A stretch of DNA of 64,000 bases, from NCBI GenBank assembly GCA_964372095.1, contig CAYJPV010000011.1:14252-78251 (forward strand), in the 5' to 3' direction. Both the position numbers and the translations under genes were made by a program. Below, one piece after another: positions 1-64,000 of the stretch (positions within the stretch are counted from its first letter, which is position 1; each line of letters starts with the position of its first letter). Origin of the DNA: an uncultured Vicinamibacterales bacterium (lineage in GTDB: Bacteria > Acidobacteriota > Vicinamibacteria > Vicinamibacterales > JAKQTR01). The notes below the pieces were generated by a model. The model had not been told where the DNA came from and did no database searches. It saw nothing but the letters and a program-made list of their open reading frames with translations.

Positions 1-14
1 CCTCTAGCCTCTAG
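1..14. repeat. Partial heptamer array (CCTCTAG)n at the window edge
   Basis: cctctagcctctag; same unit family as the array at 61472-61509. Confidence 0.7.
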
Positions 15-1349
15 TTCCCGCGCTGCCGTGTGGCCGCTCATGGCGGCGCTTTCGATCGTACCCGGTAATGCGGTATCGGTCCAATCGCCAGCCAGATAGA
101 ACCCCGGCAGGGCCGTCAGGCAGGCGGGGCGCGGCGGTTCGCCGGGCGCGACCGAGAACGTCGAGTTTCGCTCACGGATCACACCGGCGTGCCGGAGTCT
201 CGCCCGCGTCACCTCCGGAATAGCGGCCTCCAGCTCGCGCATGGCGATAGCGACAACCTGCTCGTTCGTCATCGGCACCAGCCGCGACGCGCCGCTGGAC
301 ACGAGCGACAGGTGCGTCGCCGCGCCGTCGAACACGGCGCGTTTGTCGAACACCCACTGCATCTCGCGGCCGGGCAAGCCGACGAACGGCACGTCCAGCA
401 CGGGCCGGTCGAACCAGAGATTCACCGTGACGATCGGGTAACTCTTCATGCGACGGGCGTTGTTCACCAGGTCGAGCAGCGGCGCGGGCACGTGCTCGAA
501 GAGCGTGGGCACGGCGTGCCAGGGCACCGTCGAGATCACGGCGCCGGCCCGCAGGCGTTCGCCTCCCCTGGTCACGATTCCCGTAACACGTCCGCCGTCG
601 AGACTCACGCGGGCAAGGGCGTTGGTGATGACCGTCCCGCCTCGCGCTTCCACGAAGCGCCGGGACGGATCCGCCCAGAGTTGCCCGAGCGGCACACGCG
701 GCAGGGCAATGGCACTGTCTCCGGCATTCGAGCCGAACGCGTCGGCCAGCACCCGGACGAACGCCGTCGCCCCGGCTTCGTGGGCGGGCTGGTTCATGGC
801 CGCCAGCGCCAGCGGCTCCCACAACAGGTCCCGGAGCCGGGCTGTCTGCCCGTTGCGGATCAGCCAGTTCTCGACCGTCTCGTCCGGCGACGCCGCGAGG
901 TTGGTGGTCTTGCCGCGAAGGTGGCGCTGGGCCGTGCGGATGGCCGGGCCGATGCGGAACACCGACAGCCGGTCGGCCCACCCGAGCGCGTCCCAGTCGA
1001 GGACACCGCCGAGCAGATGCCACGGCGCCGGAAGCGGGGGGCAGGACAGCGTGGACCGCACGCCGGCGCCGTCCACCATCGGCACCGCCAGACGAGCCTG
1101 GACACGCACCAGGTCGGCGGTTCCAATCCGCCGCAGGAACCTGAACGACTCCCGATAGCAGCCCATCAGGATGTGCTGCCCGTTGTCGACGATCTCGCCT
1201 GTCGCGGGATCACGGTGGGACGAGGCGCGTCCTCCCGACGTCGGCCGCGCCTCGACGACGCAGACACGCGCGCCGGCCGCGGCCAGGGCTGTCGCGGCGC
1301 TGAACCCGGCGATGCCGCCCCCGATGATGATGATGTCGTCACTGATCAT
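1..1349 (-). CDS. hpnE: Hydroxysqualene dehydroxylase HpnE (FAD-dependent desaturase/amine-oxidase fold); 3' end runs off the window
   Basis: Not in the supplied ORF track because there is no stop inside the window. ATG at 1349. The N-terminus MISDDIIIIGGGIAGFSAATALAAAG is a GxGxxG dinucleotide fold. The C-terminal region reads FYLAGDWTDTALPGTIESAAMSG. It lies directly downstream of hpnC-hpnD on the same strand. The reading frame continues into the CTAGAGG repeat at positions 1-14. Confidence 0.85.
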   Translation of the reverse strand, partial: MISDDIIIIGGGIAGFSAATALAAAGARVCVVEARPTSGGRASSHRDPATGEIVDNGQHILMGCYRESFRFLRRIGTADLVRVQARLAVPMVDGAGVRSTLSCPPLPAPWHLLGGVLDWDALGWADRLSVFRIGPAIRTAQRHLRGKTTNLAASPDETVENWLIRNGQTARLRDLLWEPLALAAMNQPAHEAGATAFVRVLADAFGSNAGDSAIALPRVPLGQLWADPSRRFVEARGGTVITNALARVSLDGGRVTGIVTRGGERLRAGAVISTVPWHAVPTLFEHVPAPLLDLVNNARRMKSYPIVTVNLWFDRPVLDVPFVGLPGREMQWVFDKRAVFDGAATHLSLVSSGASRLVPMTNEQVVAIAMRELEAAIPEVTRARLRHAGVIRERNSTFSVAPGEPPRPACLTALPGFYLAGDWTDTALPGTIESAAMSGHTAARELEAR

Positions 1350-1393
1350 GGTGCATTCCGCAGATGCCATCACCTCATCGTTCGCGCCGGTGC

Positions 1394-1590
1394 GCCGCGG
1401 CGGGGTGTGGGGTCTCTCCCCTCGCTCAGGCTCGACATGCCGGCAAACCCGTCCTTGCCGGGTCCTGTCCCGAGCAAGGCGCGTGGCATCCCATCCACGC
1501 GCAACTCACCCCCCCACGGACGGGTTTGCGAACTGACGCCTGCGGCATGCTCGCATTCGCTCCGGGAGAGACCCCGCACCCCGCCGCGGC
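1394..1590. ncRNA. Candidate structured RNA or palindromic element (rod with central bubble, 6S-RNA-like architecture)
   Basis: 27-bp closing stem 1394-1420/1564-1590 with a single T:G at 1408/1576. Unpaired bubble 1421-1435 against 1550-1563. Perfect stems 1436-1442/1543-1549 and 1443-1454/1518-1529. Apical hairpins at 1455-1477 and 1479-1502. The strand is undetermined. Confidence 0.3.
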
Positions 1591-1594
1591 CATT

Positions 1595-1646
1595 CCCGGG
1601 ACCTCACGGTCCGGGGCTACGTACGGGAAGGTCCGGGGCTACGCAC
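1595..1646. repeat. REP-like palindromic elements (1.5 copies)
   Basis: cccgggacctcacggtccggggctacgtac followed by gggaaggtccggggctacgcac. The hpnD stop codon lies in the GCTAC part. Confidence 0.85.
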
Positions 1647-2472
1647 GGACCATCGTGGCGCACCAGATGCGGATCGCGATGAGCGCCTTCTGCCATCGCG
1701 GCAGGCGCAGTGGTTCGCCGAACACGTCAAAGCCGCTCCGTTCGATACGTCGCAGGAGCGCCGCGTAGATGCCGCCCATGATACGGGCCGCCACAAGACT
1801 GCGCGCGTCTTCGCGTGGCAACGCGCGTTCGGCTTTCGCGAAGTACTCGTGCGCGCGGCTGGCGTGGTGCACCAGCAGCGCCCGTATGCCAGGTGTCACC
1901 TGGCCCGCGCGCAACACCTCTTCCGTGACGCCGAACTGCGCCAGATCGGCCAACGGCAGGTACAGACGGCCGCTGCGGAGGTCTTTCCCCACGTCCCGCA
2001 GGATGTTCGTCAACTGCAGTGCGACACCGAGATCTGTCGCGTACTGGCGGCACCCGGCGTTGCGATACCCGAAGATCTCGATGCAGACCAGACCCACGGC
2101 CGATGCCACGCGCAGGCAGTACGGGTACAGGTCATCGAAGGTGTTCCACGTCCGCGTGGTGGTGTCCATCTCAACGCCGGCAATCACGTCTTCGAACGCC
2201 TGGCGGGGCAGGTTGAACCGCCCGACATGCGGCACGAGGGCACGTCCCTGCGGAGTTTGCGGGACACCGCCGCCGTACACCGCATCGACCTCGCGCCGCC
2301 ACAGCGCGATTCGTTCGCCCGCGTCCGGCACGCCGTGTCCGGAGCCGTCGCCGTCTTCGTCCACGGAGTCATCGACAGCCCGCATGAAGTCCCAGACGGC
2401 GACAATCGCCCTCCGCTTCTCGGCGGTCAGAGCCACGAACGAGTAATAGAAGTTCGTGTCGCGTCGGGCCAT
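1639..2472 (-). CDS. hpnD: Presqualene diphosphate synthase HpnD (squalene/phytoene synthase family)
   Basis: ORF 1639..2529 trimmed to the ATG at 2472 (MARRDTNFYYSF). Asp-rich motif DDSVDE and a NILRDVGKD region are present. The 19 codons upstream are only translated GGGGATT repeat. Confidence 0.85.
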   Translation of the reverse strand: MARRDTNFYYSFVALTAEKRRAIVAVWDFMRAVDDSVDEDGDGSGHGVPDAGERIALWRREVDAVYGGGVPQTPQGRALVPHVGRFNLPRQAFEDVIAGVEMDTTTRTWNTFDDLYPYCLRVASAVGLVCIEIFGYRNAGCRQYATDLGVALQLTNILRDVGKDLRSGRLYLPLADLAQFGVTEEVLRAGQVTPGIRALLVHHASRAHEYFAKAERALPREDARSLVAARIMGGIYAALLRRIERSGFDVFGEPLRLPRWQKALIAIRIWCATMVRA

Positions 2473-2482
2473 GGGGCTACCT

Positions 2483-2516
2483 GGGGGGTCGGGGATTGGG
2501 GATTGGGGGTTGGGGC
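2483..2516. repeat. Heptamer tandem array (GGGGATT-type), G4-capable
   Basis: ggggggtcggggattggggattgggggttgggg in the hpnC-hpnD spacer. A partner caatcccca lies a few nt downstream. Confidence 0.9.
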
Positions 2517-2538
2517 AGGCCAGAGCCACCGCCCCGGC

Positions 2539-3435
2539 TCAATCCCCACTCCGCGCCCTCCACGTCAGGGCCTGCCACACCAGGGCAGGAATGTCCGCTT
2601 TGCCAAGCGCCGGCCGTTTCGCAAAGACGTCGAACCGGCCCGCCTCCAACCTGTCGAGAATCCGGCTGCCGCCCAGCCAGGTGAAACGCAGCTCGTACTT
2701 CAGCCGGCCTGGCACACCGTCACACACGCTCCTGCCTTCAGCGAACAGCGCGCGCGTCCGCGCGGCCGCTTCGGCGAGCACGTTTCGCCATGCCGCAGTC
2801 AGCTGCCGCGCTGCAAGATCTTCCTCGCGGGCACCGAGGCGTTCCCGGTCCGCCAGCGGCAGATAGACCCGCTCCTTCTGCCAGTCCCGCTCGACGTCCT
2901 GGAGGAAATTGGTCAACTGGAGCGCCGTGCACATGGCGTCGGACGCCCGATCGAGGGCCTGATCGGCGGTGCCCGCCACGCGCAGGACCAGCCTGCCGAC
3001 GGGATTGGCCGAGCGGCGGCAATAGTCGAGCAGATCCGCCCACGTGTCGTACCGCTTCTTGACGACATCCTGCCTGAACGCGCTGATGAGGTCGTCGAAC
3101 AGAGACAAGGGCAGGTGATGGAGGCGGATCGTGGCGGCCAGCGCCTTGAAAACCGGTGCGACGGGCTCGGCTGAGGCGTTCCCCGGACCTGAAGGTCCGG
3201 GGCTACGTACGGCGGCGTGCAATTGCGCCTGCCACACGTCGAGCTGTGCCAGGCGGGCGTCGGCCGGCACGTCGCCTTCGTCGGCCAGATCGTCCGCGGT
3301 CCGCGCGAACGCATAGATGGCCGCGACGTGCGGCCGCATCCGCCGCGGCAGCAGCAACGACGCCACCGGGAAGTTCTCGTAGTGCGACTGGGCCAGGCGT
3401 TCGCACTCGGCGTACGCGTCGGCGAGTCTCACCAC
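2539..3435 (-). CDS. hpnC: Hydroxysqualene synthase HpnC (squalene synthase family)
   Basis: ORF 2539..3672 trimmed to the in-frame GTG at 3435 or 3432 (VVRLADAYAECERLAQSHYENFPVAS). Motifs ARTADDLADEG and QLTNFLQDVERD are present. The start overlaps the stop of the upstream gene (GTGGTGA). Confidence 0.85.
   Translation of the reverse strand: MVRLADAYAECERLAQSHYENFPVASLLLPRRMRPHVAAIYAFARTADDLADEGDVPADARLAQLDVWQAQLHAAVRSPGPSGPGNASAEPVAPVFKALAATIRLHHLPLSLFDDLISAFRQDVVKKRYDTWADLLDYCRRSANPVGRLVLRVAGTADQALDRASDAMCTALQLTNFLQDVERDWQKERVYLPLADRERLGAREEDLAARQLTAAWRNVLAEAAARTRALFAEGRSVCDGVPGRLKYELRFTWLGGSRILDRLEAGRFDVFAKRPALGKADIPALVWQALTWRARSGD
3181..3210. repeat. REP-like palindrome located inside the hpnC coding sequence, in frame
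   Basis: ccccggacctgaaggtccggggctacgtac has the same design as the intergenic copies. On the minus strand it is translated as VRSPGPSGPGN. Confidence 0.85.
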
Positions 3436-3962
3436 TCGACCTCGGCCCGGCCCGCGCGTTTGTTCACCACGCGCGTCAGGACGAACAGCAGATCCGAGAG
3501 CCGATTCATGTAGGCCAGGTACTCGACTTCCACCGACACCATGGCCACCATCCGCCGTTCGGCGCGGCGGCAGACCGTTCTGGCCATGTGCAGCGCGGCC
3601 GCAGCGCGGGTCCCTCCGGGCAGGATGAACCGCCGCAACGGCGGGAGCTCCTCTTCGTACTTGTCGATCCACGCTTCGAGCCTGGCGACATCTTCCTGCC
3701 CCAGAGCAATCTTCGTCACCCGATCGGCAATCCGCTCTGCCGGGTCCGCCAGACGCGACCCGAGAGCGAACAACTCGCGCTGGACCCTGTCCATGACCGC
3801 GTCGATGTCCGCATCGAGGCCTTCTGCGCGGGCCAGGCCAATCGCCGCATTGGCTTCGTCCACTTCGCCGTAGGCTTCGACCCGCAAGTCGGACTTCGCG
3901 ATACGTGTCCCGTCGAAAAGCGTCGTGCTGCCGCCATCGCCGGTCCGGGTGTAGATCTTCAT
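3429..3962 (-). CDS. PduO-type ATP:cob(I)alamin adenosyltransferase
   Basis: ORF 3429..4016 trimmed to MKIYTRTGDGGSTTLFDG. The text YGEVDEANAAIG ... LPGG ... LHMARTVCRRAERR is typical of the family. Confidence 0.85.
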   Translation of the reverse strand: MKIYTRTGDGGSTTLFDGTRIAKSDLRVEAYGEVDEANAAIGLARAEGLDADIDAVMDRVQRELFALGSRLADPAERIADRVTKIALGQEDVARLEAWIDKYEEELPPLRRFILPGGTRAAAALHMARTVCRRAERRMVAMVSVEVEYLAYMNRLSDLLFVLTRVVNKRAGRAEVEW

Positions 3963-4016
3963 GGTGTTTGGATTATAAGTGGGGAGTACCCTGAACCCGA
4001 AGCCGACACCCCTCAC

Positions 4017-4742
4017 ATGCCCAAACGCCCCCCGATACGTTCACGAAAACCGTGCCTCGACATCCCCCCGCCGCCGCAACGCCAGCAATTCCGGCGGAGA
4101 CTCCTGCGCTGGTACGACAGCCACGGACGGGACCTGCCGTGGCGCAAGACGCCCGACCCGTACCACATCCTGGTCTCGGAGGTGATGCTGCAGCAGACCC
4201 AGGTGGATCGGGTGCTGCCAAAGTACGGCGAGTGGCTCGGAAGATACCCGTCGCTCGCGGCACTGGCCGACACTCCGGTCGACGAAGCCGTCAGGACGTG
4301 GTACCCGCTGGGCTACAACATCAGGCCGCGGCGCCTGCACGCCATTGCGCGGGAGTCGGTTGAACGGTTCGGCGGGGCGCTGCCGTCGGACGCCGACACG
4401 TTGCGTTCGTTCAAGGGCATCGGCCCGTACACCGCTGGCGCCATCATGAGCTTTGCGTTCGGCAAACGTGCCGCCATCCTGGATACCAACGTCGCGCGGG
4501 TCCTCTTGCGCGTATTCGTCGGCCCGGGCGACCCGAAGCAGCATCAACTGAAGAAGCACCTGTGGAAGGTGTCGGAAACGCTCGTTCCCGTGAAGCGGGT
4601 CTTCGACTTCAATCAGGCCATCATGGACCTCGGCGCGATGGTCTGTACCGCACGAAAACCCCAGTGCCCCGTGTGCCCGATGGCGGGGATGTGCCGCACG
4701 CAACTCGGGGCTCGGGACTCGGGGCTCGGGGCTCGGGGCTAG
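4017..4742 (+). CDS. mutY: Short MutY-like adenine DNA glycosylase (HhH-GPD with 4Fe-4S loop, no C-terminal MutT-like domain)
   Basis: ATG 4017 within ORF 3156..4742. Motifs: LLRWYDSHGRDLPWR, HhH FKGIGPYTAGAI, catalytic-region ILDTNVARVL, and cluster CTARKPQCPVCPMAGMC (C-x6-C-x2-C-x5-C). Only 241 aa. The last 13 codons are translated GGGGCTC repeat. Confidence 0.8.
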   Translation: MPKRPPIRSRKPCLDIPPPPQRQQFRRRLLRWYDSHGRDLPWRKTPDPYHILVSEVMLQQTQVDRVLPKYGEWLGRYPSLAALADTPVDEAVRTWYPLGYNIRPRRLHAIARESVERFGGALPSDADTLRSFKGIGPYTAGAIMSFAFGKRAAILDTNVARVLLRVFVGPGDPKQHQLKKHLWKVSETLVPVKRVFDFNQAIMDLGAMVCTARKPQCPVCPMAGMCRTQLGARDSGLGARG

Positions 4743-4758
4743 GGACTCGGGGCTCGGA
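4705..4758. repeat. Heptamer tandem array (GGGGCTC)n, G4-capable
   Basis: ctcggggctcgggactcggggctcggggctcggggctagggactcggggctcgg. It supplies the mutY-like TAG stop at 4740-4742. Confidence 0.9.
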
Positions 4759-4804
4759 GCGTCGGCCTTTGCAGATCTGGCTCCGGCGGACAGGAGGGAC
4801 TCCG

Positions 4805-5188
4805 CTAGCTCGTGAGCAGACGTACCAGTTCGTGATCGGCTGGCGGTAGAGCGTAGAACGCGAGGTCTTCACGACGGACCCAGACCATCTCCTGGCCGAG
4901 CGCGGGGCGCGGTTCCGTCAGCAACCTGCAGTGGAAGAAGCGGAGTTCGACACAACGCTCGGGGTAGTCATGCGATGTGGCGTGAATCTCATCGCCGACA
5001 TCAACCTCGGCATCCAGTTCCTCACGGATTTCACGGACGAGGCCCTCGGCCAAGGACTCGCCTGCGTCGCACTTGCCGCCAGGAAACTCCCAGAACCCGG
5101 CCAGATGCGTGCCCTCGAGTCGCCGGGTCAGCAGAAACGCCCCGTCTCGCTCAATCACGGCCGCGCTTACGACGATGTGCGGTTTCAT
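4805..5188 (-). CDS. mutT: NUDIX hydrolase, MutT-like (8-oxo-dGTP diphosphatase type)
   Basis: Nudix box in WEFPGGKCDAGESLAEGLVREIREELDAE. 127 aa. Confidence 0.8.
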   Translation of the reverse strand: MKPHIVVSAAVIERDGAFLLTRRLEGTHLAGFWEFPGGKCDAGESLAEGLVREIREELDAEVDVGDEIHATSHDYPERCVELRFFHCRLLTEPRPALGQEMVWVRREDLAFYALPPADHELVRLLTS

Positions 5189-5238
5189 GGGGACACGATC
5201 TCCAGGCCTGCGGCTTTCGGCTTGCAGCCTTCGGCCCT

Positions 5239-5300
5239 CTACTGACTACTGACTACTGCCTACTTGCTTCCTGCTTCTTGCTTCTTGCTTCTTGCTTCTG
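5239..5300. repeat. Composite heptamer arrays (CTACTGA)n + (CTTGCTT)n
   Basis: ctactgactactgactactgcctacttgcttcctgcttcttgcttcttgcttcttgcttctg. Confidence 0.9.
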
Positions 5301-5310
5301 CCCCATGTCT

Positions 5311-6309
5311 CTACCGAAACGGCAGCGCCCTCACCGTCGCCGGCACGACCTGGCCGCCGGCGCTCACCGTCACCAGAGTACCCGCCTGGCTCTTGTCCCG
5401 ATGCAGGTAGGCCAGGGCGATCGGTTTCCCGAATTCCGGTGACAGCACGGCGCTGGTCACCTGCCCCACGTCTTTGTCCCCCTCCCGCACCACCGCGCCA
5501 CGCTCCGGAACCTCGCCGCCGTCGAGCACCAGACCGACCAGTTTCCGGGCGACCCGCCCGTGGCCCCGATCGCGAATCCGCACCAGCACCTCCTGCCCCG
5601 GGAAACAACCCTTCGTATAGCTGATGGCCGTCGTCTCCAGGCCGGCCTCGAGAGGAATCGTCTCGTCCGTCATGTCGACGAGGAACGCCGGCTGCCCCGC
5701 CTCCACCCGCAACACTTCCTCGGTTGTTGCCTCGACGACCTCGGCGCCATTGGCCCCGGCGAGGGCAGCCAACGAGGGGATTGCCGCCATGTCGGTGAAC
5801 AGCAGGAACCCTGGCAGTCCGAACTCGTCGGTTCTGGTCACGATGACCGCCGTCCCACCCCAGGACACCCTCGCATTCTGGAACGGTTGCCAGGACGCGA
5901 GAACGCTGGCGTCGAGGCCGACCGACGCCCCGACAACACCCGCCGCAAGCGGGCCCTGGACGCTGATGCAGCCAAACGCATCGGAGACGTCACCCATTTC
6001 GACGTCTTCGGAAAACAACATCTGATCGAGTTTCGCCAGCAGCACGTCTTTCGTTTCCCGGTGGACGTCTAAGAGGACAGCATCGCCGAGTTCGAACACC
6101 CGCATGTCGGCGATCATCCGGCCCTGGGGGGTCAGCAGCGCGGCGTAACAGCCGGTGCCCGGCGCCAACCCGGCCACGTCGTTCGTGAGCAGGGCGTGCA
6201 GAAACGTCAGCCGGTCCCGTCCGCGCAGCGTGATCCGGCCCCGTCTGGAGCGGTCGAGCACACCGGCGGACTGACGGACGGCGCGGTATTGGTCGAAGGA
6301 GAACGGCAT
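5311..6309 (-). CDS. ygfZ: Folate-binding YgfZ/GcvT-like protein
   Basis: 332-aa ORF. N-terminal LDRSRRGRITLRGRDRLTFLHALLTND. The family signature YTKGCFPGQE lies near the C-terminus. Confidence 0.8.
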   Translation of the reverse strand: MPFSFDQYRAVRQSAGVLDRSRRGRITLRGRDRLTFLHALLTNDVAGLAPGTGCYAALLTPQGRMIADMRVFELGDAVLLDVHRETKDVLLAKLDQMLFSEDVEMGDVSDAFGCISVQGPLAAGVVGASVGLDASVLASWQPFQNARVSWGGTAVIVTRTDEFGLPGFLLFTDMAAIPSLAALAGANGAEVVEATTEEVLRVEAGQPAFLVDMTDETIPLEAGLETTAISYTKGCFPGQEVLVRIRDRGHGRVARKLVGLVLDGGEVPERGAVVREGDKDVGQVTSAVLSPEFGKPIALAYLHRDKSQAGTLVTVSAGGQVVPATVRALPFR

Positions 6310-6357
6310 ATGTCAGGTCAGGCTGAAGGCCGGGGTTCTGCCCGGGCGTTTGCTGGT

Positions 6358-8073
6358 ATGCTCAGACTCGGTATGTTGTACCGCCATTGTACCGCTGCTG
6401 CGGCCATCCTCATCCTGGCAGGTGCCGCGGCTGCCGTCGCGCAGCCGCCGGCCACCCCGCCCGCCGAAACGTTCCTCACGGTGTTCATGCAGGGCATGCC
6501 CCTCGGCACCGAGACGGTGACGGTCACGTCGAACGCCGACGGCTGGCTCATCAAGGGGTCTGGCCGCCTTGGGGCGCCGGTCAACGTGACGACATCACGA
6601 TTCGAAGCCTACTACGACCGCGACTGGAAACCCCTCCGGCTCGAGATCGACGGATCGATCCGCGGCCAGCCGCTCATCCTGCGCACGACATTCGCCAACG
6701 GTACGGCCGCGAGCGAGATCATGCAGGCGGGACAACAGTCGCAGAAGACCGACGCGGTCGCTGCCGACACGATCGTGCTGCCGAACATGTTTTTTGCGGC
6801 GTACGAGGCTCTGGCCATTCGCCTGGCCACAACGAAAGCCGGCGCCGAACTGCGCGCCTATATCGCGCCCCAGGTGGAAATCCCCGTGCAGGTGACGGGC
6901 GTGACCGAAGAGCGTATCCAGACGCCCGCGGGCACCATCGTGGCCAGGCGGTACGACGTCACGTTCGTCAATCCCAACGGGAACGTCGCGGGAGAGGTGT
7001 GGATTGACGCGGACGCCAGGCTCCTGCGGTTCCGCGTCAACAGCCAGGGCCTGGAAGTGGCCCGCAGCGACGTGGCCTCGGTGTCGGCGCGTATCGAGCG
7101 CGGGACCAGGCCGGGCGACGAACAGGTGCGGATGCCCGCCAGCGGGTTCTCGCTCGCGGGCACGCTGTCACGGCCGGGCCCCACGGTGCCGGATCCGAAG
7201 GCCAAGAACATCCCGACACTGCCGGCGGTCGTCCTTGTGCCGGGCTCGGGCGCCGTCGATCGCGACGAGACGGCCTATGGCATCTCCGTCTTCACGCAAC
7301 TGGCCACCGCCCTCGCCGACGCCGGCTTCATCGTCGTCCGCTACGACAAGCGGGGTGTCGGCCAGAGCGGAGGCCGCCAGGAAGCGGCCACCATCGACGA
7401 CTTCGCCGAAGACGTCCGGGCGGTCGTGAACTACCTCCGTAAACGGAAAGACGTCGACGACAAGCGCATCGCGATCGTCGGTCACAGCGAAGGCGGCTTC
7501 ACTGGCATGCTGGCCGCGTCCCGCGACAAGAAGAAGGTGGCGGCCGTGGTGCTGGTGGCCACGCCCGGAACGACCGGCGCGGAACTGGTGCTGGAACAGC
7601 AGCGCCACATCCTGGACCGCCTGCCGCTGCCCGAGGGCGAACGGCGAGACCGGATGGAGCTGCAGCAGAAGATCCAGCAGGCCGTCATCTCAGGCACCGG
7701 CTGGGAGGCGATCCCGTCGGGATTCAAGCGCCAGGCAGACACGCCGTGGTTCCGCAGTTTCCTGCTGTTCGACCCGGCAAAGGTCCTGCCGAAGGTCGAG
7801 GAGCCCCTGTTGATCGTGCAGGCAGAGCGGGACCGGCAGGTGCCGCTCAGGCACGGGGAGATCCTGCTCGCCCTGGGCAAAGCCCGGAAGGCCAACTGGG
7901 GTACCGACCTCGTGGTCGTGGACGGCATCAATCACCTGCTTGTGCCCGCGCCGACAGGCGAGGTCACCGAGTACGCGACGTTGACCGACAAGACCGTGAG
8001 TCCCACCCTCCTCGGCCACATCACCCGGTGGCTGAAGGAGAGGCTCCCCGCTCCTGCCGCAGGGAAACAGTAA
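6358..8073 (+). CDS. Secreted alpha/beta hydrolase (S9/DLH-like) with an N-terminal beta-rich domain
   Basis: ORF 6196..8073. The ATG at 6358 gives the signal peptide MLRLGMLYRHCTAAAAILILAGAAAAVAQP (alternative starts at 6310 and 6373). Nucleophile elbow VGHSEGG. The start position is uncertain. Confidence 0.75.
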   Translation: MLRLGMLYRHCTAAAAILILAGAAAAVAQPPATPPAETFLTVFMQGMPLGTETVTVTSNADGWLIKGSGRLGAPVNVTTSRFEAYYDRDWKPLRLEIDGSIRGQPLILRTTFANGTAASEIMQAGQQSQKTDAVAADTIVLPNMFFAAYEALAIRLATTKAGAELRAYIAPQVEIPVQVTGVTEERIQTPAGTIVARRYDVTFVNPNGNVAGEVWIDADARLLRFRVNSQGLEVARSDVASVSARIERGTRPGDEQVRMPASGFSLAGTLSRPGPTVPDPKAKNIPTLPAVVLVPGSGAVDRDETAYGISVFTQLATALADAGFIVVRYDKRGVGQSGGRQEAATIDDFAEDVRAVVNYLRKRKDVDDKRIAIVGHSEGGFTGMLAASRDKKKVAAVVLVATPGTTGAELVLEQQRHILDRLPLPEGERRDRMELQQKIQQAVISGTGWEAIPSGFKRQADTPWFRSFLLFDPAKVLPKVEEPLLIVQAERDRQVPLRHGEILLALGKARKANWGTDLVVVDGINHLLVPAPTGEVTEYATLTDKTVSPTLLGHITRWLKERLPAPAAGKQ

Positions 8074-8075
8074 CG

Positions 8076-8378
8076 ATGTGGACGCTGAAAGTCGTGCCGG
8101 CCGATCCGGAACACCCCCTGACCTTCCGCCTGCTGCCCGGCCACCTGCGAACGATCGGCCGAGGCGCCGGCGCCACGTTTATCGTGGACGCGCCGCTCAT
8201 CTCGCGCGTGCACTGCCGCATCACGGTCGGGGAGGACGGTCTCGTCGAAGTCACGGACCTCGACAGCACCAACGGTACCTGGATCGACGGGAACAAGGTC
8301 GAGACGGCCCCGCTCTCCGAAGGCCAGATCCTCCGCGTCGGGCGTGTGGAATTCGTACTCGAGCGCGATTGTACGTAG
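8076..8378 (+). CDS. FHA domain protein (100 aa)
   Basis: ATG 8076, 3 nt after the hydrolase stop. RTIGRGAGATFIVDAPLISRVHCRI ... DLDSTNGTWIDGNKV is a canonical FHA core. Confidence 0.8.
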   Translation: MWTLKVVPADPEHPLTFRLLPGHLRTIGRGAGATFIVDAPLISRVHCRITVGEDGLVEVTDLDSTNGTWIDGNKVETAPLSEGQILRVGRVEFVLERDCT

Positions 8379-8502
8379 CCCCGGACCTTCCGCCTTCGCG
8401 CGGTGCGCTTCGGCGGACCGCCGCAGCCTTGGCGGAGGCGGTCAGGTCCAGGGTACCCCGGGGCTAAAGCCCCGGGGCTACGTACGACGTACCGCGTAGC
8501 CC
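8371..8502. repeat. Cluster of REP-like palindromes, the first carrying a ~53-nt nested insertion
   Basis: The sequence is gtacgtagccccggaccttc[...53 nt with ccgcc/ggcgg hairpins...]aggtccaggg, then ccccggggctaaagccccggggctacgtac, then gtaccgcgtagccc. It supplies the FHA gene TAG stop at 8376-8378. Confidence 0.85.
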
Positions 8503-9141
8503 TCAGCGCAGGAACGGATTCGTGCGCCGTTCGTCGCCGATCGTCGTGGCAGGCCCGTGCCCCGGGTGCACCACCGTGTCGTCCGGGAAAAGGAACAACA
8601 CGTTTCTGATCGACGCAATCAACGTCTTGTAGTCACCACGGGGCAGGTCCGTCCGGCCGATAGAACCCGCAAAGAGGGTGTCCCCCACGATCAACTCGTT
8701 CACCCCCGCCTGCATGGGGCCCACCTCGAGACACACACCGCCGGGGCTGTGACCCGGCGTGTGGTGGACGGTGGCACCAAACCCTCCCCACGTCAGATGC
8801 TGGCCGGCATCGACGAAGAAGTCCGGCGGACCTGGCTGTTCGATGTCGTAGCCAAACATCCGGCCCTGCTCCCGGGCGACTTCGTAGAGGAACAGGTCGT
8901 CGCGATGCAGGCCGACGGGCGCGCCGGTGGCCCTGCGCGCCGCGTTCACCCCCGCGACATGATCCACGTGGGCGTGGGTCAGCAGGATGCACCGCACCGA
9001 CAGACCGAGGCCTGTGACCAGACGGAGCAGGTCTTCGACTTCGTCGCCTGGATCGATCAGGATCGCATCGCGGCTGGTCTCGGATGCAATCAGGAATCCG
9101 TTCTTCATGAAGGGCTCTGCGGCCCGGGTTTCGAAGATCAT
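8503..9141 (-). CDS. MBL-fold metallo-hydrolase (glyoxalase II-like)
   Basis: 212 aa. Contains the LTHAHVDHVAG metal motif and a later HTPGHSPGG. Confidence 0.85.
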   Translation of the reverse strand: MIFETRAAEPFMKNGFLIASETSRDAILIDPGDEVEDLLRLVTGLGLSVRCILLTHAHVDHVAGVNAARRATGAPVGLHRDDLFLYEVAREQGRMFGYDIEQPGPPDFFVDAGQHLTWGGFGATVHHTPGHSPGGVCLEVGPMQAGVNELIVGDTLFAGSIGRTDLPRGDYKTLIASIRNVLFLFPDDTVVHPGHGPATTIGDERRTNPFLR

Positions 9142-9172
9142 CGGCTATCGGCTTTCGGCTTTCGGCTATCGA
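9141..9172. repeat. Heptamer tandem array (CGGCTAT/CGGCTTT)n abutting the MBL start codon
   Basis: tcggctatcggctttcggctttcggctatcga. Confidence 0.9.
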
Positions 9173-9214
9173 CTGCAGGCGCCCGCCTGCCTGCGGGTAC
9201 AATGGTATCGCGTT

Positions 9215-10189
9215 ATGAAACTCGCCGATGTCTTCGTCGCCCGTCAGCGGATCGAACCGTACGTCCGCCGCACGCCGCTGGTGCACTCGCCGTGGATCTC
9301 TGCGCACACCGGCGCAAACGTCCGTCTGAAACTCGAGTCCATCCAGGTCACCAACTCGTTCAAGGCCCGGGGAGCGGTCAACGCGTCGGTGGCCCGCCTG
9401 GAATGGAAAGCCGGCGATCCGCAGAGGGACACGCTGATCGTCACCGCGTCGGCGGGCAATCATGGCCGCGCCATGGCGTACGCGGCCGAACGGCTCGGGA
9501 TGCAGTTGGTGGTCTTCACCCCGGCTGACGCGCCCCGGGCCAAACTCGACCACATCGCCCGGCACGGAGCAGACCTGCGCGCCGTCGCGCCGTCCTACGA
9601 AGACGCCGAACTGATGGCGAAACAGTTCGCCGCGGACGCGAAGGTGACCTACATCTCGCCCTACAGCCACCCTGACGTCATCGCGGGTGCGGCCACGGTG
9701 GCCCTCGAGATCGTCGAGGAATGGCCCTCGGTCGAGGCCATCGTCGTTCCCGTCGGCGGCGGCGGCCTCATCAGCGGCATCGCCGTGGCGATCAAGGCGA
9801 TCTCGCCCGGCATCGAGGTCATCGGGGTCGAAGCCGAGGCGTCGCCGGCATTCCACACGTCACTGGCGGCCGGACGGATCACCACCGTCGCGGTGCGCCC
9901 CACGATTGCCGACGGGCTCGCCGGGAACATGGATCCCGAAACGATTACGTTCGACTACGTACGGCGTCTGGTCGATCGCGTGGAACTGGCTCCTGAGAAA
10001 GCGCTCGAAGACGCCGTGCGCGCGCTTGTCGCCCACGAACACCTGATCGCCGAAGGCGCCGGCGCCACGGCGGTGGCGGGCCTGCTCAGCGGGATCCGGC
10101 CGCGCGGCGTGAACGTCGCCGTGATCGTGTCGGGGTCGAACATCGACGCGGCCAGGCTGGCAGGGCTGCTGGGCGCTTCGCCGCGCTAA
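9215..10189 (+). CDS. PLP-dependent threonine/serine dehydratase (no ACT domain)
   Basis: ATG 9215 within ORF 8987..10189. MKLADVFVARQRIEPYVRRTPL. PLP-lysine motif NSFKARGA. Also GNHGRAMAYAA. Confidence 0.85.
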   Translation: MKLADVFVARQRIEPYVRRTPLVHSPWISAHTGANVRLKLESIQVTNSFKARGAVNASVARLEWKAGDPQRDTLIVTASAGNHGRAMAYAAERLGMQLVVFTPADAPRAKLDHIARHGADLRAVAPSYEDAELMAKQFAADAKVTYISPYSHPDVIAGAATVALEIVEEWPSVEAIVVPVGGGGLISGIAVAIKAISPGIEVIGVEAEASPAFHTSLAAGRITTVAVRPTIADGLAGNMDPETITFDYVRRLVDRVELAPEKALEDAVRALVAHEHLIAEGAGATAVAGLLSGIRPRGVNVAVIVSGSNIDAARLAGLLGASPR

Positions 10190-12771
10190 CGCGCGGCGGC
10201 AGGCGCATCGGGGCGGCGGTCGATGCCGTCCAGGGCTTTGGCGGCTTCTCCTCGCGCGCGGCCGAGGGCCGACTCCATGCTCGTCACGGCCCCCCCGACA
10301 CGCGGATCGCCCGTCACGGCGTCCCAGGGAAACAGGTGCTGACGAATCGACGGCAGCGGACTCAGCACCGCGCTCGCCGCATTCCACATTCGAAGGGTCC
10401 TGGCATCGCCGGCTGCCAGGCTCAGCCAGTAGGCGGCCTCTCGGGCGTCCTGCGTCGCCGCCGCCGCGGTTGCCGCGCACCGCGCCCATGGGGCCGGGTC
10501 CGCAGCCGCCCGGGCCCCCTGGATGATCTCGGCCGCCAGCCGGTCCGCTTCCGTGCGATGGCCCTCGAGCCTTCTCACGCCAGCCAGCAGCGCTCGCGCA
10601 TCGCACAATCCGGGATTCATCCTCGTCACGATTCCCAGCAGGGCGGCCGCGTCGGCATAACGCCGCTCCCGCACCAGTGCGACGGCCCGAACCAGGGCCC
10701 CCGGCGTGAAATCCGCCACGCTGCGGGCCGCCGCCACAATGGGGTCGGCACTCGGCCCGATGAGGATTGCCCGCTGACGCAGCGCGTCCCACCACGGAGC
10801 CGACGGCGCGAACGCCTGCCCGCGCGCGACGGCCGCGAGCGTATCGGCGCGGTGGCCCGCCTGCAGCGCCGCTGCGGCCTCCTGATAGAAGGCCATCGGC
10901 AGAAGCGGATCGTTGTCGGCCGCGCGGGTCGAGTAGGCCACGGCCCGCGCAGGATCGAGATCCCGAACCACGTCGGCGACGGCCAGCCACGCCGACGCGC
11001 TCGACCGGTCGAGTTCCACGGCCCGGCGCAGGTGTCTGAACGCCTCCGGATACGTATCCGACGATACGCCCAGCGCGAGATGGGCTGAAGCGAGGTCGGG
11101 GTCGGCCGTCGCCGCCTGTTCGGCGATTTGCCGCACGCGGTCCCGGGTCGTCGCGTAGTCTCCCCGGGCCTCGAACACGACCTCGGTGTACAGCGACAAG
11201 GCCAGCGCCGCCTGAGCCTCGACGATGCCCGGGTCGGCGTCGATGGCGGTCTGGAACAGCTGTGAGGCCCGGGCCGTGTCACCTTCGGCCCGCGCTTCCA
11301 GGCCCTGCAGATAGACGTCGTACGCGTCCGCATCGACGGTCCGCATCGCGGATCGATCGTTGGAGACCGACGCCGCCCCGGTCATGCCCAGTCTTGTCGC
11401 CACATCCCGGGCAATTCGCGACTGCAACGCCGCGAGATCCCGGCCTGCCCCTCCATACCGGGCGCTCCACGCAATTCGGCCGTCGACCACGTCGATCAAC
11501 TCGACGTTGATCTCGAACGACGCCCAGCCGTCAGACCCGGGACCGATCAGGCCGGTCAGCAGCACCTCCGCCCCGGTTTCCGTGCCCACGGCGGCGGTCG
11601 GCTTGTTCCCCAGCCTCCGGATGGAAGTCCTCCCCTTCACCGTCACCCCGGGGATCTGCCCCAGGCGGCGGGCCAGTTCTTCGGCAACGCCTCCGCCCAC
11701 GTAGTCCTTCAGCACGTCGCCGCTTCCGACGGCGAAGGGCACGACGGCCACCACGGGCTCCAACGGCCGGCCGAGTTTGCCGGTCCACGCACGCGCGAAC
11801 CACTCACGCCAGGTCCAGCCTGCAATCGCGATGGCCGCGATCAGCAGGGTGATCAGCAGCACCGTCCTGCCCAGTGTCCGTTCCGGCGCGCGGGTGGATT
11901 CCATCCCGGCAACGTCCTGAGCGGCTTCACGCTGGTGCACGGCCGCCGCGGCCGCCCGCAGGTCGCCCGCCAGCGCGGCGGCGCTGTCGTACCGATCCGC
12001 CACGCTCTTGGAGAGGGCCCTGGCCACGATCTGGTCCAGAGCCGGAGGCACGTCGCTGTTGACCGTGCTGGGTGGGGGCGGGGTTGCCTGCGTGACCTTC
12101 ACGGCGGTGTCGGTCGGGTTCGTTCCTTCGAACGGCTGCCGGCCCGTGAGCAACTGGTACAGGATGACCCCGAGCGAGAAGATGTCGGCCCGGTGGTCGG
12201 TGGCCTGTCCCAGCACCTGCTCGGGCGCCATGTACGCAATCGCCGCCGGTCCGAGCGCCGCGCCACGCTGGTCCAGCCGCACGGCCGTCAGGCGCCCCGG
12301 GCCGCCTGGCTGCCAGAACGCCAGCCCGAAGTCGAGGATCTTGAGGCGTCCCTTCGGTGTGATGACCAGCGACGACGGCGTCAGCGCCCCATGGACCAGG
12401 CCAAAGGAGTGCGCGTCGGCCAGGCCGTCGGCAGCCTGCGTGCACAAGTCGAGCGTCCGCCGGAGGTTGACGGGCCGGCCAGCCGCCAGATCACCCAGGC
12501 GTTCGCCTGGCACGAACTCATAGACCAGGTACGGGTGCTCCTGGTGCTCGCCGACGTCAAAGAGGGTCGCAACGTTCGGATGCGAGATCTCGGTAAACGG
12601 TCGCACCGACTCGACGAAGCCCGCGCGGGCCGCAGCGTCCGCTGACGGGTCACCCAGGACACGGACGGCCACGGTACGGCCGGCACGGGTGTCGCGCGCA
12701 CGGTACACGGTGCCGTACCCGCCGGTACCCAGCAGCCCGAGGAGTTCATAGTGTCCGATGGTATCGGCCAT
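10186..12771 (-). CDS. Ser/Thr protein kinase with a TM segment and C-terminal TPR-like repeats
   Basis: 861 aa. GTGGYGTVYRARD glycine loop, YMAPEQ, HRADIFSLGVILYQLLTG, one hydrophobic helix, and a long Ala/Asp-rich helical-repeat C-terminus. Confidence 0.9.
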   Translation of the reverse strand: MADTIGHYELLGLLGTGGYGTVYRARDTRAGRTVAVRVLGDPSADAAARAGFVESVRPFTEISHPNVATLFDVGEHQEHPYLVYEFVPGERLGDLAAGRPVNLRRTLDLCTQAADGLADAHSFGLVHGALTPSSLVITPKGRLKILDFGLAFWQPGGPGRLTAVRLDQRGAALGPAAIAYMAPEQVLGQATDHRADIFSLGVILYQLLTGRQPFEGTNPTDTAVKVTQATPPPPSTVNSDVPPALDQIVARALSKSVADRYDSAAALAGDLRAAAAAVHQREAAQDVAGMESTRAPERTLGRTVLLITLLIAAIAIAGWTWREWFARAWTGKLGRPLEPVVAVVPFAVGSGDVLKDYVGGGVAEELARRLGQIPGVTVKGRTSIRRLGNKPTAAVGTETGAEVLLTGLIGPGSDGWASFEINVELIDVVDGRIAWSARYGGAGRDLAALQSRIARDVATRLGMTGAASVSNDRSAMRTVDADAYDVYLQGLEARAEGDTARASQLFQTAIDADPGIVEAQAALALSLYTEVVFEARGDYATTRDRVRQIAEQAATADPDLASAHLALGVSSDTYPEAFRHLRRAVELDRSSASAWLAVADVVRDLDPARAVAYSTRAADNDPLLPMAFYQEAAAALQAGHRADTLAAVARGQAFAPSAPWWDALRQRAILIGPSADPIVAAARSVADFTPGALVRAVALVRERRYADAAALLGIVTRMNPGLCDARALLAGVRRLEGHRTEADRLAAEIIQGARAAADPAPWARCAATAAAATQDAREAAYWLSLAAGDARTLRMWNAASAVLSPLPSIRQHLFPWDAVTGDPRVGGAVTSMESALGRARGEAAKALDGIDRRPDAPAAAR

Positions 12772-12855
12772 ACGGCGTCCGACTATACTGGTTGCCGAGA
12801 TCTGAATGCGCGGCCTGTTCCCAACCGCCGGAGCAGGCCCAGGAAGCCGGTTGCA

Positions 12856-14145
12856 GTGACCCCGATTGTAGCGGCAGACAGTCCCACTGTGAATCCATAT
12901 CGCGTTCTTCTCACCGGCAACCGCAACTACCGCTTCCTGTGGCTCGGGCAGGTTGTCAGCCAGCTTGGCGACTGGTTCAACTCCGTCGCGATCTACGCGC
13001 TGCTCCTCGAACTGACGGGCACGGCCACTTCAGTCGCGCTGATGATCATCGTCCAGTTCCTGCCTATGGCCGTCGTGGGTCCGCTGGCCGGCGTGGTCGT
13101 GGATCGGGTCAACCGCCGGCGCCTGATGATTGCCGCGGATGTGCTGCGCGGCGTGCTGGTGCTCGGTCTGCTGCTGGTGCAGGGCGAGCAGCACGTGTGG
13201 CTGGTCTACCTCCTGATGGGCGCCACCGTCACGGCGACGGCGTTTTTCGAGCCCGCGCGCACGGCGGTCATTCCGGCCGTCACCACCCGCGAACAGCTAC
13301 TGACGGCCAACGCTCTCTCGAGCGCAACGTGGTCGGCCATGCTGGCCATCGGCGCCGGCATCGGCGGCATCGTCACGGCCGCGTTCGGCCGCGACACCGC
13401 GTTCGTCGTCAACGCCGTGTCGTTCTTCGCCTCGGCGGTATTCATCGCGCGCACACGGTTCGTGGCAGACCCGCCTGCGGTTACGCGACCCGCGGGCCTC
13501 GGCACCATGACCGGCGCGACCGACCTGGTGGAAGGTTTCCGATACGTCCGATCCGACCGCCGTGTCGCGGCACTGATGCTCGTCAAGGCCGGATGGGGAT
13601 TGGCCGGGGGCGCGCTGCTGCTGATGACCGTGTTCGGAGAGCGGGTGTTCCCTGTCGGCGGCGACGCCGCTGCAGGCATCGGGATCCTGTACGCCGCGCG
13701 GGGCGTGGGCGCCGGCATCGGTCCGATCCTGGCCCGGGCCTGGCTGGGCCAGCGTTCCGAGCAGATGCGCCGGGCCATCGCGCCGTCCTACCTGCTCGTG
13801 GCCGTGTTCTATCTGGCCCTCGGCTGGGCACCCGACATCGGCTGGGCCAGCGTGGCCGTGCTGCTGTCAAACGCCGCCGGATCGGTCCTGTGGGTGTTCA
13901 GCACGGTGCTGCTGCAACTGTCCGTGCCCGACCGATTCCGCGGCCGCGTCTTCGCCACCGAGCTTGCGCTGGTCATGACCGTCTCGGCGCTGTCGAGCTA
14001 CGCCTGCGGTATTGCGCTCGATCAGTACGGGCTCTCACCGTTTTTCCTGGCACGGGTCCTCGGGGCGCTGTTCATCCTGCCGGCCGTCGGCTGGGTGCTG
14101 CTGGATCGGTCGATTACTTCTTCTTCGGAGGACGCGACGGCCTGA
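12856..14145 (+). CDS. MFS transporter
   Basis: ORF 12751..14145. Start set at GTG 12856 (alternative 12889) to avoid overlap with the kinase. The region after NRNYRFLWLGQVVSQLGDWF is multi-helix hydrophobic. Start uncertain. Confidence 0.75.
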   Translation: MTPIVAADSPTVNPYRVLLTGNRNYRFLWLGQVVSQLGDWFNSVAIYALLLELTGTATSVALMIIVQFLPMAVVGPLAGVVVDRVNRRRLMIAADVLRGVLVLGLLLVQGEQHVWLVYLLMGATVTATAFFEPARTAVIPAVTTREQLLTANALSSATWSAMLAIGAGIGGIVTAAFGRDTAFVVNAVSFFASAVFIARTRFVADPPAVTRPAGLGTMTGATDLVEGFRYVRSDRRVAALMLVKAGWGLAGGALLLMTVFGERVFPVGGDAAAGIGILYAARGVGAGIGPILARAWLGQRSEQMRRAIAPSYLLVAVFYLALGWAPDIGWASVAVLLSNAAGSVLWVFSTVLLQLSVPDRFRGRVFATELALVMTVSALSSYACGIALDQYGLSPFFLARVLGALFILPAVGWVLLDRSITSSSEDATA

Positions 14146-14851
14146 TGTCGACGCGGCTGGGCAGGCTTCGCCCGGGGTGCGCCAGCAGGTCCGTCACCAC
14201 CCGCGCCACATCCTGGGGCTGGAGTTTCCAGTCCGCGGTATTCCCGGCGTCGAACCCGCCGAACCCGGTCTTCACGGAACCCGGGCAGATGGTCGTCACC
14301 CGGATGTCGTCGTAGCGCAATTCCTGCATCAGCGCTTCGCCAAACGCGTTGAGACCGGCTTTCGTCGCCGAGTACGCCGCGCCGCCGGCAAACGGATTGG
14401 CGCTCGCCAGGCTGCTGATGTTGATAATCCACCCGCCGCCGCGCTGGCGCAGATGTGGAATGGCCGCGTGCGTGCAATAGAAGACGCCGTTCAGGTTCGT
14501 CTCGATCGTCTCGCGCCACTGCTCCCCGGTCATCGACGCCGTCTCGACAATGATGCCAACGGCCGCGTTGTTGATCAGGATGTCGAGGCCGCCCAGCCGC
14601 GCGGCCGCGGCATCGACCATCGCGCGGGCGTCGGCCTCGCGGCGCACGTCGCCCGACACCCACTCAACCCGCGCGCCCCCGTGATGGGCCGGCAACGACA
14701 AATCCGACACCGCCGTCCGCAGCGCGTGAGGATCGCGCCCCGTGATCAGGACGTGGGTGCCGGATTCGAGCAATTCAGCGGCAATCGCGCGGCCAATGCC
14801 TTTCGATCCGCCGGTCACGAGGGCAACGCGCTGAGACGTGGGGTAGTTCAT
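14114..14851 (-). CDS. SDR-family oxidoreductase
   Basis: VALVTGGSKGIGRAIA (TGxxxGxG), NNAAV, and YSATK (YxxxK). Confidence 0.9.
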   Translation of the reverse strand: MNYPTSQRVALVTGGSKGIGRAIAAELLESGTHVLITGRDPHALRTAVSDLSLPAHHGGARVEWVSGDVRREADARAMVDAAAARLGGLDILINNAAVGIIVETASMTGEQWRETIETNLNGVFYCTHAAIPHLRQRGGGWIINISSLASANPFAGGAAYSATKAGLNAFGEALMQELRYDDIRVTTICPGSVKTGFGGFDAGNTADWKLQPQDVARVVTDLLAHPGRSLPSRVDIRPSRPPKKK

Positions 14852-14883
14852 CCTTACAGGGTATCAGGGGAGGGGGGTGGACA

Positions 14884-14956
14884 AGTAGAGAGTAGACAGT
14901 AGGAAGTAGACAGTAGGAAGTAGGAAGTAGGAAGTAGGAAGTAGGAAGCAAGGAGC
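14884..14956. repeat. Heptamer tandem array (GTAGACA/GTAGGAA)n
   Basis: agtagagagtagacagtaggaagtagacagtaggaagtaggaagtaggaagtaggaagtaggaagcaagg. Confidence 0.9.
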
Positions 14957-14987
14957 AGGGGACCCAGCCAGCAAGCCCACCTGCGCA

Positions 14988-15024
14988 GGCCGCGAAACCG
15001 CGTGTGAGAGGCGGCTTCGCGGCC
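14988..15024 (-). terminator. Stem-loop downstream of the ECF sigma gene
   Basis: ggccgcgaaaccgc / gcggcttcgcggcc. 14-bp stem with one mismatch and an 8-9 nt loop. No U-tract. Confidence 0.35.
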
Positions 15025-15042
15025 CGTTCTCGTGGGTTCCAG

Positions 15043-15696
15043 CTAAGAGATGCCGAGGGCCGGTGACGCGACCGGGCGGTGCAGCGTGAGGCCCGATGCG
15101 AAGTCGGACAGCCGCTGACGAAGGAAGAGCCGCCCGCGGTGCAGGCGCGACTTCAGCGTCTGTTCCTTGATGCCCAGGCGTTCGCTCGCTTCTTCGGTCG
15201 ACAGGCCGTGCAGGTCGCGCAGCACGACCGGCACGCGGTAGATCTCGGGCATCTGCTGCATCGCCTGGTTCAGCTTCTGGCGCATCTGGGCCCGCAGGAG
15301 CGCTTCGTCGGCCATCGACGACCAGTCCACCGGCTCGTGACGAATCCGCCCGCCGTTCTCTTCCACATCCGCCAGGAGATCGTCGGCACGGACCTCACGT
15401 TTGTGGGTGAACTTCTGGCTGCGCAGACGCGACATCACGGTGTTGAACGTGATCCGGAAGATCCACGACGACAGGGCCGCATCGCCCCGAAACGCGTCGA
15501 TCTTGTGGTAGACCTTGAGGAGCACGTCCTGCGCCACTTCCTCCGCGTCCTCAGGGTTCTTCATGTATCGCAACGCCAGTTGCTGAATACGCGACCGGTA
15601 GACCGCATCCAGTTCGGCGACGGCCGATTCGTCACGCGCGCGCATCCGTTCGATGAGGGCCAGTTCTGCACGGTTCGGAGTGATGGAGGCTGCCAT
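15043..15696 (-). CDS. ECF-type RNA polymerase sigma-70 family factor
   Basis: 217 aa. Region 2 EDAEEVAQDVLLKVYHKIDAFRGDAALSSWIFRITFN. Region 4 VLRDLHGLSTEEASERLGIKEQTLKSRLHRGR. Confidence 0.9.
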   Translation of the reverse strand: MAASITPNRAELALIERMRARDESAVAELDAVYRSRIQQLALRYMKNPEDAEEVAQDVLLKVYHKIDAFRGDAALSSWIFRITFNTVMSRLRSQKFTHKREVRADDLLADVEENGGRIRHEPVDWSSMADEALLRAQMRQKLNQAMQQMPEIYRVPVVLRDLHGLSTEEASERLGIKEQTLKSRLHRGRLFLRQRLSDFASGLTLHRPVASPALGIS

Positions 15697-16005
15697 GTTC
15701 GTTGTTCCTCGTTCGTGTGGGTTCCATCACTAGAACCCGGCAGCCGGCCAGTTTATTCCGACTACTTCTGTCCTATTTCATAATTCCGCGTAAACTACTG
15801 ACTCAATATCACTTACTGTTCTCTGTCAAGGAGTCATGCCCTGCGACTTCATGGAACCCACCAACGCAGGGACCCTGAAAGCAGTCGCCCTCGTGCGGTC
15901 TCTTCACCCCGGCTTCGACAGCAGGCTGATTGCGGGGCCGTTCGAAGCCGGCAACGGCTGGGCAGCGGCGTGGTAAGGTGAGGCCCACAACCCGACTCCC
16001 CGGAG

Positions 16006-17406
16006 GTGGCCGTGCGCCCTACGCTGTTCCGTGCCCTCGTTCTCTTGCTGATCCTGCCAGTGCCGGGCGCGGCCCTTGCCGCCGGACCGTTCGACAAGGC
16101 CGAGTACGCGGGCCGCCGTGCGCGGCTGATGGACACGATCGGCGACGGAGCGGCCGTGTTCCTGGGCGCCACCACGCCGGCCGGCGACATCGAGTTCCGG
16201 CAGGGCCACGACTTCTACTACCTCACCGGCATCAATGTCCCGAACGCCTTCCTGGTGGTGGACGGCAGCCGCCGCGAAAGCGTGCTGTTCTACACCCTCG
16301 ATGAGCGCACGGCTGACGGCGAAGGCCTTGCGCTCGATCTCGTCCGCCAGCCCGTCGAGTACACCGGCGTGGAGCGTGTCCTGCCCGCAGAACGGTTCGG
16401 CGCGTTCCTGGCCGGCATCGCGACGCGCGGGCGCGCGCTCTACACGATGTTCAAGCCTGAAGAACTCGGCCCCGAGAACAGCAACGAGAAGTTCAACGCG
16501 CTCCAGGCATCGATGACCCAGCACCCCTGGGACGGCCGGCTCACGCGCGAACTGCAGTTCGTGAAGCACCTGCGCGAACGTTTCCCCCAGGCGGACCTGC
16601 GCGATTGTTCACCGCTCGTCTGGAACCAGCGCAAGTACAAGTCACCGGCCGAATTGGCGCTGATGCGCGAAGCCGGGCGTATCGGCGTGGCCGCCCACAT
16701 CGCACTCATGCAGTCCACGCGCCCCGGTGTGAGTGAAGAAGCGCTGGCCGCCGTGTTCGAATTCGTCACCCGGCGGGCGGGAGCCCAGGGCCTCGCGTAC
16801 CCCTCGATCATCATGTCGGGCAAGAACCACGCGTACGGCCACTACCATGCGTACGACCGCGTGCTGGCGGCCGGCGACTTTCTGATCCTCGACGCCGGGC
16901 CCGACTACGCCAACTACCACGTGGACATCTCGACAGCCTTCCCCGCCTCGGGCACGTTTTCGCCTCGACAACGGGAGTTGTACGAAGCCGCGCTGGCGGT
17001 CTCGGAAATGTGCAAGGCGAACTATCGCCCCGGCATGACCTTCAAGCAGGTGGGCGCGCAGGTCGACGCCTTCATCAAGGCTCGCGGGCTCGAACGATTC
17101 GCCACGCAATTCCGCGGCATCGTCCGGCTGGGTGGCTACAACCACTCGATTGGCATGGCGACCCACGACGTCATGGGGACGTTTGCCGGCCCCGACGAGG
17201 TGCTCGCGCCCGGATTCGTGTTCGCGTGTGACATTCAGTTGTTCAGCCTCGACGAGCAGATTGGCATCCGCATCGAGGACACGATTGCCATCACGGAAAC
17301 CGGTTACGAGAACCTCTCTCCCGGCCTGCCCCGGACCGTGGCCGACATCGAGGCGTTGATGAAGCAGGACGGCCTGCTCCAGGTCCTGGCGCGCGCCGGC
17401 CGATAG
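16006..17406 (+). CDS. Secreted M24-family Xaa-Pro aminopeptidase
   Basis: GTG start. Signal-like ALVLLLILPVPGAALAAGP. M24 pita-bread motifs: LILDAGPDYANYHVDIST, GYNHSIGMATHDV, IRIEDTIAITE. Confidence 0.85.
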   Translation: MAVRPTLFRALVLLLILPVPGAALAAGPFDKAEYAGRRARLMDTIGDGAAVFLGATTPAGDIEFRQGHDFYYLTGINVPNAFLVVDGSRRESVLFYTLDERTADGEGLALDLVRQPVEYTGVERVLPAERFGAFLAGIATRGRALYTMFKPEELGPENSNEKFNALQASMTQHPWDGRLTRELQFVKHLRERFPQADLRDCSPLVWNQRKYKSPAELALMREAGRIGVAAHIALMQSTRPGVSEEALAAVFEFVTRRAGAQGLAYPSIIMSGKNHAYGHYHAYDRVLAAGDFLILDAGPDYANYHVDISTAFPASGTFSPRQRELYEAALAVSEMCKANYRPGMTFKQVGAQVDAFIKARGLERFATQFRGIVRLGGYNHSIGMATHDVMGTFAGPDEVLAPGFVFACDIQLFSLDEQIGIRIEDTIAITETGYENLSPGLPRTVADIEALMKQDGLLQVLARAGR

Positions 17407-17477
17407 TCGCGCCGGCAGGCAGGGCGAAGTCAGGCAGGTCCGCTCCGCTGGACGTGATTCCAGAAAGGCTGGCTCGA

Positions 17478-19625
17478 ATGCGCAGACTCGTTCGTCTCGT
17501 CATGTGCGGCGTCATGCTCGCCGGGTCCGCCCAGGCTCAGCAGGTCGACTGGTCGGCCAAACCGGCTCAGTCCGAACGCAGCCGCAATTACGACGCCCGG
17601 CACTACCGCGTCGCCATCCGGCTCGACCTCGAGCGGGCGTCCTTCGATGGGAATGCCACGGTGTCGATCACCGCGCTGGCAGACGGGCTCGAGACCTGCG
17701 TGCTGGACGCCGAAGAGTTCACCGTCACCAGCGTCGTGAGCGACCGGGGCGAGCCCTTGCGGTTCGAGCAGTCGGCCACGGAGTTGACCGTGCATTTTGC
17801 GCGCCCGCTGACGCGCGGCGAAACACGGTCGTTCACGTGCACCTACGCGGGCCGCGGGCCCAAAGCCGGCCTCCGCTTCGTTGCCGAGTCCCCGGACAAC
17901 CCGGCCCTCGTCTACTCGGACTCGTGGCCCAACAACGTGCACCACTGGTTCCCGTGTTTCGACTACCCGAACGACAAGGCCACCAACGAGATCATCGCGA
18001 CGGTGAAAACCGGACTCAAGGTCGCGGCCAACGGCCGGCTGGTCGCCGTGGCCGAAGACGCTGCCGCCGGCACAGTCACCTACCACTGGTCTCAGGACCT
18101 TCCCCATTCCACGTACCTCATGTTCCTGGCCGCCGCGCCCTACGCCGTGGTCGAAGGACGGAGCGGCAACCTCCCCATCAGCTACTGGGTCTACCCGAAG
18201 GACGTGGACAAGGTGCAGTCCACCTACGGCCAGACGCCCAGGATGATCGAGTTCTTCAACCGGACGTACGGCTATGACTATCCGTGGCAGAAGTACGACC
18301 AGGTGTCGGTGCCGTCGGGCGGCGGGGCCGAGAGCACGTCAGCCACGGCCATGACCCACAGCATCATGGTGGACGAGGCGCGCGCCGCCGACTTCCCGGC
18401 CATCGGCATCGTGTCGCACGAGATCGCCCACCAGTGGTGGGGCAACCTCATCACGCTGCGCAGCTGGGCCCACACGTGGATGAACGAGAGCTTCGCCACG
18501 TACTCGGACTACCTCTACTTCCGCCACGAGCGGGGCGACGATGAGGGGGCGGTGAACCTGGAGGGCAAACTCGCCGCCTATCTGCGCGAGGCCAGGACGC
18601 GCTATATCCGGCCCATCGTGACGGACCGGTACGAACGGCCGGGCGACATGTTCGACTCGCACACGTATCCCAAGGGCGCGCGCGTGCTGCACATGCTGCG
18701 GAACATCCTCGGGGACGAGCCATTCTTCGCCGTCCTGCGGCACTTCCTGCACCGGTACGCGTTCGACGCGGTCGATACGCACGACTTCATCCGGTCGGTG
18801 AAGACCGTCACCGGCCGGAACCTCGACTGGTTCTTCGACCAGTGGCTCTTCAAGCCGGGGCACCCGATCTTCGACGTGCGCAGCGCCTGGGATCCGGCCC
18901 GCAAAGTCGTCACGGTCACGGTGCGCCAGGTCCAGGACACGACCCGCGGTGTCCCCCTGTTCCGCGCGCCCGTGTCCATTGCCGTCGTCACAGCCGAGGG
19001 CCGCACGAATACCACGGTGTGGGTGCAGAAGCAGGAGGACGTGTTCGAGTTGCCCGCGGCCTCGCGGCCTCTGCTGGTCGACTTCGACGATGACAATACC
19101 CTCGTCAAGGAGATGACGGTCGCCAGGCCCGCCGACGAATGGCGTTACCAGCTGCGTCACGACGAAGTCATCGGCCGGATGGCGGCGGCCGCCGGCCTGG
19201 CGGCGCTGGCGAACGACCCGGAGACCTTCGATGCGCTGGCGGCCAGCGCCCGCACCGACCCGTTCTGGGCCGTGCGGCGAAGCGCGGTGGAAGCCCTGGG
19301 CAGACTGTCAGACACCCGCGTACGCGCTGTTCTCACGCAGGCCAGCGGTGATGCGAACTCGGCCGTGCGGGCAGCGGCCGTGGCGGCGCTGGGCGGCCTG
19401 AAAGACCCGGGCCTGCTGGGCTTCTTCAAGGAACGGTTCGAGACGGACCCGAGTGATCTGGTCAGGACCGAAGCCGTGCGGGCAATCGGCAACACGGGCG
19501 ACCGGGCCGCCATCACGTTTCTCGAGCGAGCCGTCTCGGTGCCCTCGCACCGGAACATGGTCGGCCGGGCTGCGGCTCAGGCGCTGAAGTCAGTACCCAA
19601 ACACCGTCCGGAACTGGTCTTCTAG
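17478..19625 (+). CDS. Secreted M1-family aminopeptidase with C-terminal HEAT-like repeats
   Basis: ATG 17478 gives the signal peptide MRRLVRLVMCGVMLAGSAQA. Zinc motif HEIAHQWWGNLITLRSWAHTWMNESFATY (HExxH-x18-E). Confidence 0.9.
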   Translation: MRRLVRLVMCGVMLAGSAQAQQVDWSAKPAQSERSRNYDARHYRVAIRLDLERASFDGNATVSITALADGLETCVLDAEEFTVTSVVSDRGEPLRFEQSATELTVHFARPLTRGETRSFTCTYAGRGPKAGLRFVAESPDNPALVYSDSWPNNVHHWFPCFDYPNDKATNEIIATVKTGLKVAANGRLVAVAEDAAAGTVTYHWSQDLPHSTYLMFLAAAPYAVVEGRSGNLPISYWVYPKDVDKVQSTYGQTPRMIEFFNRTYGYDYPWQKYDQVSVPSGGGAESTSATAMTHSIMVDEARAADFPAIGIVSHEIAHQWWGNLITLRSWAHTWMNESFATYSDYLYFRHERGDDEGAVNLEGKLAAYLREARTRYIRPIVTDRYERPGDMFDSHTYPKGARVLHMLRNILGDEPFFAVLRHFLHRYAFDAVDTHDFIRSVKTVTGRNLDWFFDQWLFKPGHPIFDVRSAWDPARKVVTVTVRQVQDTTRGVPLFRAPVSIAVVTAEGRTNTTVWVQKQEDVFELPAASRPLLVDFDDDNTLVKEMTVARPADEWRYQLRHDEVIGRMAAAAGLAALANDPETFDALAASARTDPFWAVRRSAVEALGRLSDTRVRAVLTQASGDANSAVRAAAVAALGGLKDPGLLGFFKERFETDPSDLVRTEAVRAIGNTGDRAAITFLERAVSVPSHRNMVGRAAAQALKSVPKHRPELVF

Positions 19626-20231
19626 CCGATCTTCAGCTTCGGCGATGGAGATGTCGCGGCCGGTCAGTTTGCGGAGGGAGGTCACGCCCCGATCAGTGAT
19701 GCCGCAGGGAACGATGAGCTTGAAGAAGTCGAGGTTGGTGGCGACGTTGTAGGCAAATCCGTGGCTCGTCACCCACCGCTGGATTCGGACGCCGATCGCC
19801 CCGATCTTCTCGGCCTCGACCCACGCGCCGGTCAGCCCCTCGATGCGGCCGGCGTCGAAACCGTAATCGTGCGTGACGCGGATCATCACCTCTTCCAGGT
19901 CCCGCACGTACTTGTGCACGTCGCAGCGGTCCGGTTTCAGGCTGATGATGGGGTACCCGACGACCTGTCCGGGGCCGTGGTACGTCACATCTCCCCCGCG
20001 GCCGGTCTCGTGGAGTTCGACGCCGAGCGACAGGAGCCGCTCCGGCGTCGCCAGGACATGCTGGCGGCTGACACCCGCCTTCACACCCAGCGTGAGCACG
20101 TGCGTGTGCTGCAGCAGGAGCAGCGTGTCATCGATGTCGCCCGCAATCCGCTGCGTCACGAGTTGCCGCTGCAGGTCGAGACCTTCGGCGTAGGAGATGA
20201 CACCGAGGCGGCGGACGGTCAGTGGACGCAT
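19590..20231 (-). CDS. lipB: Octanoyltransferase LipB
   Basis: 213 aa. MRPLTVRRLGVISYAEGLDLQRQL ... RGGDVTYHGPGQVVGYPI ... KIGAIGVRI ... PCG. Confidence 0.9.
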   Translation of the reverse strand: MRPLTVRRLGVISYAEGLDLQRQLVTQRIAGDIDDTLLLLQHTHVLTLGVKAGVSRQHVLATPERLLSLGVELHETGRGGDVTYHGPGQVVGYPIISLKPDRCDVHKYVRDLEEVMIRVTHDYGFDAGRIEGLTGAWVEAEKIGAIGVRIQRWVTSHGFAYNVATNLDFFKLIVPCGITDRGVTSLRKLTGRDISIAEAEDRLEDQFRTVFGY

Positions 20232-20232
20232 G

Positions 20233-20350
20233 CTCGGGGCTCGGGGCTCGGGGCTCGGGGCTCGGGGCTCGGGGCCTGGGGATTGGGGTTTGGGGTTTGG
20301 GACTCGACAGTGCCTTTCCCTAGCCCCTAGCCCCTGGTCCCTAGCCCCTG
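20233..20350. repeat. Composite heptamer arrays filling the whole E2-lipB spacer: (GGGGCTC)n, (GGGGTTT/GGGGATT), core, (CCCTAGC)n
   Basis: The G-rich arm is 20233-20303. A core containing tgcctttcccta follows. The C-rich inverted partner is 20317-20350. Confidence 0.9.
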
Positions 20351-20353
20351 AGA

Positions 20354-21643
20354 TCAGACCGACCCCTCGTCCCAGTTCTCGAGCTGTTTCTTGACGTGCG
20401 ACATAAATTCGTCGGCCACGGCGCCGTCGATCAGCCGGTGGTCGTAGCCCAGCGTCAGGTACCCCTTCATCCTGATGGCAATCGCATCGTCGATGACGGC
20501 CACGCGCTTTTCGATGTGGCCGACGCCCATGATGGCCACCTGCGGCTGGCTGATGATGGGCATGCCGAAGAGCGCACCGAATACGCCGGGGTTCGTGATC
20601 GTGAACGTGCCGCCTTGCACCTCGTCGGGTTTCAGCTGCTTCGCCCGCGCGCGCGCGGCGAGGTCCACCACGGCCCGGCTCAGGCCGAGCAGGTTCTTCT
20701 CGTCAGCCCGCTTGATCACCGGCACGATCAACCCCCAGTCGAGGGCGACGGCCACGCCGATGTTGACGTCCTTCTTGTAGACGACGTGGTCGCCGTCGAT
20801 CGAGGTGTTGACGATGGGCACGGCCTTCAGCCCATCGACGACCGCCTTGATGATGAAGGACATGAAGGTGAGCTTGGCTCCGGCGCGCTCGTAGTCGGCC
20901 TTCTTCGCCTGGCGGATCTTGTTGACCCGGGTATAGTCGACTTCGAACACCGAATGGACGTGCGCGGAGGTCCGCTTGCTGAACACCATGTGTTCGGCGA
21001 TCTTCTTCCGCATCACCGACATCGGCACGATTTCGACGTTCTCGCCCGGCTTGAAGGCCGGGGCGTGCGCTGCGGGGGCCGGAGGCGGAGCGGGAGCGGC
21101 TGCGGCCGGAGCCGGAGCGGCTGCGGGCGCCCCGCCGATAAATCCGAGGATATCGTTCTTGGTCACACGCCCGCCCAGGCCGGTCCCGGGGATCTGCGCG
21201 ATCTCCACGTTGTGTTCCCGGGCGATCTTCCTGACGAGTGGCGACGATTTCTGCCGGCGCAGATCATCTGCGCTGACGGGGGCAGCCGGCCCGGGTTCGG
21301 CCCGCGGCGGCGCGGGCGCGGCAACAGGCTCGACCCTGACGGGAGCCGGCGGGGCGGCGGCCGGAGCCGGGGCAGCAACGGCCGCGGGCGCAGGCGCGCC
21401 GGCGGGAACGGCGTCGCCGATTACGGCCACGACCGAGTTCACAGGGACGGTCTCGCCCTCCTTCGCCTTGATCTCGAGCAGTACGCCCGCGGTCGGCGAG
21501 GGGATTTCGGCGTCCACTTTGTCGGTCGAGATCTCGAACAGCGGTTCGTCGCGATCGACGCGTTCGCCGACCTTCTTGATCCAGCGAACGATCGTGCCTT
21601 CCGCAATCGACTCGCCCATCTGCGGCATTACGACATCGGACAT
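20354..21643 (-). CDS. 2-oxo acid dehydrogenase E2 (dihydrolipoyllysine-residue acyltransferase)
   Basis: Lipoyl domain EISTDKVDAEIPSP, Ala/Pro linkers, E3-binding SPLVRKIAREHNVEIAQIPGTGLGGRVTKNDI, and catalytic DHRLIDGA. Confidence 0.9.
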   Translation of the reverse strand: MSDVVMPQMGESIAEGTIVRWIKKVGERVDRDEPLFEISTDKVDAEIPSPTAGVLLEIKAKEGETVPVNSVVAVIGDAVPAGAPAPAAVAAPAPAAAPPAPVRVEPVAAPAPPRAEPGPAAPVSADDLRRQKSSPLVRKIAREHNVEIAQIPGTGLGGRVTKNDILGFIGGAPAAAPAPAAAAPAPPPAPAAHAPAFKPGENVEIVPMSVMRKKIAEHMVFSKRTSAHVHSVFEVDYTRVNKIRQAKKADYERAGAKLTFMSFIIKAVVDGLKAVPIVNTSIDGDHVVYKKDVNIGVAVALDWGLIVPVIKRADEKNLLGLSRAVVDLAARARAKQLKPDEVQGGTFTITNPGVFGALFGMPIISQPQVAIMGVGHIEKRVAVIDDAIAIRMKGYLTLGYDHRLIDGAVADEFMSHVKKQLENWDEGSV

Positions 21644-21663
21644 ATTCCCCTCGCTCTGATGCT

Positions 21664-21849
21664 TGGCTCGGCTGATCGGCTATCGGCGTTCGGCCATCGG
21701 CCATCGGCGTTCGGCTATCGGACGGCGGAACGGACAGTAGACAGTAGTCAGTAGTCAGTAGTCAGTAGTCAGTAGGGAGTATTCCTACTTCCTACTTCCT
21801 ACTTCCTACTTCCTACTTCCTGATTCCTGCTTCCTGCTTCTTGCTTCCG
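21664..21849. repeat. Three consecutive heptamer arrays filling the lpdA-E2 spacer: (CGGCNAT)n, (GTAGTCA)n, inverted (CTACTTC)n/(CTGCTTC)n
   Basis: The subarrays are at 21664-21722, 21734-21776 and 21784-21849. gtagggagta / tacttcctac form the hairpin apex. Confidence 0.9.
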
Positions 21850-21866
21850 GCACACGTCAGCCCCCG

Positions 21867-23285
21867 CTACACGTGTATCGCCGCCCCGTGGGCCGCGTGG
21901 GCGGCTTCGCCCATGGCTTCCGACATGGTCGGGTGCGCGTGGATCGTGCGAATCAGTTCTTCGACGGTGCACTCGGTCCGGAGGGCCAGCACGGCTTCGG
22001 CCACGAGTTCGGTCGCCCGCGGTCCGATGATGTGGACGCCAAGCACCTCGTCGTACTTCTTCTCGGCCACGATCTTCACGAAGCCCTCGGTTTCGGCGGC
22101 GATGCGGGCACGGCCGAGCACCTGAAACGGGAAGGTCCCCACGCGCACGTCGTACCCGCGCTCGGCGGCCTGTTTCTCGGTCAGGCCCACACTGCCGATC
22201 TCCGGGTCGCTGTAGGTACACTTCGGCACGTGGTCGTAGTTCAGCGGCGTCACGGCCTTGCCGGCCAGGCGTTCCGCCAGCAGGACGCCCTCCGCGGTCG
22301 ACAGGTGCGCCAACTGAAGGTGTCCCGGCTTGCCGAACGAGATCACGTCGCCGACCGCCGAGATGTTCGGCACGCTGGTCCGGAACAGCTCGTCCACCAC
22401 CACGTACCCGCGGTCCATCTTGATGCCGGCCGATTCGGCCCCGAGGCCGGCGGTCACGGGCCCGCGCCCGGTGGCCACCAGGAGGAACGCCGCCGACATC
22501 TTCTGCGCGGAGCCGTCGGGCATCTTCACGTCGATCTCGACGGCGTCAGCGCCGGCCCTCGCCGCGGTCACGGACGCCGACGTGTGGAATTTGATCCCGC
22601 TCTTCTTGAAGGCCTTCTCGAGTTCCACCGAGACGGCTTCATCCTCGAGTGGCACCAGGTGCGGCAGCAGTTCGATGACGGTGACGTCCGACCCAAACCG
22701 CTTGAACACGGTTGCGAACTCCACCCCGATGGGCCCGCTGCCCATGATGATGATGGACTTCGGCACTTCGCGCAGGTGAATAGCCTCGTCGCTCGTGATG
22801 ATCCGTGTGCGGTCCAGTTCGATGCCGGGAACGCTCCGCGCGCTCGATCCCGTGGCGATGACAATCTCCCTGGCCGTCAGGGTCACCGGGGCGTCGCCGC
22901 CGGTCACCTCGACGGTGCCCTTGCCGGCCAGGCGGGCGCTGCCTTTGATCCAGTCGATGTTGTTCTTCTTGAAGAGGAACTCGATGCCCCGGGTGAGGAT
23001 CGTGACGATCTTGTCCTTGCGCCCCTGCACCTGGTTCATGTCGATGCGCGCGGGCTGGTCCCCCAGAATCAGGCCCCATTCTTTGGCGTTCTGGGCGATC
23101 TTCAGGGCGTGCGCGTGCTCGAGCAACGCCTTGGTCGGGATACACCCCCAGTTCAGGCACGTGCCCCCCAGGGTCTTCTGCCGCTCGACCACGGCCACCT
23201 TCAACCCGAGTTGGGCGGCGCGGATCGCGGCGGGGTATCCGCCGGTTCCGGCGCCGATCACGACGACGTCGTACTGGTTCGCCAC
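21867..23285 (-). CDS. lpdA: Dihydrolipoyl dehydrogenase (E3)
   Basis: ORF 21867..23636 trimmed to GTG 23285, which is preceded by AGGAG. YDVVVIGAGTGGYPAAIRAAQLG. Redox-active GGTCLNWGCIPTK. C-terminal HAHPTMSEA. Confidence 0.9.
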   Translation of the reverse strand: MANQYDVVVIGAGTGGYPAAIRAAQLGLKVAVVERQKTLGGTCLNWGCIPTKALLEHAHALKIAQNAKEWGLILGDQPARIDMNQVQGRKDKIVTILTRGIEFLFKKNNIDWIKGSARLAGKGTVEVTGGDAPVTLTAREIVIATGSSARSVPGIELDRTRIITSDEAIHLREVPKSIIIMGSGPIGVEFATVFKRFGSDVTVIELLPHLVPLEDEAVSVELEKAFKKSGIKFHTSASVTAARAGADAVEIDVKMPDGSAQKMSAAFLLVATGRGPVTAGLGAESAGIKMDRGYVVVDELFRTSVPNISAVGDVISFGKPGHLQLAHLSTAEGVLLAERLAGKAVTPLNYDHVPKCTYSDPEIGSVGLTEKQAAERGYDVRVGTFPFQVLGRARIAAETEGFVKIVAEKKYDEVLGVHIIGPRATELVAEAVLALRTECTVEELIRTIHAHPTMSEAMGEAAHAAHGAAIHV

Positions 23286-23299
23286 TGGTCTGCTCCTGA

Positions 23300-23800
23300 T
23301 CAGTTGATCTTCACACGGGCCCCGTGCAGGGCTTTGCGCGCGGGCGCATAGTCGGAATCGTGCTCGAGGGCCCGGCCGTAACATTCGAGGGCCCGGCTCA
23401 GCTGGTCCTTGGCCTCGTAGACGCGGCCGAGGTTGTACCACGGGAACTGATAGCTCTCGTAGCGGGTTGCGGCCGTCGCCTTCTCGAGCCACGGGATCGC
23501 GTCGTCCGGCCGCTCCATCTCGATCAGGTAGGCCCCGATGTCGTTGTAGGGGTTGCCGAATTCGGGATCCACGTCGATGGCCTTGCGGCACTCGGCAATG
23601 GCGTCCTCGAGGCGGCCCTGGAAGGAGTACGTCCACCCCAGGAAGGTGTGGGCCTCGGCCGTCGGATGCTGCTGGATGGACGCCCGGTACAATGTGGCGG
23701 CCTCGTCCAGTTCGCCGGACATCTGGCGGTCGTAGGCCTGCTGGAACAGGGCCAGCGCCTTGTCGATCTTCGATTTTCGGGCGGAGTGTGATTGGTCCAT
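23300..23800 (-). CDS. TPR repeat protein (166 aa)
   Basis: Repeated A..Y...I...P....A...LG motifs. 14 nt upstream of lpdA on the same strand. Confidence 0.75.
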   Translation of the reverse strand: MDQSHSARKSKIDKALALFQQAYDRQMSGELDEAATLYRASIQQHPTAEAHTFLGWTYSFQGRLEDAIAECRKAIDVDPEFGNPYNDIGAYLIEMERPDDAIPWLEKATAATRYESYQFPWYNLGRVYEAKDQLSRALECYGRALEHDSDYAPARKALHGARVKIN

Positions 23801-23907
23801 GGGTGGAGACCCGGCGTCCGTGCGTGAGCGCTCTCGGCGCGGGCGGATTTCCGGGGCAGAACTTTAGGGTACAATCAGCGTCCCTCTCATTTCAAGCGAG
23901 GACCGTC

Positions 23908-25296
<1,389 letters not shown>

Positions 25297-25393
25297 ACCG
25301 GGGCCGGGGATCGGGGACCACCCCGGTGGGCCCCAGCCGCCCGCACACGTGCGGAACCCGCACACGCGGTTTCCGTAAGCGGCCGCGCGCGTA

Positions 25394-25408
25394 TTGCAGT
25401 TTCTGCAA
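25394..25408. promoter_or_regulatory. Perfect inverted repeat TTGCAG-N3-CTGCAA, possible enhancer (UAS) site
   Basis: ttgcagtttctgcaa, about 200 bp upstream of the -24/-12 promoter. Nearby direct repeats CGCACACG at 25341-25369. Confidence 0.3.
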
Positions 25409-25605
25409 CGTCGATCACGATTCCGAGATCGCAGAAAACGCACGCTGTCACGGAACTGGACACATCTGTCGTCCGCGTCCTCCTGCGCAGGCCTGCACGA
25501 CCACCACAATCTCTGGAGTTCTCGCCACGAAGTGCCACAGCCGGCAGTAGCTGCGGCCCGGGTGCTCCTGCACACCGTCTCGCACGCCTGCCTGCGGATG
25601 CACCG

Positions 25606-25621
25606 TGGAACGGCGGTTGCA
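25606..25621 (+). promoter_or_regulatory. Sigma54 (-24/-12) promoter
   Basis: TGGAAC-GGCGG-TTGCA matches TGGCAC-N5-TTGCW with the invariant GG and GC correctly spaced. It lies 28 nt upstream of the radical SAM ATG, with GGAGA in between. An NtrC-type activator gene is adjacent. Confidence 0.6.
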
Positions 25622-25648
25622 GAAAGTGCCAGCGGAGATTTCGTCACG

Positions 25649-27070
25649 ATGGTGCCTTCTGCCTTCAACGTGCGCGCGCCGCTGGCTTCCGGGGACGTGT
25701 TCCTGATGAACACGCTGACCGACGCTCAGCTCGTCGTGTCGCCCGAAGTCGCGACCCTGCTCGACGTCGCGGCGGCCGAGGGTTTCAGCGCGTTGCCCTC
25801 CGCACCGGATGTCAGGGAGGCAGCAGACACTCTCTCGGAACACGGGTTCCTGGTCAGCGATCCGCGGTCGGAGCGTGCGGCACTCGAGACCCACTTTGCC
25901 GCGTTCCGCACGGATGCGTCCGAACTCCGCATCACCATCCTGACCACGATGCAGTGCAACTTCGCGTGCGAGTACTGCTACCAGGGAGACCACGGACCTG
26001 CGGCGAAACCCGCCGAGAAGATGACCCTGGAGACGGCCCGCCAGGTTTCGGCCTGGATCGCGTGCGAGATGGAACGCCTCCGCCCGTCGATGCTGGTGAT
26101 CACGTTCTTCGGCGGCGAGCCGCTCCTCAACCTGCCCGCGCTCTACGACATCGCTGAACGCTGCGCGCACGCCGCCCGCGGGCTGGGTGTCGAGTTCGCC
26201 ATGACGATCATCACGAACGGGCTGCTGCTGACGCCCGAGGTCGTGACGCGCCTCGTGCCCCTCGGCCTGCGCGCAGTCAAGGTCACGCTCGACGGCGACC
26301 GCGAGACCCACGACCGGCTGCGGCCCATGCGCGGCGGCCAGCGCACGTTCGATCGGATCGTCGACAACATGCGGCGCGTCGCGCCCCTGGTGCCGTTGAG
26401 TGTCGGCGGCAACTTCGATGCCGCCACCGTTGACCGGTACCCGGCGCTCCTGGCGTTCCTGCGCGAACAGGAGTTCGCGGACCGCATCATTCAGGTGTCG
26501 TTCAAGCCGATTATCCAGCCCGCCCGCGCGGGTGCCGTGAAGGGCGTGATTCCCCTGACGGCGGTGGCCGGCGGCGGCCCGGTCACGGGGAGCGGGTGCG
26601 GGAGCGGCAGCGGAACGGGCTCCGGCAGCCGGTCCGTGTGCGACTCGTGCCACTTCGTGGACGACCAGATGGCGTTCCTCCAGACCGAGACGCGCCGGCA
26701 CGGGTTCGCGACGCTCGACGGCGTGCACATGGGACCGTGCGAACTCTACCGGCAGCACTCCCACACCATCGGACCGGACGGGACGCTGTTCGCGTGCCCG
26801 GGGTTCACGGGCGACAACGCCCAGGCCGTCGGTCACATCGAACGCGACCCGGACGTCTTCCAGGCCGCCGCAGCCAATCGGGTCGCCAACCTTGCGCCCT
26901 GGCGGCAGTGCGGCGATTGCGCCTTCATCCCCGTGTGCGGCGGAGGCTGCGCCGTGGCCGCTCACTCCGAGGGCGGCGATATGGCGGCCCCGGCGTGCCA
27001 CAAACGAGCCTTCGAATCAGCAGTCATCACCCTGGCGGCGGAGACCGCCATCAACCAGCAAGGAGCCTGA
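25649..27070 (+). CDS. Radical SAM/SPASM-domain peptide-maturase-like enzyme with a ~100-aa N-terminal RRE-like extension
   Basis: ATG 25649 within ORF 25394..27070. CNFACEYC (CxxxCxxC) at residues 103-110. C-terminal SPASM signature CGDCAFIPVCGGGC plus further Cys pairs. The N-terminal text DVFLMNTLTDAQLVVSPEVATLL resembles peptide-maturase leaders. Confidence 0.85.
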   Translation: MVPSAFNVRAPLASGDVFLMNTLTDAQLVVSPEVATLLDVAAAEGFSALPSAPDVREAADTLSEHGFLVSDPRSERAALETHFAAFRTDASELRITILTTMQCNFACEYCYQGDHGPAAKPAEKMTLETARQVSAWIACEMERLRPSMLVITFFGGEPLLNLPALYDIAERCAHAARGLGVEFAMTIITNGLLLTPEVVTRLVPLGLRAVKVTLDGDRETHDRLRPMRGGQRTFDRIVDNMRRVAPLVPLSVGGNFDAATVDRYPALLAFLREQEFADRIIQVSFKPIIQPARAGAVKGVIPLTAVAGGGPVTGSGCGSGSGTGSGSRSVCDSCHFVDDQMAFLQTETRRHGFATLDGVHMGPCELYRQHSHTIGPDGTLFACPGFTGDNAQAVGHIERDPDVFQAAAANRVANLAPWRQCGDCAFIPVCGGGCAVAAHSEGGDMAAPACHKRAFESAVITLAAETAINQQGA

Positions 27071-27071
27071 C

Positions 27072-27170
27072 ATGCGTATCGCCGTCGTAAAGAAAGCTGC
27101 CACCGTCCGTGCCGAATCGCTACCATATTGCCCATGGCTGGTGACAATTCCCCCGGTGCACACGAAGTAG
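27072..27170 (+). CDS. Hypothetical 32-aa peptide, candidate radical SAM substrate: MRIAVVKKAATVRAESLPYCPWLVTIPPVHTK
   Basis: AAGGAG at 27060-27065 lies 6 nt before ATG 27072. It starts 1 nt after the maturase stop. GC is locally lower. It overlaps the annotated start region of the next gene, so one of the two starts may be wrong. Confidence 0.45.
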   Translation: MRIAVVKKAATVRAESLPYCPWLVTIPPVHTK

Positions 27171-28738
27171 CGCCGAACCGATACGGTGTCGGAGCGCGGC
27201 GCTCCACACCGGCACGTGCCTGCCCCGGTGCCCGAACGCGCCGGCGGCGGCTGGTCCTCCTCCTCCACGGAACGTTCGGCGCGGTGTGCGTGCTGGCTGC
27301 GGGATGTTCACCGTCCCGGCCAGCCGCCACTCGGCACGACCCTGTCACCCTCACCATTGCCGTGCCCCTCGCCCGGGTTCCCGGCGCCGAACCTGGCATG
27401 GGGCTGCCTGGCGCGGATTTCGAACGCCTCACAACCTACGACGCGCACGGCAGGGCCGCCCCCCTGCTGGCCGAGCGGTGGGCACAGTCAGCCGACGGAC
27501 GGACGTGGCGGCTCACGCTCCGGCCTGAGGTCCGGTTCCAGGACGGCGCGATGTTGAGCAGCGCGGACGTCCGGGAGGCCATCCGCGAGGCCGCCGCCAG
27601 TCCGGTCTTCCGCGCCAGTTCCGTCTGCCTGCCCGACATCACGAACGTGACGACCGACGGCGAGCGGGACGTCGTCGTCCACCTGGCCCGCCCGTGCGCT
27701 TTCCTGCTCGACGACTTCGAGTTCAACATCTCGCACGCCGGCCCCGACGGAAAGCCGGCGGGGACCGGCCCGTTTGTCCGGACGGGCTCCACGGAGAACG
27801 AAGCCACGTTTGCGGCGTACACGCACTACCACGCCGGCAGGCCGCACGTCGATCACGTGGTCGTCCGGACGTACGACACACTCCGGGCCCCGTGGGCCGA
27901 GATGATGCGGGAACAGATTGATCTCCTCCTCGAGGTCGGCCCGGACGGATTCGAGTTCCTCCGCGATCAGTCAACCGTCGAGACTCGCGCCTACACGTCG
28001 TTCAAGCCGGTCGCCATCGTGCTGAACTCGGGCCGGACGAGTCTCCGCCGCCCGGAAGTCAGGCGGGCGCTGAGCCGCGCCGTGGATCGAGCGGAACTGG
28101 TCGAGCAGGGCCTCAAGGGGCAGGGCCTCCAGGCAGATACGCCGGTGTGGCCCTTGTTCTGGGCGGCCGAGGGCAGCCTTCCCGGGGCCGTCACTCCCTT
28201 CGATCCCGGAGGCGCCCGCGACGTCCTGTCGAAAGACGGCCGGCTGGTCGTCACGTGCCTCATTCCCGCAGGGCACTCGGTATTCGAGCGCCTGGCGCTC
28301 CTGGTGCAGCGACAGTGGCGGTCCGTCGGCGTCGACATGCGACTCGAGGAGGTCTCGGTCAACACCCTGCGCATGCGGGTCGGCACCGGCGACTTCGACG
28401 CCGCGATGATCGATCCGCTCGGTGGCCCGTACGCCTCCTATCAGTACCGGTTCTGGCATTCGCCGAATCCCGACGCGCGGTGGAACGTCTTCAACTACAG
28501 CAGTCCCGTCGTCGACGCGGCGCTCGATGCCCTCCGGGGTTCGGTCAGCGACGACGAGTTCCGCCTCGCGATGGGGCAGTTCATCGCTGCCGTGCGCGTA
28601 GACCCGCCGGCCGTCTTCCTCGTCTGGCCCACACGCGCGCAGGCCATCAGCCGCCGCTTCATCCTGCCGGACGACGCCGCGGGCACTGACGCCGTCCGCA
28701 GCGTGGCCCGGTGGCGCCTGCGCGGAGAGACCCGGTGA
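27128..28738 (+). CDS. Family-5 (peptide/nickel type) solute-binding lipoprotein
   Basis: TTG 27128 or ATG 27134. TRRRRLVLLLHGTFGAVCVLAAGCS is a twin-Arg-like signal with a lipobox. VRFQDGAMLSSADVREAI is typical of SBP family 5. The n-region is unusually long, so the start is uncertain. Confidence 0.8.
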   Translation: MPMAGDNSPGAHEVAPNRYGVGARRSTPARACPGARTRRRRLVLLLHGTFGAVCVLAAGCSPSRPAATRHDPVTLTIAVPLARVPGAEPGMGLPGADFERLTTYDAHGRAAPLLAERWAQSADGRTWRLTLRPEVRFQDGAMLSSADVREAIREAAASPVFRASSVCLPDITNVTTDGERDVVVHLARPCAFLLDDFEFNISHAGPDGKPAGTGPFVRTGSTENEATFAAYTHYHAGRPHVDHVVVRTYDTLRAPWAEMMREQIDLLLEVGPDGFEFLRDQSTVETRAYTSFKPVAIVLNSGRTSLRRPEVRRALSRAVDRAELVEQGLKGQGLQADTPVWPLFWAAEGSLPGAVTPFDPGGARDVLSKDGRLVVTCLIPAGHSVFERLALLVQRQWRSVGVDMRLEEVSVNTLRMRVGTGDFDAAMIDPLGGPYASYQYRFWHSPNPDARWNVFNYSSPVVDAALDALRGSVSDDEFRLAMGQFIAAVRVDPPAVFLVWPTRAQAISRRFILPDDAAGTDAVRSVARWRLRGETR

Positions 28739-30504
28739 GAAGCCTGCGAGTGCTGGTCGCCGTGATGCTGGCCACCGCGGCTGTCGTGCCGCTGGTGGTT
28801 TACGGGGTGGTGTCCGTTTACACGCTGCGCGTCGGCATCCGCCGGACCGTGGTGGAAGGCAACGCCAACGTCGCCCGCCAGGTTGGCGAGCAGGTCCGCC
28901 GCTACATCGCGACCAATCTCCAGATCTTCCAGGCGGTCGCCGTCGATGTCGAAGACACCGGCCTCACGGTCGATCAGCAGGACCGCATCCTGAAGGGTTT
29001 CGTGCTGCGTTTCCCTGAGTTCCGCGAACTGACCCTCTACGACGCCGACGGACGGCAACGGGCATCCAGCCGCGTGGGTGCCGCATCCGCACGCCCTGAC
29101 GCGGCGAAGACCAGGCTCGTGATGGGCGTGACCATGACGCCCGTTACGGTGGACGACGACCTGATGCCGGCCACCATCGTGACGAAGGAAATTCGCGATC
29201 AGGGTACGCTGACGGGCACGCTCGTCGGACAGTTCAGCATCGAAGAGTTGTGGCGGATGGTCGACCGGATTCATATCGGGCGGTACGGGGTCGCGCTGAT
29301 CGTGGGCGCGGGCGGCGAACTGCTGGCCCATGGCAACCCGGACGAACGTCCCCGCGTGGCGCGCAGCGAACGGCTCACCCGCCACCCGGCGGTCGTCAGG
29401 ATCCGCGAGGCAGACAGCGACGATCCCGTCGTGGTGGATGCCATCGCAGCCGACGGCAGCACCATGCTTTCGGTCGGCGCCCGCATTCCGGAACTCGACT
29501 GGATCGTGCTGGTCGAGCAGCCGTACTCGGAGGCGTTCGCCCTGGCGCGCCGCCAGGAACGGGAACTGATCGCCGTCATCAGCCTGGCGCTGCTCATCAT
29601 GATTGTCGGCGGCTTCTACTGGGCGCGGACCCTGATCACGCCCATCGAGGCGCTGACGCAGGCCACGCAGGCACTGGCCGACGGTCACCTGGAAGAGCGC
29701 GTGCAGGTGAACGCCGGCGGAGAACTCGGTCAGCTGGGAACGGCGTTCAACTCGATGGCCGACCGCCTGGTGACCTTGCAGGACGACGTGCGCAAGCAGG
29801 AACGACACGCAATGTTCGGACGTGTCGCGGCCGGCCTCGTCCACGACCTCTCGCACCCGTTCAAGAACGTGCATAACAACTGCAAGCTCATCCTGAAGAT
29901 GTACGCCGACCCCGAGTACCGGGAACTGTTCTCACGCACCGTGGAACGCGAGTTCTCGACGATACGCCGGGTCTTCGAAGACCTGCGCAACATCGCCAAG
30001 CCGATGCCCCTCGAGAAGTTCCCGCTCGATCTCAACAAGCTGGTCGGCGAGACGGCCGAGGCGATGCGGGCCAATGCCGACGTGGCGGGACTGGAGTACG
30101 CGACGAACGTCGGCGCCGCCGAGACGTACGTCGCCGGCGACATGTTCGCGATCGGGCGTGTCTGCCGGAACCTGATTATCAACGCGATCGAAGCGACACC
30201 GCCTCAGGGTCGCGTAACCGTCTCGACCGGACTGGGCCAGGGCCGGGCGCGGATCGTCGTCGCCGACACCGGCTGCGGGATTCCGCCCGAACGCCTCGAG
30301 ACGCTGTTCGAGGACTTCTCGACGACCAAGCGGCAGGGACTGGGCCTCGGACTGGCCATCTCACGGAAGATCGTCGAGCAACTGGGTGGGACGATCGCGG
30401 CGGCCAGCGCGCCCGGTACGGGCACGGTGTTCACGGTGGAGTTCCCGGCGGTGGAGCGGCCTCGAACGTCGAGGGAAATCCCGGCGGATGGAGTCGGCGC
30501 GTAA
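28735..30504 (+). CDS. Sensor histidine kinase (TM - periplasmic Cache-like domain - TM - HAMP - HisKA - HATPase)
   Basis: GTG 28735 overlaps the SBP stop (GGTGA) and is preceded by GGAGAG. HAMP ALADGHLEERV ... FNSMADRL. H-box AAGLVHDLSHPF. N box NLIINAIEAT. G boxes DTGCGIP and [13 protein letters not shown]. Confidence 0.9.
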   Translation: MRSLRVLVAVMLATAAVVPLVVYGVVSVYTLRVGIRRTVVEGNANVARQVGEQVRRYIATNLQIFQAVAVDVEDTGLTVDQQDRILKGFVLRFPEFRELTLYDADGRQRASSRVGAASARPDAAKTRLVMGVTMTPVTVDDDLMPATIVTKEIRDQGTLTGTLVGQFSIEELWRMVDRIHIGRYGVALIVGAGGELLAHGNPDERPRVARSERLTRHPAVVRIREADSDDPVVVDAIAADGSTMLSVGARIPELDWIVLVEQPYSEAFALARRQERELIAVISLALLIMIVGGFYWARTLITPIEALTQATQALADGHLEERVQVNAGGELGQLGTAFNSMADRLVTLQDDVRKQERHAMFGRVAAGLVHDLSHPFKNVHNNCKLILKMYADPEYRELFSRTVEREFSTIRRVFEDLRNIAKPMPLEKFPLDLNKLVGETAEAMRANADVAGLEYATNVGAAETYVAGDMFAIGRVCRNLIINAIEATPPQGRVTVSTGLGQGRARIVVADTGCGIPPERLETLFEDFSTTKRQGLGLGLAISRKIVEQLGGTIAAASAPGTGTVFTVEFPAVERPRTSREIPADGVGA

Positions 30505-30508
30505 CGAA

Positions 30509-30549
30509 GCCGGTGGCGCGCCACGGACAAACGGGGCGCCGCCACCGGC
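30509..30549. terminator. Strong GC hairpin between convergent genes
   Basis: gccggtggcgcgcc / ggcgccgccaccggc. ~14-bp stem with one bulge and a 12-nt loop. No U-tract. Confidence 0.45.
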
Positions 30550-30586
30550 CTTCGCGGGTGTATCAGGTTGCCGAAGCCGGCCCTGG

Positions 30587-30886
30587 CTACTTGCGCGGCA
30601 GGACCGTGTCCTTCAACTGCTTGGCGATGCGCGCTTTCACGACGGTCTTGGCCGGGATCTTGATCGGCTCACCGGTCGCAGGATTCCGGCCCATCCGGGC
30701 CTTGCGCTTCTGCACCACCAGCTTGACCATCCCGGGCAGGCTGAATTCGCCCGACCGCTTCAGTTCCTTCTCCGCGAGCATCGTCAGCTCGTCGAAGATC
30801 TCGCGGGCCTGCGCGCGCTTCATCTCGAAGCGGGTCGCGAAGTGCGCGAAGAGTTCCGACTTGCCCATCCTCCGGGCCTCTGCCAT
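30587..30886 (-). CDS. HU/IHF-family DNA-binding protein
   Basis: ATG 30886 is preceded by GAGGAG. KSELFAHFATRF ... GRNPATGEPIKIPAKTVVKARIAKQLKD. Confidence 0.9.
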   Translation of the reverse strand: MAEARRMGKSELFAHFATRFEMKRAQAREIFDELTMLAEKELKRSGEFSLPGMVKLVVQKRKARMGRNPATGEPIKIPAKTVVKARIAKQLKDTVLPRK

Positions 30887-31064
30887 GGGTTTTCTCCTCA
30901 ACAACACGCGCATGATCAAAAACCGCAAGCCAGCCGTGCGCGGGCGGCAGACCTCGGATTCAAGGCGGTAGGACGAGAATGCTAACGCGGCATCCAACGT
31001 GTGTCAATTACCCTTGCACACAGGTTTCATCGGTTTTTCGGCCATAAATGCTAACATTTGACCG

Positions 31065-31412
31065 ATGTCAAGTGCCAAGATTGAAACATTCGCCAACCCG
31101 CGCCCCTCGCGCGACTATGAGATCGTCATCAACGCGCCCGAGTTCACCTCGGTGTGTCCCATGACCGGGCTCCCCGACTTCGGGGAGATACGGATTTCGT
31201 ACGTCCCGGATCAACTCTGTCTCGAGCTCAAAGCCCTCAAGTACTACCTGCTCGAGTACCGCAACCAGGGCATCTTCTACGAAGCGGCAACCAATCAGAT
31301 TCTCGACGACCTCGCCGCCGCCTGCCAGCCCCGCCGCATGACCGTTACGGGCATCTTCACCGCCCGCGGCGGCATCAGCACGACGGTGACGGCGCACTAC
31401 GCTGGGGGTTAG
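31065..31412 (+). CDS. queF: NADPH-dependent 7-cyano-7-deazaguanine reductase (type I QueF)
   Basis: 115 aa. EFTSVCPMTGLPDFGEIRISYVP and LELKALKYYLLEYRNQGIFYE. Confidence 0.95.
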   Translation: MSSAKIETFANPRPSRDYEIVINAPEFTSVCPMTGLPDFGEIRISYVPDQLCLELKALKYYLLEYRNQGIFYEAATNQILDDLAAACQPRRMTVTGIFTARGGISTTVTAHYAGG

Positions 31413-31422
31413 GGGTTGGGGG
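31404..31422. repeat. Short heptamer array (GGGGTTA)n
   Basis: gggggttaggggttggggg. It supplies the queF TAG stop. Confidence 0.8.
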
Positions 31423-31437
31423 CACTGCCTCCTGAAC

Positions 31438-31490
31438 GTAGCCCCGGACCTTTAGGTCCGGGGACCCCGGGGCTGAAGCCCCGGGGCTAC
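31438..31490. repeat. Two adjacent REP-like palindromes (type A and type B)
   Basis: gtagccccggacctttaggtccgggg + accccggggctgaagccccggggctac. Confidence 0.9.
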
Positions 31491-31511
31491 GAAACGAACG
31501 ATGCCGAACCC

Positions 31512-34097
31512 ATGCCAACTGTGAAGCGCACTCTTGCCGTCGTTGCTGTGGTGGCTCTGGTCTGGGGCGCCTCGCCCGCTGCGGCGCAGGTGCCGACGCC
31601 GGAGAGCTTCTTCGGATTCCGGATGGGCGCCGACGGCAAACTCGCCGACTGGCCGGCCATCGAGAAGTACTTCGCCGCCGTCGACACCGCGTCCGATCGC
31701 GTGCAACTGGTCGACGCGGGACCCACGACTGAAGGCCGGCGGATGATTGCCGCCATCATCAGTGCGCCCGAGAACATCAGGAACCTCGAGACGCTGCAGA
31801 TCGACAACCGGCTGCTCGCCGATCCCCGCCGGCTGGCCAACGACCGTGAAGCACTGGCCATCCGCACGGGCGCACGGGCCGTCGTCGCCATCGGCGCCAG
31901 CATCCACGCGAGCGAAGTCGGCGCGACGCAGGCGGCCAACGAACTCCTCTACGACCTGGCCACGTCCAACGATCCCGAGACGGAACTCACGCTGAAGAAC
32001 CTCATCGTGATCCTGTTTCCGTCCCTGAATCCGGACGGCCACGTGATGGTGGTCGACTGGTACCGCAAGTCGGTGGGCACGCCGCTCGAAGGCGGGCCGA
32101 TGCCGTGGATGTACCACAAGTACGCCGGCCACGACATCAACCGCGACGCCTTCATGCTGAACATGCAGGAGAACCGGACGCTCGCCCGCTTCTTCTCGCG
32201 GGAGTGGCATCCCCAGGTGTTCCTCGCCATGCACCAGATGGGGACGAACGGTCCCCGGTTCTTCGTGCCGCCGAACGTCGGTCCGATTGATCCCAACCAG
32301 GACCCGCTCATCTGGCGGACGGCCGGTCTGCTCGGCGGCGCGATGGCGCTGGCACTCGAGAGCCGCAACAAACCCGGCGTGATTTCAAACGCGATGTACG
32401 ACTACTTCTGGCCCGGGTACGAAGACTCCGCCCCCCTGGGCCGCAATACCGTGTGCGTGCTCACCGAAGTCGCGTCGGCGCGCCTGGCCAGCCCCGTCGA
32501 GATCGCGCCGAAGGACCTGCGCGGCACACCTCGCGGCCTGCCGGAATACCGCGCCGAGATCAACTTCCCCAATCCATGGCCGGGCGGCGCCTGGCACCTG
32601 CGCGACATCGTCGACTACAACCTGATCGCCATGCGCGGCCTGCTCGGCGCCTCCGCCAGGTACCGTGACGAGTTGCTGCAGAACTTCTACACCATGGGCC
32701 GCCGCGCCATCGCGCGAGGCACAGACGAAGGTCCCTTCGCCTGGGTCATTCCGCCCGACCAGCACGACATGGCCGCAGCAGCCAAGCTGGTCTCGCTGCT
32801 CGCCGAAGGCGGCGTCGAGGTCCTGCAGGCGCAAGAGCCCTTCAAGGCCGGCAAGACCGTTTACGATGCCGGCACGGTCATCGTGCCGATGGCCCAGCCC
32901 TTCCGGGCGTACGCCAAGAGCCTGCTCGAGGTGCAGCGTTACCCCGGCAGCAGGAATGCGGCCGGCGGAACCGATCGGCCGTACGATGTGACCGGCTGGA
33001 CGCTGCCGCTCCAGATGGGCGTCACCGCGGAGCGGATCGAAACGCCGGTCGATCTGCCCGTGACGGCACGCATCGACCGGCTGGCGGCCCCGCCTCGTTT
33101 CCTCGTCGGGCACGCGAACCCCGATGTCTACCTGATCGACGGACGGGGCAACCTCGGGGCTCTGGCCGCGAACCGCCTGCGTACCGGCGGAGCCAGGCCC
33201 GAATGGACCGTCACGACGATCACGGCCGACGGCGTCTCCTACCCGCCAGGGACCATTGCCGTGCGGGCAAACCCGTCGAGCCGGAAGCTGGTGGAGTCGC
33301 TGGTCCGTCAATTGGGCGTGCGCGCCACCGGGACGCGAACGCGGGTGTCGGCAACACAGCCGATCCCTGCCGCGCGCATCGGGCTGTACCGGCCCTGGAA
33401 CGAAGCCATCGACGAAGGCTGGACCCGCTGGCTCCTCGAGCAGTACGAGTTCCCCTTCACCACCGTGCGTGATACCGACATGCGCCGGGGCAACCTCAAC
33501 ACGCACTACGACGTGATCATCCTTCCGTCGATCGCGCCCCAGCGTCTCATCGACGGCAACCGGGCGGGTTCGGTGCCGGACGAGTACGCCGGCGGACTCG
33601 GCCCGGCTGGCACAGCGGCCATCAAGGCGTTCGTCGAGGCCGGCGGCACCCTCGTGACGCTTGACGCGTCGTCGCAGCTCGCCATCGATACGCTTGGCCT
33701 GCCCGTCACCAACCTGGTGCGGGGCCTCCCCGCCGACAAGTTCTTCTGTCCAGGCTCACTTGTCCGGCTCGACGTCGAGCGCTCGCACCCCCTGGGCTTC
33801 GGGATGGCCGCCGACACGGCGGCATTCTTCGCCTTCAGCAGCGCCTGGGATGTCACCAAAGCCCCCGGCGCCCGTGTGGCGGCACGATACGGCCGGGAAG
33901 GCCTGCTCCTGAGCGGCTGGCTCGAAGGCGAACAGGTGATCGCCGGCCAGCCCGCCGTCGTCGAGGTCCCGGCTGGCGCGGGACGAGTCGTACTCATCGG
34001 GTTCCGGGCCCAGCATCGCGGCCAGGCCCATGCCACCTTCCGGTTGCTGTTCAACAGCCTCCTGACGAATCGCCCCGGTGGCGCCAACGGCCGATAG
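31512..34097 (+). CDS. Secreted M14-family metallocarboxypeptidase-like protein (large, multidomain)
   Basis: ATG 31512 gives MPTVKRTLAVVAVVALVWGASPAAAQ. The text SIHASEVGATQAANELLYDL ... LFPSLNPDGH matches the M14 HxxE zinc region. Confidence 0.8.
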   Translation: MPTVKRTLAVVAVVALVWGASPAAAQVPTPESFFGFRMGADGKLADWPAIEKYFAAVDTASDRVQLVDAGPTTEGRRMIAAIISAPENIRNLETLQIDNRLLADPRRLANDREALAIRTGARAVVAIGASIHASEVGATQAANELLYDLATSNDPETELTLKNLIVILFPSLNPDGHVMVVDWYRKSVGTPLEGGPMPWMYHKYAGHDINRDAFMLNMQENRTLARFFSREWHPQVFLAMHQMGTNGPRFFVPPNVGPIDPNQDPLIWRTAGLLGGAMALALESRNKPGVISNAMYDYFWPGYEDSAPLGRNTVCVLTEVASARLASPVEIAPKDLRGTPRGLPEYRAEINFPNPWPGGAWHLRDIVDYNLIAMRGLLGASARYRDELLQNFYTMGRRAIARGTDEGPFAWVIPPDQHDMAAAAKLVSLLAEGGVEVLQAQEPFKAGKTVYDAGTVIVPMAQPFRAYAKSLLEVQRYPGSRNAAGGTDRPYDVTGWTLPLQMGVTAERIETPVDLPVTARIDRLAAPPRFLVGHANPDVYLIDGRGNLGALAANRLRTGGARPEWTVTTITADGVSYPPGTIAVRANPSSRKLVESLVRQLGVRATGTRTRVSATQPIPAARIGLYRPWNEAIDEGWTRWLLEQYEFPFTTVRDTDMRRGNLNTHYDVIILPSIAPQRLIDGNRAGSVPDEYAGGLGPAGTAAIKAFVEAGGTLVTLDASSQLAIDTLGLPVTNLVRGLPADKFFCPGSLVRLDVERSHPLGFGMAADTAAFFAFSSAWDVTKAPGARVAARYGREGLLLSGWLEGEQVIAGQPAVVEVPAGAGRVVLIGFRAQHRGQAHATFRLLFNSLLTNRPGGANGR

Positions 34098-34119
34098 ACG
34101 GGCAGCCCCTCGCCGGCGA

Positions 34120-35172
34120 CTATCTCGACGCCGCCAGCACGAAGTCGGAAACGCCCGGCAGTAACCCGGCCAGCTTCCCGGCGGATTCGAGGCCGAGAAA
34201 CAGGTCGACCACCATAGGTTCGAACTGGGTGCCGGACGCGTTGCGCAGGAACGCGCGCCCGCCCTCACGGGACATGGCGCGGTGGTACGGGCGGTCCGAC
34301 AACAACGCATCCCACACGTCGACCACGGCGAACAGCCGCGCAGAGAGAGGGATGTCGGTCCCCCCGAGCCGACGGGGATAGCCCGTTCCATCCCACCGCT
34401 CGTGGTGACACCACGGGATCTCGATGGCCGGCTGCAGGAACGCGATGGGCGACAACATCTGGTAGGCGAACCCGGGGTGCTGCTCGATGATCGCCCGCTC
34501 GGCAGGATCCAGTCGCCCGGGCTTGAGCAGGACGGCATCCGGGATCCCGATCTTCCCGATGTCGTGAAGCAGCGCCCCCCGCCTCACGTGCTCCAGTTGC
34601 GCAGCGGGCATGCCCACGGCCTCCGACAGCCTCAGGGTCATCGTCGTGACGCGCTGCGTGTGGCCTTCGGTCTCGCGGTCACGAAGGTCGAGCGCCCGCA
34701 CCCAGCCCTCCAGTGTGGCTTCGTATGCGGTCGCCAGGTCTTCGCTCAACTGGGCAGCCCGACGATAACGGTTCAGGCGGAGAATGGTCCGGACACGCGC
34801 ACGCAGTTCGGTGGAGTCGATCGGCTTCGACAGAAAGTCGTCGGCGCCACTCTCCAGCCCTCGTAGTCTCGACGTCCGATCCTCGAGACTGGTCACCATC
34901 AGGACGGGGACGTCGGATACTCCCGGGGTCTTTCGAAGCAGGTCACAGACATCGAACCCGTCCAACCCCGGCATCACGACGTCGAGCAGCACGAGATCCG
35001 GGTGACGGCGCGTCGCCTCGTCGAAGCCGGTCAGGCCATTGTCGGCTTCGATGACGTCGCACCCTTCGGCCCGCAGCAGAGCGGCCACGAGAGCCCGGCC
35101 GACCGGGTCGTCGTCGACGACAAGGACCAGATTGTGGGGCGGGCTGTCGGGTGGCTGGCGGGTGGAGATCAT
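34120..35172 (-). CDS. Response regulator with HD-GYP domain (c-di-GMP phosphodiesterase type)
   Basis: VLVVDDDPVGRALV, LLDVVMPGLDG, HDIGKIGIPD, HHERWDGTGYP. The ATG overlaps the Hpt stop (ATGA). Confidence 0.9.
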   Translation of the reverse strand: MISTRQPPDSPPHNLVLVVDDDPVGRALVAALLRAEGCDVIEADNGLTGFDEATRRHPDLVLLDVVMPGLDGFDVCDLLRKTPGVSDVPVLMVTSLEDRTSRLRGLESGADDFLSKPIDSTELRARVRTILRLNRYRRAAQLSEDLATAYEATLEGWVRALDLRDRETEGHTQRVTTMTLRLSEAVGMPAAQLEHVRRGALLHDIGKIGIPDAVLLKPGRLDPAERAIIEQHPGFAYQMLSPIAFLQPAIEIPWCHHERWDGTGYPRRLGGTDIPLSARLFAVVDVWDALLSDRPYHRAMSREGGRAFLRNASGTQFEPMVVDLFLGLESAGKLAGLLPGVSDFVLAASR

Positions 35173-35561
35173 TGCCCAATCCCCGTCTCACCGCGGCTCT
35201 CGCACTCGGCCGCCAGCGTGACCAGCTCACCCTCGAGGGCCTGGAGTGCTCCGTCCAGCCTCTGACGCGCCGCCTGCGCTTCCGGCAGTCCCGCGGTGCG
35301 AGCCGTCCGTTCGAGGTCCTTCGCGGCCTGCCACGCCGCCGTCGCGGCCAGCGTTCCCAGCGAACTTGCCATGCCGTGCGCGGCGCGGGCGATGCCGTCG
35401 AGGTTGCCGGCCGCAAAGGCGCCGTCAAGGGTGTCGGACAGAGCAGTGCGCTGGCCGCCGAACAGGTTCACGAGAAGGGCGATCAACTGCCAGTCCCCGC
35501 CGACTCGCTCCAGCAAGGCGTCGACATCCAGGGTCACGTTCGGAGAGGCGATGAGGGACAT
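35169..35561 (-). CDS. Hpt (histidine phosphotransfer) domain protein
   Basis: 130 aa, four-helix type. ARAAHGMASSLGTLAA resembles the HxxKGS phospho-His site. SD AGAGGAA. Confidence 0.75.
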   Translation of the reverse strand: MSLIASPNVTLDVDALLERVGGDWQLIALLVNLFGGQRTALSDTLDGAFAAGNLDGIARAAHGMASSLGTLAATAAWQAAKDLERTARTAGLPEAQAARQRLDGALQALEGELVTLAAECESRGETGIGQ

Positions 35562-35579
35562 TTCAGATCACTGTTCCTC

Positions 35580-38500
35580 TTAATCGTCAACAACCCGGCG
35601 CTCTTGACCGCCTGCAACCCACCGCTCCAGCGCGGCCGCCAGTTCGGCCCGCGAAACCGGCTTGGACAGGCAGGCATCCATCCCGGATTCGAAACACCGC
35701 GTCACGTCGTCGGGCATGGCGCTGGCCGTCATTGCCACGATCGGAAGGTGACGCAAGGCAGTTTCGCGAGCGCGGATGGCCCGCGTCGCTTCATAGCCGT
35801 CCATGACCGCCATCTGGCAGTCCATCAACACGAGGTCGTAGTGGACTCGGTCCACGGCCTCAACCGCCTCCGCGCCGTTCTGCACAACGTCGGACCGGTA
35901 ACCCAGACGCTGCAGCGTCCTGACGGCGACAGCCTGGTTCATCAGGTTGTCCTCGGCAATCAGGATCCGGCCCCGTCTCTGCGAGGGTGCGCCGGCCGCG
36001 TGAGGGGACGGCGACACGGCAGGTGCTGGTTGGACTTCCCGGCCCAGGGCGTGAGCCACCGTGCGGGGCAGTCTGGACTGGCGAATCGGCTTCGACAAGA
36101 TGCCGGCCAGCCCGTCCTGCGCCAGGGATGACCGGCGACGGGCGTCCGCGGCAACCACGAGAGGCAGCGTAGCAAACCGGGGAACGTCTCGAATCTCCCG
36201 CAGCAGCTTATCGACGTCCCCGTCCCCGGCGTCAAGCAGCACCATGTCCGCTACCCGTTGGTCGCCCCACGTCCGGCCGGCATCGGACGCCGACGCGGAC
36301 GCGGCCACTTCGACGCCCAGGGCTTCGAGGTGCTGCGTCAGCAGCGCGCGCCCGTCTTCCCGTTCGGCAACGAGCAGCACTTTCACGCCGGACAACTCCG
36401 GGGCGATCCAGGTCGCGCCATCGTCGCACCGCTTCAGCCGAACGGTGAACCAGAACGTCGCGCCCTGCGCCTCCCCGCCGTGCACGCCGATTTCACCGTC
36501 CATCAGTTCAACGAGTCGCCGCGAGATGGCAAGGCCCAGGCCCGTGCCGCCGTAACGGCGCGTCGTCGACGCATCAGCCTGGGCGAACGGCTGAAAGAGC
36601 CTGCGCTGGACCTCGGGGGTGACCCCGATGCCCGTGTCGATCACCTCGACGCGAAGCCGGACGGCGTCGTCGGACTCGCCCGCAAAGCTGGTCTTCACGA
36701 CCACACTGCCGCTGTCGGTGAACTTCACGGCGTTCCCGACCAGGTTGAGCACCACCTGCCTGAGCCGCCCGGAATCGCCGAGCAGCCGGGGCGGAACCTG
36801 CGCGTCGGTGAAGCCGGCCAGTTCCAGCCCCTTGCGATAGGCCTGCTCTCCCAGCAGGTCGAGCACGTCTTCGCTGACGGTCCTCGGGTCGAACGGCGCG
36901 GCTTCCAGCGTCAAACGGCCTGACTCGATCCTCGAAAAGTCCAGAACGTCGTTGATGATCAGCAAGAGGGCCTCGCCTGAACTACGAATCGACCCGACGC
37001 ACTCGCGCTGCTCGTCCGACAACGAGGTGTCGGCCAGCAGGTTGGTCATGCCGAGGACACCGTTCATCGGAGTCCTGATCTCGTGGCTCATCATGGCCAG
37101 GAATTCGCTCTTGACCCGGGCTGCCGCGACGGCTTCGTCACGCGCGACGCGCAGTTCGGCAGACTGTTGTTCCAGCGCGGCAGCTTGCCGGCGGGTTTCG
37201 TTCCGGGAGGCTTCGAGACTGGCCGTTCGTTCCTGCACCTTGCGGTCAAGGTCCACGAGTAGATCTTCAAGCCGCAGGTGCAGCTCACGCCGCTGCGCGA
37301 CTTCCATCTGGAGCTCTTCGTACGACGCCGCCAGCCTCGCGCTCAGATCGGCGACGTCGTCTGCCAGTTGGGCGACTTCCGTGGGCGCGTCCACGAGCGT
37401 CAATCGCTCTCCCGCGCGGTTTCGGCCCCTTTCGAAGTCCTGCAGGAACTTCACGACCTGCTCGAGGGAGGCGGTCACGTTGCGGGCGTGAAGACCCGCC
37501 ATGGCAATGGACAGGAGAATCCCCGCGCCCAGCCAGGCAAGCGCAAACAGGTAATACCGGTCCATCTGCGCGCGGACGACCGCCTCTGGTTGGGAGACGA
37601 AGATCTCCCAATCCACCAGCAACGTCTTCGCGCGACCCACCAGCAGCGGGGTGGCAGCCTTTCCGCCTTCGCCGTGCCCTGAGTACGAGAAGACGGGTTT
37701 CCCGGTGAGGGCCGCCGACACCAGCGGGTCCGACGCAAAGGGCCGCAGCGGCTGATACCCGAGCGACTCGCTGGAGTAGACGACACGGTATTGTTTGTCG
37801 AGGATGATGACGGTTGCCTGCGACAGGCTTCGGAAGTGCTCCTCGACGCGCCGAAACCGGCCCAGGTCCAGGGACCCTTCGACAATGCCGCGCGGCCGTC
37901 CGTCCGCGCCGAACACCGGCGCGCTGATGGCAACGATGGGATCCGAACCGAAGCCGCGCCCGAGCAGGGCGTCCGATACGAACGCACGACCGCTCGTCAT
38001 GGGCCCTCTGAAATAGGGACGGTCGGCCACGTTCAGCGCGGCAGCGCCCCCGACCGGCGCTTGCAGCAATGCCGGATCCACGGCGACAATCTGCCCGCTG
38101 GCGTCAGCCGCCAGCATGGTCAGAAACCCCTCATAGAAGGGGTGCTGGATTCGAAGGTCCCTCGCGAGGGCCGCCGCGAGGTCACCTTCGAACGGCACCG
38201 TCGCGGCGATCGCCGAGACCGCGCGCAGGTGTTCGCCCACGTAGCCGTCCACATCACGCGAGATCGCCTCTGCCGATTCCTGCAGGCGCACCGCCGCCTG
38301 CTGGTGCCGCCGTTGTCCTTCGGTGCCTCCGGTCACGAGGGTGAGAAACAGCAAGGGCACCGCCGTGACAACCAGAAACGCCTTGAGAATACGAACCTTC
38401 AGCGTCCTGGTCGGAGCGGGTGACCAGATCTTGTCCGCAATGTGTCCGATGGCTGGAACGGTCAGGATGAACTCGACGAGCAGCAGGTTCAGCAGGCCGT

Positions 38501-38909
38501 TGACCCCGTACTTGAAGGCGACGGTCCAGCTCGCGAGCACGGACTGGCCGAACCCCACGATCAGCCCTCCGGCAATGGCCGGGATGCCCAACAGGCCCCA
38601 GAAGAGGCCCGCGGCGGCCATCGGTCGCCAGCCACGCCGAATCAGCGTCCCGACGCAGGCCGCCTCCAGAACCGAGGCCACGGCCCCGACCGGGTGTTTC
38701 CAGGCCAGAACCGTGCGGCTGGCTGCGATGCCGGTGGCCAACACCCCATGAATGGGCTTATCGCGAACGACGACGAACAGCGTGATCACGCCGCCGAAAA
38801 CGAAGAGGAGATCCTCCCGGAAACGCAGCGGGTATCCGTTCAGGACAAACCCAGCGAGACCGGCCGTCACAGCATACGCCAGCGTCCTGGACGACGACTT
38901 CCAGTTCAT
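35580..38909 (-). CDS. Hybrid sensor histidine kinase (multi-TM, Cache-like, HAMP, HisKA, HATPase, 2 REC domains)
   Basis: ATG 38909 (alternative 38963). H-box [33 protein letters not shown]. Terminal [14 protein letters not shown] ... [13 protein letters not shown]. Confidence 0.9.
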
Positions 38910-38979
38910 GCACGAATCCCTGTAGACACGAAGGAGCACTCGGGGCCGGCCCCGCCGGGTCAATCGGCCAATCGGTTCC

Positions 38980-38991
38980 TGTTCATGAACA
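38980..38991. promoter_or_regulatory. Perfect 12-bp palindrome TGTTCATGAACA in a divergent promoter region
   Basis: Seen directly between the hybrid kinase and ECF sigma starts. Function unknown. Confidence 0.25.
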
Positions 38992-39032
38992 TCCGGCTAA
39001 CCAACCGCCGGGGTTGTCGTCTAATGAACTGA

Positions 39033-39599
39033 ATGGACGGCACCGACGCTGACGTGGTCGCCCTGGTCCAGCGCGGCAACCACGACGCATTCCGCATTCT
39101 CGTCGAACGGCACAGCCGGGCCGTCTTCCGAGTCGCTTACCGCCTCACGGGGCGGGAAGAAGACGCAGACGACGTGGTCCAGGAGGCGTTTCTGCGGGCG
39201 TTTCGCCAACTCGGGCGCTTCGAATCCCGTTCGAGTTTCGCGACGTGGCTCTACCGGATCGCCTTCAATTGCGCGCACGACCTCCTGCGGCAGCGGCCGA
39301 AACAGGGGTCCCGGGCGTCCCTGGACGACGAGGACGACCGGAGACGCATCGAACTGGCGGACACGTCGCCAGCAGCAGATCCGGCCCAGGTGCTGGCGGC
39401 CCGGCGGCTCAACGTCCGCCTTCGGCAGGCTATGGACGAACTGACCAGCCAGGAACGGGCGGCCTTCGTCATGCGCCATTACGAAGGGTTGTCCATCGAG
39501 GAAATCGGGCGGGCGCTCGACCTCGGGGCCAGCGCAGCCAAACACAGCGTCTTCCGCGCCGTGCGGAAACTGCGGGTGTCGCTGGCCCAGAGTACGTGA
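39033..39599 (+). CDS. ECF-type RNA polymerase sigma factor
   Basis: 188 aa. DADDVVQEAFLRAFRQLGRFESRSSFATWLYRIAFN. Region 4 MRHYEGLSIEEIGRALDLGASAAKHSVFRAVRKL. Confidence 0.9.
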   Translation: MDGTDADVVALVQRGNHDAFRILVERHSRAVFRVAYRLTGREEDADDVVQEAFLRAFRQLGRFESRSSFATWLYRIAFNCAHDLLRQRPKQGSRASLDDEDDRRRIELADTSPAADPAQVLAARRLNVRLRQAMDELTSQERAAFVMRHYEGLSIEEIGRALDLGASAAKHSVFRAVRKLRVSLAQST

Positions 39600-39605
39600 C
39601 CGACC

Positions 39606-39635
39606 GTACGTAGCCCCGGACCTTCAGGTCCGGGG
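39606..39635. repeat. REP-like palindrome (type A)
   Basis: gtacgtagccccggaccttcaggtccgggg. Confidence 0.9.
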
Positions 39636-39653
39636 AAGACAGGCAACGCAACC

Positions 39654-40442
39654 ATGCCACACCCCGAAGACGACGAGCTTGTCATGCATGCCTACGGTGA
39701 AGGAGACGACGCGGCTGCGGTCGAAGCCCACCTCGCGACGTGCGCCGGCTGCAGGGAACGTCTCGCCGATCTGCGGCGGGACCTCTCGACGATGTCGGCC
39801 ATCGAGGTGCCTGAACGCGGCGACGACTACGGGGCGCAGGTGTGGGCGCGCCTTCAGCCGAAGCTCGCCACTGCCGCCCGCCGCCCGGGCGTGGCCGAGT
39901 GGCTGTTCGGCAGCATGCCCTGGCCGCGCCTGGCGCTGGCAGGTGGCGTGGCCGCGCTGGTCCTCGTCGCATTCGTCGCCGGGCGATACACCCAGGCACC
40001 GGCGCCGGCGGCCCCTGCCGTGGCCGAAGCGTCGCCTGCCGTCGTGAAAGAACGGATCCTGCTCGTCGCCGTGGGCGATCACCTGGAACGATCGCGCATG
40101 GTCCTGGCGGAGATCCTGAACCAGCCAGACGCTGACGCCGCCGACCTGATTCCGGAGCAGGCAGCGGCCGAGGACCTGGTCGCAACCAACCGGCTCTATC
40201 GCCAGACAGCGCTCGAGAGCGGTCACCCAGCGATGGCGTCGACACTGGAAGAACTCGAACGTGTCCTCGTGGAGATCGCCAACGGCCGCGACACGGCGAC
40301 CACCAGCGACCTCACCAGGTTGCGGGAACGGATTGAATCACAGGGACTGATTTTCAAAGTCACGGTTCTCGGCACGCAGGTTCGCCAGCGGCAGCGGGAT
40401 GTCTCCGCAGCGCCGGCAACCGGTTCGAAATCGTCGACGTAA
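39654..40442 (+). CDS. Anti-sigma factor (zf-HC2 N-terminus, one TM helix)
   Basis: The HLATCAGCRERLADL motif, the TM helix LALAGGVAALVLVAFVAG, and its position directly after the ECF sigma gene. Confidence 0.75.
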   Translation: MPHPEDDELVMHAYGEGDDAAAVEAHLATCAGCRERLADLRRDLSTMSAIEVPERGDDYGAQVWARLQPKLATAARRPGVAEWLFGSMPWPRLALAGGVAALVLVAFVAGRYTQAPAPAAPAVAEASPAVVKERILLVAVGDHLERSRMVLAEILNQPDADAADLIPEQAAAEDLVATNRLYRQTALESGHPAMASTLEELERVLVEIANGRDTATTSDLTRLRERIESQGLIFKVTVLGTQVRQRQRDVSAAPATGSKSST

Positions 40443-40445
40443 CGG

Positions 40446-41897
40446 ATGGATGCCATGCACACACTGACTCGAATCACGTTGTCTGCCCTGCTCTGCGGGG
40501 CGCTCGGCGCAACCGCCTGGGCGCAGACCGCGCCGGTCGCTCCCGTCAGACCGGCCGCCCCGGTGGCACCCGTCGCGCCCGTCCTGGCCGAGACTCTGGC
40601 GTACGAAGCCGCCGCATTGGCCGACACCCACCTCGCGATCGAAGCGGAAGCCCTCGCGCTCGCCCGGGTTGCTGCCGGAACGATGGCGTTCGCGGACCAG
40701 GACCAGAGCGCCAAAGAACGGGAAGCACAGCGGACCCGCGAACTGGCCGCACGGGAGCAGGAGCGTGCGGCCCGGGACGCATCCCGCGACCGCTCGCTGT
40801 ACTCGAGGGGAACCGCCGCGCTCGACGCGGGCCGTTGGAGCCGGGCCGTCGAAGCGTTCGCGGCTGCCGCCGAACTGAAAGGCTCGCGAGCGGACGGCGC
40901 CCTCTACTGGAAGGCGTACGCCGAGTACAAGCTGGCACAGAAGGCCGCCGCCCTGGCCACCCTGCAGCAACTCAAGGCAGCCTACCCCGAAAGCCCCTGG
41001 CTGAAAGAAAGCCGCGCGCTCGAAGTCGAGATGTCGGGTTCGGCGGCGGCGACGGAAGCGACGGCGTCTGACGAAGAGCTGAAACTGCTGGCCATCAACG
41101 GGTTGATGCGCGTGGAAGACGAGCGGGCCATCCCGATGCTCGAGAAGATCCTGACCTCGCAGCAGTCGCCCCAGCTGAAGAAACGCGCGCTGTTCGTCCT
41201 GTCCCAGAGCAAGTCACCGAAAGCGCGCGACGCCGTGCTGGGCATCGCCAAGGGCGCGTCCAATCCGGACCTGCAACTGGAGGCGCTGCGGTACGTGGCG
41301 ATGTTCGGCGGGACGCAGAACCTGCAGGTCCTCAGCGACATCTACACATCCTCGAAGGACGTGGACGTCAAGCGGCGCATCCTCGAGGCCTACATGATCG
41401 GCGGGCAGCGGGAGCTGGTGCTGAACGCGGCCCGGTCGGAATCCGACAGTGCCCTTCGCGCGCAGGCCGTGCGGCTGCTGGGCGCGATGCGCGCGACAGC
41501 CGAACTCGACAAGCTCTATCAGGCCGAGTCGTCGGCCGAGGTCAAGCGAGCCGTCATCGAAGCCTACATGGCCGGCGGCGACGCCGAACGCCTCGCCCAC
41601 GTGGCTCAGAACGACAAGGACGCCGCCATGAGGCTCCGTGCCATCGAGATGCTGGGCGCGCTGGGCCGCGGCAAGAACACCGCGGTCATGACCGGCCTCT
41701 ACTACGCCGACGGCCAGAACAACGACGCAAAACGCGCCGTGATCAACGGTCTCTTCATGGCGGGCGACGCAACGACGCTCATCGACATCGCGCGCAAAGA
41801 AACGGATCCCGCGTTGCGCAAGTCACTCGTGGAACGCCTCAGCCTCATGAAGTCCAAGGAAGCCACGGACTTTCTGATGGAGATCATCAACAAGTAG
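40446..41897 (+). CDS. Secreted HEAT/TPR-repeat protein
   Basis: Signal peptide ITLSALLCGALGATAWAQ. Repeated units such as VRLLGAMR, AIEMLGAL and A..AL... of PBS-lyase HEAT type. Confidence 0.75.
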   Translation: MDAMHTLTRITLSALLCGALGATAWAQTAPVAPVRPAAPVAPVAPVLAETLAYEAAALADTHLAIEAEALALARVAAGTMAFADQDQSAKEREAQRTRELAAREQERAARDASRDRSLYSRGTAALDAGRWSRAVEAFAAAAELKGSRADGALYWKAYAEYKLAQKAAALATLQQLKAAYPESPWLKESRALEVEMSGSAAATEATASDEELKLLAINGLMRVEDERAIPMLEKILTSQQSPQLKKRALFVLSQSKSPKARDAVLGIAKGASNPDLQLEALRYVAMFGGTQNLQVLSDIYTSSKDVDVKRRILEAYMIGGQRELVLNAARSESDSALRAQAVRLLGAMRATAELDKLYQAESSAEVKRAVIEAYMAGGDAERLAHVAQNDKDAAMRLRAIEMLGALGRGKNTAVMTGLYYADGQNNDAKRAVINGLFMAGDATTLIDIARKETDPALRKSLVERLSLMKSKEATDFLMEIINK

Positions 41898-42002
41898 GGA
41901 CTAGGGACAAGGGACAAGGGACAGGAGGCGAGGGGCGCGGGGGTTGCCCCTTGCCCCTTGCCCCTTGACCCTAGTCCCACGCCCCACGCCCCACGCCCCA
42001 CG
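41897..42002. repeat. Composite heptamer arrays (GGGACAA)n / (CCCCTTG)n / (CCCCACG)n
   Basis: gggactagggacaagggacaagggaca ... ccccttgccccttgccccttg ... cacgccccacgccccacgccccacgg. Confidence 0.9.
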
Positions 42003-42013
42003 GAGAGGTGTCT

Positions 42014-43093
42014 ATGAAACGCACGACAACCGTGCTCTCGCTTGCGGTGTGCCTGCTGGCGGCCGCATCGGCTCCCGCCATCGCGCAGCCGCACCTCGTC
42101 AACGGGTCCGTCACGACGCGGGCCTCCGGGGGCAGCCTGGGCGCCGACCTGTCCGCCATCGCTGCCCGGGAAGGCGGCGTCCTCTGGGTGGGTTACGGCG
42201 TGCCGGCGAACAAAGCCGGCCAGGACGTCTGCTGCCATGAGTACCGCGGCAACGCGCCGGTCTCGGAGGGCTGCCGCCTGGAGAGGGGCGCCGACCACGC
42301 CGGGCGGGCCGGCACGGACGCGGGCAAGGCGCGCCTCGAGCCGTCGACCGAACTCGCCGTCTTCGTCCGATTCGAAGGCGGCGTGTTCAGCCGGGCGGCG
42401 GCATTCTCGCAGGATTGTGAGATCGATGCCGGAGGCACTCGGGTGATATGGCTGAACGGCGTGAAGCCGGCGGACAGCCTGGCCTGGCTGACGGACCGGG
42501 CCAGGAAGGAGACCGGTGACACACGCGGCCGGGACGGCGTGATCATGGCCGTGGCGTTTCACGCGGATGGCGGAGCGGACCGCGCGCTCGAGGACCTGGC
42601 CTTGTCGGGGCCGTCACGCAAGGTCCAGCAGTCGGCCGTGTTCTGGATGGGGGCCGCGCGCGGCGCGGCGGGATTCGGCGGGCTCAAGCGGGCCCTGGCC
42701 CAGGTGACCGACGTCAAACTCCGCGAGCAGGTTGTGTTTGCCGTGTCCGTGAGCAAGGAAGCCGGCGCGCTCGACCTGTTGCTGGACGTGGCCCGCAACG
42801 ACCGCCAGCCACAGGTGCGCGGGCAGGCGTTGTTCTGGCTCGGTCAGAAAGCCGGCGCGCGGGTGGCCGACACGATTGTTGGTGCCCTGCAGAACGACCC
42901 GGACATCGAGGTGAAGAAACGTGCGGTCTTCGCGCTGAGCCAGTTGCCCAAAGACGAGGGCATCCCGAAGCTGATCGAAATCGCCCGCACGAACAAGAAC
43001 CCCGAGGTCCGCAAGCAGGCGATGTTCTGGCTCGGCCAGTCCAAGGATCCGCGGGCACTCACCTTCTTCGAGGGGATTCTCTCCGGGAAGTAG
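42014..43093 (+). CDS. Secreted protein with C-terminal HEAT repeats
   Basis: ATG 42014 after GGAGAGG. Signal peptide LSLAVCLLAAASAPAIAQ. C-terminal repeats VRGQALFWLGQ, KKRAVFALSQL, VRKQAMFWLGQ. Confidence 0.75.
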   Translation: MKRTTTVLSLAVCLLAAASAPAIAQPHLVNGSVTTRASGGSLGADLSAIAAREGGVLWVGYGVPANKAGQDVCCHEYRGNAPVSEGCRLERGADHAGRAGTDAGKARLEPSTELAVFVRFEGGVFSRAAAFSQDCEIDAGGTRVIWLNGVKPADSLAWLTDRARKETGDTRGRDGVIMAVAFHADGGADRALEDLALSGPSRKVQQSAVFWMGAARGAAGFGGLKRALAQVTDVKLREQVVFAVSVSKEAGALDLLLDVARNDRQPQVRGQALFWLGQKAGARVADTIVGALQNDPDIEVKKRAVFALSQLPKDEGIPKLIEIARTNKNPEVRKQAMFWLGQSKDPRALTFFEGILSGK

Positions 43094-43220
43094 GGGGTCA
43101 GTAGACAGTAGTCAGTAGGCAGTAGACGGCCGTCGACAGATGGCAGGGAGCTCTGTGGGGATTGGGGACTGGGTCGCCTTTCCCCAATCCCCAATCCCCA
43201 ATCCCCAATCCCCAATCCCT
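43092..43220. repeat. Composite arrays (GTAGNCA)n, then a GGGGATT/CCCCAAT inverted pair
   Basis: 43092-43127 is gtagggggtcagtagacagtagtcagtaggcagtaga. A perfect 12-bp hairpin ggggattgggga/tccccaatcccc forms at 43157-43191. (CCCCAAT)n continues to 43220. Confidence 0.9.
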
Positions 43221-45264
43221 AGTTCTTAGTCCACCGTCCCATCCACTCGAGGAACGTGCGATACCAGAGCGCGGCGTTCTGCGGCTTGTTGATCCAGTGC
43301 CCCTCATCCGGGAAGATCAGCAGTCGCGACGGGATGCCCTGGCGCTGGAGCGTCGTGAAAAGCTGGATGCCTTCGCCAACGGGCACGCGGTAGTCGATCT
43401 CGCCGTGGGTCACGAGCGTCGGAGTCTTGAAGTTCTTCGCGTACATGTGCGGCGACCACTTCTCGTACGCTTCTCGGTTGTCCCAGGGCGTGCCGCCCAG
43501 ATCCCACTCGGGGAACCACAACTCTTCGGTGACGCCGTACATGCTGGTCAGGTTGAAGACACCCGCATGGCTCACGAGCGCTTTGAAGCGGTCGGTGTGG
43601 CCCAGGAACCAGTTCATCGCGTAGCCGCCGTACGACGCGCCCGCCGCGACTTTGCGTGCCGCATCGACATAGGGCAGCTTCTCTGCCTCGTCTACGCCTT
43701 TCATCAGGTCCTCGAAGACCTTTCCGCCCCAGTCGCGGCTGATCTCGTCGGTAAAACGCTGACCGAAGCCTGTCGAGCCCCGCGGGTTGGGCGCCACGAC
43801 GACGAATCCGGCCGACGCGAACACCTGGGCGTTCCACCGGTAGGTCCAGGCATCATCCCAAGCGCCCTGCGGCCCGCCATGCACGAGGTACAGGAGCGGG
43901 TACCGGACACCCGGCTTGAACGTATTCGGCTTGATGATCCACGCCTGTATCCTGGCGCCGCCGGCCCCGTCGAACGTGATCGACTCGGCCGCCTTCAGGG
44001 CGAAGGTATTGAGGAATGCCGCGTTGACCTTCGTGACGGGCACGATGCCCGTGCCGTCGGCATTCGACTTGTAGATTTCCGACGGTCCCGTGAACGACGC
44101 GCGCGTGAATACGAGCGTCTTGCCATCGCGTGAGAGCTGCACATCGCCGTAAGACCCGCCCGATGACAGGATGGGCGTCGGCGCGCCGCCGGGCAGTTCC
44201 ACCCGGAATACGCGCACAGCCCCCTGGTCCTCCGCTGTCAGGAACACGGCGCCGGCATCCGGTGTGAACACCCACGCATCCACGGGCCGGTCGAAGTCGG
44301 GCGCCACGGTCCGCTTCACGCCCGTCGTCCGGTCCATGACGACCAGTTGCCAGAGATCGGCTTCGAATCCTGCCCGTTGCTGCATGCGCCACGAGAAGTA
44401 CTTCCCGTCCGGCGAGTACTGGGGACCGCCGTCGGCGGCGGCGTTCGCCGTCACCAGCTTCGGCGCGGCGCCTGGCACGGTCAGATCCAGCGTGAAGATG
44501 TCGCTGTTCGTGCTGATCGCCTCAACCTTGTCGGTCTTCTTCGCGAAGGCGATCTCGCGCGAGTCGGGCGAGAACGTGTAGTCTTCGGGGCCGCCCAGCG
44601 AGAAGGGCGGCACGTCGGCCGCACCCGGCGTGAGATCACGAGGCGGTTGCGACCCGTCGGCGGGCACGACAAAGAGGTGGCTGAACCGATCCTCTTTCCA
44701 GGCCGTCCAGTGGCGGAACAGCAGGCCGTCAGCGAGTTTCGCTTTGACCTTGCTCGCTTCGCGGGCCTTCAGTTCGCGTTCGTTGCACGCCAGATCCGCG
44801 CACGACGGGTACACGTCCGATACGAACGCCAGCCACTTGCTGTCAGGCGACCACGTGACGCCAGACGCCTCGGTGGCGATCGACGTCACCTTGCGCGCTT
44901 CGCCGCCGCTGGCGGCGATCACCCAGATCTGCGAATCGCCGTCTCGATTCGAAACGAAGGCCAGCCACTTGCCGTCGGGCGACCAGCGGGGCCGGTCTTC
45001 AGAGCGGTCCGTCGCCACGAACTTCACCGGGTCGCCGCCGGCCACCGGCACGACGTAGATGTCGTTGTTACGGGTGTTGGCGTCGAGGTTCACGTCGGTC
45101 AGGACGAACGCGATCTTCGTCCCGTCGGGCGACAGTTGCGGGTCAGACACGCGCTTCAGCTTCAGCATGTCTTCGACCGTGAACGCCGGCTGGGCGGTCG
45201 CGCCAGACACGGCAACGCCAAGCGCGACGGCGAGCACCACGAACATCAAGCGAACTCGGATCAT
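43219..45264 (-). CDS. Secreted S9-family serine peptidase (beta-propeller + prolyl-oligopeptidase catalytic domain)
   Basis: ATG 45264 after GGAGGG. The repeated text SPDG..IAF and WSPDGKWLAF is TolB-like. Nucleophile GASYGGY. C-terminal LIFPDEGHW. Confidence 0.9.
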   Translation of the reverse strand: MIRVRLMFVVLAVALGVAVSGATAQPAFTVEDMLKLKRVSDPQLSPDGTKIAFVLTDVNLDANTRNNDIYVVPVAGGDPVKFVATDRSEDRPRWSPDGKWLAFVSNRDGDSQIWVIAASGGEARKVTSIATEASGVTWSPDSKWLAFVSDVYPSCADLACNERELKAREASKVKAKLADGLLFRHWTAWKEDRFSHLFVVPADGSQPPRDLTPGAADVPPFSLGGPEDYTFSPDSREIAFAKKTDKVEAISTNSDIFTLDLTVPGAAPKLVTANAAADGGPQYSPDGKYFSWRMQQRAGFEADLWQLVVMDRTTGVKRTVAPDFDRPVDAWVFTPDAGAVFLTAEDQGAVRVFRVELPGGAPTPILSSGGSYGDVQLSRDGKTLVFTRASFTGPSEIYKSNADGTGIVPVTKVNAAFLNTFALKAAESITFDGAGGARIQAWIIKPNTFKPGVRYPLLYLVHGGPQGAWDDAWTYRWNAQVFASAGFVVVAPNPRGSTGFGQRFTDEISRDWGGKVFEDLMKGVDEAEKLPYVDAARKVAAGASYGGYAMNWFLGHTDRFKALVSHAGVFNLTSMYGVTEELWFPEWDLGGTPWDNREAYEKWSPHMYAKNFKTPTLVTHGEIDYRVPVGEGIQLFTTLQRQGIPSRLLIFPDEGHWINKPQNAALWYRTFLEWMGRWTKN

Positions 45265-45278
45265 CAGACAACCCTCCA

Positions 45279-45324
45279 CCCCCGGGGCAAAAGCCCCGGG
45301 GCTACGTACTGTCGGGGTACGTAC
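45279..45324. repeat. REP-like palindrome (type B) plus a GTAC-rich tail
   Basis: cccccggggcaaaagccccggggctacgtactgtcggggtacgtac. Confidence 0.9.
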
Positions 45325-45339
45325 CGAATCAGAAACACG

Positions 45340-46767
45340 TCACCGTTCGGGTCCCGGAATCTCGCGATACCCGCTGCCATCCCATCGCAACACCGGCCAC
45401 AACTGCCCGGCGTCCAGCTTCGCGTCGAATGGACGGTCGAGCAGGCCCCGCTTGTGCCACTCGTTGTGCACAACCGGGTACTGCGAGAAGAACTCCGCAG
45501 AATAAACCTTCATCGACTGGTCGAGCGAATATTGAGTCACACCCTGGCGGTGAGCACCGGACAGGAAGAGTTCGCCATGAAGCACACTCACCGTCAATCT
45601 ACCGTTGGCGTCCTGGTCCGCACTGGTGACCATCGCATGCCCACCTGAGGTCGTCTTCAGGATGTCCGTCGCCGGAAACACGAAGAAGTGCTCCGGCAAC
45701 GGCCCGGGACAGTTCAGGCACCGGTACCGTGGCTTCACGGCAGGCGACAACCCACCAAACCGGATACGGTCTAGTACCGCGAGCGACCCGCCGCCGGTCT
45801 CGTTGTGCGGGGCACCCACCAGCACGTACTTCCGGTCTCCGGCTTCGGCAAACGACACGGACGAGATGCGGCCGCTGCTCCAGTACTGTCCAAGTTCACG
45901 ACCCGTCGCGTCCAGTTTCACGAGGACCGACGGGAACCACACCTGGTGGTCGAAGACCGGCCACACGTAGGGTGTGCCGTCGGCCTCGCGCAAGACGAAC
46001 ACCCCCACCGTGTACACGAGTTTCCCGGAGTACTGGTCGTCTCCATACTTCACGTGCTGCGGAGGGAGGTACTCCCACAGTTTCTCGCCATCCGGCGAGA
46101 AGCAGGACAATGTCCCACTGTTCAGCGGGCCTTCGTGGCGTGCAACGAACAGAACTTCGTTCCGGCCGTCCCCATCGAGATCGACAAACCGGACCAGCTT
46201 GAAGGCTCTTGGGGCAGGACTTACCGAGGCGTCATCTCCGCGGACCACCCGGCCCTCGTCTGCCACCTCGAGGTAGGCGCGTTCCCTCAGGCCTTCTGGG
46301 AAAGGCTTGTTCCACAACTCGCGACCATCTTCGCCGAAGACGAACAGCGTGTCATCGGCGACCCGGTACTTCGCAGGCTGGCCGGCAGTGCTGCGTGTCC
46401 ACGCGACGATGGCGGCGATGGCGAGGAGGGCAAAGAGGCCCAGCGCGACGGCGACGATGAATGAGGCCGGGCGGCGGCGGGCCGTTTCGTCGACGGCGTC
46501 GGTCGCATCGCTGCCGGCCTCAGCGCCGGATTCCTGCGTGTCTCCGTTGCCGCTGGCATCGCGCGCGGCGGCACGGCGCCGCCAGGCGTCCAGTTCGGAG
46601 CGGAAGGCGAAGACGTTTTCTCCCTCCCGGCCGCTGGGTTTGTGGACAGGCAGGCCCAGCTCGTTCCTCCAGCGCTGTGCGGTCCGCACCGACTTACCGA
46701 GGTAGTCGGCAACGGCCTTCCAGCCGTCAAGGAGATCGGGGTCGGAGGGACCTGGGGTCTCTGGCAT
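45340..46767 (-). CDS. Membrane-anchored protein: N-terminal excisionase/MerR-like HTH, TM helix, extracytoplasmic beta-rich (FG-GAP-like) domain
   Basis: LDGWKAVADYLGKSVRTAQRWRNELGLPVHK. TM helix FIVAVALGLFALLAIAAIVAW. VDLDGDGRNEVLFV. Function unknown. Confidence 0.7.
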   Translation of the reverse strand: MPETPGPSDPDLLDGWKAVADYLGKSVRTAQRWRNELGLPVHKPSGREGENVFAFRSELDAWRRRAAARDASGNGDTQESGAEAGSDATDAVDETARRRPASFIVAVALGLFALLAIAAIVAWTRSTAGQPAKYRVADDTLFVFGEDGRELWNKPFPEGLRERAYLEVADEGRVVRGDDASVSPAPRAFKLVRFVDLDGDGRNEVLFVARHEGPLNSGTLSCFSPDGEKLWEYLPPQHVKYGDDQYSGKLVYTVGVFVLREADGTPYVWPVFDHQVWFPSVLVKLDATGRELGQYWSSGRISSVSFAEAGDRKYVLVGAPHNETGGGSLAVLDRIRFGGLSPAVKPRYRCLNCPGPLPEHFFVFPATDILKTTSGGHAMVTSADQDANGRLTVSVLHGELFLSGAHRQGVTQYSLDQSMKVYSAEFFSQYPVVHNEWHKRGLLDRPFDAKLDAGQLWPVLRWDGSGYREIPGPER

Positions 46768-46937
46768 GCACGGTCACCGTCGGAATCGGCCCCATTCTAC
46801 ACCGGGGACGGTACCAACCTTGCTCCTCGCGAAGTGCGCGGCTGGTCTCGGGTCGGCAATCGCGCGGCGTTTTGCGGGGGCGCCTTCCGCAGTACGCAGT
46901 TCCGTCCACACGCCCCCGACGCGAACGGTGGCAGAAA

Positions 46938-49472
46938 TTGCGATCTCCCTTTTCTCCCGGCGACACCGTGTGCGCACGGGGCCGCGCCTGGCACCTGCGC
47001 GGTGTCACAGAACATGACGACTGTGTAGCGCTGGACCTGACGCCTCACCCCGGAGTCTCCCTGGGGGAACCTCTGGTGCTGCTGCATCCGTTCGACCGCG
47101 TGGCTCCGGACGCCGCGCCCCGCCGCACGGCCGCGGCTTCGCGACGGGTCTTCTGGCGGTCCCTTGCCCGCCGCACGCTCTCCCTCCGTGGGTACGACAC
47201 CCTTCTGGCCCCGGCAGCGGCAACCATCGACATTCTTCCCTACCAGCTCGAACCCGTCATCGCTGCGGTCCTGCACCGTGTCCCTCGCGTGCTCCTGGCC
47301 GACGCCGTCGGCCTGGGCAAGACGATTCAGGCCGGCCTCATCACCGCCGAGTTCTTCGCCCGCGGTGAAGCCGCCAGGGCCCTGGTGCTCGTGCCGCCCG
47401 CCCTGCGCGACCAATGGGCGGCGGAGCTGCGCGGGCGATTCGACATCGAGGCCGACGTGATCGACGCCGGCGCGCTCCGCGCACTGGGCTCGGGGGCTCC
47501 AGCCACGGTCAACCCGTGGTGCATCCCCCGTGTGGCCATCGTGTCCATCGACTTCGCGAAGCGCCCTGAGGTGTGTCACGCCCTTGCCGACGCCCCGTGG
47601 GACGTGGTCATCATCGACGAGGCGCACACCGTGACCCTCGACACGGAACGCCACCGCGCCACGCACCACATCGCCAGCCGCGCCAGCCGGGTGATCCTGC
47701 TGACGGCGACGCCCCACTCCGGCGACGCGTCCCAGTTCGCTGCCCTCACGGCCCTCGGCGCGGCCACGCCCGCGGAGCCGATCGCGATGTTCAGGCGGTC
47801 ACGATCGGATGCCGGCTTCAGCGTCTCGCGGCGGTCGCACCTGCTGCGCGTACGCCTGTCCAGGGCCGAAGCCCGTGCGCTCACGCTCGTCCTGGCCTAC
47901 CTGCGCGAGTTGTGGACAGCCGCCTCCAGTCGCCGAGACGCGGAAGCACGGCTCGTGGCCACCGTGCTCCTCAAACGCGCGCTCTCGACACCGGCCTCCC
48001 TGGCCCGGTCCATCGAGCGGCGCCGCTCACTGCTGGACGCCGGGGCCCTGCCCTCCGAACAACAGTTGGCGCTTCCGCTCGACGACATGGATGACGCCGA
48101 CGACGAACCGGGGCACGTACTGGCGGCACCGGGACTCGACCACCGCGACGGCGAGAGGGCCTGGCTCGATCAGATCGCGGCATCCCTGACACACGTCCAC
48201 GGGTCCAGCAAAGTCCGTGCGGTCGAACGCCTCGTGCGGCGGGCGCGTGAACCGATCATTGTCTACACCGAGTATCGCGATACGCTGCGGGAACTCGAGG
48301 ACACACTGGGGCGGGCCGCCCGGGTAGCCACGCTGCACGGCGGGCTCGATCAGGCGCAGCGCCGTTTGGCCCTCGATCGGTTTGCGGACGGCCGGGCCGA
48401 CGCGCTCCTCGCCACAGACGCGGGCGGCGCGGGTCTCAACCTGCAGAGCCGCTGCCGTCTGGTGGTGAACCTTGAATTGCCGTGGAACCCCGTCCGGCTC
48501 GAACAGCGAGCCGGGCGCGTGGATCGCATCGGACAGACACGCACGGTGCACACCGTCCACCTTGTCGCCCGGGCCACGCCAGAGGAACGAGTACTGGCTC
48601 GGCTGGTCAGGCGTTCAAGACAGGCGAACGCGGCGCTGTCGGACACCGCCGCGGCAACTCTGACCGAGCCTCGCTACGACGAGTCTCAGGCGGCTGAGGT
48701 ATGCCTCGGACTGCGGCCTCCCCGAACGTTGTGGGTTCCGGCGCCTGACCGCGCGGCGCCGGACGCGGCGGGAAAGGTCCGCGTGCACCGGCCGGCGCTG
48801 GAGGCCGACGGGAGGCGCCACGCCCTCGCACAGATCGGCCGGCGCCGCCTGGCCGACGCGTTGCCCCGGCACCGGACCGCCTCGAAGCAGGCACCCGACC
48901 GCACCGCGCCGTATCTGCGCATCCGCGCCGGCCGGTCGGATCGCCGCCGCGGGGCCGGCCTGCTCGTCTCCGGGACAGGCACCCGTGCCCTCGCCGTCTT
49001 TGAACTTCAGATCGTGGACGAACGCCGCCATCTGGTCGACGAACATCTGATCGTCCTGCTGGTCCGTGTGTCGTGGCTGACGACGCATGCCGTGCTGGCC
49101 CATCAGGCAAGCCTGCTGCGAATCGCCACGATGCTCGGCCGGCACCCTCTGGTGCGCGACGTGCTCGACACGGAAGCCAGGCGGAGACTGGCGGTGGTTC
49201 GTTACCACATCGATTCGGCGGGCAGTGCGCTCGCGACCCGACGACAGGCGCTGGCGAAACAATCACAGGAACGCGCTCTCGAGGGCGGACCTTATCAGGC
49301 CGGCTTGTTCGACCGGCGCGCGGAGCGGGAGGCGGCACGGACAACAGCCGGTCCGATCGCCGGCCAGTTGTCTCAGTTCGGGTTTCCGCTCTGGCCCGGA
49401 GGCGACCCGGGGGGCCTTGTCTTGGCTCACCCGCCACGATTGCGCTGGCTCTGGTGGCCGGGATGCCCATAG
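46938..49472 (+). CDS. SNF2-family (SF2) helicase-like ATPase with a ~300-aa uncharacterised C-terminal region
   Basis: ORF 46461..49472. Start provisionally TTG 46938 (uncertain). YQLEPV, ADAVGLGKTIQAG (motif I, 47310-47324), VIIDEAHTV (DEAH, 47615-47626), LLATDAGGAGLNLQ, ELPWNPVRLEQRAGRVDRIGQ (motif VI). Confidence 0.85.
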   Translation: MRSPFSPGDTVCARGRAWHLRGVTEHDDCVALDLTPHPGVSLGEPLVLLHPFDRVAPDAAPRRTAAASRRVFWRSLARRTLSLRGYDTLLAPAAATIDILPYQLEPVIAAVLHRVPRVLLADAVGLGKTIQAGLITAEFFARGEAARALVLVPPALRDQWAAELRGRFDIEADVIDAGALRALGSGAPATVNPWCIPRVAIVSIDFAKRPEVCHALADAPWDVVIIDEAHTVTLDTERHRATHHIASRASRVILLTATPHSGDASQFAALTALGAATPAEPIAMFRRSRSDAGFSVSRRSHLLRVRLSRAEARALTLVLAYLRELWTAASSRRDAEARLVATVLLKRALSTPASLARSIERRRSLLDAGALPSEQQLALPLDDMDDADDEPGHVLAAPGLDHRDGERAWLDQIAASLTHVHGSSKVRAVERLVRRAREPIIVYTEYRDTLRELEDTLGRAARVATLHGGLDQAQRRLALDRFADGRADALLATDAGGAGLNLQSRCRLVVNLELPWNPVRLEQRAGRVDRIGQTRTVHTVHLVARATPEERVLARLVRRSRQANAALSDTAAATLTEPRYDESQAAEVCLGLRPPRTLWVPAPDRAAPDAAGKVRVHRPALEADGRRHALAQIGRRRLADALPRHRTASKQAPDRTAPYLRIRAGRSDRRRGAGLLVSGTGTRALAVFELQIVDERRHLVDEHLIVLLVRVSWLTTHAVLAHQASLLRIATMLGRHPLVRDVLDTEARRRLAVVRYHIDSAGSALATRRQALAKQSQERALEGGPYQAGLFDRRAEREAARTTAGPIAGQLSQFGFPLWPGGDPGGLVLAHPPRLRWLWWPGCP

Positions 49473-52400
49473 GACCGGTTTCAGGACCTGCATGTGCGGC
49501 CTCTCTGCGACCGCGAGAACGGGTTTTGAAACCGCCTGACGAGGTGCGGGCGCCCCTCGTTGGCGGCATGCGCGGTGCACTGGTGTCGGGTTGGTACACC
49601 AGCCAGAGGCTGGGCGTGGAGTTCGAAGACGAAATCGGAACCGAGACACGCGCGCGCGGCCGTCGCGAGTTCTGTGCGTGGTGGCGGGCGAACGGCTGCC
49701 GCCTGGGCCCGGCATCGAGCCTCAGGATGGTCTGCGACGCGGGGGCAAGCCCGCTCCTTGAGATTCTGGGCCTCCGCTGGTCGCCGCCGCGTATCCAGTC
49801 CGCGGTGCCGTTCGCCGTGGCTCCCGCCGAAGGACCTGCCGGGCCCATCCCGGTCGTCGTCACGACGTGGGGCGCAGGCCTCGACCGGCACTTCTCCCGG
49901 GCCGCAGGAACGGCACATCACGCGCGCGGCCCGTGGCTGCTTGGTTTCGACGGCCGGGTACTCCGACTCTGGGACGCGCGGCGCGGGTGGGCCCGCGCGT
50001 TTGTGGAGTTCGACATCGAGACCGCGTATCACGACGAACGGACATTCGTGGTCGTCTGGGCTCTGGTGCGAGCCGAGGCGCTGGCAGCCTCGACCGCCCG
50101 CATCGCGGAGGCATCCGCCCGTCATGGAACAGCCGTGTGCGCCTCCCTGCGGGACGGCGTCCGCGAGGCGCTCACCTTGTTCGTCACGGGATTCACAAAA
50201 CACGGGACCACACGAAGGACACGCGCGGCCGACGGAACCGCCGCGTTCGAGCAGTCGCTGACGCTGATCTACCGCCTTCTCTTCCTGCTCTTCGCCGAGT
50301 CTCGCGGGCTGATGCCTGCGTGGCACCGCACCTACCGCCGCTCCTACTCCGTCGAAGCCCTCCGGATCCGGGCCGAACGCCCGGGCCCGCACACAGGAAT
50401 CTGGGCGTCGCTCCAGGCCATGTCGAGAATGGCCCACGATGGCTGTCACGCCGGAACCCTGGTCGTCACCCCGTTCAACGGCCGGCTGTTCTCGCCCTCG
50501 CGCGCGCCGCTTGCCGAGGCTGCCTGCCTGGACGATGACCTGGTCGCGCGGGCCGTGCTGGCGATCACGACGGCACAGGTGCCGCACGGACGCGAGCGAA
50601 TCGCGTTCTCCGACCTGGGGGTCGAACAACTGGGCGCCATCTACGAGAGCGTGCTCGACTACGAACTCGTGCCCGCCCCGACATCGGGCCGGCCGCTGGC
50701 CGGATCACGGCAGGCAGACCGCACGGCGGCCCTCCAGGGCACCGGCATCCGCCGCAAGGCCACGGGCACGTTCTACACGCCGCGTGAGATGACCGACTAC
50801 CTGGTTCGTCGCGCCCTCGAACCGCTCGTCGCGGGGCGCACGGCGGACGGCATCCTGCGCATCACGGTGCTCGACCCGGCCATGGGCAGCGGCGCGTTCC
50901 TCGTAGCTGCCTGTCACTATCTGGCCGCCGCGTACGAAGACGCGCTCGTCCAGGAACGCGGCCTGCTGCCCGGCGACGTGACGGACGACGACCGGGCGCA
51001 CTACCGCCGCCTGGTTGCACAACGGTGCCTCTACGGCGTCGATCTGAACCCGATGGCCGTCCAGGTGGCCCGGCTCTCGATGTGGCTCGCCACGCTCGCG
51101 GCGTCGAAGCCGCTGACGTTTCTCGATCACCACCTGTCGGTCGGCAACAGCCTCGTGGGCGCCAGCCTGGACGCCGTCGCCAGCCGGCCGCCTGGCGGTC
51201 GCACACGCCAGCGGCGGCCGGGCCAACTCCCCCTGTTCGCAGCCTCGGAGGTCGAGCCGGCCCTCACGCGGGCCCTGCCTCTGCGCACCGGCCTGGCGTT
51301 CATGCCTGACGACCACGTCTCGGTGGTTCGCGACAAAGAACGGGCCCTCGCGTCCCTGCGCAGTACGGACCACGGACTCGGCCTCTGGCGGCGCCTCGCG
51401 GATCTCTGGTGTGCGGGATGGTTCTGGGACGCACCCGCAGGCCCGACACCTGCCGCGGGCGTGTTTGCCGAGATGGCTGCCGCGCTCCGCGGCGGTCCGG
51501 TTACGCTGCCAGCCGGTGCGCTCCACGATCTGCTCGGTCACGCACGGCGCATCGCTGACGGTCTGCGGTGTTTTCACTGGACGCTGGAGTTTCCCGAGGT
51601 CTTCTACGACACGGCTGGCACACCGCGCGCGGATGCCGGTTTCGACGCCGTGATCACCAACCCGCCGTGGGACATGGTGCGTGCCGACCTTGGTTCGTCC
51701 GAGTGCCGTACGCAGACCCGCGCGCACGGCACGAGACTCGTCGCCTTCGCGAGGCAGTCGGGCACGTACACGCTTGCGGAAACCGGCCAGGCGAATCTCT
51801 ACCAGCTGTTCGTCGAACGATGCCTGTCATTGACGAAACCAGGAGGCCGCGTCGGCCTGATCGTACCCTGGGGACTTGCGTCGGATCGCGGCAGCGACGC
51901 CTTGCGCGCGGCGTTGATCGACCGGTGCGCGCTCGACACGCTCGTGGGATTCGAGAACACGCACGGCGTCTTCCCGATCCACAGGGGTGTGCGCTTCCTG
52001 CTGCTCTCGGCTTCGCCCGGTCCCTCGACGCGGCAGGTCACATGCCGATTCGGCGTGCATCACCTGAGCGACCTGGAGGCCGGGCAGGACGTCCCGGAGT
52101 GTGTCACCCTGACGCCGGGCCTGCTCCAGGCGTTGTCCGGCCCCGCACGAGCGTTCCCGTACGTCAGGACCCGCGCGGACCTCAGGATTCTCGAACGGCT
52201 CGGGGCACAGTTTCCGGCCCTCGCGTCCCCGCGCGGCTGGGGCCTCCGATTCGGGCGCGAACTGAACGCCAGCGACGACAGGCCCCTCATGGCCCGGGGC
52301 GGCCCCGGGCTTCCCGTCGTCGAGGGCAAACACATCACGCCCTTCAGGGTCGTGGTCGAACCGGGCGGCCTGCGCGTACCGGACCGGGAACGACTCCGGA

Positions 52401-52951
52401 CGGACACGCTGCGCCGGGCGGTGATGACGTGGCGGCTGGCATACCGGGACGTCACGGGGCCGACCAACCAGTGGACCCTGATTGCCGCCCTGATTCCGCC
52501 CGGGCACGTCACCGTACACACCGTGCTGTGCCTCAAGTCGCCGATGGCCCTGCAGGTGCAGGCGTATCTGTGCGCGGTGCTCAACAGCGTCGTCGCGAAC
52601 TTCCTGACGCGTCTGTGGGTGACGACCCACGTCGGCGCTGGCGTCATGGCTCGACTGCCTGCGCCTCGGCTGGATGAGTACGACCCCGAATTCGTCGCGG
52701 TCGCCAGCCTGGCGCTCGCCCTTCGAGACGACCCGCCCGACCGGTCCGAATGCGCCGCCAGGCTCCAGGTCCGCATGGCCCGCCTGTACGGCCTCACCCG
52801 CGAGGAGTTCGTTCACGTGCTCGAGGCGTTCCCGCTCGTGGCCGACGATTTCGCACGCGGGTGTCTCGATGAATGGGACACGCCGCCACCCTGTCTCAAG
52901 CCAGCCGTTGACGGACAACGCCGCCGGCGATACCCTCGCGACGAGACCTGA
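49463..52951 (+). CDS. Large Eco57I/TaqI-like gamma-class N6-adenine DNA methyltransferase with N-terminal and C-terminal (TRD-like) extensions
   Basis: ATG 49463 overlaps the helicase stop by 10 nt (alternative ATG 49568). GTFYTPREMTDYL (50771-), VLDPAMGSGAFLVAA (AdoMet motif I), YGVDLNPMAVQVARLSMWL, AVITNPPWDMV (NPPW, 51659-51670). Confidence 0.85.
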   Translation: MPIGPVSGPACAASLRPRERVLKPPDEVRAPLVGGMRGALVSGWYTSQRLGVEFEDEIGTETRARGRREFCAWWRANGCRLGPASSLRMVCDAGASPLLEILGLRWSPPRIQSAVPFAVAPAEGPAGPIPVVVTTWGAGLDRHFSRAAGTAHHARGPWLLGFDGRVLRLWDARRGWARAFVEFDIETAYHDERTFVVVWALVRAEALAASTARIAEASARHGTAVCASLRDGVREALTLFVTGFTKHGTTRRTRAADGTAAFEQSLTLIYRLLFLLFAESRGLMPAWHRTYRRSYSVEALRIRAERPGPHTGIWASLQAMSRMAHDGCHAGTLVVTPFNGRLFSPSRAPLAEAACLDDDLVARAVLAITTAQVPHGRERIAFSDLGVEQLGAIYESVLDYELVPAPTSGRPLAGSRQADRTAALQGTGIRRKATGTFYTPREMTDYLVRRALEPLVAGRTADGILRITVLDPAMGSGAFLVAACHYLAAAYEDALVQERGLLPGDVTDDDRAHYRRLVAQRCLYGVDLNPMAVQVARLSMWLATLAASKPLTFLDHHLSVGNSLVGASLDAVASRPPGGRTRQRRPGQLPLFAASEVEPALTRALPLRTGLAFMPDDHVSVVRDKERALASLRSTDHGLGLWRRLADLWCAGWFWDAPAGPTPAAGVFAEMAAALRGGPVTLPAGALHDLLGHARRIADGLRCFHWTLEFPEVFYDTAGTPRADAGFDAVITNPPWDMVRADLGSSECRTQTRAHGTRLVAFARQSGTYTLAETGQANLYQLFVERCLSLTKPGGRVGLIVPWGLASDRGSDALRAALIDRCALDTLVGFENTHGVFPIHRGVRFLLLSASPGPSTRQVTCRFGVHHLSDLEAGQDVPECVTLTPGLLQALSGPARAFPYVRTRADLRILERLGAQFPALASPRGWGLRFGRELNASDDRPLMARGGPGLPVVEGKHITPFRVVVEPGGLRVPDRERLRTDTLRRAVMTWRLAYRDVTGPTNQWTLIAALIPPGHVTVHTVLCLKSPMALQVQAYLCAVLNSVVANFLTRLWVTTHVGAGVMARLPAPRLDEYDPEFVAVASLALALRDDPPDRSECAARLQVRMARLYGLTREEFVHVLEAFPLVADDFARGCLDEWDTPPPCLKPAVDGQRRRRYPRDET

Positions 52952-52956
52952 CGTTC

Positions 52957-54357
52957 GTGATTCGACGTATCGCCCAGCCCGCCGGCCGGCTTGCCTGCAC
53001 ACTCACGCTGCTGATCGCCTGGGCGGCTTGGCCGGGCACCCCCCTGTCCAGTGACGCAGCGCAGCCGCCGGCCGACCTGGTCATTCGCCACGTGCGGGTC
53101 GTCCACGGCGACGGCCGCGTCACGCCGGATGCGACGGTCATCGTGCGGGCCGGCCACGTCGAGACCATTCTGACCGGCACGGCACTGCGAGGTTCGGCCG
53201 GCAACCTTCCATCTCGCGCGAGCATTGACGGAACGGGCAGGACCCTGCTGCCGGGTCTGATTGACGCCCACGTGCGGCTCGAGCCCTGGATGCTGCCGCG
53301 TTTCTTCGCGCTGGGGGTCACCACAGTACGGGATCTGCACACCACCAGTGACGACATCTTCCGGCTCGCCGCCACCGACCAGCGCACGCACCCCTTCATC
53401 ATCGCGTCCGGCCCGACGATCGACGCACCGGGCAGCAGTGCCGGACAGACGATCCCCGTCGACACCGTCGGTGAGGCCCGTGCCGCCGTCAGGCTCCTCG
53501 TCAACTCCGGAGCGCGAGTCATTTCGGTGTCGCCCCGTCTCGGACCAGTCATGCTGTCGGTGGTCGTGTCGGATGCACGGGCGAGAGGTGTGCCCGTGGC
53601 GGCCCGCCTGGGCGCCACGACGGCGACGCAGGCGGCTGACGCTGGCGTGACGTCCATCGAACAGGTGAGCGGCGTTGTCGAGGCGGCCAGCACCGATGCC
53701 TCGGCCCTCGTCGCCGCGCACGCAAACCCTGCGGCAGGCTGGACAGCCGCCCAACTGGGATGGCGGCGGCTGACGCTGCAGCGACTCGAAGACGTGGCAC
53801 GCGAACTGGCGGAAAAGGGTGTGGTACTCGTCCCGACCCTGGCGTGGCATGAGGCCATCTTCCGCCTCGCAGACGCGGACATCGCCAGCCATCCCGACCT
53901 TGCGCACGTGCCCGACGGGCTACCCTCCCGTGCATGGAAGCCAGCCGACGTCATGGCACGCGCCGGCTGGACACCGCAGACGTTGTCGCAATTCAGGCAG
54001 GCGTTCCCGATCCTGCAGCAGTTCGTCGCCACCTTCTCGAGAGTGGGCGGCCGTGTCGTGACCGGCACCGGCACCGGCCAGCCGTATGTCGTGCCTGGCA
54101 CCAGCCTGCACCGCGAACTCGAACTGCTGGTCGCGTGCGGACTGTCCCCGGGTCAGGCCATCAAGGCCGCCACCGCCGACGCAGCCGACCTGCTTGGCGT
54201 GAAAGACCGGTCCGGCACGATTGACCCGGGCAGAGCAGCGGACTTCGTCCTCGTCGACGGCAACCCGCTCACCGACATCCGCCACACGCGGCGCATCGTC
54301 GCTGTCTTCAGGGACGGAATCTCACTGGGGGCTGGGGCAGTAGACAGTAGACAGTAG
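52957..54357 (+). CDS. Secreted amidohydrolase-family protein
   Basis: GTG start. Signal-like LACTLTLLIAWAAWPG. LPGLIDAHVRLEP. C-terminal GTIDPGRAADFVLVDGNPLTDI. The last codons and TAG stop lie inside the (GTAGACA)n array. Confidence 0.85.
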   Translation: MIRRIAQPAGRLACTLTLLIAWAAWPGTPLSSDAAQPPADLVIRHVRVVHGDGRVTPDATVIVRAGHVETILTGTALRGSAGNLPSRASIDGTGRTLLPGLIDAHVRLEPWMLPRFFALGVTTVRDLHTTSDDIFRLAATDQRTHPFIIASGPTIDAPGSSAGQTIPVDTVGEARAAVRLLVNSGARVISVSPRLGPVMLSVVVSDARARGVPVAARLGATTATQAADAGVTSIEQVSGVVEAASTDASALVAAHANPAAGWTAAQLGWRRLTLQRLEDVARELAEKGVVLVPTLAWHEAIFRLADADIASHPDLAHVPDGLPSRAWKPADVMARAGWTPQTLSQFRQAFPILQQFVATFSRVGGRVVTGTGTGQPYVVPGTSLHRELELLVACGLSPGQAIKAATADAADLLGVKDRSGTIDPGRAADFVLVDGNPLTDIRHTRRIVAVFRDGISLGAGAVDSRQ

Positions 54358-54430
54358 ACAGTAGGAAGCAGGCAGTGACGGCGGCTGTCGCTCGGCTCTT
54401 GTCTACTGACTACTGACTACTGACTACTTC
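54339..54430. repeat. Inverted pair of heptamer arrays (GTAGACA)n ... (CTACTGA)n between convergent genes
   Basis: cagtagacagtagacagtagacagtaggaagcagg ... gtctactgactactgactactgactac. It supplies the stop codons of both flanking genes. Confidence 0.9.
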
Positions 54431-55359
54431 CCGCTCCCAATCCCCAGTGTGTGCGGCTTGAGCACCGCGTAGAGGCCGGCCATGACGGGCGTGGGAACGC
54501 CTGCGGCCTTGCCGCGGCGCACCACGGATCCCGCCAGCGATTCGATCTCGATCCGCTTCCCGGCCTGCAGATCGATGAGCAGCGACGAACGTGTCGATGG
54601 CGGCAACGCCTCCGCGTACGCGATGACCCGATCGAGCACTCCTTCACGAAGGGCAATCTTCTCGGCACGCGCCACCAGCTCGACCTCGAGCACGCCTTCC
54701 AGGAACTGCTCCCGGATGACCGGGTCGGCCCACAGCGGTCCCATCGGCAGCCGCGCCGCTCCCGTGAATGCGGCGAAAGGCGCCAGGTAGATGAACTTCT
54801 CCCACATCGGCACGCGTGCATCCGCCACGGGCTCGGCGTGGATGTCCGCGGCTTTCATGACGTCCGCGATGGCGGCCACCCGTGCGGACACCTCTTGCCG
54901 CTCGCCGAACGCCTCACCGAACACGATGCGCCGGTGCGTGCCGGTCTGTTCGATGAACCCCGGGGCCGCAATCGCCGTCGCCACGTAGGTCGGCCCGCCG
55001 AGCACCCGTTCGGGGCCGACCACTGCCGCCACGTCATCCACGCTGTCCACGCCGTTCTGAAGCGTGATGACCACCGTTGACGGCCCCATCAGCGGAGCCA
55101 GCATGGGCAGCACCGTCGGGTTGTCGTAGGTCTTGACCGCCAGCAGGACCACGTCCACCGGTCCGATGGCCGCGGCGTGCTCTTCCGCGTGCGCACGAAC
55201 CGTGAAGTCACCGAGCGGACTCCAAATCATCAAGCCGCGCTCGCGCAGCGCCTTGAGGTGCGCCCCACGGGCCACGAACGACACCTTCTGCCCCGACAGC
55301 GCGAGTTTCGCGCCGTAATACCCGCCGACAGCTCCGGAACCGACAATGGCAAAGTGCAT
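54424..55359 (-). CDS. panE: 2-dehydropantoate 2-reductase
   Basis: MHFAIVGSGAVGGYYGAKLA (NAD fold). ApbA/PanE C-terminal text: SSLLIDLQAGKRIEIESL. Confidence 0.85.
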   Translation of the reverse strand: MHFAIVGSGAVGGYYGAKLALSGQKVSFVARGAHLKALRERGLMIWSPLGDFTVRAHAEEHAAAIGPVDVVLLAVKTYDNPTVLPMLAPLMGPSTVVITLQNGVDSVDDVAAVVGPERVLGGPTYVATAIAAPGFIEQTGTHRRIVFGEAFGERQEVSARVAAIADVMKAADIHAEPVADARVPMWEKFIYLAPFAAFTGAARLPMGPLWADPVIREQFLEGVLEVELVARAEKIALREGVLDRVIAYAEALPPSTRSSLLIDLQAGKRIEIESLAGSVVRRGKAAGVPTPVMAGLYAVLKPHTLGIGSGK

Positions 55360-55372
55360 GGGGACATCGTAC

Positions 55373-55456
55373 TAGGGATTGGGGATTAGGGATTGGGGAT
55401 TAGGGAAAGGCAGTGGATGTCCCCCTTGCCCCTTGCCCCTTGCCCCCTTGTCCCTA
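55373..55456. repeat. Composite element: (GGGATTA/GGGGATT)n - 25-nt conserved core - (CCCCTTG)n
   Basis: The core tagggaaaggcagtggatgtccccc at 55401-55425 is the reverse complement (24/25) of 61508-61532. Confidence 0.9.
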
Positions 55457-55499
55457 CCCATGTCCCACCCCCCATGTCCCGGAGTACAATCCGCCCATC

Positions 55500-57212
55500 G
55501 TGGAATCCAGGATCGCGACCCTCCTCGTTGCTGTCATTGTCGTCGGCTCCATCGTCGCCGGGCTGATTGTCGGCGCCCGCAATGACGAACGCCCCGACGC
55601 CGTGGATCTGATCGTCTACAACGGGCAGGTGTTTGCCGGCCCGGGTCAGCCGCGCGCCGAGGCGCTCGCCATCAAGGGGAACGAGATCCTGCGCGTCGGA
55701 TCCAATCGCGAGATCAAGACCATGCGCGGGCGGTCAACGAGCATGATCGACGCCCACGGCGGCACGGTGCTGCCGGGGTTCAACGACTCGCACGTCCACT
55801 TCATCGGCGGCGGCACCGCCCTGGAACGCGTGAACCTGCTTGACGCCGAGACGCTGGACGCCATCAAAGCCAGGATCGTGGAGTTTGCCGGATCGCATGC
55901 CGATCAGCCGTGGGTGCTCGGCCGCGGGTGGTACTACTCGCCGTTCCCGGGCGGGCTCCCGACGAAAGATATTCTGGACGAGCTTGTGCCCGATCGGCCG
56001 GCGTACATGACCTGTTACGACGGACACACGTCCTGGGCCAACTCGAAAGCCCTCGAACTGGCGGGCATCACGAAAGACACGCCAGACCCCCGGAACGGCG
56101 TGGTCGTTCGGGATCCGAAGACGGGAGAACCGACCGGCGTCCTGAAGGAAGCCGCCATGCAGCTCGTGGCCAGGGTCCTGCCCGACACCACGAACGAGGA
56201 CCGTCTGCGCGCGATCCGGACAGCCGTGAAAGAAGCCCATCGCCTGGGCATCACGAGCGTCCAGGAGGCCGGCACCAGCCCCGAACGTATCGCGCTGTTC
56301 GAAGACGCGCGGAAGGCGGGCGACCTGCAGGTGCGCGTGTACGCGGCCATGGGAGCCGGCGCCGACACGACCGAAGCCGAGGCGGACGCCTTGGACGCGG
56401 TCCGGAGCCGGTACGCCAACGACCCGGTCATCCGGGTCGGGGCCATCAAGCTGATGGTCGACGGGGTAATCGAGTCGCACACGGCCGCGATGCTCCAGCC
56501 GTACGCCAACACACCCGCGACGGGCGAGGCGATGATGTCGCCGGCCGATCTGCAGCGTGTCGTGAATCTGTTCGACCGCCGCGGCTGGCAGATCTTCACG
56601 CATGCCATCGGCGACGGTGCCGTGCGCATGACGCTCGACGCGTACGAAGCCGCCGGCCGCGCCAATCCGGCCCCGTTGCGCGGCCGCCGCCACCGGGTCG
56701 AACACGCGGAAACGATCGACCCGGCCGACATCCCGAGATTCGCGTCAACCGGCACGATCGTGTCGTTCATGCCCTTCCACGCGAACCCGACGCCGGCTCA
56801 GCTGGACGTCTGGAGGGCCAACATCGGTCCTGAGCGCGCGTCGCGCGGCTGGATCGCACGGACGTTGCTCGACTCGGGCGCGCGCCTGACGCTCGGCAGC
56901 GACTGGCCGGTGGTCTCGTTGGATCCGCGTCTCGAAATCAACATGGCCGTCACGAGGAAGACGCCGGACGGCACGCCGCCTGAAGGCTGGCTGCCGGAGC
57001 AGGCCATCACGCTCGACGAAGCGATTGCCGGGCTGACCCAATGGGCTGCTTACGCGTCTTTCGAAGACCACCGGAAGGGCAAGCTCGCTCCGGGGTATCT
57101 GGCCGATCTCGTCATCCTGTCAGCCGACGTCTTCGCCCTGCCCGCAGACAAGTTGCTCGACGCCGAGGTGGACGTCACGATCTTCGACGGCAAGGTCGTG
57201 TACGAACGATAG
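55500..57212 (+). CDS. Amidohydrolase 3 (YtcJ-like) metal-dependent hydrolase, membrane-anchored or secreted
   Basis: GTG 55500 (start uncertain). TM/signal helix IATLLVAVIVVGSIVAGLIV. LPGFNDSHVHFIGGG. C-terminal GYLADLVILSADVF. Confidence 0.85.
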   Translation: MESRIATLLVAVIVVGSIVAGLIVGARNDERPDAVDLIVYNGQVFAGPGQPRAEALAIKGNEILRVGSNREIKTMRGRSTSMIDAHGGTVLPGFNDSHVHFIGGGTALERVNLLDAETLDAIKARIVEFAGSHADQPWVLGRGWYYSPFPGGLPTKDILDELVPDRPAYMTCYDGHTSWANSKALELAGITKDTPDPRNGVVVRDPKTGEPTGVLKEAAMQLVARVLPDTTNEDRLRAIRTAVKEAHRLGITSVQEAGTSPERIALFEDARKAGDLQVRVYAAMGAGADTTEAEADALDAVRSRYANDPVIRVGAIKLMVDGVIESHTAAMLQPYANTPATGEAMMSPADLQRVVNLFDRRGWQIFTHAIGDGAVRMTLDAYEAAGRANPAPLRGRRHRVEHAETIDPADIPRFASTGTIVSFMPFHANPTPAQLDVWRANIGPERASRGWIARTLLDSGARLTLGSDWPVVSLDPRLEINMAVTRKTPDGTPPEGWLPEQAITLDEAIAGLTQWAAYASFEDHRKGKLAPGYLADLVILSADVFALPADKLLDAEVDVTIFDGKVVYER

Positions 57213-57245
57213 CCGCTCGTTCGGCGTGGCGTCCGGCTCTCGCGT

Positions 57246-57269
57246 GGCGTCCGGCTTCAGCCGGACGTC
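57246..57269. terminator. Hairpin between convergent genes (8-10 bp stem, TTCA loop) preceded by a direct repeat GTGGCGTCCGGCT x2
   Basis: ggcgtccggcTTCAgccggacgtc. Direct repeats at 57225-57237 and 57244-57256. Confidence 0.45.
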
Positions 57270-57285
57270 TGAGCCCTCCGCGCCG

Positions 57286-58635
57286 TCACTCATTCGCGAA
57301 GTGCGCGTGGGCGATTCGCCAGCCGTCACTGTCCTTGAACAACACGAACGTGACCGGCCCCCGCTGAGGGGCAGCCGTGCCCGCAACGTCCCGATCGAAG
57401 AGCCAGGTGGCCGTCGCAAACGCTGTGTCCCCCCGTTCTTCCACCGCCAGGTCCTCGAGCCAGAGTCGGCTGTCCGAAGCTTTGCCGCCCGGCACGAAGC
57501 CGAACCCCTTGTGGTGCGATAGCAGGGCCTCACGGCCGGCGATGCGCCCGGGTTTCTCTGAGGAGTAATACGACGGTGCCGGCTGCGTGGTGAAGAGCCC
57601 GCCTGCCAGGTCGAGGTCGTACGTGTTCCAGGCCAGCACCCAGGCATTCAGCGTCGAGGCCACGGATTTGCGGTCGGGGTTGGCGCGTACCAAGTCGGCC
57701 AGCTCGACTTCTGCGGCAATCGTGGCGAACGATGCCCAGGACCCGCCAGTCGCCTGACGCTCGAACAGTGTCCGGGCGCGCGTGTCGTCGCCGCGCCACA
57801 GCGCCACCAGCCCCATGCCATAGTCCCGGATTGCCGTCTCCGACACGCTTTCGCCGTCACGGGACCGGGCGAAGTCTTCCTGCGCGATCGTGCCCTTGAA
57901 CATCAGCACGCGATCCAGGTACGCCCCGTTCTCGATCAGCGCCATCCCGCGATGAATGGGCGCCACGGCGGCATCGGCCGCCGCCCGCTGCCCCGTCCGC
58001 CGCAACGTCATGTAGAGCCAGTCGGTCACGGCCACCACCGAGTCGTCGTTCTTCGACCACGTCAGGCACTGGCGATACGCCGCTTCGGCCTTTGCGAAGT
58101 CCCGGGTCAGGAAATACGACAGCCCCAGGTGATAGTAGATGTTGAAATGGGTATTCGAGACCGGAATGCCGGCTTTGTTCGGCGCGCCGTCCGGCTCGAT
58201 CTCGAGCGGCTTGCCCTGTGCCAGTGCGGCTGCCTTTTCGAAGTCCGCGATCGCCCGCGTGAACTGCCGGATCGAGAGGTACCGGTGTCCGCGATGCCGG
58301 TAGAGACGGTACGAATCGGGGAACTTCTGCAGTCCCTCGGTGTAGATCGTAATCGCCTCACGATACCGTCCGAGGTAGGCCACCCGCCGGCCGAGCCAGA
58401 TGTAGCGGTTTTCGGTCGGTCCGGCCTCGAAATCCCGCCGTGCCTGTTCGTAACTGGCCTGGGCCGCGGTCCCCGCCGCAGGCGCCGTCAGCGCCGTGCC
58501 GAACAATGAGATACCCTCGTAGGACTTCGGCGATCCTGCCTGGCGGGCTGCGTCCTGACCCGCGATGCCGGCCGACGCGACGGCCGCGATCCCGATGATG
58601 GCCCACACAACGCGAAACGGGAGTTCTGTGCGCAT
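57286..58635 (-). CDS. Secreted TPR-like protein with a C-terminal SnoaL/DUF4440-like domain
   Basis: ATG 58635 (MRTELPFRVVWAIIGIAAVASAG). C-terminal text: DTAFATATWLFDRD ... VTFVLFKDSDGWRIAHAHFA. Confidence 0.7.
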   Translation of the reverse strand: MRTELPFRVVWAIIGIAAVASAGIAGQDAARQAGSPKSYEGISLFGTALTAPAAGTAAQASYEQARRDFEAGPTENRYIWLGRRVAYLGRYREAITIYTEGLQKFPDSYRLYRHRGHRYLSIRQFTRAIADFEKAAALAQGKPLEIEPDGAPNKAGIPVSNTHFNIYYHLGLSYFLTRDFAKAEAAYRQCLTWSKNDDSVVAVTDWLYMTLRRTGQRAAADAAVAPIHRGMALIENGAYLDRVLMFKGTIAQEDFARSRDGESVSETAIRDYGMGLVALWRGDDTRARTLFERQATGGSWASFATIAAEVELADLVRANPDRKSVASTLNAWVLAWNTYDLDLAGGLFTTQPAPSYYSSEKPGRIAGREALLSHHKGFGFVPGGKASDSRLWLEDLAVEERGDTAFATATWLFDRDVAGTAAPQRGPVTFVLFKDSDGWRIAHAHFANE

Positions 58636-58727
58636 CCGGTGCTCCTTGGCTGTGGCATTGTATGCTGGATGCGGGCGGCGGTGGTCAGAGGTCCGAAGCT
58701 GCGGACGAAGAACGAGGGAATAGACAC

Positions 58728-60089
58728 ATGGCAACGAACCGGGGAGCGTGGGGCTCGCGACTGGGATTCATTCTCGCGGCGGCGGGGTCGGCCGTGGGCC
58801 TCGGCAATGTGTGGGGATTCCCGACGCAGGTCGGCAAGGGTGGCGGCGCCGTCTTCGTTCTGGTCTACCTGGTCTGCGTCTTCGTAATCTGCCTGCCGGT
58901 CATGGTTGCCGAACTGGTCATCGGGCGACGAGCGCAGAAAGATCCGGTGAGCGCGTTTTCGGCGATCCGGCCGAACTCGCCGTGGTGGCTGGTCGGCGCC
59001 CTCGGCGTGGCGGCGGGCGTGGCCATCCTCTCGTTCTATTCGGTGATTGCGGGCTGGGCCTTCGCCTACGTCTGGTTCTCGGCCACCGGCGCCGGCGGCG
59101 GAGACCCTGAGGCCATCCGGACGTTCTTCGCCACCTTCGTGGCCAACGGCCCGGCCACAGTTTTGTTGTCTCTGCTCGTGCTGACTGGAACGGCCGCCGC
59201 CATCATCGGCGGTGTCCGAAGCGGCATCGAGCGCGTCTGCAAGGTGATGATGCCGCTCCTGCTGCTGCTGCTGGTGGGGCTGGCCATCCGGGCCGCAACC
59301 CTGCCAGGCGCGCATGCGGGTCTCGCTTACTACTTCAAGCCGGACCTCGGCCGCCTGTTCGATCCCGCGGTGCTCAACGCTGCCCTCGGCCAGGCGTTCT
59401 TCTCGCTGAGCCTGGGCATGGGTGCCATGCTCACGTACGGCAGCTATCTGTCGAAGCGGGACGGCATTGCCGCCGCGGCCCTGTGGGTCGTCGTGATCGA
59501 CACCTCGGTGGCCTTGCTGGCTGGTCTCATCATCTTCCCGGCGGGATTCTCGATCCCCGGATTCGACCCCTCCGCCAGCGGCCCGGGTCTCATCTTCGCC
59601 GTACTCCCGCAGTTGTTCGCCACCCTCCCAGGCGGGCACCTGTTTGGCGCGGCATTTTTCGTCATGTTGTCACTGGCCGCACTGACGTCGACGATATCGT
59701 TACTCGAAGTGCCCGTCGCCCACCTGATCGACGCGCGAGGATGGACGCGCCGGCGTGCCGTCATCACGATCGCCGCCGCGGCGTTCCTCCTGTCGATCCC
59801 CTCGGCGCTCGCGGGCGGATCGGTCGCGGCGCTCAGCCAGTTGCCCGGCTTGGGCATGGACTTCCTGTCGCTGATGGCCACCATCTGGAACAACTTCGCG
59901 CTGCCGATTGGCGGCCTGTTCATCGCCGTGTTCGTCGGCTGGGCCTGGGGCGTGGAAGGCGCGCTCGACGAACTGCGCGCCAACCAGGCCTGGTTTCCCG
60001 GCCCCCGTGTCTGGGGTTTTCTGATCAGATTTGTCTGTCCGCTGGCGATCCTGGTCATCATCGTCTTCACGATTCGCGATCTGCTGTAG
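58728..60089 (+). CDS. Sodium-dependent transporter, NSS (SNF) family
   Basis: ATG 58728 after GAGGGA. WGSRLGFILAAAGSAVGLGNVWGFP is the NSS signature. Multi-TM throughout. Confidence 0.9.
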   Translation: MATNRGAWGSRLGFILAAAGSAVGLGNVWGFPTQVGKGGGAVFVLVYLVCVFVICLPVMVAELVIGRRAQKDPVSAFSAIRPNSPWWLVGALGVAAGVAILSFYSVIAGWAFAYVWFSATGAGGGDPEAIRTFFATFVANGPATVLLSLLVLTGTAAAIIGGVRSGIERVCKVMMPLLLLLLVGLAIRAATLPGAHAGLAYYFKPDLGRLFDPAVLNAALGQAFFSLSLGMGAMLTYGSYLSKRDGIAAAALWVVVIDTSVALLAGLIIFPAGFSIPGFDPSASGPGLIFAVLPQLFATLPGGHLFGAAFFVMLSLAALTSTISLLEVPVAHLIDARGWTRRRAVITIAAAAFLLSIPSALAGGSVAALSQLPGLGMDFLSLMATIWNNFALPIGGLFIAVFVGWAWGVEGALDELRANQAWFPGPRVWGFLIRFVCPLAILVIIVFTIRDLL

Positions 60090-60123
60090 GTCGCCCGAGA
60101 CCGCTTCCAGGGAGATGGCGCAC

Positions 60124-60456
60124 ATGATGAAACCCCTGCACACGCTCGGCGACCTCGACGCGGCCATTGCCGGATCGTCGGGCCGCCCGGCTCTGGTGTT
60201 CAAGCACAGCACCACGTGCGGCACGAGCGCGTACGCCCACGAAGAGGTTGAATCACTGCTCGAAGAACCGGGTCTGCGCGCGGACGTCTACATCCTGGAC
60301 CACCCCCCCGCTCCCCCCCTCCCCCCCGCACATGCGGAGCGCCCCCCCCTCCCCCACGAATCGCCCCAGGCGCTGCTGTTCGTGAACGGCCAGGTGGCCT
60401 GGCACGCATCACACTTCCGGATTACCAGGGACGCGCTGGCCGCAGCCATCGCCTGA
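60124..60456 (+). CDS. ytxJ: YtxJ-like monothiol thioredoxin-fold protein (bacillithiol-system type), with an anomalous proline tract
   Basis: FKHSTTCGTS (TCxxS active site) and HESPQALLFVNGQVAWHASHFRIT are conserved. The segment between them reads DHPPAPPLPPAHAERPPLP and is encoded with 11 CCC codons. Confidence 0.7.
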   Translation: MMKPLHTLGDLDAAIAGSSGRPALVFKHSTTCGTSAYAHEEVESLLEEPGLRADVYILDHPPAPPLPPAHAERPPLPHESPQALLFVNGQVAWHASHFRITRDALAAAIA

Positions 60457-60539
60457 GTCCTGCGACCGGCACCGCGCGCGCCAGACCCGTTCTCCGCAAC
60501 GGGCTCTCGCGTATACTGGCGGTTCACCTGTTCAACGAC

Positions 60540-60566
60540 CGACGAGGGCGGCCGCCGCCCTCGTCG
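60540..60566. other. Perfect 12-bp inverted repeat 24 nt upstream of the DLH gene start
   Basis: cgacgagggcgg-ccg-ccgccctcgtcg. Could be the ytxJ terminator or a 5'-UTR structure. Confidence 0.3.
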
Positions 60567-60589
60567 ATGTCTGCCCTGGAGGACTGCCC

Positions 60590-61480
60590 ATGGAACGCAA
60601 GACGGCTGCCGATTTCGATCCCGAAGTGCTCATCCTCTTCGACGCGTACGTGCACGGCGCCATCGACCGCCGCGGCTTTCTGAACAAGGCGTCGAAGTAC
60701 GCGGCCGGGGGCATGACCGCTGCCATGCTGCTCGATGCGTTGAATCCGCGTTTCGCCGAAGCGCAGCAGGTGGCCAAGGACGATGCTCGCCTCAAGGCCG
60801 AGTACGTCACCTTCCCGTCGCCCCAGGGCAACTCGACCACGAAGGGGTATCTCGTGCGGCCGGCCGCCGCCAAGGGCAAACTACCCGGGGTGCTCGTCGT
60901 GCACGAGAACCGCGGCCTCAACCCCCACATCGAGGACATCGCCCGACGCGTGGCCCTCGACAACTTCGTGGCCTTTGCCCCGGATGCGCTCGCGCCGCTC
61001 GGCGGATACCCGGGCGACGAAGACGCGGCCCGTCAGTTGTTCCCCAAGCTCGACCAGGCCAAGACGCGTGAGGATCTGGTGGCGGCGACGGCGTTCCTCA
61101 AGGCGCACGCCGAATGCACGGGCAAGGTCGGCGTCGTCGGATTCTGCTGGGGCGGCAGCGCCGCCAACATGCTGGCCACCCGCATCCCCGACCTGGCCGC
61201 GGCCGTGCCGTTCTACGGCGGCCAGGCCAGCGCCGAAGACGCCCCGAAGATCAAGGCGCCGCTGCTCGTCCACTACGCCGAGAACGACGCGCGCGTCAAC
61301 GCCGGCTGGCCGGCGTACGAAACCGCGCTGAAGGCCGCCGGGGTCTCTTACACGATGCACATGTACCCGGGCACGCAGCACGGGTTCAACAACGACACGA
61401 CCCCGCGTTACGACGAAGCCGCGGCCAAGCTGGCCTGGCAGCGGACGATGGAGTTCTTCAACACACACCTCAGAGGCTAG
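60590..61480 (+). CDS. Dienelactone hydrolase family protein with a Tat-type signal
   Basis: IDRRGFLNKASKYAAGGMTAAML (twin-Arg). VLVVHENRGLNPHIEDIARR. Nucleophile GVVGFCWGG. The TAG stop lies in the (GGCTAGA)n array. Confidence 0.85.
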   Translation: MERKTAADFDPEVLILFDAYVHGAIDRRGFLNKASKYAAGGMTAAMLLDALNPRFAEAQQVAKDDARLKAEYVTFPSPQGNSTTKGYLVRPAAAKGKLPGVLVVHENRGLNPHIEDIARRVALDNFVAFAPDALAPLGGYPGDEDAARQLFPKLDQAKTREDLVAATAFLKAHAECTGKVGVVGFCWGGSAANMLATRIPDLAAAVPFYGGQASAEDAPKIKAPLLVHYAENDARVNAGWPAYETALKAAGVSYTMHMYPGTQHGFNNDTTPRYDEAAAKLAWQRTMEFFNTHLRG

Positions 61481-61580
61481 AGGCTAGAGGCTAGAGGCTA
61501 GAGGCTAGGGGGACATCCACTGTCTTTCCCTAGTCCCTAGCCCCTAGTCCCTAGCCCCTAGTCCGTGGCCCCTAGTACCG
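61472..61580. repeat. Composite element: (GGCTAGA)n - 25-nt conserved core - (CCCTAGN)n between convergent genes
   Basis: agaggctagaggctagaggctagaggctagaggctaggggg, then the core gggggacatccactgtctttcccta (61508-61532), then gtccctagcccctagtccctagcccctagtcc. Confidence 0.9.
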
Positions 61581-62963
61581 AAGCACCCGCACAACCTGGT
61601 ACCGGTTCTCCGTCCCCTCCTGGCGCAGCAGCAGCAACTGGGCGGGCTGGCCGGGCGCGACCGTCTGCTCGGACTTCCTGGCCGTCCAGTCCGGCAGCAC
61701 GACGGCGTCCCCGACCTTGAGCGCCGGGTCGAACAGCGGAGCGAGTACCAGGCCGGTGGCGTCAATGTCTTCCAGTGCGCCGAATGGCTCGAGGTCTCCG
61801 AGGTCGTCGATCCGCGCGGACACCTGCGTCTGCAACTGGCCTTCCACCTCCCGCACGACGCGGTTTCCCACGATGCCGACGTCGGCGGTGAACGGCGCGA
61901 CACCGGTGCCGGGCACGACCGCCGCATTGCGGATCAGGACGTAGAACACGTTCGAGCCATTCATCGGCAACGACTCATATCGCGCCTTGTCGGTCAGCCT
62001 GACGCGACCCGACGCCAGCGCGTCGAGAGACGTGACCAGTGCCACGAAGTTCAGCCGTACGAGGTGCGGGTCTGGCGCCTCGGATGGCCACGGTCCTGTC
62101 TCGATCAGCACGACGTTCGTCCCCCACCTGGTGATGTTGTCCCCGAACGCACGCACTTCGAACTCGTCGTCGTACCGGCCGATGCGGCCCGGCGCAAGGG
62201 GCTCCAGCGCGTCTCGAATCACCGCACAGATCTGCTTGGTGAGCAGGCGGCCCGGGCTCTCGGTCCGCGCCTCGTCGAATGCCACGGACAGGAGCGAGAT
62301 GGACGCCGGTTCGCGGGTGTTCCCCGCCGACGTCCGCCAGTTCTGGTTGTGGAGATTGAAGCCGATTTCAGGGTTCAGGCGGTCACGCAACGCCTTGAGC
62401 AGACGCCCCTCGGGCGTCTGCAGCCGGCGCGCGTCGCGGTTGATGTCGATGCCTTGGGCATTGCGGCGCTGGAACCGCTCGGCGCCGTCGGGGTTGAGCA
62501 TCGGCACGACGTGAATGGTCAGGGCATCAAGCATGCGCCTGACGTGAGGTTCGTCGCGGTGGCGCCGCACGTATTCGAAGATATCGAACAGGGCCGCCGT
62601 CGCCGTCGGTTCGTCACCGTGCATCTGCGACCACAGCAACACGCGCATCGGCCCGCGCCCGAACCACAGGTGATTGATCGATCGCCCCTCAACTGACGCC
62701 CCGATCTGCTCGACGCTGAACAGGTCGGGTGTGGCCAACTGAACCTTGCGCAGCGCCGCGTCCACGTCGGCGTGGCGGACGAGCGGCGGCACCGGCCACG
62801 AGACCTTCTCGGCATCCCACACGGCTGCCAGCGCCTGCGGAGACAACCCGCCCGCCGTCTGACCGGGGCCAGTGGCCGGCCGGGCGAAGACGGGCACGGC
62901 GATGACAAGCGCCGCCAGGCCGGCGACGACGGTTCGACACGCTCTGGACAGAGTAATTACCAT
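61572..62963 (-). CDS. Secreted M14-family zinc carboxypeptidase
   Basis: ATG 62963 within ORF 61572..63194. Signal peptide VVAGLAALVIAVPVFARP. Zinc site LLWSQMHGDEPTATAA (HxxE). VPMLNPDGAERF. Confidence 0.85.
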   Translation of the reverse strand: MVITLSRACRTVVAGLAALVIAVPVFARPATGPGQTAGGLSPQALAAVWDAEKVSWPVPPLVRHADVDAALRKVQLATPDLFSVEQIGASVEGRSINHLWFGRGPMRVLLWSQMHGDEPTATAALFDIFEYVRRHRDEPHVRRMLDALTIHVVPMLNPDGAERFQRRNAQGIDINRDARRLQTPEGRLLKALRDRLNPEIGFNLHNQNWRTSAGNTREPASISLLSVAFDEARTESPGRLLTKQICAVIRDALEPLAPGRIGRYDDEFEVRAFGDNITRWGTNVVLIETGPWPSEAPDPHLVRLNFVALVTSLDALASGRVRLTDKARYESLPMNGSNVFYVLIRNAAVVPGTGVAPFTADVGIVGNRVVREVEGQLQTQVSARIDDLGDLEPFGALEDIDATGLVLAPLFDPALKVGDAVVLPDWTARKSEQTVAPGQPAQLLLLRQEGTENRYQVVRVLRY

Positions 62964-63015
62964 GCAGGAATCGTAGCAGACGACACAGGCTCCAGGCCCC
63001 GGGCTCCGGGCGAGG

Positions 63016-63046
63016 CCTGTAGCCTGAAACCTGTAGCCTGTAGCCC
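63016..63046. repeat. Short heptamer array (CTGTAGC)n
   Basis: cctgtagcctgaaacctgtagcctgtagccc. Confidence 0.8.
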
Positions 63047-63050
63047 ACGC

Positions 63051-63056
63051 TATAAT
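63051..63056 (+). promoter_or_regulatory. Possible -10 box TATAAT, 48 nt upstream of the glutamine-synthetase-family gene
   Basis: A perfect TATAAT is rare in this GC-rich sequence. No convincing -35 box. Confidence 0.25.
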
Positions 63057-63103
63057 GCCTATCCCCCTCCGTTCCCTTCGCAGGGACAGTCCGGAGCTTC
63101 CCG

Positions 63104-64000
63104 ATGACCCAGAAACAGACACCAGACCAGCGCACCTCCCTCGCCCTCGACTCGGCCCAGACCCTTCACCGCATGCTCGGGAAGCCGCCGGCATCCTGGA
63201 CGGCCGACGACCTCGCCGAACTGGTCCGCGATCAGGGCATCCGCGTGCTGTCGCTCATGCATGTCGGCGGCGATGGCTGGCTGAAGACTCTCGACTTCGT
63301 GCCGCGCGACGCTGCGCATCTCAGGGACATCCTGGCCGGCGGCGAACGCGCGGACGGCTCGAGCCTCTTTGGGGATCTTGGCATTCCCGTCGGCGCCTCC
63401 GACATCGTGATGCGTCCGCGGCTCTCGTCGGCCTTTCTCGACCCGTTCGCGCCGGAACCCACACTCGCCGTGCTGTGCAGTCACTTCAACCGGCAGGGCC
63501 AGCCCCTGGCCGAGTCGCCGGACACGCTCGTTCGCGCCGCCCACGCCAGACTGGCACGGGAGACCGGTATTGAACTGCACGCGCTGGGCGAGATCGAGTA
63601 CTTCCTGGGCCACCGCGGCGAGGAAGGCGAAGCCTACGGCGCCAACGAGCGCGGGTATCATGCCAGTTCGCCATTTGTGTTCGGGGAGGCGTTGCGGCGC
63701 AAGGCCCTTGTCCACCTCGCCGAGATGGGCGTCCCGGTGAAGTACGGCCATGCGGAAGTCGGGTACGTCGAAGCCGATGCCGTCGACAGCCGCGTGTGGG
63801 AGCAGCACGAGATCGAGCTCTGGCTGCAACCCCTGCCCGAGGCCGCCGACGCCGTGGTCCTGACCCAGTGGGTCCTTCGTAACCTCGCACTCCGCGCCGG
63901 CATGCTCTGCAGCTTCGCGCCGATGGCCCGGAAAGGTCACGCCGGCAGCGGGATGCACTTTCACTTCGCCCCGCACGTCGAACACGGGTACAGGCCCCAC
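63104..64000 (+). CDS. Glutamine synthetase family protein (5' part; continues beyond the window)
   Basis: Not in the supplied track because there is no stop in the window. ATG 63104 follows GGAG by 7 nt. KYGHAEVG ... WEQHEIEL and FAPMARKGHAGSGMHFHF match GS catalytic motifs. Confidence 0.8.
   Translation, partial: MTQKQTPDQRTSLALDSAQTLHRMLGKPPASWTADDLAELVRDQGIRVLSLMHVGGDGWLKTLDFVPRDAAHLRDILAGGERADGSSLFGDLGIPVGASDIVMRPRLSSAFLDPFAPEPTLAVLCSHFNRQGQPLAESPDTLVRAAHARLARETGIELHALGEIEYFLGHRGEEGEAYGANERGYHASSPFVFGEALRRKALVHLAEMGVPVKYGHAEVGYVEADAVDSRVWEQHEIELWLQPLPEAADAVVLTQWVLRNLALRAGMLCSFAPMARKGHAGSGMHFHFAPHVEHGYRPH

Follow-up and report, generated by a model that had tools for sequence, protein, structure and literature searches.

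Heptanucleotide tandem arrays as arms of dispersed intergenic hairpin elements in an acidobacterial soil genome

STRR arrays have been known since about 1990, and heptanucleotides have been recognised since 2007 as the long simple repeat with the strongest over-representation in many bacteria. The stretch of DNA studied here, a 64-kb part of a soil metagenome contig (the window), comes from a soil phylum that is abundant but has received little study. The host belongs to the Acidobacteriota and is Vicinamibacterales-like, its closest genomes being those of Vicinamibacterales/Acidobacteriota, and the window has a GC content of about 67% (64-72%), in agreement with the GC-rich genome assumed at the outset. 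An initial reading of the window, hereafter the original prediction, described pervasive intergenic arrays of diverse 7-nt units, e.g., in the spacers between lpdA, E2, and lipB, which it called STRR-like, and offered any function as inference.

Number, period and position of the arrays

The original prediction held that at least 14 loci carry head-to-tail arrays of period 7 and suggested a period-7 search with Tandem Repeats Finder as a check. Run on the window, this program returned 27 period-7 rows, 25 of which have at least 3.4 copies (3.4-9.6), mostly with 0% indels, and it recovered arrays at all 15 loci that had been listed, although 31404-31422 holds 2.7 copies and 1-14 holds just 2, because the window edge cuts the array there. 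Our own scan (at least 3 copies) detected 21 period-7 arrays with a total of 781 nt in the window, 0 arrays of periods 8-13, and just 2-8 short arrays of periods 4-6, versus a mean of 0.12 period-7 arrays (maximum 1) in 50 dinucleotide-preserving shuffles. The same period dominates in 1.73 Mb of related loci, with 92 arrays versus 8 and 11 for periods 8 and 9, respectively.

The arrays are concentrated between genes: 581 of the 660 strictly periodic bases (88%) are intergenic, in a window of which intergenic DNA (about 5 kb) makes up about 8%, and of the 31 spacers that measure 60 nt or more, 13 carry arrays (count based on the spacer list and the Tandem Repeats Finder rows, 64-kb window). The description as STRR-like, pervasive, and intergenic holds. 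Coding sequence is free of them but for its last few codons, where the TAG of an array is the stop codon; the TAG stops of 8 genes are provided in this way, and gene ends are thereby remodelled through TAG stops and short C-terminal tails. The arrays end exactly at functional boundaries, e.g., stop codons, Shine-Dalgarno sequences, or start codons. Some lie directly at start codons without a Shine-Dalgarno sequence, e.g., at the ATG of lipB (20229-20231) and that of the MBL hydrolase (9139-9141); that arrays reach these two ATGs had been stated in the original prediction. Their neighbours are housekeeping genes of all kinds, devoted to core metabolism, and Pfam supports the identities given earlier for LipB, E2, E3/LpdA, and the MBL-fold hydrolase.

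Two further statements had to be refined. The lpdA-E2 and E2-lipB spacers had been thought to consist wholly of arrays, whereas the former is covered to about 83% and the latter comprises two arms and a non-repetitive 22-nt centre. Several different units are indeed present, as proposed, but the many unit families can be grouped into few graded superfamilies (GGGGNNN/NNNCCCC, NNAGTAG/AAGCAG, and AGCCGAN). Units drift gradually within arrays, and several unrelated unit families coexist in one genome. Across 113 arrays with 74 distinct canonical units, no motif common to all units was found; 55% of the units contain any stop codon versus 47% expected, which is not convincing, and unit biases are lineage-specific only, with TAG in this genome and TGA and CAG elsewhere.

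Inverted pairing and a common centre

The arrays are not independent microsatellites but mostly the arms of dispersed hairpin elements. Among neighbouring array pairs, 16 of 29 are reverse-complementary (at most 1 mismatch per unit) versus 2.7% of random pairs, and just 2 of 29 are similar in direct orientation. The arrays are also the longest inverted repeats of the window, and the spacers that carry them have folding z-scores of -3 to -7.5. Frequent pairing with a complementary inverted array, such that the spacer forms a long imperfect hairpin, had been predicted and is thus confirmed. A typical element is 60-190 nt long and consists of two stretches of mutually complementary 7-nt units on either side of a short non-repetitive centre, with a variable number of units per arm, which turns the whole spacer into a quasi-palindrome (Table 1).

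At least one sub-family keeps a conserved centre, in the order G-rich arm, GGGAAAGGCAGTGGATGTCCCC, C-rich arm. The 13-mer GGGAAAGRCASTG occurs exactly three times in the window, each time at the centre of a G-rich/C-rich hairpin, and 0 times in 100 shuffles. Nine copies, which occupy 6 different sites in this genome and in relatives, could be aligned over the centre; as close relatives carry it in copies at other sites as well, the hairpins constitute a dispersed element family. The pairing, the common centre, and the occurrence at unrelated sites are thereby shown for these elements. Other genomes (L065, L023, and L016) each show recurring unit pairs of a different kind, the inner stems of which are partly conserved.

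Table 1. Positions of arrays, hairpin elements, and associated features in the window
Feature	Position	Strand	Remarks
CCTCTAG x2	1..14		cut by window edge; unit family as at 61472-61508
GGGGATT x3.6 array	2483..2516		between two squalene/phytoene synthase genes (- strand); weak partner CAATCCCC... at 2540-2561
CTCGGGG x7.7 array	4704..4757		first 39 nt encode last 12 residues and TAG stop of EndoIII-like ORF 4017-4742 (+)
CTACTGA x3.7 adjoining CTTGCTT x5.3	5239..5299		GCV_T-NUDIX spacer, genes on - strand
AGCCGAA-type stretch	after the 5239..5299 arrays		precedes NUDIX Shine-Dalgarno sequence
ATCGGCT x4.6 array	9140..9171		runs into ATG of MBL-fold hydrolase (9139-9141, - strand); divergent spacer
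AAGTAGG/AGTAGAC x9.4 solo array	14883..14948		between non-repetitive hairpin and SDR gene start
Non-repetitive hairpin	14976-15036		after ECF sigma gene
E2-lipB spacer, G-arm/centre/C-arm element	20232..20353	-	stem spans 4 nt past E2 UGA to 4 nt before lipB AUG
E2-lipB G-arm (GGGGCUA)n, mRNA sense	20318-20349	-	first arm
E2-lipB centre GGGAAAGGCACUG	20308-20320	-	between G-arm and C-arm
E2-lipB C-arm (CCCCAAA/CCCCGAG)n	20232-20301	-	ends at lipB AUG
lpdA-E2 spacer	21644..21866	-	paired arrays, then further array, then E2 start
lpdA-E2 arm (AGAAGCA/GGAAGUA)n, mRNA sense	21782-21848	-	pairs with (CUACUGA)n at 21735-21775
lpdA-E2 (AGCCGAN)n	21668-21721	-	followed by GAGGGG Shine-Dalgarno sequence and E2 AUG
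GGGGTTA x2.7, remnant G-arm	31404..31422	+	contains QueF TAG stop; full element here in relatives L166 and L170
Two GTAG-tagged REP-like hairpins	31437-31491		after GGGGTTA remnant
AGGGACA x4 paired with TTGCCCC x4.1, then CCCACGC x3.9	41896..42002		ends at Shine-Dalgarno sequence GGAGAGG of next HEAT-repeat gene
TAG stop from first AGGGACA unit	41895-41897		within 41896..42002 locus
Convergent spacer, CAGTAGA x4.1	43099-43127 (locus 43099..43219)		beside G-arm/centre/C-arm element
G-arm/centre/C-arm element: (GGGAUUG)5, centre GGGAAAGGCGACCC, short arm	43181-43219 (G-arm), 43156-43173 (short arm)	-	overlaps S9 peptidase TAG stop
Convergent spacer hairpin: (CAGTAGA)3.9, centre with AAGCAGGCAGTG, (CTACTGA)3.7	54338..54428		
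TAG stops within 54338..54428 arms	54355-54357 (+), 54424-54426 (-)		both flanking genes
111-nt element: (GGGATTG/GGGATTA)n, centre GGGAAAGGCAGTGGATGTCCCC, (CTTGCCCC)n	55373..55483	+	divergent spacer
GTAC flanks of 111-nt element	55369-55372 and 55484-55487		
Convergent spacer element: (CUAGGGG/CUAGGGA)n, centre GGGAAAGACAGUGGAUGUCCCC, (CUAGCCU)5	61472..61576	-	arms 61527-61576 and 61472-61508; TAG stops of both flanking genes inside arms
GGCTCCG x3.4 and GCCTGTA x4.4 arrays	62988..63045		divergent spacer

Several known classes could be set aside. In the whole window, a search against Rfam 15 at the gathering threshold gave 0 matches. No promoter or terminator consensus was found in the lpdA-E2 and E2-lipB spacers (scan of 19400-24000), and intrinsic (Rho-independent) terminators were rejected because these spacers contain no such site, the hairpins are not followed by U-tracts, and elements also occur in divergent spacers. 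CRISPR was dropped for want of spacers, coding repeats because the period cannot be divided by 3, and telomere-like templated synthesis because there are too many unit types. Membership in the REP/BIME class does not fit hairpins of 60-190 nt with variable repetitive arms, versus an imperfect palindrome of 20-40 bp that has a conserved consensus and a GTAG or CGTC tag and recurs in many copies; a true GTAG-REP family (CGTAGCCCCGG...) is present in the window as well, with 9 exact GTAGCCCCGG sites. Candidate MITE-like traits are a centre common to 6 sites and clean presence/absence differences; a 4-nt GTAC flank was found at one copy only and could be deletion microhomology. In the broad sense, the arrays behave as heptanucleotide long SSRs, having at least 3 copies, over-representation, and non-coding positions at many loci in the 64 kb examined.

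Turnover between relatives and possible roles

The comparison with relatives that the original prediction had recommended revealed a very fast turnover, through arm differences of whole units as well as gain and loss of elements, and showed the arrays to be the fastest-evolving sequences of the locus. Among relatives with genes 86-96% identical, array spacers (71-223 nt long) are 30-66% identical; array-free spacers among the same relatives are mostly 88-98% identical. In orthologous copies the arms differ by complete 7-nt units, and among close relatives an entire hairpin may be present in one and missing or exchanged for another in the next, e.g., relative L170, with an lpdA that is 96% identical, is without the whole lpdA-E2 hairpin, and the spacer 3' of PanE holds four different hairpin elements in four relatives. 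The 111-nt element at 55373..55483 is a clean indel, absent from L173 and L174, where the spacer measures 25 nt; its 4-nt GTAC flank resembles a target duplication and was seen at just this copy, and the indel could equally be explained as a microhomology-mediated deletion in the relatives. At one orthologous site the arms stay complementary although their units have changed, the paired units being GGAAGTA/CTACTGA, AGAAGCA/CTTGCTT, or AGAAGAC/GTCTTCT. The stem of the E2-lipB spacer likewise reaches from stop to start in 3 relatives despite different copy numbers, and downstream of lpdA some hairpin, non-repetitive ones included, persists to about 70% protein identity. Elements are lost in close relatives without obvious consequence, and therefore any function is dispensable.

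The explanation that we favour, with a probability of roughly one half, is that the arrays are the arms of lineage-specific, dispersed, REP/MITE-like intergenic hairpin elements, which would be transcribed and may take part in mRNA punctuation. Arms would grow and shrink in 7-nt steps via slipped-strand mispairing, their complementarity would be maintained by hairpin-templated template switching, selection, or both, and new spacers would be reached by a transposition or recombination route; solo arrays may be leftovers after deletion of the partner arm. Among the window genes scanned, a transposase or RAYT (Y1 transposase) gene was not found. The 7-nt step size itself is left without an account by the hairpin-element model. 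This model can be tested, and it links simple repeats to REP/MITE-like palindromes, which are usually treated separately.

As to function, the elements would be transcribed with their flanking genes as long imperfect mRNA stem-loops that reach from the upstream stop to the downstream start, and may act in the manner of REP, BIME, or Correia elements or the Haemophilus hmw 5'-UTR hairpin. Putative roles are protection of the upstream mRNA 3' end, provision of RNase processing sites, and occlusion or coupling of the downstream start, and arm length may be an evolvable tuning knob. As a precedent, a heptamer repeat makes up one arm of an mRNA hairpin that is functional and processed by RNase III (PMC12721329). 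We tentatively suggest that the elements are transcribed and serve as non-essential punctuation inside operons or at their ends, with somewhat less confidence than the hairpin model as a whole. Among 13 codirectional inverted pairs, the sense strand folds more stably than the opposite strand in 5 and less stably in 8, i.e., no sense-strand advantage that would indicate RNA-level selection was detected. Paired arrays are distributed over codirectional, convergent, and divergent spacers in a 13:5:4 ratio, close to background and without a preference for gene orientation, and with this spread a pure terminator role does not fit.

The absence of a folding advantage and of an orientation preference is also in line with a neutral or selfish origin, in which slippage microsatellites inverted by template switching fill non-essential spacers and the hairpin is a mutational side effect that plays no part in RNA or regulation. 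Fast turnover and loss point in the same direction, as do the exact halt of the arrays at stop codons, Shine-Dalgarno sequences, and start codons and the housekeeping neighbours of every kind. We nevertheless consider this reading rather unlikely, as it is at odds with the conserved 13-22-nt centre common to copies at unrelated sites, the persistence of hairpins, including non-repetitive ones, after lpdA to about 70% protein identity, and the stem topology maintained from stop to start despite copy-number changes.

The hairpin-element model might be extended to other phyla. Heptad-arm hairpins would then form a separate class of intergenic elements that spans phyla and is dispersed and possibly mobile, with Acidobacteriota, Gemmatimonadota, Geobacter, and perhaps Xanthomonas and cyanobacteria as candidate hosts, and with a dedicated growth mechanism in place of generic slippage, be it a Y1/RAYT-like or other enzyme or an expansion coupled to transcription and RNase III (as in H. 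influenzae hmw). This extension is speculative and we regard it as unlikely; if true, it would explain the excess of heptanucleotide repeats in bacterial genomes and would represent an evolvable, genome-wide operon punctuation system.

The strict 7-nt period despite sequence variation could alternatively reflect a protein that reads single- or double-stranded nucleic acid in a 7-nt register, for which the arrays would be cooperative platforms and the paired arrays regulatory sites. Candidates would be, for RNA, a cold-shock/S1-type OB-fold protein and, for DNA, a nucleoid protein of the IHF/HU type. According to a review (PMC4679880), direct heptamer repeats are bound by CspB, each heptamer by one protein; Aklujkar et al. 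guessed IHF/HU binding at paired Geobacter sites (PMC2700814), and arrays that reach the lipB and MBL hydrolase start codons without a Shine-Dalgarno sequence would suit it too. It is improbable in view of the several unrelated unit families per genome, the drift of units within arrays, and the poor conservation of copy number and presence, and no candidate protein was identified.

Even less probable is an action of the G-rich arrays via G-quadruplexes (and an i-motif on the C-strand) in DNA or RNA, as proposed for the Xanthomonas and Nostoc GGGNATC/GGGGAYT repeats. It is true that 9 of the 13 canonical G4 motifs of the window lie within arrays and that the GGGGATT unit is the same as the Nostoc repeat that forms G4 in vitro (PMC4692102). 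However, four or more runs of three or more G with short loops were found in 9 array regions only; G-rich arrays make up only about half, and the AGTAG, AGCCGAN, and CTTGCTT arrays cannot form G4. Moreover, the G-arms are paired with C-arms, so the hairpin is favoured over G4, and Rehm et al. found no regulatory role (PMC4692102).

No support was obtained for phase variation, which the original prediction had listed among the conceivable functions: the flanking genes are housekeeping genes, and independent assemblies show no copy-number differences. Tandem repeats do adjoin start codons and promoters, and the H. influenzae hmw heptamer (ATCTTTC)n works as a contingency locus (PMC12721329), i.e., copy-number slippage switches or grades the adjacent gene within populations. 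It is very improbable that the present arrays do so: they adjoin core metabolism rather than surface structures and are short (3-10 copies). No copy-number difference was found among 4 Logan assemblies of the strain, which is weak evidence given that perfect array cores are truncated there, or among 4 samples of the P0002 relative over the spacer parts covered by contigs. The class of phase-variable contingency SSRs was rejected on these grounds.

Lastly, an assembly artefact is a negligible prospect even for a SPAdes-type short-read metagenome contig of about 12x coverage whose arrays break unitig assemblies at perfect runs, since an independent ENA assembly is identical to the window, four Logan unitig assemblies from separate runs recover the array sequences up to those breaks, orthologous sites carry homologous arrays in independent JGI, ENA, and Logan samples, and the sequencing reads are probably longer than the arrays (at most 70 nt). 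These breaks fall exactly at gene boundaries, which helps explain the fragmented genomes of such lineages.

Comparison with known repeat systems

To our knowledge, paired inverted arms around a conserved centre have not been described in the STRR literature. The canonical units in heterocystous cyanobacteria are CCCCAGT, TTGGTCA, and CAACAGT. Membership in STRR in the strict sense was rejected because the host is not cyanobacterial and the units differ, with only GGGGATT matching the Nostoc repeat (PMC4692102). The arrays resemble STRR/long SSR of Calothrix and Nostoc (PMC4692102, PMC4679880) in their strict 7-nt units, over-representation, intergenic position, and many loci per genome, but differ in the acidobacterial host, the units other than GGGGATT, and the predominance of paired arms around a centre. 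In the open-access literature searched, nothing was found on heptamer repeats in Acidobacteria, Gemmatimonadetes, or Vicinamibacter. The suggestion that no such system was known in a high-GC lineage did not stand, as there are precedents in Xanthomonas and Burkholderia (PMC4679880, PMC4692102) and in Geobacter (PMC2700814). In many bacteria, Xanthomonas and Burkholderia among them, heptanucleotides are reported to outnumber the other classes of long simple repeat (Mrazek 2007, cited after PMC4679880 and PMC4692102), and paired inverted arrays of 7-9-mers between genes have been annotated in Geobacter metallireducens (PMC2700814).

The GGGNATC/GGGGA(C/T)T repeats of Xanthomonas and Nostoc (Rehm et al. 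2015, PMC4692102) are likewise G-rich non-coding heptamers near ORF ends, some in inverted pairs, that vary in length and sequence between close species at the same sites; Xanthomonas is also GC-rich, and the GGGGATT unit is identical. There, one unit type per genome is read as G4, in contrast to the several families, the non-repetitive centre, and the whole-element gain and loss seen here. The 'global regulator sites' of G. metallireducens (Aklujkar et al. 2009, PMC2700814) similarly comprise 3-5 tandem units of 7-9 nt (MTYCTGA, TCTCCGTS[Y], and GTTGCTYN) in opposite-strand pairs at variable distance, between genes such as proB-proA and at dozens of loci, and the unit TCTCCGT also occurs in acidobacterial locus L008. 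They were read as IHF/HU binding sites, however, and often have a period of 8-9, in contrast to the dominance of 7 in the present arrays.

GTAG-tagged REP/BIME (Di Nocera et al. 2013, PMC3733652), to which roles in stabilising mRNA or in termination are ascribed, share the dispersed intergenic palindromes, the species-specific families, and the position at gene ends, often with a TAG stop, but they are fixed single palindromes of 20-40 bp, unlike the 60-190-nt elements with arms of variable 7-nt units. In the H. influenzae hmw1A 5'-UTR, (ATCTTTC)n is a heptamer arm of a long hairpin next to a start codon; that hairpin is transcribed, has a G-rich partner, and tunes expression through arm length (PMC12721329). 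It is a single phase-variable virulence locus with at least 11 repeats, in contrast to the many housekeeping loci with 3-10 repeats and two repetitive arms described here. The TAACTGA direct repeats of Beggiatoaceae, cyanobacteria, and Bacteroidetes (MacGregor 2015, PMC4679880) are also intergenic, carry stop codons in their units, and often end a few nt from a start codon without a canonical ribosome binding site; they have one dominant unit and are inverted in 1 of 170 sets, whereas in the present elements there are many units and pairing is the rule.

Period-7 arrays, their genes and their recurrence in other assemblies

The heptamer arrays, i.e., head-to-tail runs of 7-nt units, are a real feature of the window. 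Tandem Repeats Finder, run on the window, returned 27 period-7 rows; copy number is 3.4-9.6 in 25 of these, and the indel rate is 0% in nearly all. Each locus listed in the original prediction carries an array of period 7, the weak ones being 1-14 (2 copies) and 31404-31422 (2.7 copies). The arrays within 20100-22000 are also visible by direct reading of the raw sequence. An independent periodicity scan, using a threshold of at least 3 copies, detected 21 period-7 arrays (781 nt in total) in the window, compared with a mean of 0.12 in 50 dinucleotide-preserving shuffles, and no arrays with periods of 8-13. The GC content of the window is 64-72%. According to a GC3-based gene map verified with Pfam, 581 of the 660 strictly periodic bases are intergenic, within ~5 kb of non-coding DNA, and a tally from the spacer list and the Tandem Repeats Finder rows places arrays in 13 of the 31 spacers that reach 60 nt or more. 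Separately, a radical SAM gene (473 aa) adjacent to an SBP_bac_5 protein has a conserved 32-aa ORF directly 5' of it, and this looks like a putative RiPP-type precursor/maturase pair.

Positions of genes, hairpins and REP-like repeats in the window
Feature	Position	Strand	Basis or counterpart
LipB gene	19590-20231	minus	Pfam
2-oxoacid dehydrogenase E2 gene	20354-21643	minus	Pfam
E3/LpdA gene	21867-23297	minus	Pfam
32-aa ORF	4474-4572 equivalent (L081:4474-4572)		orthologous genes in L166, L170
Hairpins with centre GGGAAAGRCASTG	20232-20353, 55373-55483, 61472-61576		
Fourth copy aligning across this centre	43156-43219		
AGTAG-type hairpin	54338-54428		
GTAG-tagged REP-like palindromes (CGTAGCCCCGGRSC...GSYCCGGGGCTACG)	1611-1642, 3197-3206, 8371-8485, 31437-31491, 39610-39619, 45296-45305		

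The exact E2 protein sequence is present on 20 contigs, one of which (ENA ERZ13692934 NODE_55, 185,933 bp) shows no difference from the window across 21 kb, and every imperfect array is exactly matched in four Logan unitig contigs of 1.5 kb that derive from separate runs. Recurrence of the same sequences in the ENA assembly and in the four Logan contigs shows that the arrays are real. No copy-number differences were seen between independent assemblies of one population. The four Logan contigs carry E2 only and both of their ends fall within perfect arrays; the arrays fragment short-read assembly graphs. Logan contigs of ~1.5 kb from the window strain and a related strain (L082-L085, L172) hold the E2 gene alone, broken in perfect arrays on both sides, and array elements are a systematic source of gene-boundary contig breaks in such genomes. 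By E2, the closest species representative, a metagenome-assembled genome, belongs to the Vicinamibacterales (71% identity), and good E2 matches are Acidobacteriota without exception.

Inverted pairing and a conserved centre

Pairing was assessed in the window and ~160 related loci (L-numbers), with neighbours defined as arrays at most 120 nt apart and at most 1 mismatch per unit allowed. Sixteen of the 29 neighbouring array pairs are reverse-complementary, against 2.7% of random pairs; direct-orientation similarity is limited to 2 of the 29. The arrays are the longest inverted repeats of the window, and the predicted folds of the spacers are long stems interrupted at heptad period by 1x1 or 2x2 internal loops. 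Relative to mononucleotide shuffles, the predicted fold of 54330-54435 reaches -55.9 kcal/mol (z = -7.0), and z-scores are -6.6 and -7.5 for the two strands of 61465-61585 and -5.9 and -6.6 for 41890-42035. Relative to dinucleotide shuffles, and in the mRNA sense, the predicted folds are -60.7 kcal/mol (z = -3.1) for the E2-lipB spacer, where the stem extends from 4 nt past the E2 UGA to 4 nt ahead of the lipB AUG, and -84.6 kcal/mol (z = -3.2) for the lpdA-E2 spacer.

An exact 13-mer, GGGAAAGRCASTG, lies at the centre of three G-rich/C-rich hairpins at unrelated sites (table) and has 0 occurrences in 100 shuffles; two of the three have 21 of 22 central bases in common (GGGAAAGRCAGTGGATGTCCCC). 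A fourth window copy aligns across this centre, as do the copies of close relatives at the E2-lipB, QueF-M14 and PanE-3' sites. Across these centre-sharing copies, the arms vary in unit and copy number, and the 7-nt register is unbroken through the element, from the NNNGGGG units of the G-arm via three centre heptads to the NNNCCCC units of the C-arm. The arrays are therefore the arms of an element family, as the conserved centre is shared. The AGTAG-type hairpin has a 10-mer, AAGCAGGCAG, in common with the lpdA-E2 hairpin of the relative L171, in opposite orientation, and this match was lengthened by eye to ~25 nt (CAGTAG-SAAGCAGGCAG...). Other genomes show the same hairpin logic with units of their own, e.g., (GCTATTG)n...(CCAACAG)n at 4 sites inside 20 kb of a Gemmatimonadaceae contig (L065), and (AATTGAA)n-AAATCGGAG...CCGATCTTT-(TTCAATT)n, present twice with loops that differ, on a Thermoanaerobaculia contig (L023).

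A GTAG-REP family proper (CGTAGCCCCGG...; table), separate from the arrays, shares the window with them and has 9 exact GTAGCCCCGG sites there. The arrays at 20318-20349 and 61527-61576 have as their unit the arm heptamer of this family, TAGCCCC/GGGGCTA, which hints that some arrays may have been seeded from REP arms. REP-like hairpins (CCGGGYCTTCAGRCCCGG) were also observed within the heptamer arrays or array hairpins of relatives' lpdA-E2 spacers (L166:9850-9885, L087:150-175), and at the PanE 3' site one takes the place of the array hairpin (L175:2030-2055); each repeat class appears to target the other or to supplant it. Separately, the 289-nt spacer at 1345-1643, with two REP-like copies at its end and without heptamer arrays, has a predicted long-range fold of -167 kcal/mol (z about -6) and no Rfam match.

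Turnover between relatives

Close relatives were gathered via protein search and exact-protein look-ups. DNA identity to them is 86-96% in genes and mostly 88-98% in array-free spacers, compared with 30-66% in array-bearing spacers, whose length ranges from 71 to 223 nt. The lpdA-E2 spacer contains (GGAAGTA)5/(CTACTGA)5 in the window and 2 and 4 units in L171; in L166, single-unit leftovers surround an inserted REP-like hairpin, and in L170 the whole hairpin is absent despite a 96%-identical lpdA. The 35 nt nearest the Shine-Dalgarno are kept in all four. The E2-lipB layout, (GGGGCTA)n-centre-(CCCCNNN)n-ATG, is retained in 3 of 4 relatives, with C-arm copy numbers of about 10, 5, 7.5 and 0. 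In the QueF-M14 spacer, the element is complete in L166 and L170, but the window has no more than a stump of the G-arm (31404-31422). At the PanE 3' spacer, the AGTAG-type hairpin of the window gives way to a GGGG-type element (L173), an AGAGGCT array (L174) or a REP-like hairpin (L175). The PanE 5' spacer measures 25 nt in L173 versus 140 nt in the window because of a 111-nt element with GTAC on each side; these flanks represent either a target-site duplication or deletion microhomology in the relatives.

Directly 3' of lpdA, distant relatives carry different units that are still complementary (AGAAGCA/CTTGCTT in L001, AGAAGAC/GTCTTCT in L087) or non-repetitive hairpins (L096, L086). In L008, ACGGAGA/TCTCCGT arrays lie on each side of E2, although the gene upstream there may not be lpdA. 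Dispersed hairpin elements with arms altering in 7-nt steps, and with copies gained, lost or replaced, constitute a well-supported structural model. Units would be gained and lost through slipped-strand mispairing, arm complementarity would stem from template switching or selection, and some dispersal route would carry copies to further spacers. For the step of 7, the sole published idea is a polymerase-footprint effect (Mrazek 2007, via the summaries in PMC4679880 and PMC4692102).

Gene ends, possible roles and known heptamer systems

All 8 array-internal stop codons are TAG. Window-wide, the 46 called genes use 24 TAG, 16 TGA and 6 TAA, and for TAG to be the commonest stop is unusual at a genomic GC content of 67%. 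Of 21 array units, 11 contain TAG versus 16% expected; at other Acidobacteriota loci, array units are enriched in TGA and CAG (CTGA core), not TAG. Since 7 is not divisible by 3, a TAG-containing unit provides a stop in all frames within 21 nt, which probably explains why arrays abut or slightly enter gene ends. At 4704-4742, a CTCGGGG array encodes the final 12 residues (LGARDSGLGARG) of an EndoIII/HhH-GPD-like protein. The PanE C-terminus also enters an array in the window and L173, and relatives' PanE homologues vary in length (308-320 aa). TAG stop supply is already known for GTAG-tagged REPs (PMC3733652); here, read against the gene map, a REP-like GTAG is the source of the TAG stop for two genes, whose ends are at 8378 and 1639.

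By analogy with REP/BIME and the H. influenzae hmw 5'-UTR, the elements may be transcribed, non-essential mRNA stem-loops that punctuate operons internally or at their ends. In hmw, one arm of a hairpin processed by RNase III is a heptamer array, and the length of this array tunes expression (PMC12721329). Counting against such a role, no sense-strand folding advantage (5 for, 8 against) and no gene-orientation bias (13:5:4) were found, and whole elements are easily lost. For the same reasons, neutral or selfish DNA is a strong rival to the punctuation role. Weaker alternatives are G-quadruplexes, given that 9 of the 13 G4 motifs of the window lie within arrays, protein binding in a 7-nt register, and phase variation.

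The original prediction knew of no description of so diverse a heptamer system in a high-GC lineage; a claim of novelty in high-GC genomes fails, because heptamer arrays have already been described in Xanthomonas, Nostoc, Beggiatoaceae, Geobacter metallireducens and cyanobacteria, in the last as STRR. Xanthomonas and Nostoc contain GGGNATC/GGGGAYT repeats that differ from one close species to another and are inverted in some instances (PMC4692102), Beggiatoaceae contain arrays of TAACTGA (PMC4679880), and the intergenic paired inverted 7-9-mer arrays of G. metallireducens are annotated as putative IHF/HU sites (PMC2700814). In other Acidobacteriota, E2 is flanked by arrays of TCTCCGT(T/G) and of the complementary ACGGAGA (L008:9800-10000, L008:11362-11560, L093:5330-5500), and this unit equals the consensus TCTCCGTS[Y] of the G. 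metallireducens paired sites despite the different phylum. Compared with these systems, and as far as the searchable literature goes, what is new are the host lineages, the conserved centre that unites the arrays as arms of an element family, the documentation of rapid array turnover, and the supply of stop codons by heptamer arrays.

Follow-up and report, generated by a model that had tools for sequence, protein, structure and literature searches.

In a 64,000-nucleotide stretch of DNA from an uncultured Vicinamibacterales bacterium (GenBank assembly GCA_964372095.1, contig CAYJPV010000011.1; hereafter the window), a frame of 32 codons directly follows a gene for a radical SAM enzyme. The locus raises the question of whether this frame is a gene and, if so, whether its product is the substrate of that enzyme. 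An earlier note on the window had suggested that the frame encodes a RiPP precursor of no recognised family, its N-terminal half resembling a leader and its core containing a Cys, and that the upstream enzyme modifies it. Synteny and conservation, examined here across related loci (numbered L001 onwards), support that proposal.

The small frame and its overlap with the binding-protein gene

The peptide gene and the features within and next to it are the following.

27060..27065, + strand: Shine-Dalgarno sequence AAGGAG of the peptide gene, within the 3′ end of the radical SAM gene
27072..27170, + strand: predicted precursor peptide gene, 32 aa, MRIAVVKKAATVRAESLPYCPWLVTIPPVHTK; based on translation, homologues at the same position in ~50 loci, 949 clusters and dN/dS <1
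27129..27131, + strand: codon 20, TGC (Cys), the one residue that never varies in the peptide family, and the presumed modification site
27144..27146, + strand: codon 25, ACA (Thr, Cys+5), hypervariable (Thr, Val, Tyr, Asn) among near-identical alleles
27184..27211, + strand: GC-rich hairpin CGGUGU-C-GGAGCG-CGG-CGCUCC-ACACCG, without a U-tract, just 3′ of the peptide stop; z-score −2.4 for 27160-27290
27134..28738, + strand: orphan family-5 (peptide/nickel type) solute-binding protein gene, with signal peptide and lipobox-like LAAGC; Pfam SBP_bac_5, 1.6e-51

As the earlier note had it, AAGGAG at 27060-27065 precedes an ATG at 27072, and the frame ends in TAG (27168-27170); all three were read directly in the sequence. 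The stop codon of the upstream radical SAM gene, TGA, occupies 27068-27070. Translation of 27072-27170 yields MRIAVVKKAATVRAESLPYCPWLVTIPPVHTK, in which we infer a boundary between a leader, MRIAVVKKAATVRAESLPY, and a core, CPWLVTIPPVHTK. The G+C content of the frame is 0.566 (GC3 0.636), as compared with 0.69 (GC3 0.88) in the radical SAM gene and 0.70 (GC3 0.88) in the binding-protein gene, in agreement with the lower local G+C remarked on before. The ORF is present among the public gene calls for the source contig. The exact peptide is a nameless entry in a public protein collection, in which close alleles are labelled 'hypothetical protein'. When the window was translated in six frames and searched with a profile of the peptide, no second copy emerged, the one weak match being an out-of-frame, Arg-rich stretch. 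An Rfam scan of 23000-31500 gave no match, and simple scans of 25200-27500 detected neither sigma-70 promoters nor intrinsic terminators. In L081, the spacer corresponding to the region of the 27184-27211 hairpin contains a different, perfect 10-bp hairpin.

The 3′ end of the peptide frame overlaps the start of the binding-protein gene. TTG 27128 and ATG 27134 were confirmed as the sole canonical in-frame starts 5′ of the binding protein's signal peptide, RRRRLVLLLHGTFGAVCVLAAGC, exactly as had been noted. The start of this gene is uncertain: ATG 27134 and TTG 27128 retain the signal peptide, whereas the public call, ATG 27398, loses it. Codons 1-57 of the binding protein are near-neutral (dN/dS 0.48-0.83). 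Within the 37-nt overlap, the substitutions that separate close relatives are silent for the peptide and change residues in the binding-protein frame; on this pattern, selection in the overlap is acting on the peptide frame. Since the changes are synonymous in that frame, the overlap poses no threat to the peptide call, and the earlier worry that it might make this call wrong falls away.

Conservation and variation of the peptide family

A homologous ORF of 22-39 aa lies 3′ of the radical SAM/SPASM gene in nearly all of ~60 syntenic loci, which are mainly from Vicinamibacterales and also from Myxococcota and Nitrospiria. Specifically, such ORFs occur in essentially all of L001-L058 and in L081, L085, L086, L089 and L091; L020, L043 and L046 are from genomes labelled Luteitalea. 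The note had named conservation of the small ORF in syntenic loci as a test of its proposal, and a homologue was indeed found in nearly every such locus recovered. A GGAG-type Shine-Dalgarno sequence precedes the homologous start in 46 of 47 loci. The adjacency of maturase and peptide is kept in Acidobacteriota, Myxococcota, Nitrospiria and unclassified genomes, in high- and low-GC DNA alike. Some loci carry two to three tandem copies of the peptide gene, with cores that differ between copies; tandem precursor copies are typical of RiPP precursors. Ten loci encode a second small peptide (..TLRPWLVDV..LR) that is free of Cys and is thus not explained by a Cys-only model.

The family has a common layout: a conserved N-terminal half (MKIxVIKKA...), an invariant Cys about 10 residues on and a hypervariable tail, with a p-distance of 0.43 in the leader versus 0.73 in the core. 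The single Cys is invariant in the aligned peptides (43/43). Trp is frequent but can be replaced, and conservation does not extend to Tyr19, His30 or the terminal Lys. Thus, of the four residue types put forward earlier as candidates for cross-linking, Cys holds up; a role for Trp, Tyr or Lys lacks comparative support, as only the Cys is invariant.

The pattern of substitution is that of a coding sequence. At conserved hydrophobic columns, variation is 0.00-0.09 at the second codon position and 0.26-0.56 at the first and third. Among close relatives, the peptide ORF has a dN/dS of 0.14-0.40; between the window and L081, it differs by ~5 synonymous changes and two changed residues. Nucleotide conservation is 0.88-0.97 in the peptide ORF versus 0.68-0.94 in the following 100 nt. 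Judged from these sequence comparisons, the ORF is a real, widely conserved gene and not a chance ORF, and it is under purifying selection as a protein.

Searching a protein database with a profile of the peptide alignment returned 949 peptide clusters, all unnamed or annotated as 'hypothetical protein'. At E ≤ 10, neither the window peptide nor any of the 42-43 family members scanned could be placed in a Pfam or NCBIfam family, which bears out the earlier remark that the peptide belongs to no named RiPP family. Weak matches to Pfam AgrD (0.079) and methanobactin (0.77) were treated as noise.

Among near-identical alleles, variation is confined to residues 4 and 25. Residue 25, five positions after the Cys (Cys+5), is T, V, Y or N, encoded by ACA, ACC, GTG, TAT or AAC. 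Allele pairs with unlike residues at this position differ in 2-3 of the three bases of the codon, and the remainder of the ORF contains only A4T and a few synonymous changes. Over the wider family, Cys+5 is Asp or Glu in most members; the window has Thr there, and close relatives have Val, Tyr, Asn, Ala or Cys. Because this position is mostly Asp/Glu but freely variable in the window's clade, the acceptor of a cross-link is not assignable; moreover, the Val, Tyr, Asn, Ala or Cys of close relatives means that a fixed Cys-to-Asp/Thr side-chain link cannot be general.

The genes of the locus evolve at different rates. Mean p-distance falls from 0.65 (binding protein) through 0.59 (peptide), 0.48 (kinase) and 0.39 (maturase) to 0.29 (regulator), and dN/dS among close relatives follows the same rank order, the binding protein and peptide being fastest. 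Whole-peptide distance is best matched by binding-protein distance (r = 0.68, partial r 0.62-0.66, p ≤ 0.0005, Mantel), although Mantel and partial Mantel tests are weak support here because slowly evolving proteins resolve the tree poorly. When restricted to the core, the Mantel results were mixed, with core distance also correlated with that of the kinase's cytoplasmic portion (r = 0.49).

The maturase, the cassette and comparable systems

The peptide and binding-protein genes belong to a cassette whose conserved order is sigma-54 response regulator, sigma-54 promoter, maturase, peptide(s), orphan family-5 binding protein and dCache histidine kinase. This arrangement is shared throughout an order and is found again in other phyla. 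Its further features in the window are as follows.

23908..25296, + strand: NtrC-type sigma-54-dependent response regulator (receiver, AAA+ sigma-54 activator, Fis-type HTH), 462 aa; Pfam and NCBIfam, start from the gene call on an identical contig
25394..25437, no strand: conserved block with inverted repeats (TTGCAG-TTT-CTGCAA ... GATCGCAGAAA), a candidate regulator enhancer in this clade
25606..25621, + strand: sigma-54 type −24/−12 promoter TGGAACGGCGGTTGCA, 28 nt 5′ of the radical SAM start codon; one mismatch to TGGCAC-N5-TTGCW
25649..27070, + strand: 473-aa radical SAM/SPASM peptide maturase whose N-terminal domain is RRE-like; identical to public gene call P0001, Pfam Radical_SAM match
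28735..30504, + strand: sensor histidine kinase (periplasmic dCache, HAMP, HATPase); Pfam, gene call and synteny, start overlapping the binding-protein stop by 4 nt

The maturase contains a CxxxCxxC motif (C103/C107/C110), all three residues of which are invariant, and invariant SPASM cysteines in the arrangement C364-x13-G-x4-C383, C421-x2-C424-x5-C430-x3-C434 and C450. It thus has the radical SAM and 7-Cys SPASM motifs of the radical SAM/SPASM-dependent RiPP class, and a short precursor with a conserved leader and variable core, as also expected of that class, lies next to it. AlphaFold2 models residues 1-88 as three strands plus three helices (pLDDT ~87). The top Foldseek matches of the model were CteB, SuiB, TigE and SkfB, and the whole of the model, its RRE-like N-terminal domain included, aligns with CteB (TM 0.58-0.64). 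CteB is also the closest solved structure by sequence (1e-26). CteB and SuiB carry RREs, and CteB is a thioether-forming maturase. A Pfam scan of the window's maturase gave no PqqD match. The enzyme falls below the cut-off of every curated NCBIfam family, the best being TIGR04280 at 241 bits versus a cut-off of 400. The nearest families (geopeptide, CefB, TIGR04463, PapB, QhpD, SCIFF and CcpM) are mostly maturases of Cys-containing peptides. SPASM enzymes can also cross-link two carbons, epimerise a residue or oxidise a Cys.

TIGR04280, 'geopeptide radical SAM maturase', is a hypothetical equivalog with a bioinformatic definition only. It is the top curated family for the window's maturase and for all tested relatives (234-305 bits) and, like the geopeptide maturase, the enzyme described here is a radical SAM/SPASM protein presumed to act on a short neighbouring peptide. 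However, all scores lie under the 400-bit cut-off, and the comparison was made through the TIGR04280 model only. None of 42 peptides matched an NCBIfam peptide model at E ≤ 10, the literature searched contained no mention of 'geopeptide' or TIGR04280, and none of eight candidates for true geopeptide maturases, sought via a distant homologue, reached the TIGR04280 cut-off.

As to the chemistry, CteB (thermocellin) joins a Cys to the Thr at position +5 from it, and PapB (freyrasin) joins Cys to Asp/Glu in CX3D/E. The Asp/Glu found at Cys+5 in most of the family, and the Thr of the window, resemble these acceptors. Unlike SCIFF peptides and ranthipeptides, with six Cys in ~45 residues, the window peptide has one Cys and matches no SCIFF model. 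Membership of the SCIFF/ranthipeptide group was rejected on maturase scores as well (TIGR03974, 93 bits versus a cut-off of 425; PapB, 118 versus 340). A three-residue cyclophane of the YhhB, FxsB or XyeB type was also rejected (YhhB, 75 bits versus 445; FxsB, 65 versus 370; Trp unconserved). A sactipeptide-type link, from the Cys sulfur to an alpha-carbon, would be compatible with the variable residues of the acceptor region.

Streptococcal RaS-RiPPs of the NxxC and KGR types have short precursors with a single reacting Cys, a SPASM-type radical SAM enzyme and signalling-linked operons; in their Gram-positive hosts, a separate Rgg/SHP pheromone pair governs these operons. KgrA is mentioned in PMC10288494 as a single-Cys sactipeptide. 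The locus in the window likewise combines a short single-Cys precursor with a SPASM-type enzyme in a candidate signalling operon. The two differ in their control, which in these didermic Acidobacteriota would lie with a binding protein and dCache kinase acting together with a sigma-54 regulator, and in that the candidate signal is the modified peptide itself; the peptides have no detectable sequence relationship.

The regulatory region of the cassette is also conserved. The response regulator keeps its place in nearly all related loci (63-75% identity). The 25394-25437 block is shared by the window, L081 and L085, with the rest of the intergenic region diverging, and at the corresponding position most other loci have an enhancer-like palindrome, CGGCCAA-N3-TTGGCCG. 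Of the 56 upstream regions, 44 contain the 7-mer CGGCCAA, as compared with 1 of 56 control regions. The promoter at 25606-25621 is conserved in L081 and L085, and in 58 of 62 loci a [CT]GGNNN-N5-TTGC pattern precedes the radical SAM gene by 31-145 nt. As would be expected of an autoinducing circuit, the promoter of the putative signal operon thus appears to depend on the co-encoded regulator. Such a circuit would also be expected to include a dedicated protease or transporter/exporter, and none is conserved in the cassette, leaving maturation and release of a signal unexplained. The binding protein has NikA, Opp and Dpp-like matches in NCBIfam and the PDB, and no ABC permease or ATPase genes occur in the cassette or near the binding-protein gene. 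A downstream M14 carboxypeptidase, considered as a trimmer of the C-terminal Lys, is syntenic in only eight loci and was rejected as a member of the module.

Proposed function and its alternatives

The peptide is most likely the substrate of the neighbouring radical SAM enzyme, and the family a new one of RiPP precursors, probably cross-linked through Cys. The modified peptide may act as an autoinducing signal. In the mechanism that we propose, the RRE-like domain would bind the conserved leader as a beta-strand, and the maturase would join the sulfur of the invariant Cys to a carbon of an amino acid that follows it by a few positions, most likely giving a thioether macrocycle; this product is proposed because the nearest relatives of the maturase are sacti- and ranthipeptide synthases. 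The leader would then be cut off and the product leave the cell via proteins encoded outside the cassette. Outside, the lipoprotein-like binding protein would capture the product and signal via the dCache kinase to the response regulator, which would turn on the sigma-54 promoter of the maturase-peptide-binding protein-kinase operon, closing a positive-feedback, quorum-sensing-like loop. Specificity of the signal would be set by variation at Cys+5 together with the fast-evolving binding protein. Taken as a whole, an undescribed RiPP precursor family, with thioether formation, export, sensing and feedback as inferred steps, is in our judgement a likely explanation of the data.

The comparative patterns resemble those of the polymorphic-pheromone systems AgrD/AgrC, ComX/ComP and PrgZ (an OppA homologue), in which hypervariable modified signals, fast-evolving receptors, autoinduction and the use of a family-5 binding protein as peptide receptor are known. 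Unlike in these systems, with which there is no sequence homology, the modification enzyme is of a different class, the proposed receptor is a binding protein plus kinase with sigma-54-dependent output, and the cassette lacks an exporter or processing enzyme. More tentatively, we suggest that Vicinamibacterales and scattered Myxococcota, Nitrospiria and others might use a secreted, radical-SAM-cyclised single-Cys pheromone, read by an orphan Opp/Nik-type binding protein and a dCache kinase, with sigma-54 feedback and pherotypes defined by the Cys+5 residue.

It is also conceivable, if unlikely, that the precursor gives rise to an effector (antimicrobial, anti-competitor or metal-binding) and that the sensor genes read an unrelated outside cue, such as peptides, nickel or a metallophore, that switches production on. 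The nearest named relatives of the binding protein are nickel- or metallophore-binders as much as peptide binders, NikA-type proteins being its best named matches; dCache domains, as identified here by Pfam, can bind small ligands alone; the cassette has no exporter or protease; and bacteriocins, too, typically show hypervariable cores and allelic hot spots. However, no immunity or transporter genes, the usual companions of antimicrobial RiPPs, are conserved with the cassette, and its fixed chromosomal site by lpdA and E2 across the order looks more like that of a vertically inherited core function than of mobile weaponry. Furthermore, the fastest-evolving protein, the binding protein, tracks peptide divergence, which would be unexpected for the sensor of a generic cue.

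Very little probability attaches to the peptide being the precursor of a small cofactor or redox molecule processed in the cell after the radical SAM step, as are PqqA (PQQ) and MftA (mycofactocin). Its size of ~30 aa and the pairing with a SPASM enzyme that has an RRE-like domain do recall PqqA/PqqE and MftA/MftC, and 2-oxoacid dehydrogenase E2 and E3 genes adjoin the cassette in ~49 loci. These genes are nevertheless on the opposite strand and missing at loci outside Acidobacteriota, and the cassette is without a dedicated peptidase, oxidase or partner dehydrogenase. Precursors of this kind have invariant reacting residues and an invariant C-terminus, whereas here one Cys is fixed and the tail is hypervariable; neither tandem copies with differing cores nor a conserved unit that includes an extracytoplasmic binding protein and a sensor kinase fits such a role. 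Least credible of all is an ORF without a functional product, arisen by chance or serving as a short upstream frame that loads ribosomes onto the overlapping binding-protein start. The overlap with ATG 27134, a start codon that lacks its own Shine-Dalgarno sequence, and two in-frame stop codons in the L008 copy of the peptide ORF would suit it, but the comparative data already contradict it: the amino-acid sequence is kept across phyla and GC contents, with its invariant Cys and low dN/dS, tandem copies exist, and in several loci, L002 and L020 among them, the peptide stop precedes the first possible binding-protein start, so that there is no overlap.

Literature searches on this system (radical SAM/SPASM, sigma-54, Acidobacteria, Vicinamibacter, ranthipeptide and peptide strings) found nothing. 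The locus provides an order-wide gene set comprising a new precursor family of at least 949 clusters, a maturase outside the curated families, and a candidate receptor and promoter. Vicinamibacterales are among the most abundant soil bacteria, and to our knowledge almost nothing is known of communication in the Acidobacteriota, which are dominant and poorly understood in soil. Current thinking on didermic bacteria is dominated by acyl-homoserine lactones. The five-gene cassette of these soil Acidobacteriota looks like an undescribed, self-regulated peptide-signalling circuit. Were the product only a regulated effector, it would still be a predicted new single-Cys radical SAM RiPP. If it is a signal, a peptide/RiPP pheromone system would be added to those of didermic bacteria, and the alleles with T, V, Y or N at Cys+5 would offer a natural series for studies of specificity; if the pheromone reading is true, the receptor architecture would be one not previously tied to peptide pheromones.

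The peptide gene and its conservation

The cassette lies on the forward strand of the window.

Genes of the cassette
23908-25296, + strand: NtrC-type sigma-54 response regulator (Pfam, NCBIfam, gene calls on the identical public contig)
25649-27070, + strand: radical SAM/SPASM maturase, identical to the public protein P0001
27072-27170, + strand: 32-codon peptide ORF
to 28738, + strand: family-5 solute-binding protein (Pfam, NCBIfam, gene calls)
28735-30504, + strand: dCache-HAMP histidine kinase, its start overlapping the binding-protein stop by 4 nt

The earlier note proposed the ORF as the peptide substrate of the maturase. Reading of positions 26800-27500 bore out its coordinates: AAGGAG at 27060-27065, ATG at 27072 and TAG at 27168-27170. 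The maturase stop, TGA at 27068-27070, lies 5' of the ATG. The translated peptide is MRIAVVKKAATVRAESLPYCPWLVTIPPVHTK. The low G+C remarked on in that note was also found: the ORF has a GC of 0.566 and a GC3 of 0.636, as compared to approximately 0.69 and 0.88 in the flanking genes. Homologous ORFs are generally low in GC, averaging 0.557 versus 0.660 for the adjoining radical SAM gene (47 loci).

An alignment of 29 maturase homologues was used as the query to fetch 80 genomic loci, 58 of which were true relatives (30-61% identity). Five close relatives and one Nitrospiria locus were added afterwards. A small ORF in syntenic loci, which the earlier note had named as a test, was indeed present: an ORF of the same family, 22-39 aa long, follows the maturase gene in essentially every locus with downstream sequence. 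Examples include MKITVIKKATTTRKPQNFCPWIMDE..KK and MKIQIIKKAVVNAKPQGMCNVMVDEAPMNKK, as well as MKIKAVKKGNKTTETKMTGCLAYFF from an unclassified bacterium, MKIEKGQKVTNPNPVRCPGTLF from Myxococcota (two copies) and MKIVKKGERKVKIKRAYCTWFVG from Nitrospiria (low GC). A GGAG-type Shine-Dalgarno sequence precedes the start in 46 of 47 loci, and the Cys, residue 20 in the window peptide, is invariant in all 43 aligned peptides. When the codons were aligned, the second base hardly changed where a hydrophobic residue is conserved (pairwise difference 0.00-0.09), and the first and third bases did; where Lys or Asp is conserved, most of the variation falls on the third base. Tandem genes occur in two or three copies in four loci: L024 (6352-6977), L036 (6631-6847; two copies with slightly different cores), L040 (6592-6954; three identical copies) and L055 (directly after the radical SAM gene).

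A profile search of a 5.8-billion-protein collection yielded 949 peptide clusters at E ≤ 0.01. Among the 120 clusters listed, lengths were 29-49 aa (29-35 aa in 118), no Pfam domain was present, and the sole name carried was 'hypothetical protein'. The exact window peptide is in the collection, on 19 contigs and without a name, and no Pfam or NCBIfam model matched it. Based on the Shine-Dalgarno sequences, codon pattern, invariant Cys, tandem copies, 949 clusters and syntenic homologues, the ORF is almost certainly a real gene, already called by gene finders and never assigned a function. The comparison indicates a small gene that is translated and selected as a protein; its leader is conserved, its tail varies and a single Cys is invariant.

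In L008, a locus from a groundwater Acidobacteria genome, the peptide gene (3377-3469) carries two in-frame stops, TAA at codon 4 and TAG at codon 12. Its genes for the regulator, maturase and binding protein appear undamaged as far as the available sequence goes; the contig ends inside the last. This peptide gene may be a pseudogene, i.e., a signal-negative variant.

The earlier note cautioned that the ORF overlaps the start of the binding-protein frame. This was correct: ahead of the signal peptide, RTRRRRLVLLLHGTFGAVCVLAAGC, the binding-protein frame offers no canonical start other than TTG 27128 and ATG 27134, both inside the peptide ORF. In L081, a close relative whose maturase is 88% identical, the ORF differs from that of the window by approximately five synonymous changes, two changed residues and a start of GTG instead of ATG. 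Over the 37 nt shared by the two frames, three of the codon changes are synonymous and one is a replacement when read as peptide; read as binding protein, all five changes are replacements. The close relatives thus settle that the peptide frame is the constrained one. In the binding protein, 57 codons at the putative N-terminus are almost neutral (dN/dS 0.48-0.83, versus 0.12-0.21 for the mature part), and local identity is lowest in the 100 nt after the peptide stop (0.68-0.94, versus 0.88-0.97 for the ORF). From ATG 27134 onwards, no close relative has an interrupting stop or an indel in the binding-protein frame, so a long, loosely constrained N-terminal extension is possible. The public call starts at ATG 27398, cutting off the signal peptide and a lipobox-like LAAGC, and is probably wrong. 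In some more distant loci (e.g., L002 and L020), the peptide stop precedes the first possible binding-protein start, and the overlap is therefore absent.

The spacer after the peptide stop contains a strong GC hairpin without a U-tract (27184-27211; z = -2.4 for 27160-27290). In L081, the corresponding spacer contains a different hairpin, perfect over 10 bp (~2258-2281). Such hairpins might set the expression ratio of the peptide to the binding protein and kinase, or stabilise the transcript.

In ten loci, though not in the window, the radical SAM gene and the Cys-peptide gene are separated by another conserved small ORF. Its pattern is M..KK....KKGTLRPWLVDV.V[ED][HN]LR (25-29 aa where the start is clear). 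The product lacks Cys and shares a 'PWLVDV' motif with many Cys-peptide cores. These ORFs are L006:6450-6536, L009:6475-6564, L016:6432-6518, L017:6494-6583, L036:6468-6554, L037:6429-6512, L040:6470-6559, L048:6420-6554, L053:6482-6559 and, in L028, one directly after the radical SAM gene, where the contig ends. Possible roles for this peptide are as a second substrate, as a decoy or as a regulator.

The maturase

The maturase alignment revealed an invariant CxxxCxxC motif (C103/C107/C110), a complete SPASM pattern (C364-x13-G-x4-C383, C421-x2-C424-x5-C430-x3-C434, C450) and three further invariant Cys (317, 331, 334). In an AlphaFold2 model (mean pLDDT 72.7, pTM 0.76), the N-terminus forms three strands and three helices (pLDDT about 87), a unit shaped like a RiPP recognition element (RRE) and predicted to be an RRE-like domain. 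The top full-length Foldseek match was CteB (TM 0.58-0.64), followed by SuiB, TigE and SkfB; CteB was also the best solved relative by sequence (1e-26).

The maturase fell below the cut-off of every NCBIfam family. The best match was TIGR04280, 'geopeptide radical SAM maturase', at 241 bits versus a cut-off of 400, and geopeptide membership accordingly failed. Next came CefB, TIGR04463, FlmE/OhkG, PapB, QhpD, Clo7bot, nif11-type, SCIFF and CcpM maturases, most of which are described there as acting on Cys-containing peptides. Against TIGR04280, the scores of relatives in other phyla were 234-305 bits. As these and the window maturase are below the cut-off, the group is a sister of the geopeptide enzymes, outside that family. 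Membership of the SCIFF/ranthipeptide, PapB and cyclophane (YhhB, FxsB) families was likewise rejected.

Cassette setting, promoter and divergence

Named matches put the organism in the Acidobacteriota, order Vicinamibacterales. Using tblastn with the four large proteins, the order regulator, maturase, binding protein and kinase was found in all loci of sufficient length. These include Myxococcota L055, unclassified L057 and Nitrospiria L086; tblastn gave no binding-protein match in L057. No ABC permease or ATPase gene was found near the cassette in the window using Pfam, NCBIfam and gene calls. In Vicinamibacterales, the cassette is always at a fixed chromosomal place adjoining divergent 2-oxoacid dehydrogenase E2 and dihydrolipoamide dehydrogenase (lpdA) genes (window 20354-23636, - strand; likewise in about 49 loci, lpdA being detected in 49). 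This fixed place argues for a vertically inherited feature of the order rather than an island. Downstream are an HU-like gene (30587-30886, -), queF (31065-31412, +) and a large M14 zinc carboxypeptidase gene (31512-34097, +). The carboxypeptidase could trim the peptide's C-terminal Lys; being syntenic in the 8 closest loci only, it was rejected as a member of the conserved module.

At 25606-25621, the window has a -24/-12 element of sigma-54 type, TGGAACGGCGGTTGCA, with the radical SAM start codon 28 nt further on. A promoter of the form [CT]GGNNN-N5-TTGC precedes the maturase start by 31-145 nt in 58 of 62 loci; the chance expectation of the strict pattern was estimated to be <0.01 per locus. 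The palindrome CGGCCAA-N3-TTGGCCG is present once or twice upstream of this promoter in most loci, ~200-340 nt from the radical SAM start in most of L001-L056 (e.g., L028, L017, L006); where there are two copies, their spacing is often 21 nt. The 7-mer CGGCCAA was present in 44/56 upstream regions and 1/56 control regions. Paired palindromes upstream of a sigma-54 promoter are the classic enhancer-site layout of NtrC-type activators. The window, L081 and L085 lack the palindrome and share their own conserved inverted-repeat block, TTGCAGTTTCTGCAACG...GATCGCAGAAA (25394-25437), which suggests that the regulator's DNA specificity changed in this clade.

Over 26 complete cassettes, mean protein p-distances were 0.29 for the regulator, 0.39 for the maturase, 0.48 for the kinase, 0.59 for the peptide (predicted leader, 0.43; core, 0.73) and 0.65 for the binding protein. 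Whole-peptide distance tracked binding-protein distance best (r = 0.68; partial r 0.62-0.66 controlling for the regulator; p ≤ 0.0005), with values of 0.59 for the periplasmic part of the kinase and 0.58 for the maturase, and did not correlate with the cytoplasmic part of the kinase (0.14); these correlations give weak support because slow proteins resolve the tree poorly and the core-only distance is discordant. A cleaner signal came from residue 25. Among the closest alleles (window, L081, L085, L089, L091, L092), peptide differences are confined to residue 4 (A or T) and residue 25, encoded as Thr (ACA, ACC), Val (GTG), Tyr (TAT) or Asn (AAC). Where the residue differs between two alleles, 2 or 3 of the codon's 3 bases have changed; in the rest of the ORF, synonymous divergence is only 0.06-0.38. 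Such a pattern resembles diversifying selection acting on position Cys+5 of the core.

Proposed function

Linkage between the ORF and the SPASM maturase, whose model has an RRE-like domain, is tight and widespread. The operon, with a sigma-54 promoter in front and a sigma-54 activator adjoining, also encodes an orphan binding protein of the peptide type and a periplasm-sensing kinase. On this genomic evidence, the ORF product is very probably the substrate of the maturase. Cys-centred cross-linking is a reasonable expectation for the chemistry, at slightly better than even odds, and a role as an autoinducing signal is proposed tentatively. The RRE-like domain would bind the leader and the radical SAM enzyme would modify the Cys, most plausibly forming a thioether ring to a residue 2-5 positions downstream. 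Unlinked functions would process and release the peptide. The binding protein would then capture it and signal via the kinase to the regulator, which would turn on the operon's sigma-54 promoter in a positive feedback. The additional Cys-free peptide in ten loci is not accounted for by this model.

It is unlikely, if conceivable, that the product is an effector whose production is induced and that the sensor responds to some other cue. The hypervariable tail and the sensor genes make a cofactor precursor of the PqqA or MftA kind highly improbable. That the ORF is non-functional, or serves only for coupling, is contradicted by the comparative data and is scarcely credible.

In its proposed working, the system resembles other radical SAM/SPASM RiPP pathways; by enzyme similarity, the thioether-forming sacti-/ranthipeptide synthases are closest to the maturase. 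The peptide, cassette and 'geopeptide' were not described in the searchable literature, which covered few subscription papers, and an earlier mention in a large-scale mining study is possible. The peptides and their enzymes would constitute a new precursor family and maturase clade, coupled to a control and receptor module with no previously known link to RiPPs.

Follow-up and report, generated by a model that had tools for sequence, protein, structure and literature searches.

An SNF2 ATPase–adenine methyltransferase gene pair at a syntenic chromosomal site of Vicinamibacterales that looks like a domesticated DNA-marking machine

Closest described systems and the gene pair

Type ISP enzymes (LlaGI, LlaBIII) are single polypeptides in which an Mrr-like nuclease is placed N-terminal to the helicase, the methylase and the target-recognition domain (TRD). 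The DrmD-DrmMI module of class 1 DISARM in Serratia sp. SCBI is reportedly credited to Ofir 2018 and Aparicio-Maldonado 2021. The gene order of class 1 DISARM is drmD-drmMI, and DrmMI of Serratia makes m6A at a non-palindromic site (bioRxiv 10.1101/2021.12.28.474362). ARMADA pairs ArmA and ArmB in the same order (bioRxiv 10.1101/2025.09.15.676423).

A comparable gene pair was found in the window, that is, the whole 64-kb stretch of DNA analyzed here, which derives from an uncultured soil bacterium of the Vicinamibacterales (Acidobacteriota). The genes and the region upstream of them are as follows.

46768..46937, no strand assigned: intergenic spacer separating the SNF2 gene from the divergent HTH-membrane gene, presumed to hold the operon promoter (ORF map and sequence)
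46938..49472, + strand: SNF2-family (RapA/DrmD/BrxHII-like) ATPase gene, 844 aa (Pfam, PADLOC, NCBIfam and PDB comparison)
49463..52951, + strand: N6-adenine DNA methyltransferase gene of Type IIG architecture, PglX/DrmMI-like, 1162 aa from ATG 49463 (Pfam, PADLOC)

Both ORFs and all motifs cited for them in the sequence-only reading were present as described there. As in class 1 DISARM, an SNF2 helicase gene is followed immediately downstream by a large gene for an N6-adenine methylase, with order and orientation the same. The kinship with DrmD and DrmMI that had been proposed was supported, the top PADLOC match being DrmD for the SNF2 protein (6e-70; HmaA, 5.5e-60) and DrmMI for the methylase (3.3e-104), with both proteins below the NCBIfam cut-offs. 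The NCBIfam model DISARM_DrmD (NF038317) gave 262.7 bits on the SNF2 protein against a cut-off of 610, in an alignment covering the ATPase core only, and no NCBIfam model exceeded its own cut-off on the methylase. Class 1 DISARM sits in defence islands and is distributed patchily through horizontal transfer; unlike it, the pair is unaccompanied by the core triplet DrmA (helicase), DrmB (DUF1998) and DrmC (PLD), is vertically inherited outside any defence island, and has a lineage-specific SNF2 C-terminal domain.

ARMADA I/II resembles the pair in combining a BrxHII/RapA-like SNF2 protein with a PglX-like methylase, and the N-domains of the methylases are homologous, but the adjacent YprA-like ArmC and the GajB-like ArmD are missing here. 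ARMADA-like relatives on plasmids showed 26-33% methylase identity, and their SNF2 C-termini are unrelated to those described here. All seven annotated plasmid relatives adjoin a DEAD/DEAH helicase of 1680-1840 aa (ARMADA-like), in mobile or defence contexts. Because the plasmid relatives always stand beside this helicase, the Vicinamibacterales form is read as a reduced state containing the modification half only.

Resemblance to other systems was more distant. The earlier proposal of a split Type ISP derivative stood as a functional analogy only: an SF2 ATP motor, a gamma-class adenine methylase, a TRD and a presumably asymmetric site are in common, whereas the pair consists of two ORFs with an SNF2-type motor and no nuclease domain in the SNF2 protein. 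Type IIG/IIL enzymes (MmeI, DrdV, Eco57I) share with the methylase a nuclease-like N-domain, a helical linker, a gamma-class methylase and an own TRD, but the D...ExK signature is missing here and the methylase is partnered with an SNF2 motor, and at the sequence level a PDB search matched neither MmeI nor DrdV. For BREX, the NCBIfam PglX models reached at most 49 bits on the methylase against cut-offs of 400-900. For Hma, HmaB was not within the top 25 methylase matches, and the adjacent ATPase gene (HmaC) was absent.

Gene starts, junction and domain organization

The SNF2 ORF extends from TTG 46938 to TAG 49470-49472. A gene caller placed the start on the identical public contig at GTG 46968 (834 aa). 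TTG 46938 is no worse a choice, because alignments to homologues extend back to residue 1. A sigma-70 consensus scan of 46768..46937 found nothing, such a scan being uninformative in Acidobacteriota. At the other end of the gene, the 10-nt overlap from ATG 49463 to TAG 49472, on which translational coupling had been proposed, is real and recurs with the same ATG in an 81%-identical relative (L084). The start codon of the methylase is less certain: conservation within the family sets in at around aa 32, the gene caller used TTG 49526 on the identical public contig (1141 aa, with a 53-nt gap to the SNF2 gene), and GTG 49544 and ATG 49568 are further candidates. The two genes are separated by a median of 4 nt in 75 related loci, 15 of which have a 4-nt overlap; together with the overlap in L084, these short gaps favour tight coupling.

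In the SNF2 protein, GLGKT (aa 125-129), DEAH (aa 227-230), QRAGRVDRIGQ (aa 523-533) and QAGLFDRR (aa 787-794) were located, and Pfam assigned SNF2-rel_dom (9e-11) and Helicase_C (1e-21). Walker A, Walker B and motif VI were unchanged in 106-107 of 107 homologues. The nearest PDB relative was RapA (1.4e-36), and the NCBIfam RapA model gave 173.6 bits, far under its 576-bit cut-off. The parts of the protein are listed below.

47199..48641, + strand: SNF2 ATPase core, aa 88-568, the stretch matched by the PADLOC and NCBIfam DrmD profiles
48750..49469, + strand: lineage-specific SNF2 C-terminal domain, aa 605-844, from an AF2 model
49296..49319, + strand: invariant peptide QAGLFDRR, aa 787-794, from conservation across 107 SNF2 homologues

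The ATPase core had a median identity of 48% over 75 loci and a dN/dS of 0.13 against a close relative; the corresponding dN/dS of the C-terminal domain was 0.35. AF2 predicted for this domain a helix, a three-stranded sheet, a long helix, an exposed motif loop and a terminal strand, with a mean pLDDT of 69 and a domain core reaching 84-92. Neither a PDB fold search nor Pfam gave a match to it, and no similarity to the C-termini of ARMADA-like SNF2 proteins was found. Seven related loci encode the domain on its own, in an ORF of about 195 aa. The peptide lies within the low-pLDDT loop, about 56 aa before the C-terminus, with the family consensus [LPA][VI]QxGLFD(R)RA[EL]; Q, L and F were conserved in 107/107 homologues, and G and R794 in 105/107. 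As a sequence pattern, QxGLFDxR resembles a sliding-clamp-binding motif.

The methylase contains FYTP (aa 437-440), DPAMGSGAFL (aa 471-480) and NPPW (aa 733-736) in gamma order. Pfam assigned Eco57I (1.8e-22), N6_Mtase (1e-16) and MmeI_Mtase (2.5e-8), and more than 3900 homologues were found. Four domains were delimited.

49556..50128, + strand: N-domain, aa 32-222, with a fold like that of restriction endonucleases but no ExK, AF2 pLDDT 91.5
50129..50752, + strand: helical linker domain, aa 223-430, with LFLLFAESRGL and FNGRLF motifs
50753..51982, + strand: gamma-class methyltransferase catalytic domain, aa 431-840, with FYTP, DPAMGSGAF (motif I) and NPPW (motif IV)
51983..52852, + strand: C-terminal target-recognition region, aa 841-1130, by likeness to TIGR02987 and PADLOC MTase_II

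The N-domain had been described as a degenerate nuclease fold lacking both the acidic and the lysine catalytic residues. The second half of this description agreed with the alignments, in which neither E nor K is conserved in the ExK-equivalent strand PIPVVVTTW and no conserved Lys was found throughout aa 32-222. The first half did not, as the acidic residues D171, E/D182 and D184 are conserved, along with R168 and R178; this acidic cluster might confer a non-canonical catalytic activity. Foldseek placed the nuclease domain of DrdV on top, a weak match that was not significant (E 0.27, TM 0.40). The profile of the domain retrieved 597 clusters at 50% identity among 1.84 billion proteins, and HHalign related it to the N-domains of ARMADA-like plasmid methylases with a probability of 88%. 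Since the domain is common to those methylases, the missing ExK is not a lineage-specific decay. In the linker, LFLLFAESRGL and FNGRLF are invariant alignment columns, and the PADLOC DrmMI profile PDLC02642 covers aa 224-417. The catalytic motifs were unchanged in 120-121 of 121 homologues, and the catalytic domain had a dN/dS of 0.12. The target-recognition region resembles methylases of the Alw26I/Eco31I/Esp3I family (TIGR02987, aa 724-1122) and PADLOC MTase_II (aa 908-1124); its median identity was 45% over 80 loci, with many invariant residues.

Distribution, synteny and selection

The methylase is encoded in at least 561 species-level genome loci, of which the best 80 were inspected and were nearly all from Vicinamibacterales. 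The SNF2 gene was directly upstream of the methylase gene in 75/75 loci with upstream DNA. Flanks with an M14/S9 peptidase and an ApbA/amidohydrolase are common to many related loci, and one close relative showed full synteny around the pair. In the window, the flanking genes encode an S9 peptidase, the HTH membrane protein and an amidohydrolase, no integrase was found in the surroundings, the sole tRNA is more than 30 kb away, and composition is native (GC3 0.81-0.82 for the pair and 0.78-0.85 for the flanks), all in line with the earlier account of the flanks. Against the close relative, the dS values of the pair (0.63-0.73) fell within the span of the flanking genes (0.49-0.91), and dN/dS was 0.21 for the SNF2 gene, 0.18 for the methylase gene and 0.18 for the TRD alone. 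Among the loci inspected, vertical descent has kept the pair at a single syntenic position in the chromosome throughout Vicinamibacterales. With this fixed site, metabolic flanks, dS as in the flanks and native composition, it is no mobile island. The sequence-only reading had framed the pair as an orphan, defence-like module, taken here to mean one of patchy islands, and had itself named vertical conservation across the lineage as evidence to the contrary; that framing was given up in view of the synteny, the purifying selection and the conserved TRD.

The divergence of the methylase correlated with that of the SNF2 protein (r 0.86) and with that of the flanks (r 0.41-0.78). It is improbable, in our judgement, that the SNF2 protein is mainly a RapA-like transcription or repair factor and the methylase an orphan regulatory enzyme sharing its operon with no mechanistic or physical link. 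In its favour, RapA is the closest solved relative of the SNF2 protein, the NCBIfam RapA model gives a score on it, and Serratia DrmMI methylates without DrmD (bioRxiv 10.1101/2021.12.28.474362); the invariable adjacency with tight or overlapping junctions, the strongly correlated divergence of both proteins, the recurrence of the pairing in DISARM and ARMADA, and the RapA score so far below cut-off all speak against it.

Decay of a former DISARM/ARMADA island into a functionless remnant is hardly credible. The effector genes are indeed missing, and frameshifted SNF2 genes were found in L015, L022, L033 and L066; all four are MFD-labelled MAGs, and these frameshifts may be assembly or sequencing errors. 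The dN/dS values of 0.18-0.21 contradict decay, as do catalytic motifs invariant in more than 100 homologues and ORFs that are intact in nearly all loci despite 43-56% sequence divergence.

The search for partner genes agreed with the earlier statement that they and any recognizable nuclease are absent from the flanks. Pfam and PADLOC scans of the ORFs in the window detected no gene for DrmA, DrmB, DrmC, a YprA-type helicase, or a PLD, HNH, Mrr or other nuclease, and no DrmA/DrmB/DrmC, YprA or nuclease gene recurred up to 10 kb away from the pair in 75-80 related species-level loci. PglZ, BrxC and BrxL were likewise found neither in the window nor within 10 kb in 75-80 species. These absences bear on whether the pair still acts against phages or plasmids, either as a minimal nuclease-free BREX-like system, in which the methylase would mark self and the SNF2-methylase complex would block replication of unmethylated invader DNA, or as the part of a DISARM/ARMADA-like system that senses and modifies, with the effector encoded elsewhere in the genome. 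We consider such a defence role possible, if rather unlikely. The nearest profiles to the pair are those of the defence proteins DrmD, DrmMI, BrxHI/II and HmaA, and every annotated plasmid relative is in a defence context. Deletion of drmD and drmMI weakens the protection of Serratia against one phage (bioRxiv 10.1101/2021.12.28.474362), and ArmA and ArmB are essential to ARMADA defence (bioRxiv 10.1101/2025.09.15.676423). The pair also diverges more quickly than most of its neighbours (pairwise distances averaging 0.50-0.60 vs 0.24-0.48), and vertical inheritance may be compatible with defence. Besides the missing effectors, the fixed, syntenic chromosomal site with its metabolic flanks counts against this role; so does the TRD, conserved under purifying rather than diversifying selection, whereas among ARMADA II loci of E. 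coli it is armB that varies. Further, the YprA-like partner was always adjacent in the relatives examined.

Proposed mechanism and role

The catalytic motifs of the pair are intact, effectors are absent nearby, and both genes are syntenic and under purifying selection. With moderate confidence, we regard the pair as the modification half of a class 1 DISARM/ARMADA-type system, ancestrally fixed in the chromosome without an effector and providing an m6A mark on the host genome with no autonomous restriction. With no killing component in its surroundings and a single site of inheritance in the chromosome throughout the order, it resembles a domesticated machine for marking DNA and not a mobile defence island.

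According to the proposed mechanism, an ancestor of Vicinamibacterales would have fixed the SNF2 and methylase genes chromosomally without a YprA/DrmAB-type helicase-nuclease effector. The genes would be co-transcribed and probably translationally coupled, and their products would form a complex, for which the lineage-specific SNF2 C-terminal domain with its QxGLFDxR peptide may serve as an adaptor. The TRD would read a single conserved recognition sequence, probably asymmetric, and the methylase would add an N6-methyl group to adenine in host DNA. ATP-driven movement along DNA, or its remodelling, by the SNF2 motor would allow sites to be found and modified; as Serratia DrmMI methylates without DrmD, the motor may be dispensable for methylation. 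The proposed mechanism includes no cleavage step.

In eukaryotes, SNF2-coupled maintenance methylation with Dnmt5, DDM1/HELLS and PCNA-bound DNMT1 offers a parallel, the precedent for an ATP motor coupled to methylation being Dnmt5. Like the orphan methylases Dam and CcrM, the methylase of the pair is clade-wide and syntenic, evolves under purifying selection and lacks a cognate nuclease. The methylase families of all these systems are unrelated to the present one, and the eukaryotic cases make 5mC. The output of the pair would be a lineage-wide epigenetic mark of Vicinamibacterales, which may serve in self-marking, in replication or repair, or in gene regulation, in the manner of Dam and CcrM.

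The gene pair and its protein families

Two co-oriented genes make up the pair:

46938-49472 (+), SNF2 gene (DrmD-like), from TTG 46938 to TAG 49472, product 844 aa
49463-52951 (+), methylase gene (DrmMI-like), from ATG 49463, product 1162 aa

The ORF map, motif positions and Pfam matches confirmed both reading frames with the motifs described in the sequence-only reading. The SNF2 protein contained GLGKT (aa 125-129), DEAH (227-230), QRAGRVDRIGQ (523-533) and QAGLFDRR (787-794) and matched SNF2-rel_dom and Helicase_C, and the methylase contained FYTP (437-440), DPAMGSGAFL (471-480) and NPPW (733-736) and matched Eco57I, N6_Mtase and MmeI_Mtase. At the level of motif and sequence, both enzymes are intact: the first is an ATP motor, the second an m6A methylase that has its own target-recognition region (TRD).

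The 10-nt overlap previously noted between the genes is true of the sequence, although more than one codon could start the methylase. Conservation in the methylase family begins at about aa 32, and in the identical public contig the gene caller chose TTG 49526, leaving a 53-nt gap after the SNF2 gene. Because public gene calls begin at this TTG, an exact database look-up of the 1162-aa protein returned no match. The same 10-nt ATG overlap was present in the 81%-identical relative L084, and the median distance from SNF2 stop to methylase start was 4 nt in 75 related loci, 15 of which had 4-nt overlaps; a tight SNF2-methylase operon is thus a family trait.

The top PADLOC matches were DrmD for the SNF2 protein (6e-70) and DrmMI for the methylase (3.3e-104), which upheld the proposed relationship to these DISARM proteins; BrxHI/II, HmaA, DpdE and type IIG enzymes followed. 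RapA was the nearest solved SNF2 relative (1.4e-36), and the methylase profile gave only weak catalytic-domain matches to PDB sequences (CamA, BsaXI). None of the NCBIfam cut-offs was passed, with 262.7 bits vs 610 for DISARM_DrmD, 173.6 vs 576 for RapA, and at most 49 vs 400-900 for the PglX models. The proteins thus belong to the RapA/DrmD/BrxHII-like and PglX/DrmMI-like superfamilies, respectively, and neither appears to be an equivalog of the named defence proteins. Pfam at E values up to 10 had no match for the methylase N-domain (aa 32-222), the SNF2 C-terminal domain (C-domain) or the SNF2 N-terminus.

The N-domain was predicted by AlphaFold2 as an alpha/beta fold (pLDDT 91.5), and its best PDB neighbours were the N-terminal nuclease domain of type IIL DrdV at a non-significant level (E 0.27, TM 0.40). 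Since the strand PIPVVVTTW, singled out in the sequence-only reading, carried no conserved Glu or Lys, and no conserved Lys was found in the N-domain, the canonical PD-(D/E)xK signature is missing, in agreement with the earlier description of a degenerate domain. The conserved charged residues were E60, R63, R88, R168, D171, R178, E/D182, D184, R203 and H221, and given the acidic cluster among them, the domain may have a non-canonical activity. The degeneracy is a family trait, because ARMADA-like plasmid methylases have a homologous N-domain (HHalign probability 88%, E 3e-6). At HMMER sensitivity the N-domain family was compact, comprising 597 clusters at 50% identity among 1.84 billion proteins.

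Genomic surroundings and relatives

The window is chromosomal with a GC content of about 67%, and no compositional break was found where the pair sits. All sizeable ORFs of the 64-kb window were metabolic, proteolytic or signalling genes, including S9, M14, M1 and M24 peptidases, amidohydrolases, ApbA, HEAT-repeat proteins, an ECF sigma factor, histidine kinases, a Ser/Thr kinase, a radical-SAM protein, a 2-oxoacid dehydrogenase E2 subunit and a squalene/phytoene synthase. DrmA, DrmB, DrmC, a YprA-like helicase, BREX genes and an integrase were absent from the 64-kb window, as were PLD, HNH and Mrr, so that the reported lack of a nuclease gene near the pair holds. Further features of the window were as follows:

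15213-15288 (+), tRNA-Pro (cgg), within a spurious high-GC3 ORF on the opposite strand (15043-15726)
25379-30504 (+), row of a radical-SAM protein, an SBP_bac_5 solute-binding protein and a Cache-HAMP histidine kinase
39033-43093 (+), block of an ECF-type sigma-70 gene, a 262-aa ORF and two HEAT-repeat proteins
45340-46767 (-), divergent gene, 475 aa, with a weak N-terminal HTH (Pfam HTH_17, under its cut-off)
52957-54357 (+), amidohydrolase gene, beginning 5 nt past the methylase stop

The tRNA gene, the only one in the window, lies more than 30 kb from the pair and is unrelated to it. The radical-SAM and Cache-HAMP kinase families recurred in related loci (10 loci, e.g., L014, and 15 loci, e.g., L010, respectively). 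Close relatives kept the sigma-HEAT block upstream, as did some more distant loci (HEAT1/HEAT2 matches in L006, L007, L020, L028 and L035). The 475-aa protein, which is outside the conserved pair, was detected in close relatives only and evolves fast (64% aa identity and dN/dS 0.30 vs L084). The amidohydrolase gene may be co-transcribed with the pair in this genome; few related loci (L001, L003, L004, L048, L084) have it directly after the methylase.

More than 3900 methylase homologues were found. The best 120 were all full length with 47-91% identity, and the source-named entries among them were labelled Acidobacteriota or Vicinamibacterales. In GTDB contigs (one genome per species), methylase relatives occurred at at least 561 loci, the best 80 of which were nearly all from Vicinamibacterales MAGs. 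By tblastn of the window proteins, the SNF2 gene lay immediately upstream of the methylase in 75/75 loci having upstream DNA, and the flanks were often shared, with an upstream M14 or S9 peptidase and, on the downstream side, ApbA plus an amidohydrolase; L084 was fully syntenic with the window across 20 kb. When flanking ORFs of the 80 loci were clustered and recurrent families scanned with Pfam, all were metabolic, signalling or pilus genes (TauE, rhodanese, NrfD/Fer4, molybdopterin oxidoreductase, aldehyde dehydrogenase, secretin/RcpC, kinases and similar). Some loci carried 7-kb inserts between methylase and ApbA; DrmA/B/C were considered for these and rejected, the content being NrfD/Fer4, molybdopterin oxidoreductase, TauE and rhodanese. 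Full Vicinamibacterales-type pairs were also found in L047 and L070 (the latter with typical flanks), though their labels, Betaproteobacteria and Acidimicrobiia MAGs, suggest mis-binning of the contigs. Literature searches found nothing relevant on a Vicinamibacterales methylase.

Plasmid methylases found by tblastn were only 26-33% identical. In all seven annotated plasmid cases (Thermus, Allomeiothermus, Chroococcidiopsis, Euhalothece, Chlorohelix, Agrobacterium and Acidithiobacillus), an SNF2 'helicase-related protein' and the methylase stood alongside a 1680-1840-aa DEAD/DEAH helicase, frequently with a 3'-5' exonuclease, HNH, toxin-antitoxin genes, integrases, IS elements or CRISPR nearby. 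This arrangement corresponds to the published ARMADA/DISARM-I layout (bioRxiv 10.1101/2021.12.28.474362; bioRxiv 10.1101/2025.09.15.676423). Since all seven annotated plasmid relatives have the giant helicase in this layout, the Vicinamibacterales pair is the modification half, kept without the effector half.

Selection and descent

Divergence was computed between the window and L084.

Table. dS and dN/dS, window vs L084
SNF2 gene: dS 0.73, dN/dS 0.21
SNF2 C-domain: dN/dS 0.35
Methylase gene: dS 0.63, dN/dS 0.18
Methylase N-domain: dN/dS 0.19
Methylase catalytic domain: dN/dS 0.12
Methylase TRD: dN/dS 0.18
Eight flanking genes: dS 0.49-0.91, dN/dS 0.08-0.30

Walker A, Walker B and motif VI were unchanged in 106-107 of 107 SNF2 homologues. 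Of the 121 methylases, 120-121 kept FYTP, motif I and NPPW unchanged. Pairwise divergence of the methylase followed that of the SNF2 protein (Pearson 0.86) and correlated with that of the flanks at 0.41-0.78, with low Spearman values for ApbA and one amidohydrolase. Over the 80 loci, the TRD (median identity 45%) was roughly as conserved as the remainder of the methylase (catalytic domain 54%, N-domain 34%). By virtue of these substitution rates, correlated divergence, motif invariance and conserved TRD, the pair has the marks of an operon that is functional, long resident, vertically inherited and stable in specificity, and its pattern is not that of an arms-race island. A decaying remnant, a very improbable explanation, is contradicted by the dN/dS values and motif invariance and was rejected. 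SNF2 frames were frameshifted in L015, L022, L033 and L066, all four from MFD-labelled MAGs; errors in sequencing or assembly could explain this, as could occasional pseudogenisation.

The sequence-only reading, sound on family relationship, missing nuclease gene and degenerate N-domain, had framed the pair as an orphan defence-like module; this island or defence framing does not hold, vertical conservation across the lineage being the phyletic pattern it had itself named as speaking against it. To our knowledge, all SNF2 plus PglX-like methylase pairs described to date belong to defence systems (DISARM I, ARMADA, BREX-related), where the pair adjoins a YprA-type helicase or nuclease. The main rival explanation, possible but tentative in our view, is that the pair still defends, either alone in a BREX-like, nuclease-free manner or with an unlinked effector.

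Possible roles of the motor and its C-domain

The account we favour, with confidence evenly divided for and against, is that both proteins would cooperate in marking host DNA with sequence-specific m6A, probably on one strand, with ATP-driven site search or DNA remodelling provided by the SNF2 motor and its C-domain serving as adaptor. The two genes are tightly linked and co-evolving, with no cleavage partner nearby. A RapA-like role of the SNF2 protein independent of methylation, which its nearest solved relative might suggest, appears improbable beside this linkage.

The C-domain (about 240 aa) was poorly conserved, and Foldseek against the PDB gave no fold match. A by-eye impression of likeness to the Thermus ARMADA-like SNF2 C-terminus was rejected by HHalign (probability 0.07%), and no similarity to ARMADA-like SNF2 C-termini was detectable. 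The domain is an autonomous module, because in seven related loci (L031, L043, L049, L052, L059, L063 and L075) a separate ORF in another reading frame encodes it (about 195 aa), placed after the SNF2 gene and before the methylase gene so as to form a three-gene operon. In the plasmid relatives, this slot holds unrelated small genes (NYN, PIN/VapC-Phd, a four-helix-bundle protein).

One peptide of the C-domain was invariant, [LPA][VI]-Q-x-G-L-F-D-(R)-R-A, with Q, L and F in 107/107 homologues and G in 105/107, and it falls in a low-confidence loop of the predicted structure. The bacterial beta-clamp-binding pentapeptide is Qxx[LM]F or QL[SD]LF, which QxGLF fits. A speculative and rather unlikely reading, drawn from this motif resemblance, is that the pair would be a replication-coupled maintenance methylation machine, QxGLF(D) tethering the motor-methylase complex to the beta sliding clamp behind the fork, so that fresh unmethylated copies of an asymmetric site would be re-marked at once, as a bacterial counterpart of PCNA-bound DNMT1 or SNF2-coupled Dnmt5. 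Alternatively, and just as simply, the peptide might dock onto the N-domain of the methylase. Literature searches found no papers tying clamp binding to SNF2, R-M or DISARM/ARMADA-type systems.

Eight of nine ARMADA-like plasmid SNF2 proteins (L086-L094) had a clamp-motif-like QL[ST]LF or QLxLxF-type peptide 70-80 aa past motif VI (QASLF, QLSLL, QLTLF, QLAFDF, QLGFDF, QLSLNF), and the sole archaeal homologue, from Natribaculum, had a PIP-box-like QRTLGQFA at the equivalent position. The RapA alignment ends at motif VI and hence is silent on whether the QLxLF linker is structural. The same clamp device may operate in defence relatives. If truly clamp-binding, the peptide would bear on the question of how marks on one strand of asymmetric sites outlast replication, and a clamp tether would account for their upkeep at non-palindromic sites in DISARM, ARMADA and BREX-type systems.

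In the Vicinamibacterales, an abundant soil order, the pair has been kept alone; while its proteins diverged by 43-56%, it remained under purifying selection and at a single chromosomal site. This effector-less, lineage-fixed DrmD/DrmMI-like (ArmA/ArmB-like) module offers a natural experiment on what an SNF2 motor does for a methylase when the effector is absent, and is a clear candidate for a defence modification module domesticated as an epigenetic system of the host. Domestication predicts one m6A motif common to the whole order, which is testable on existing long-read soil MAG data.
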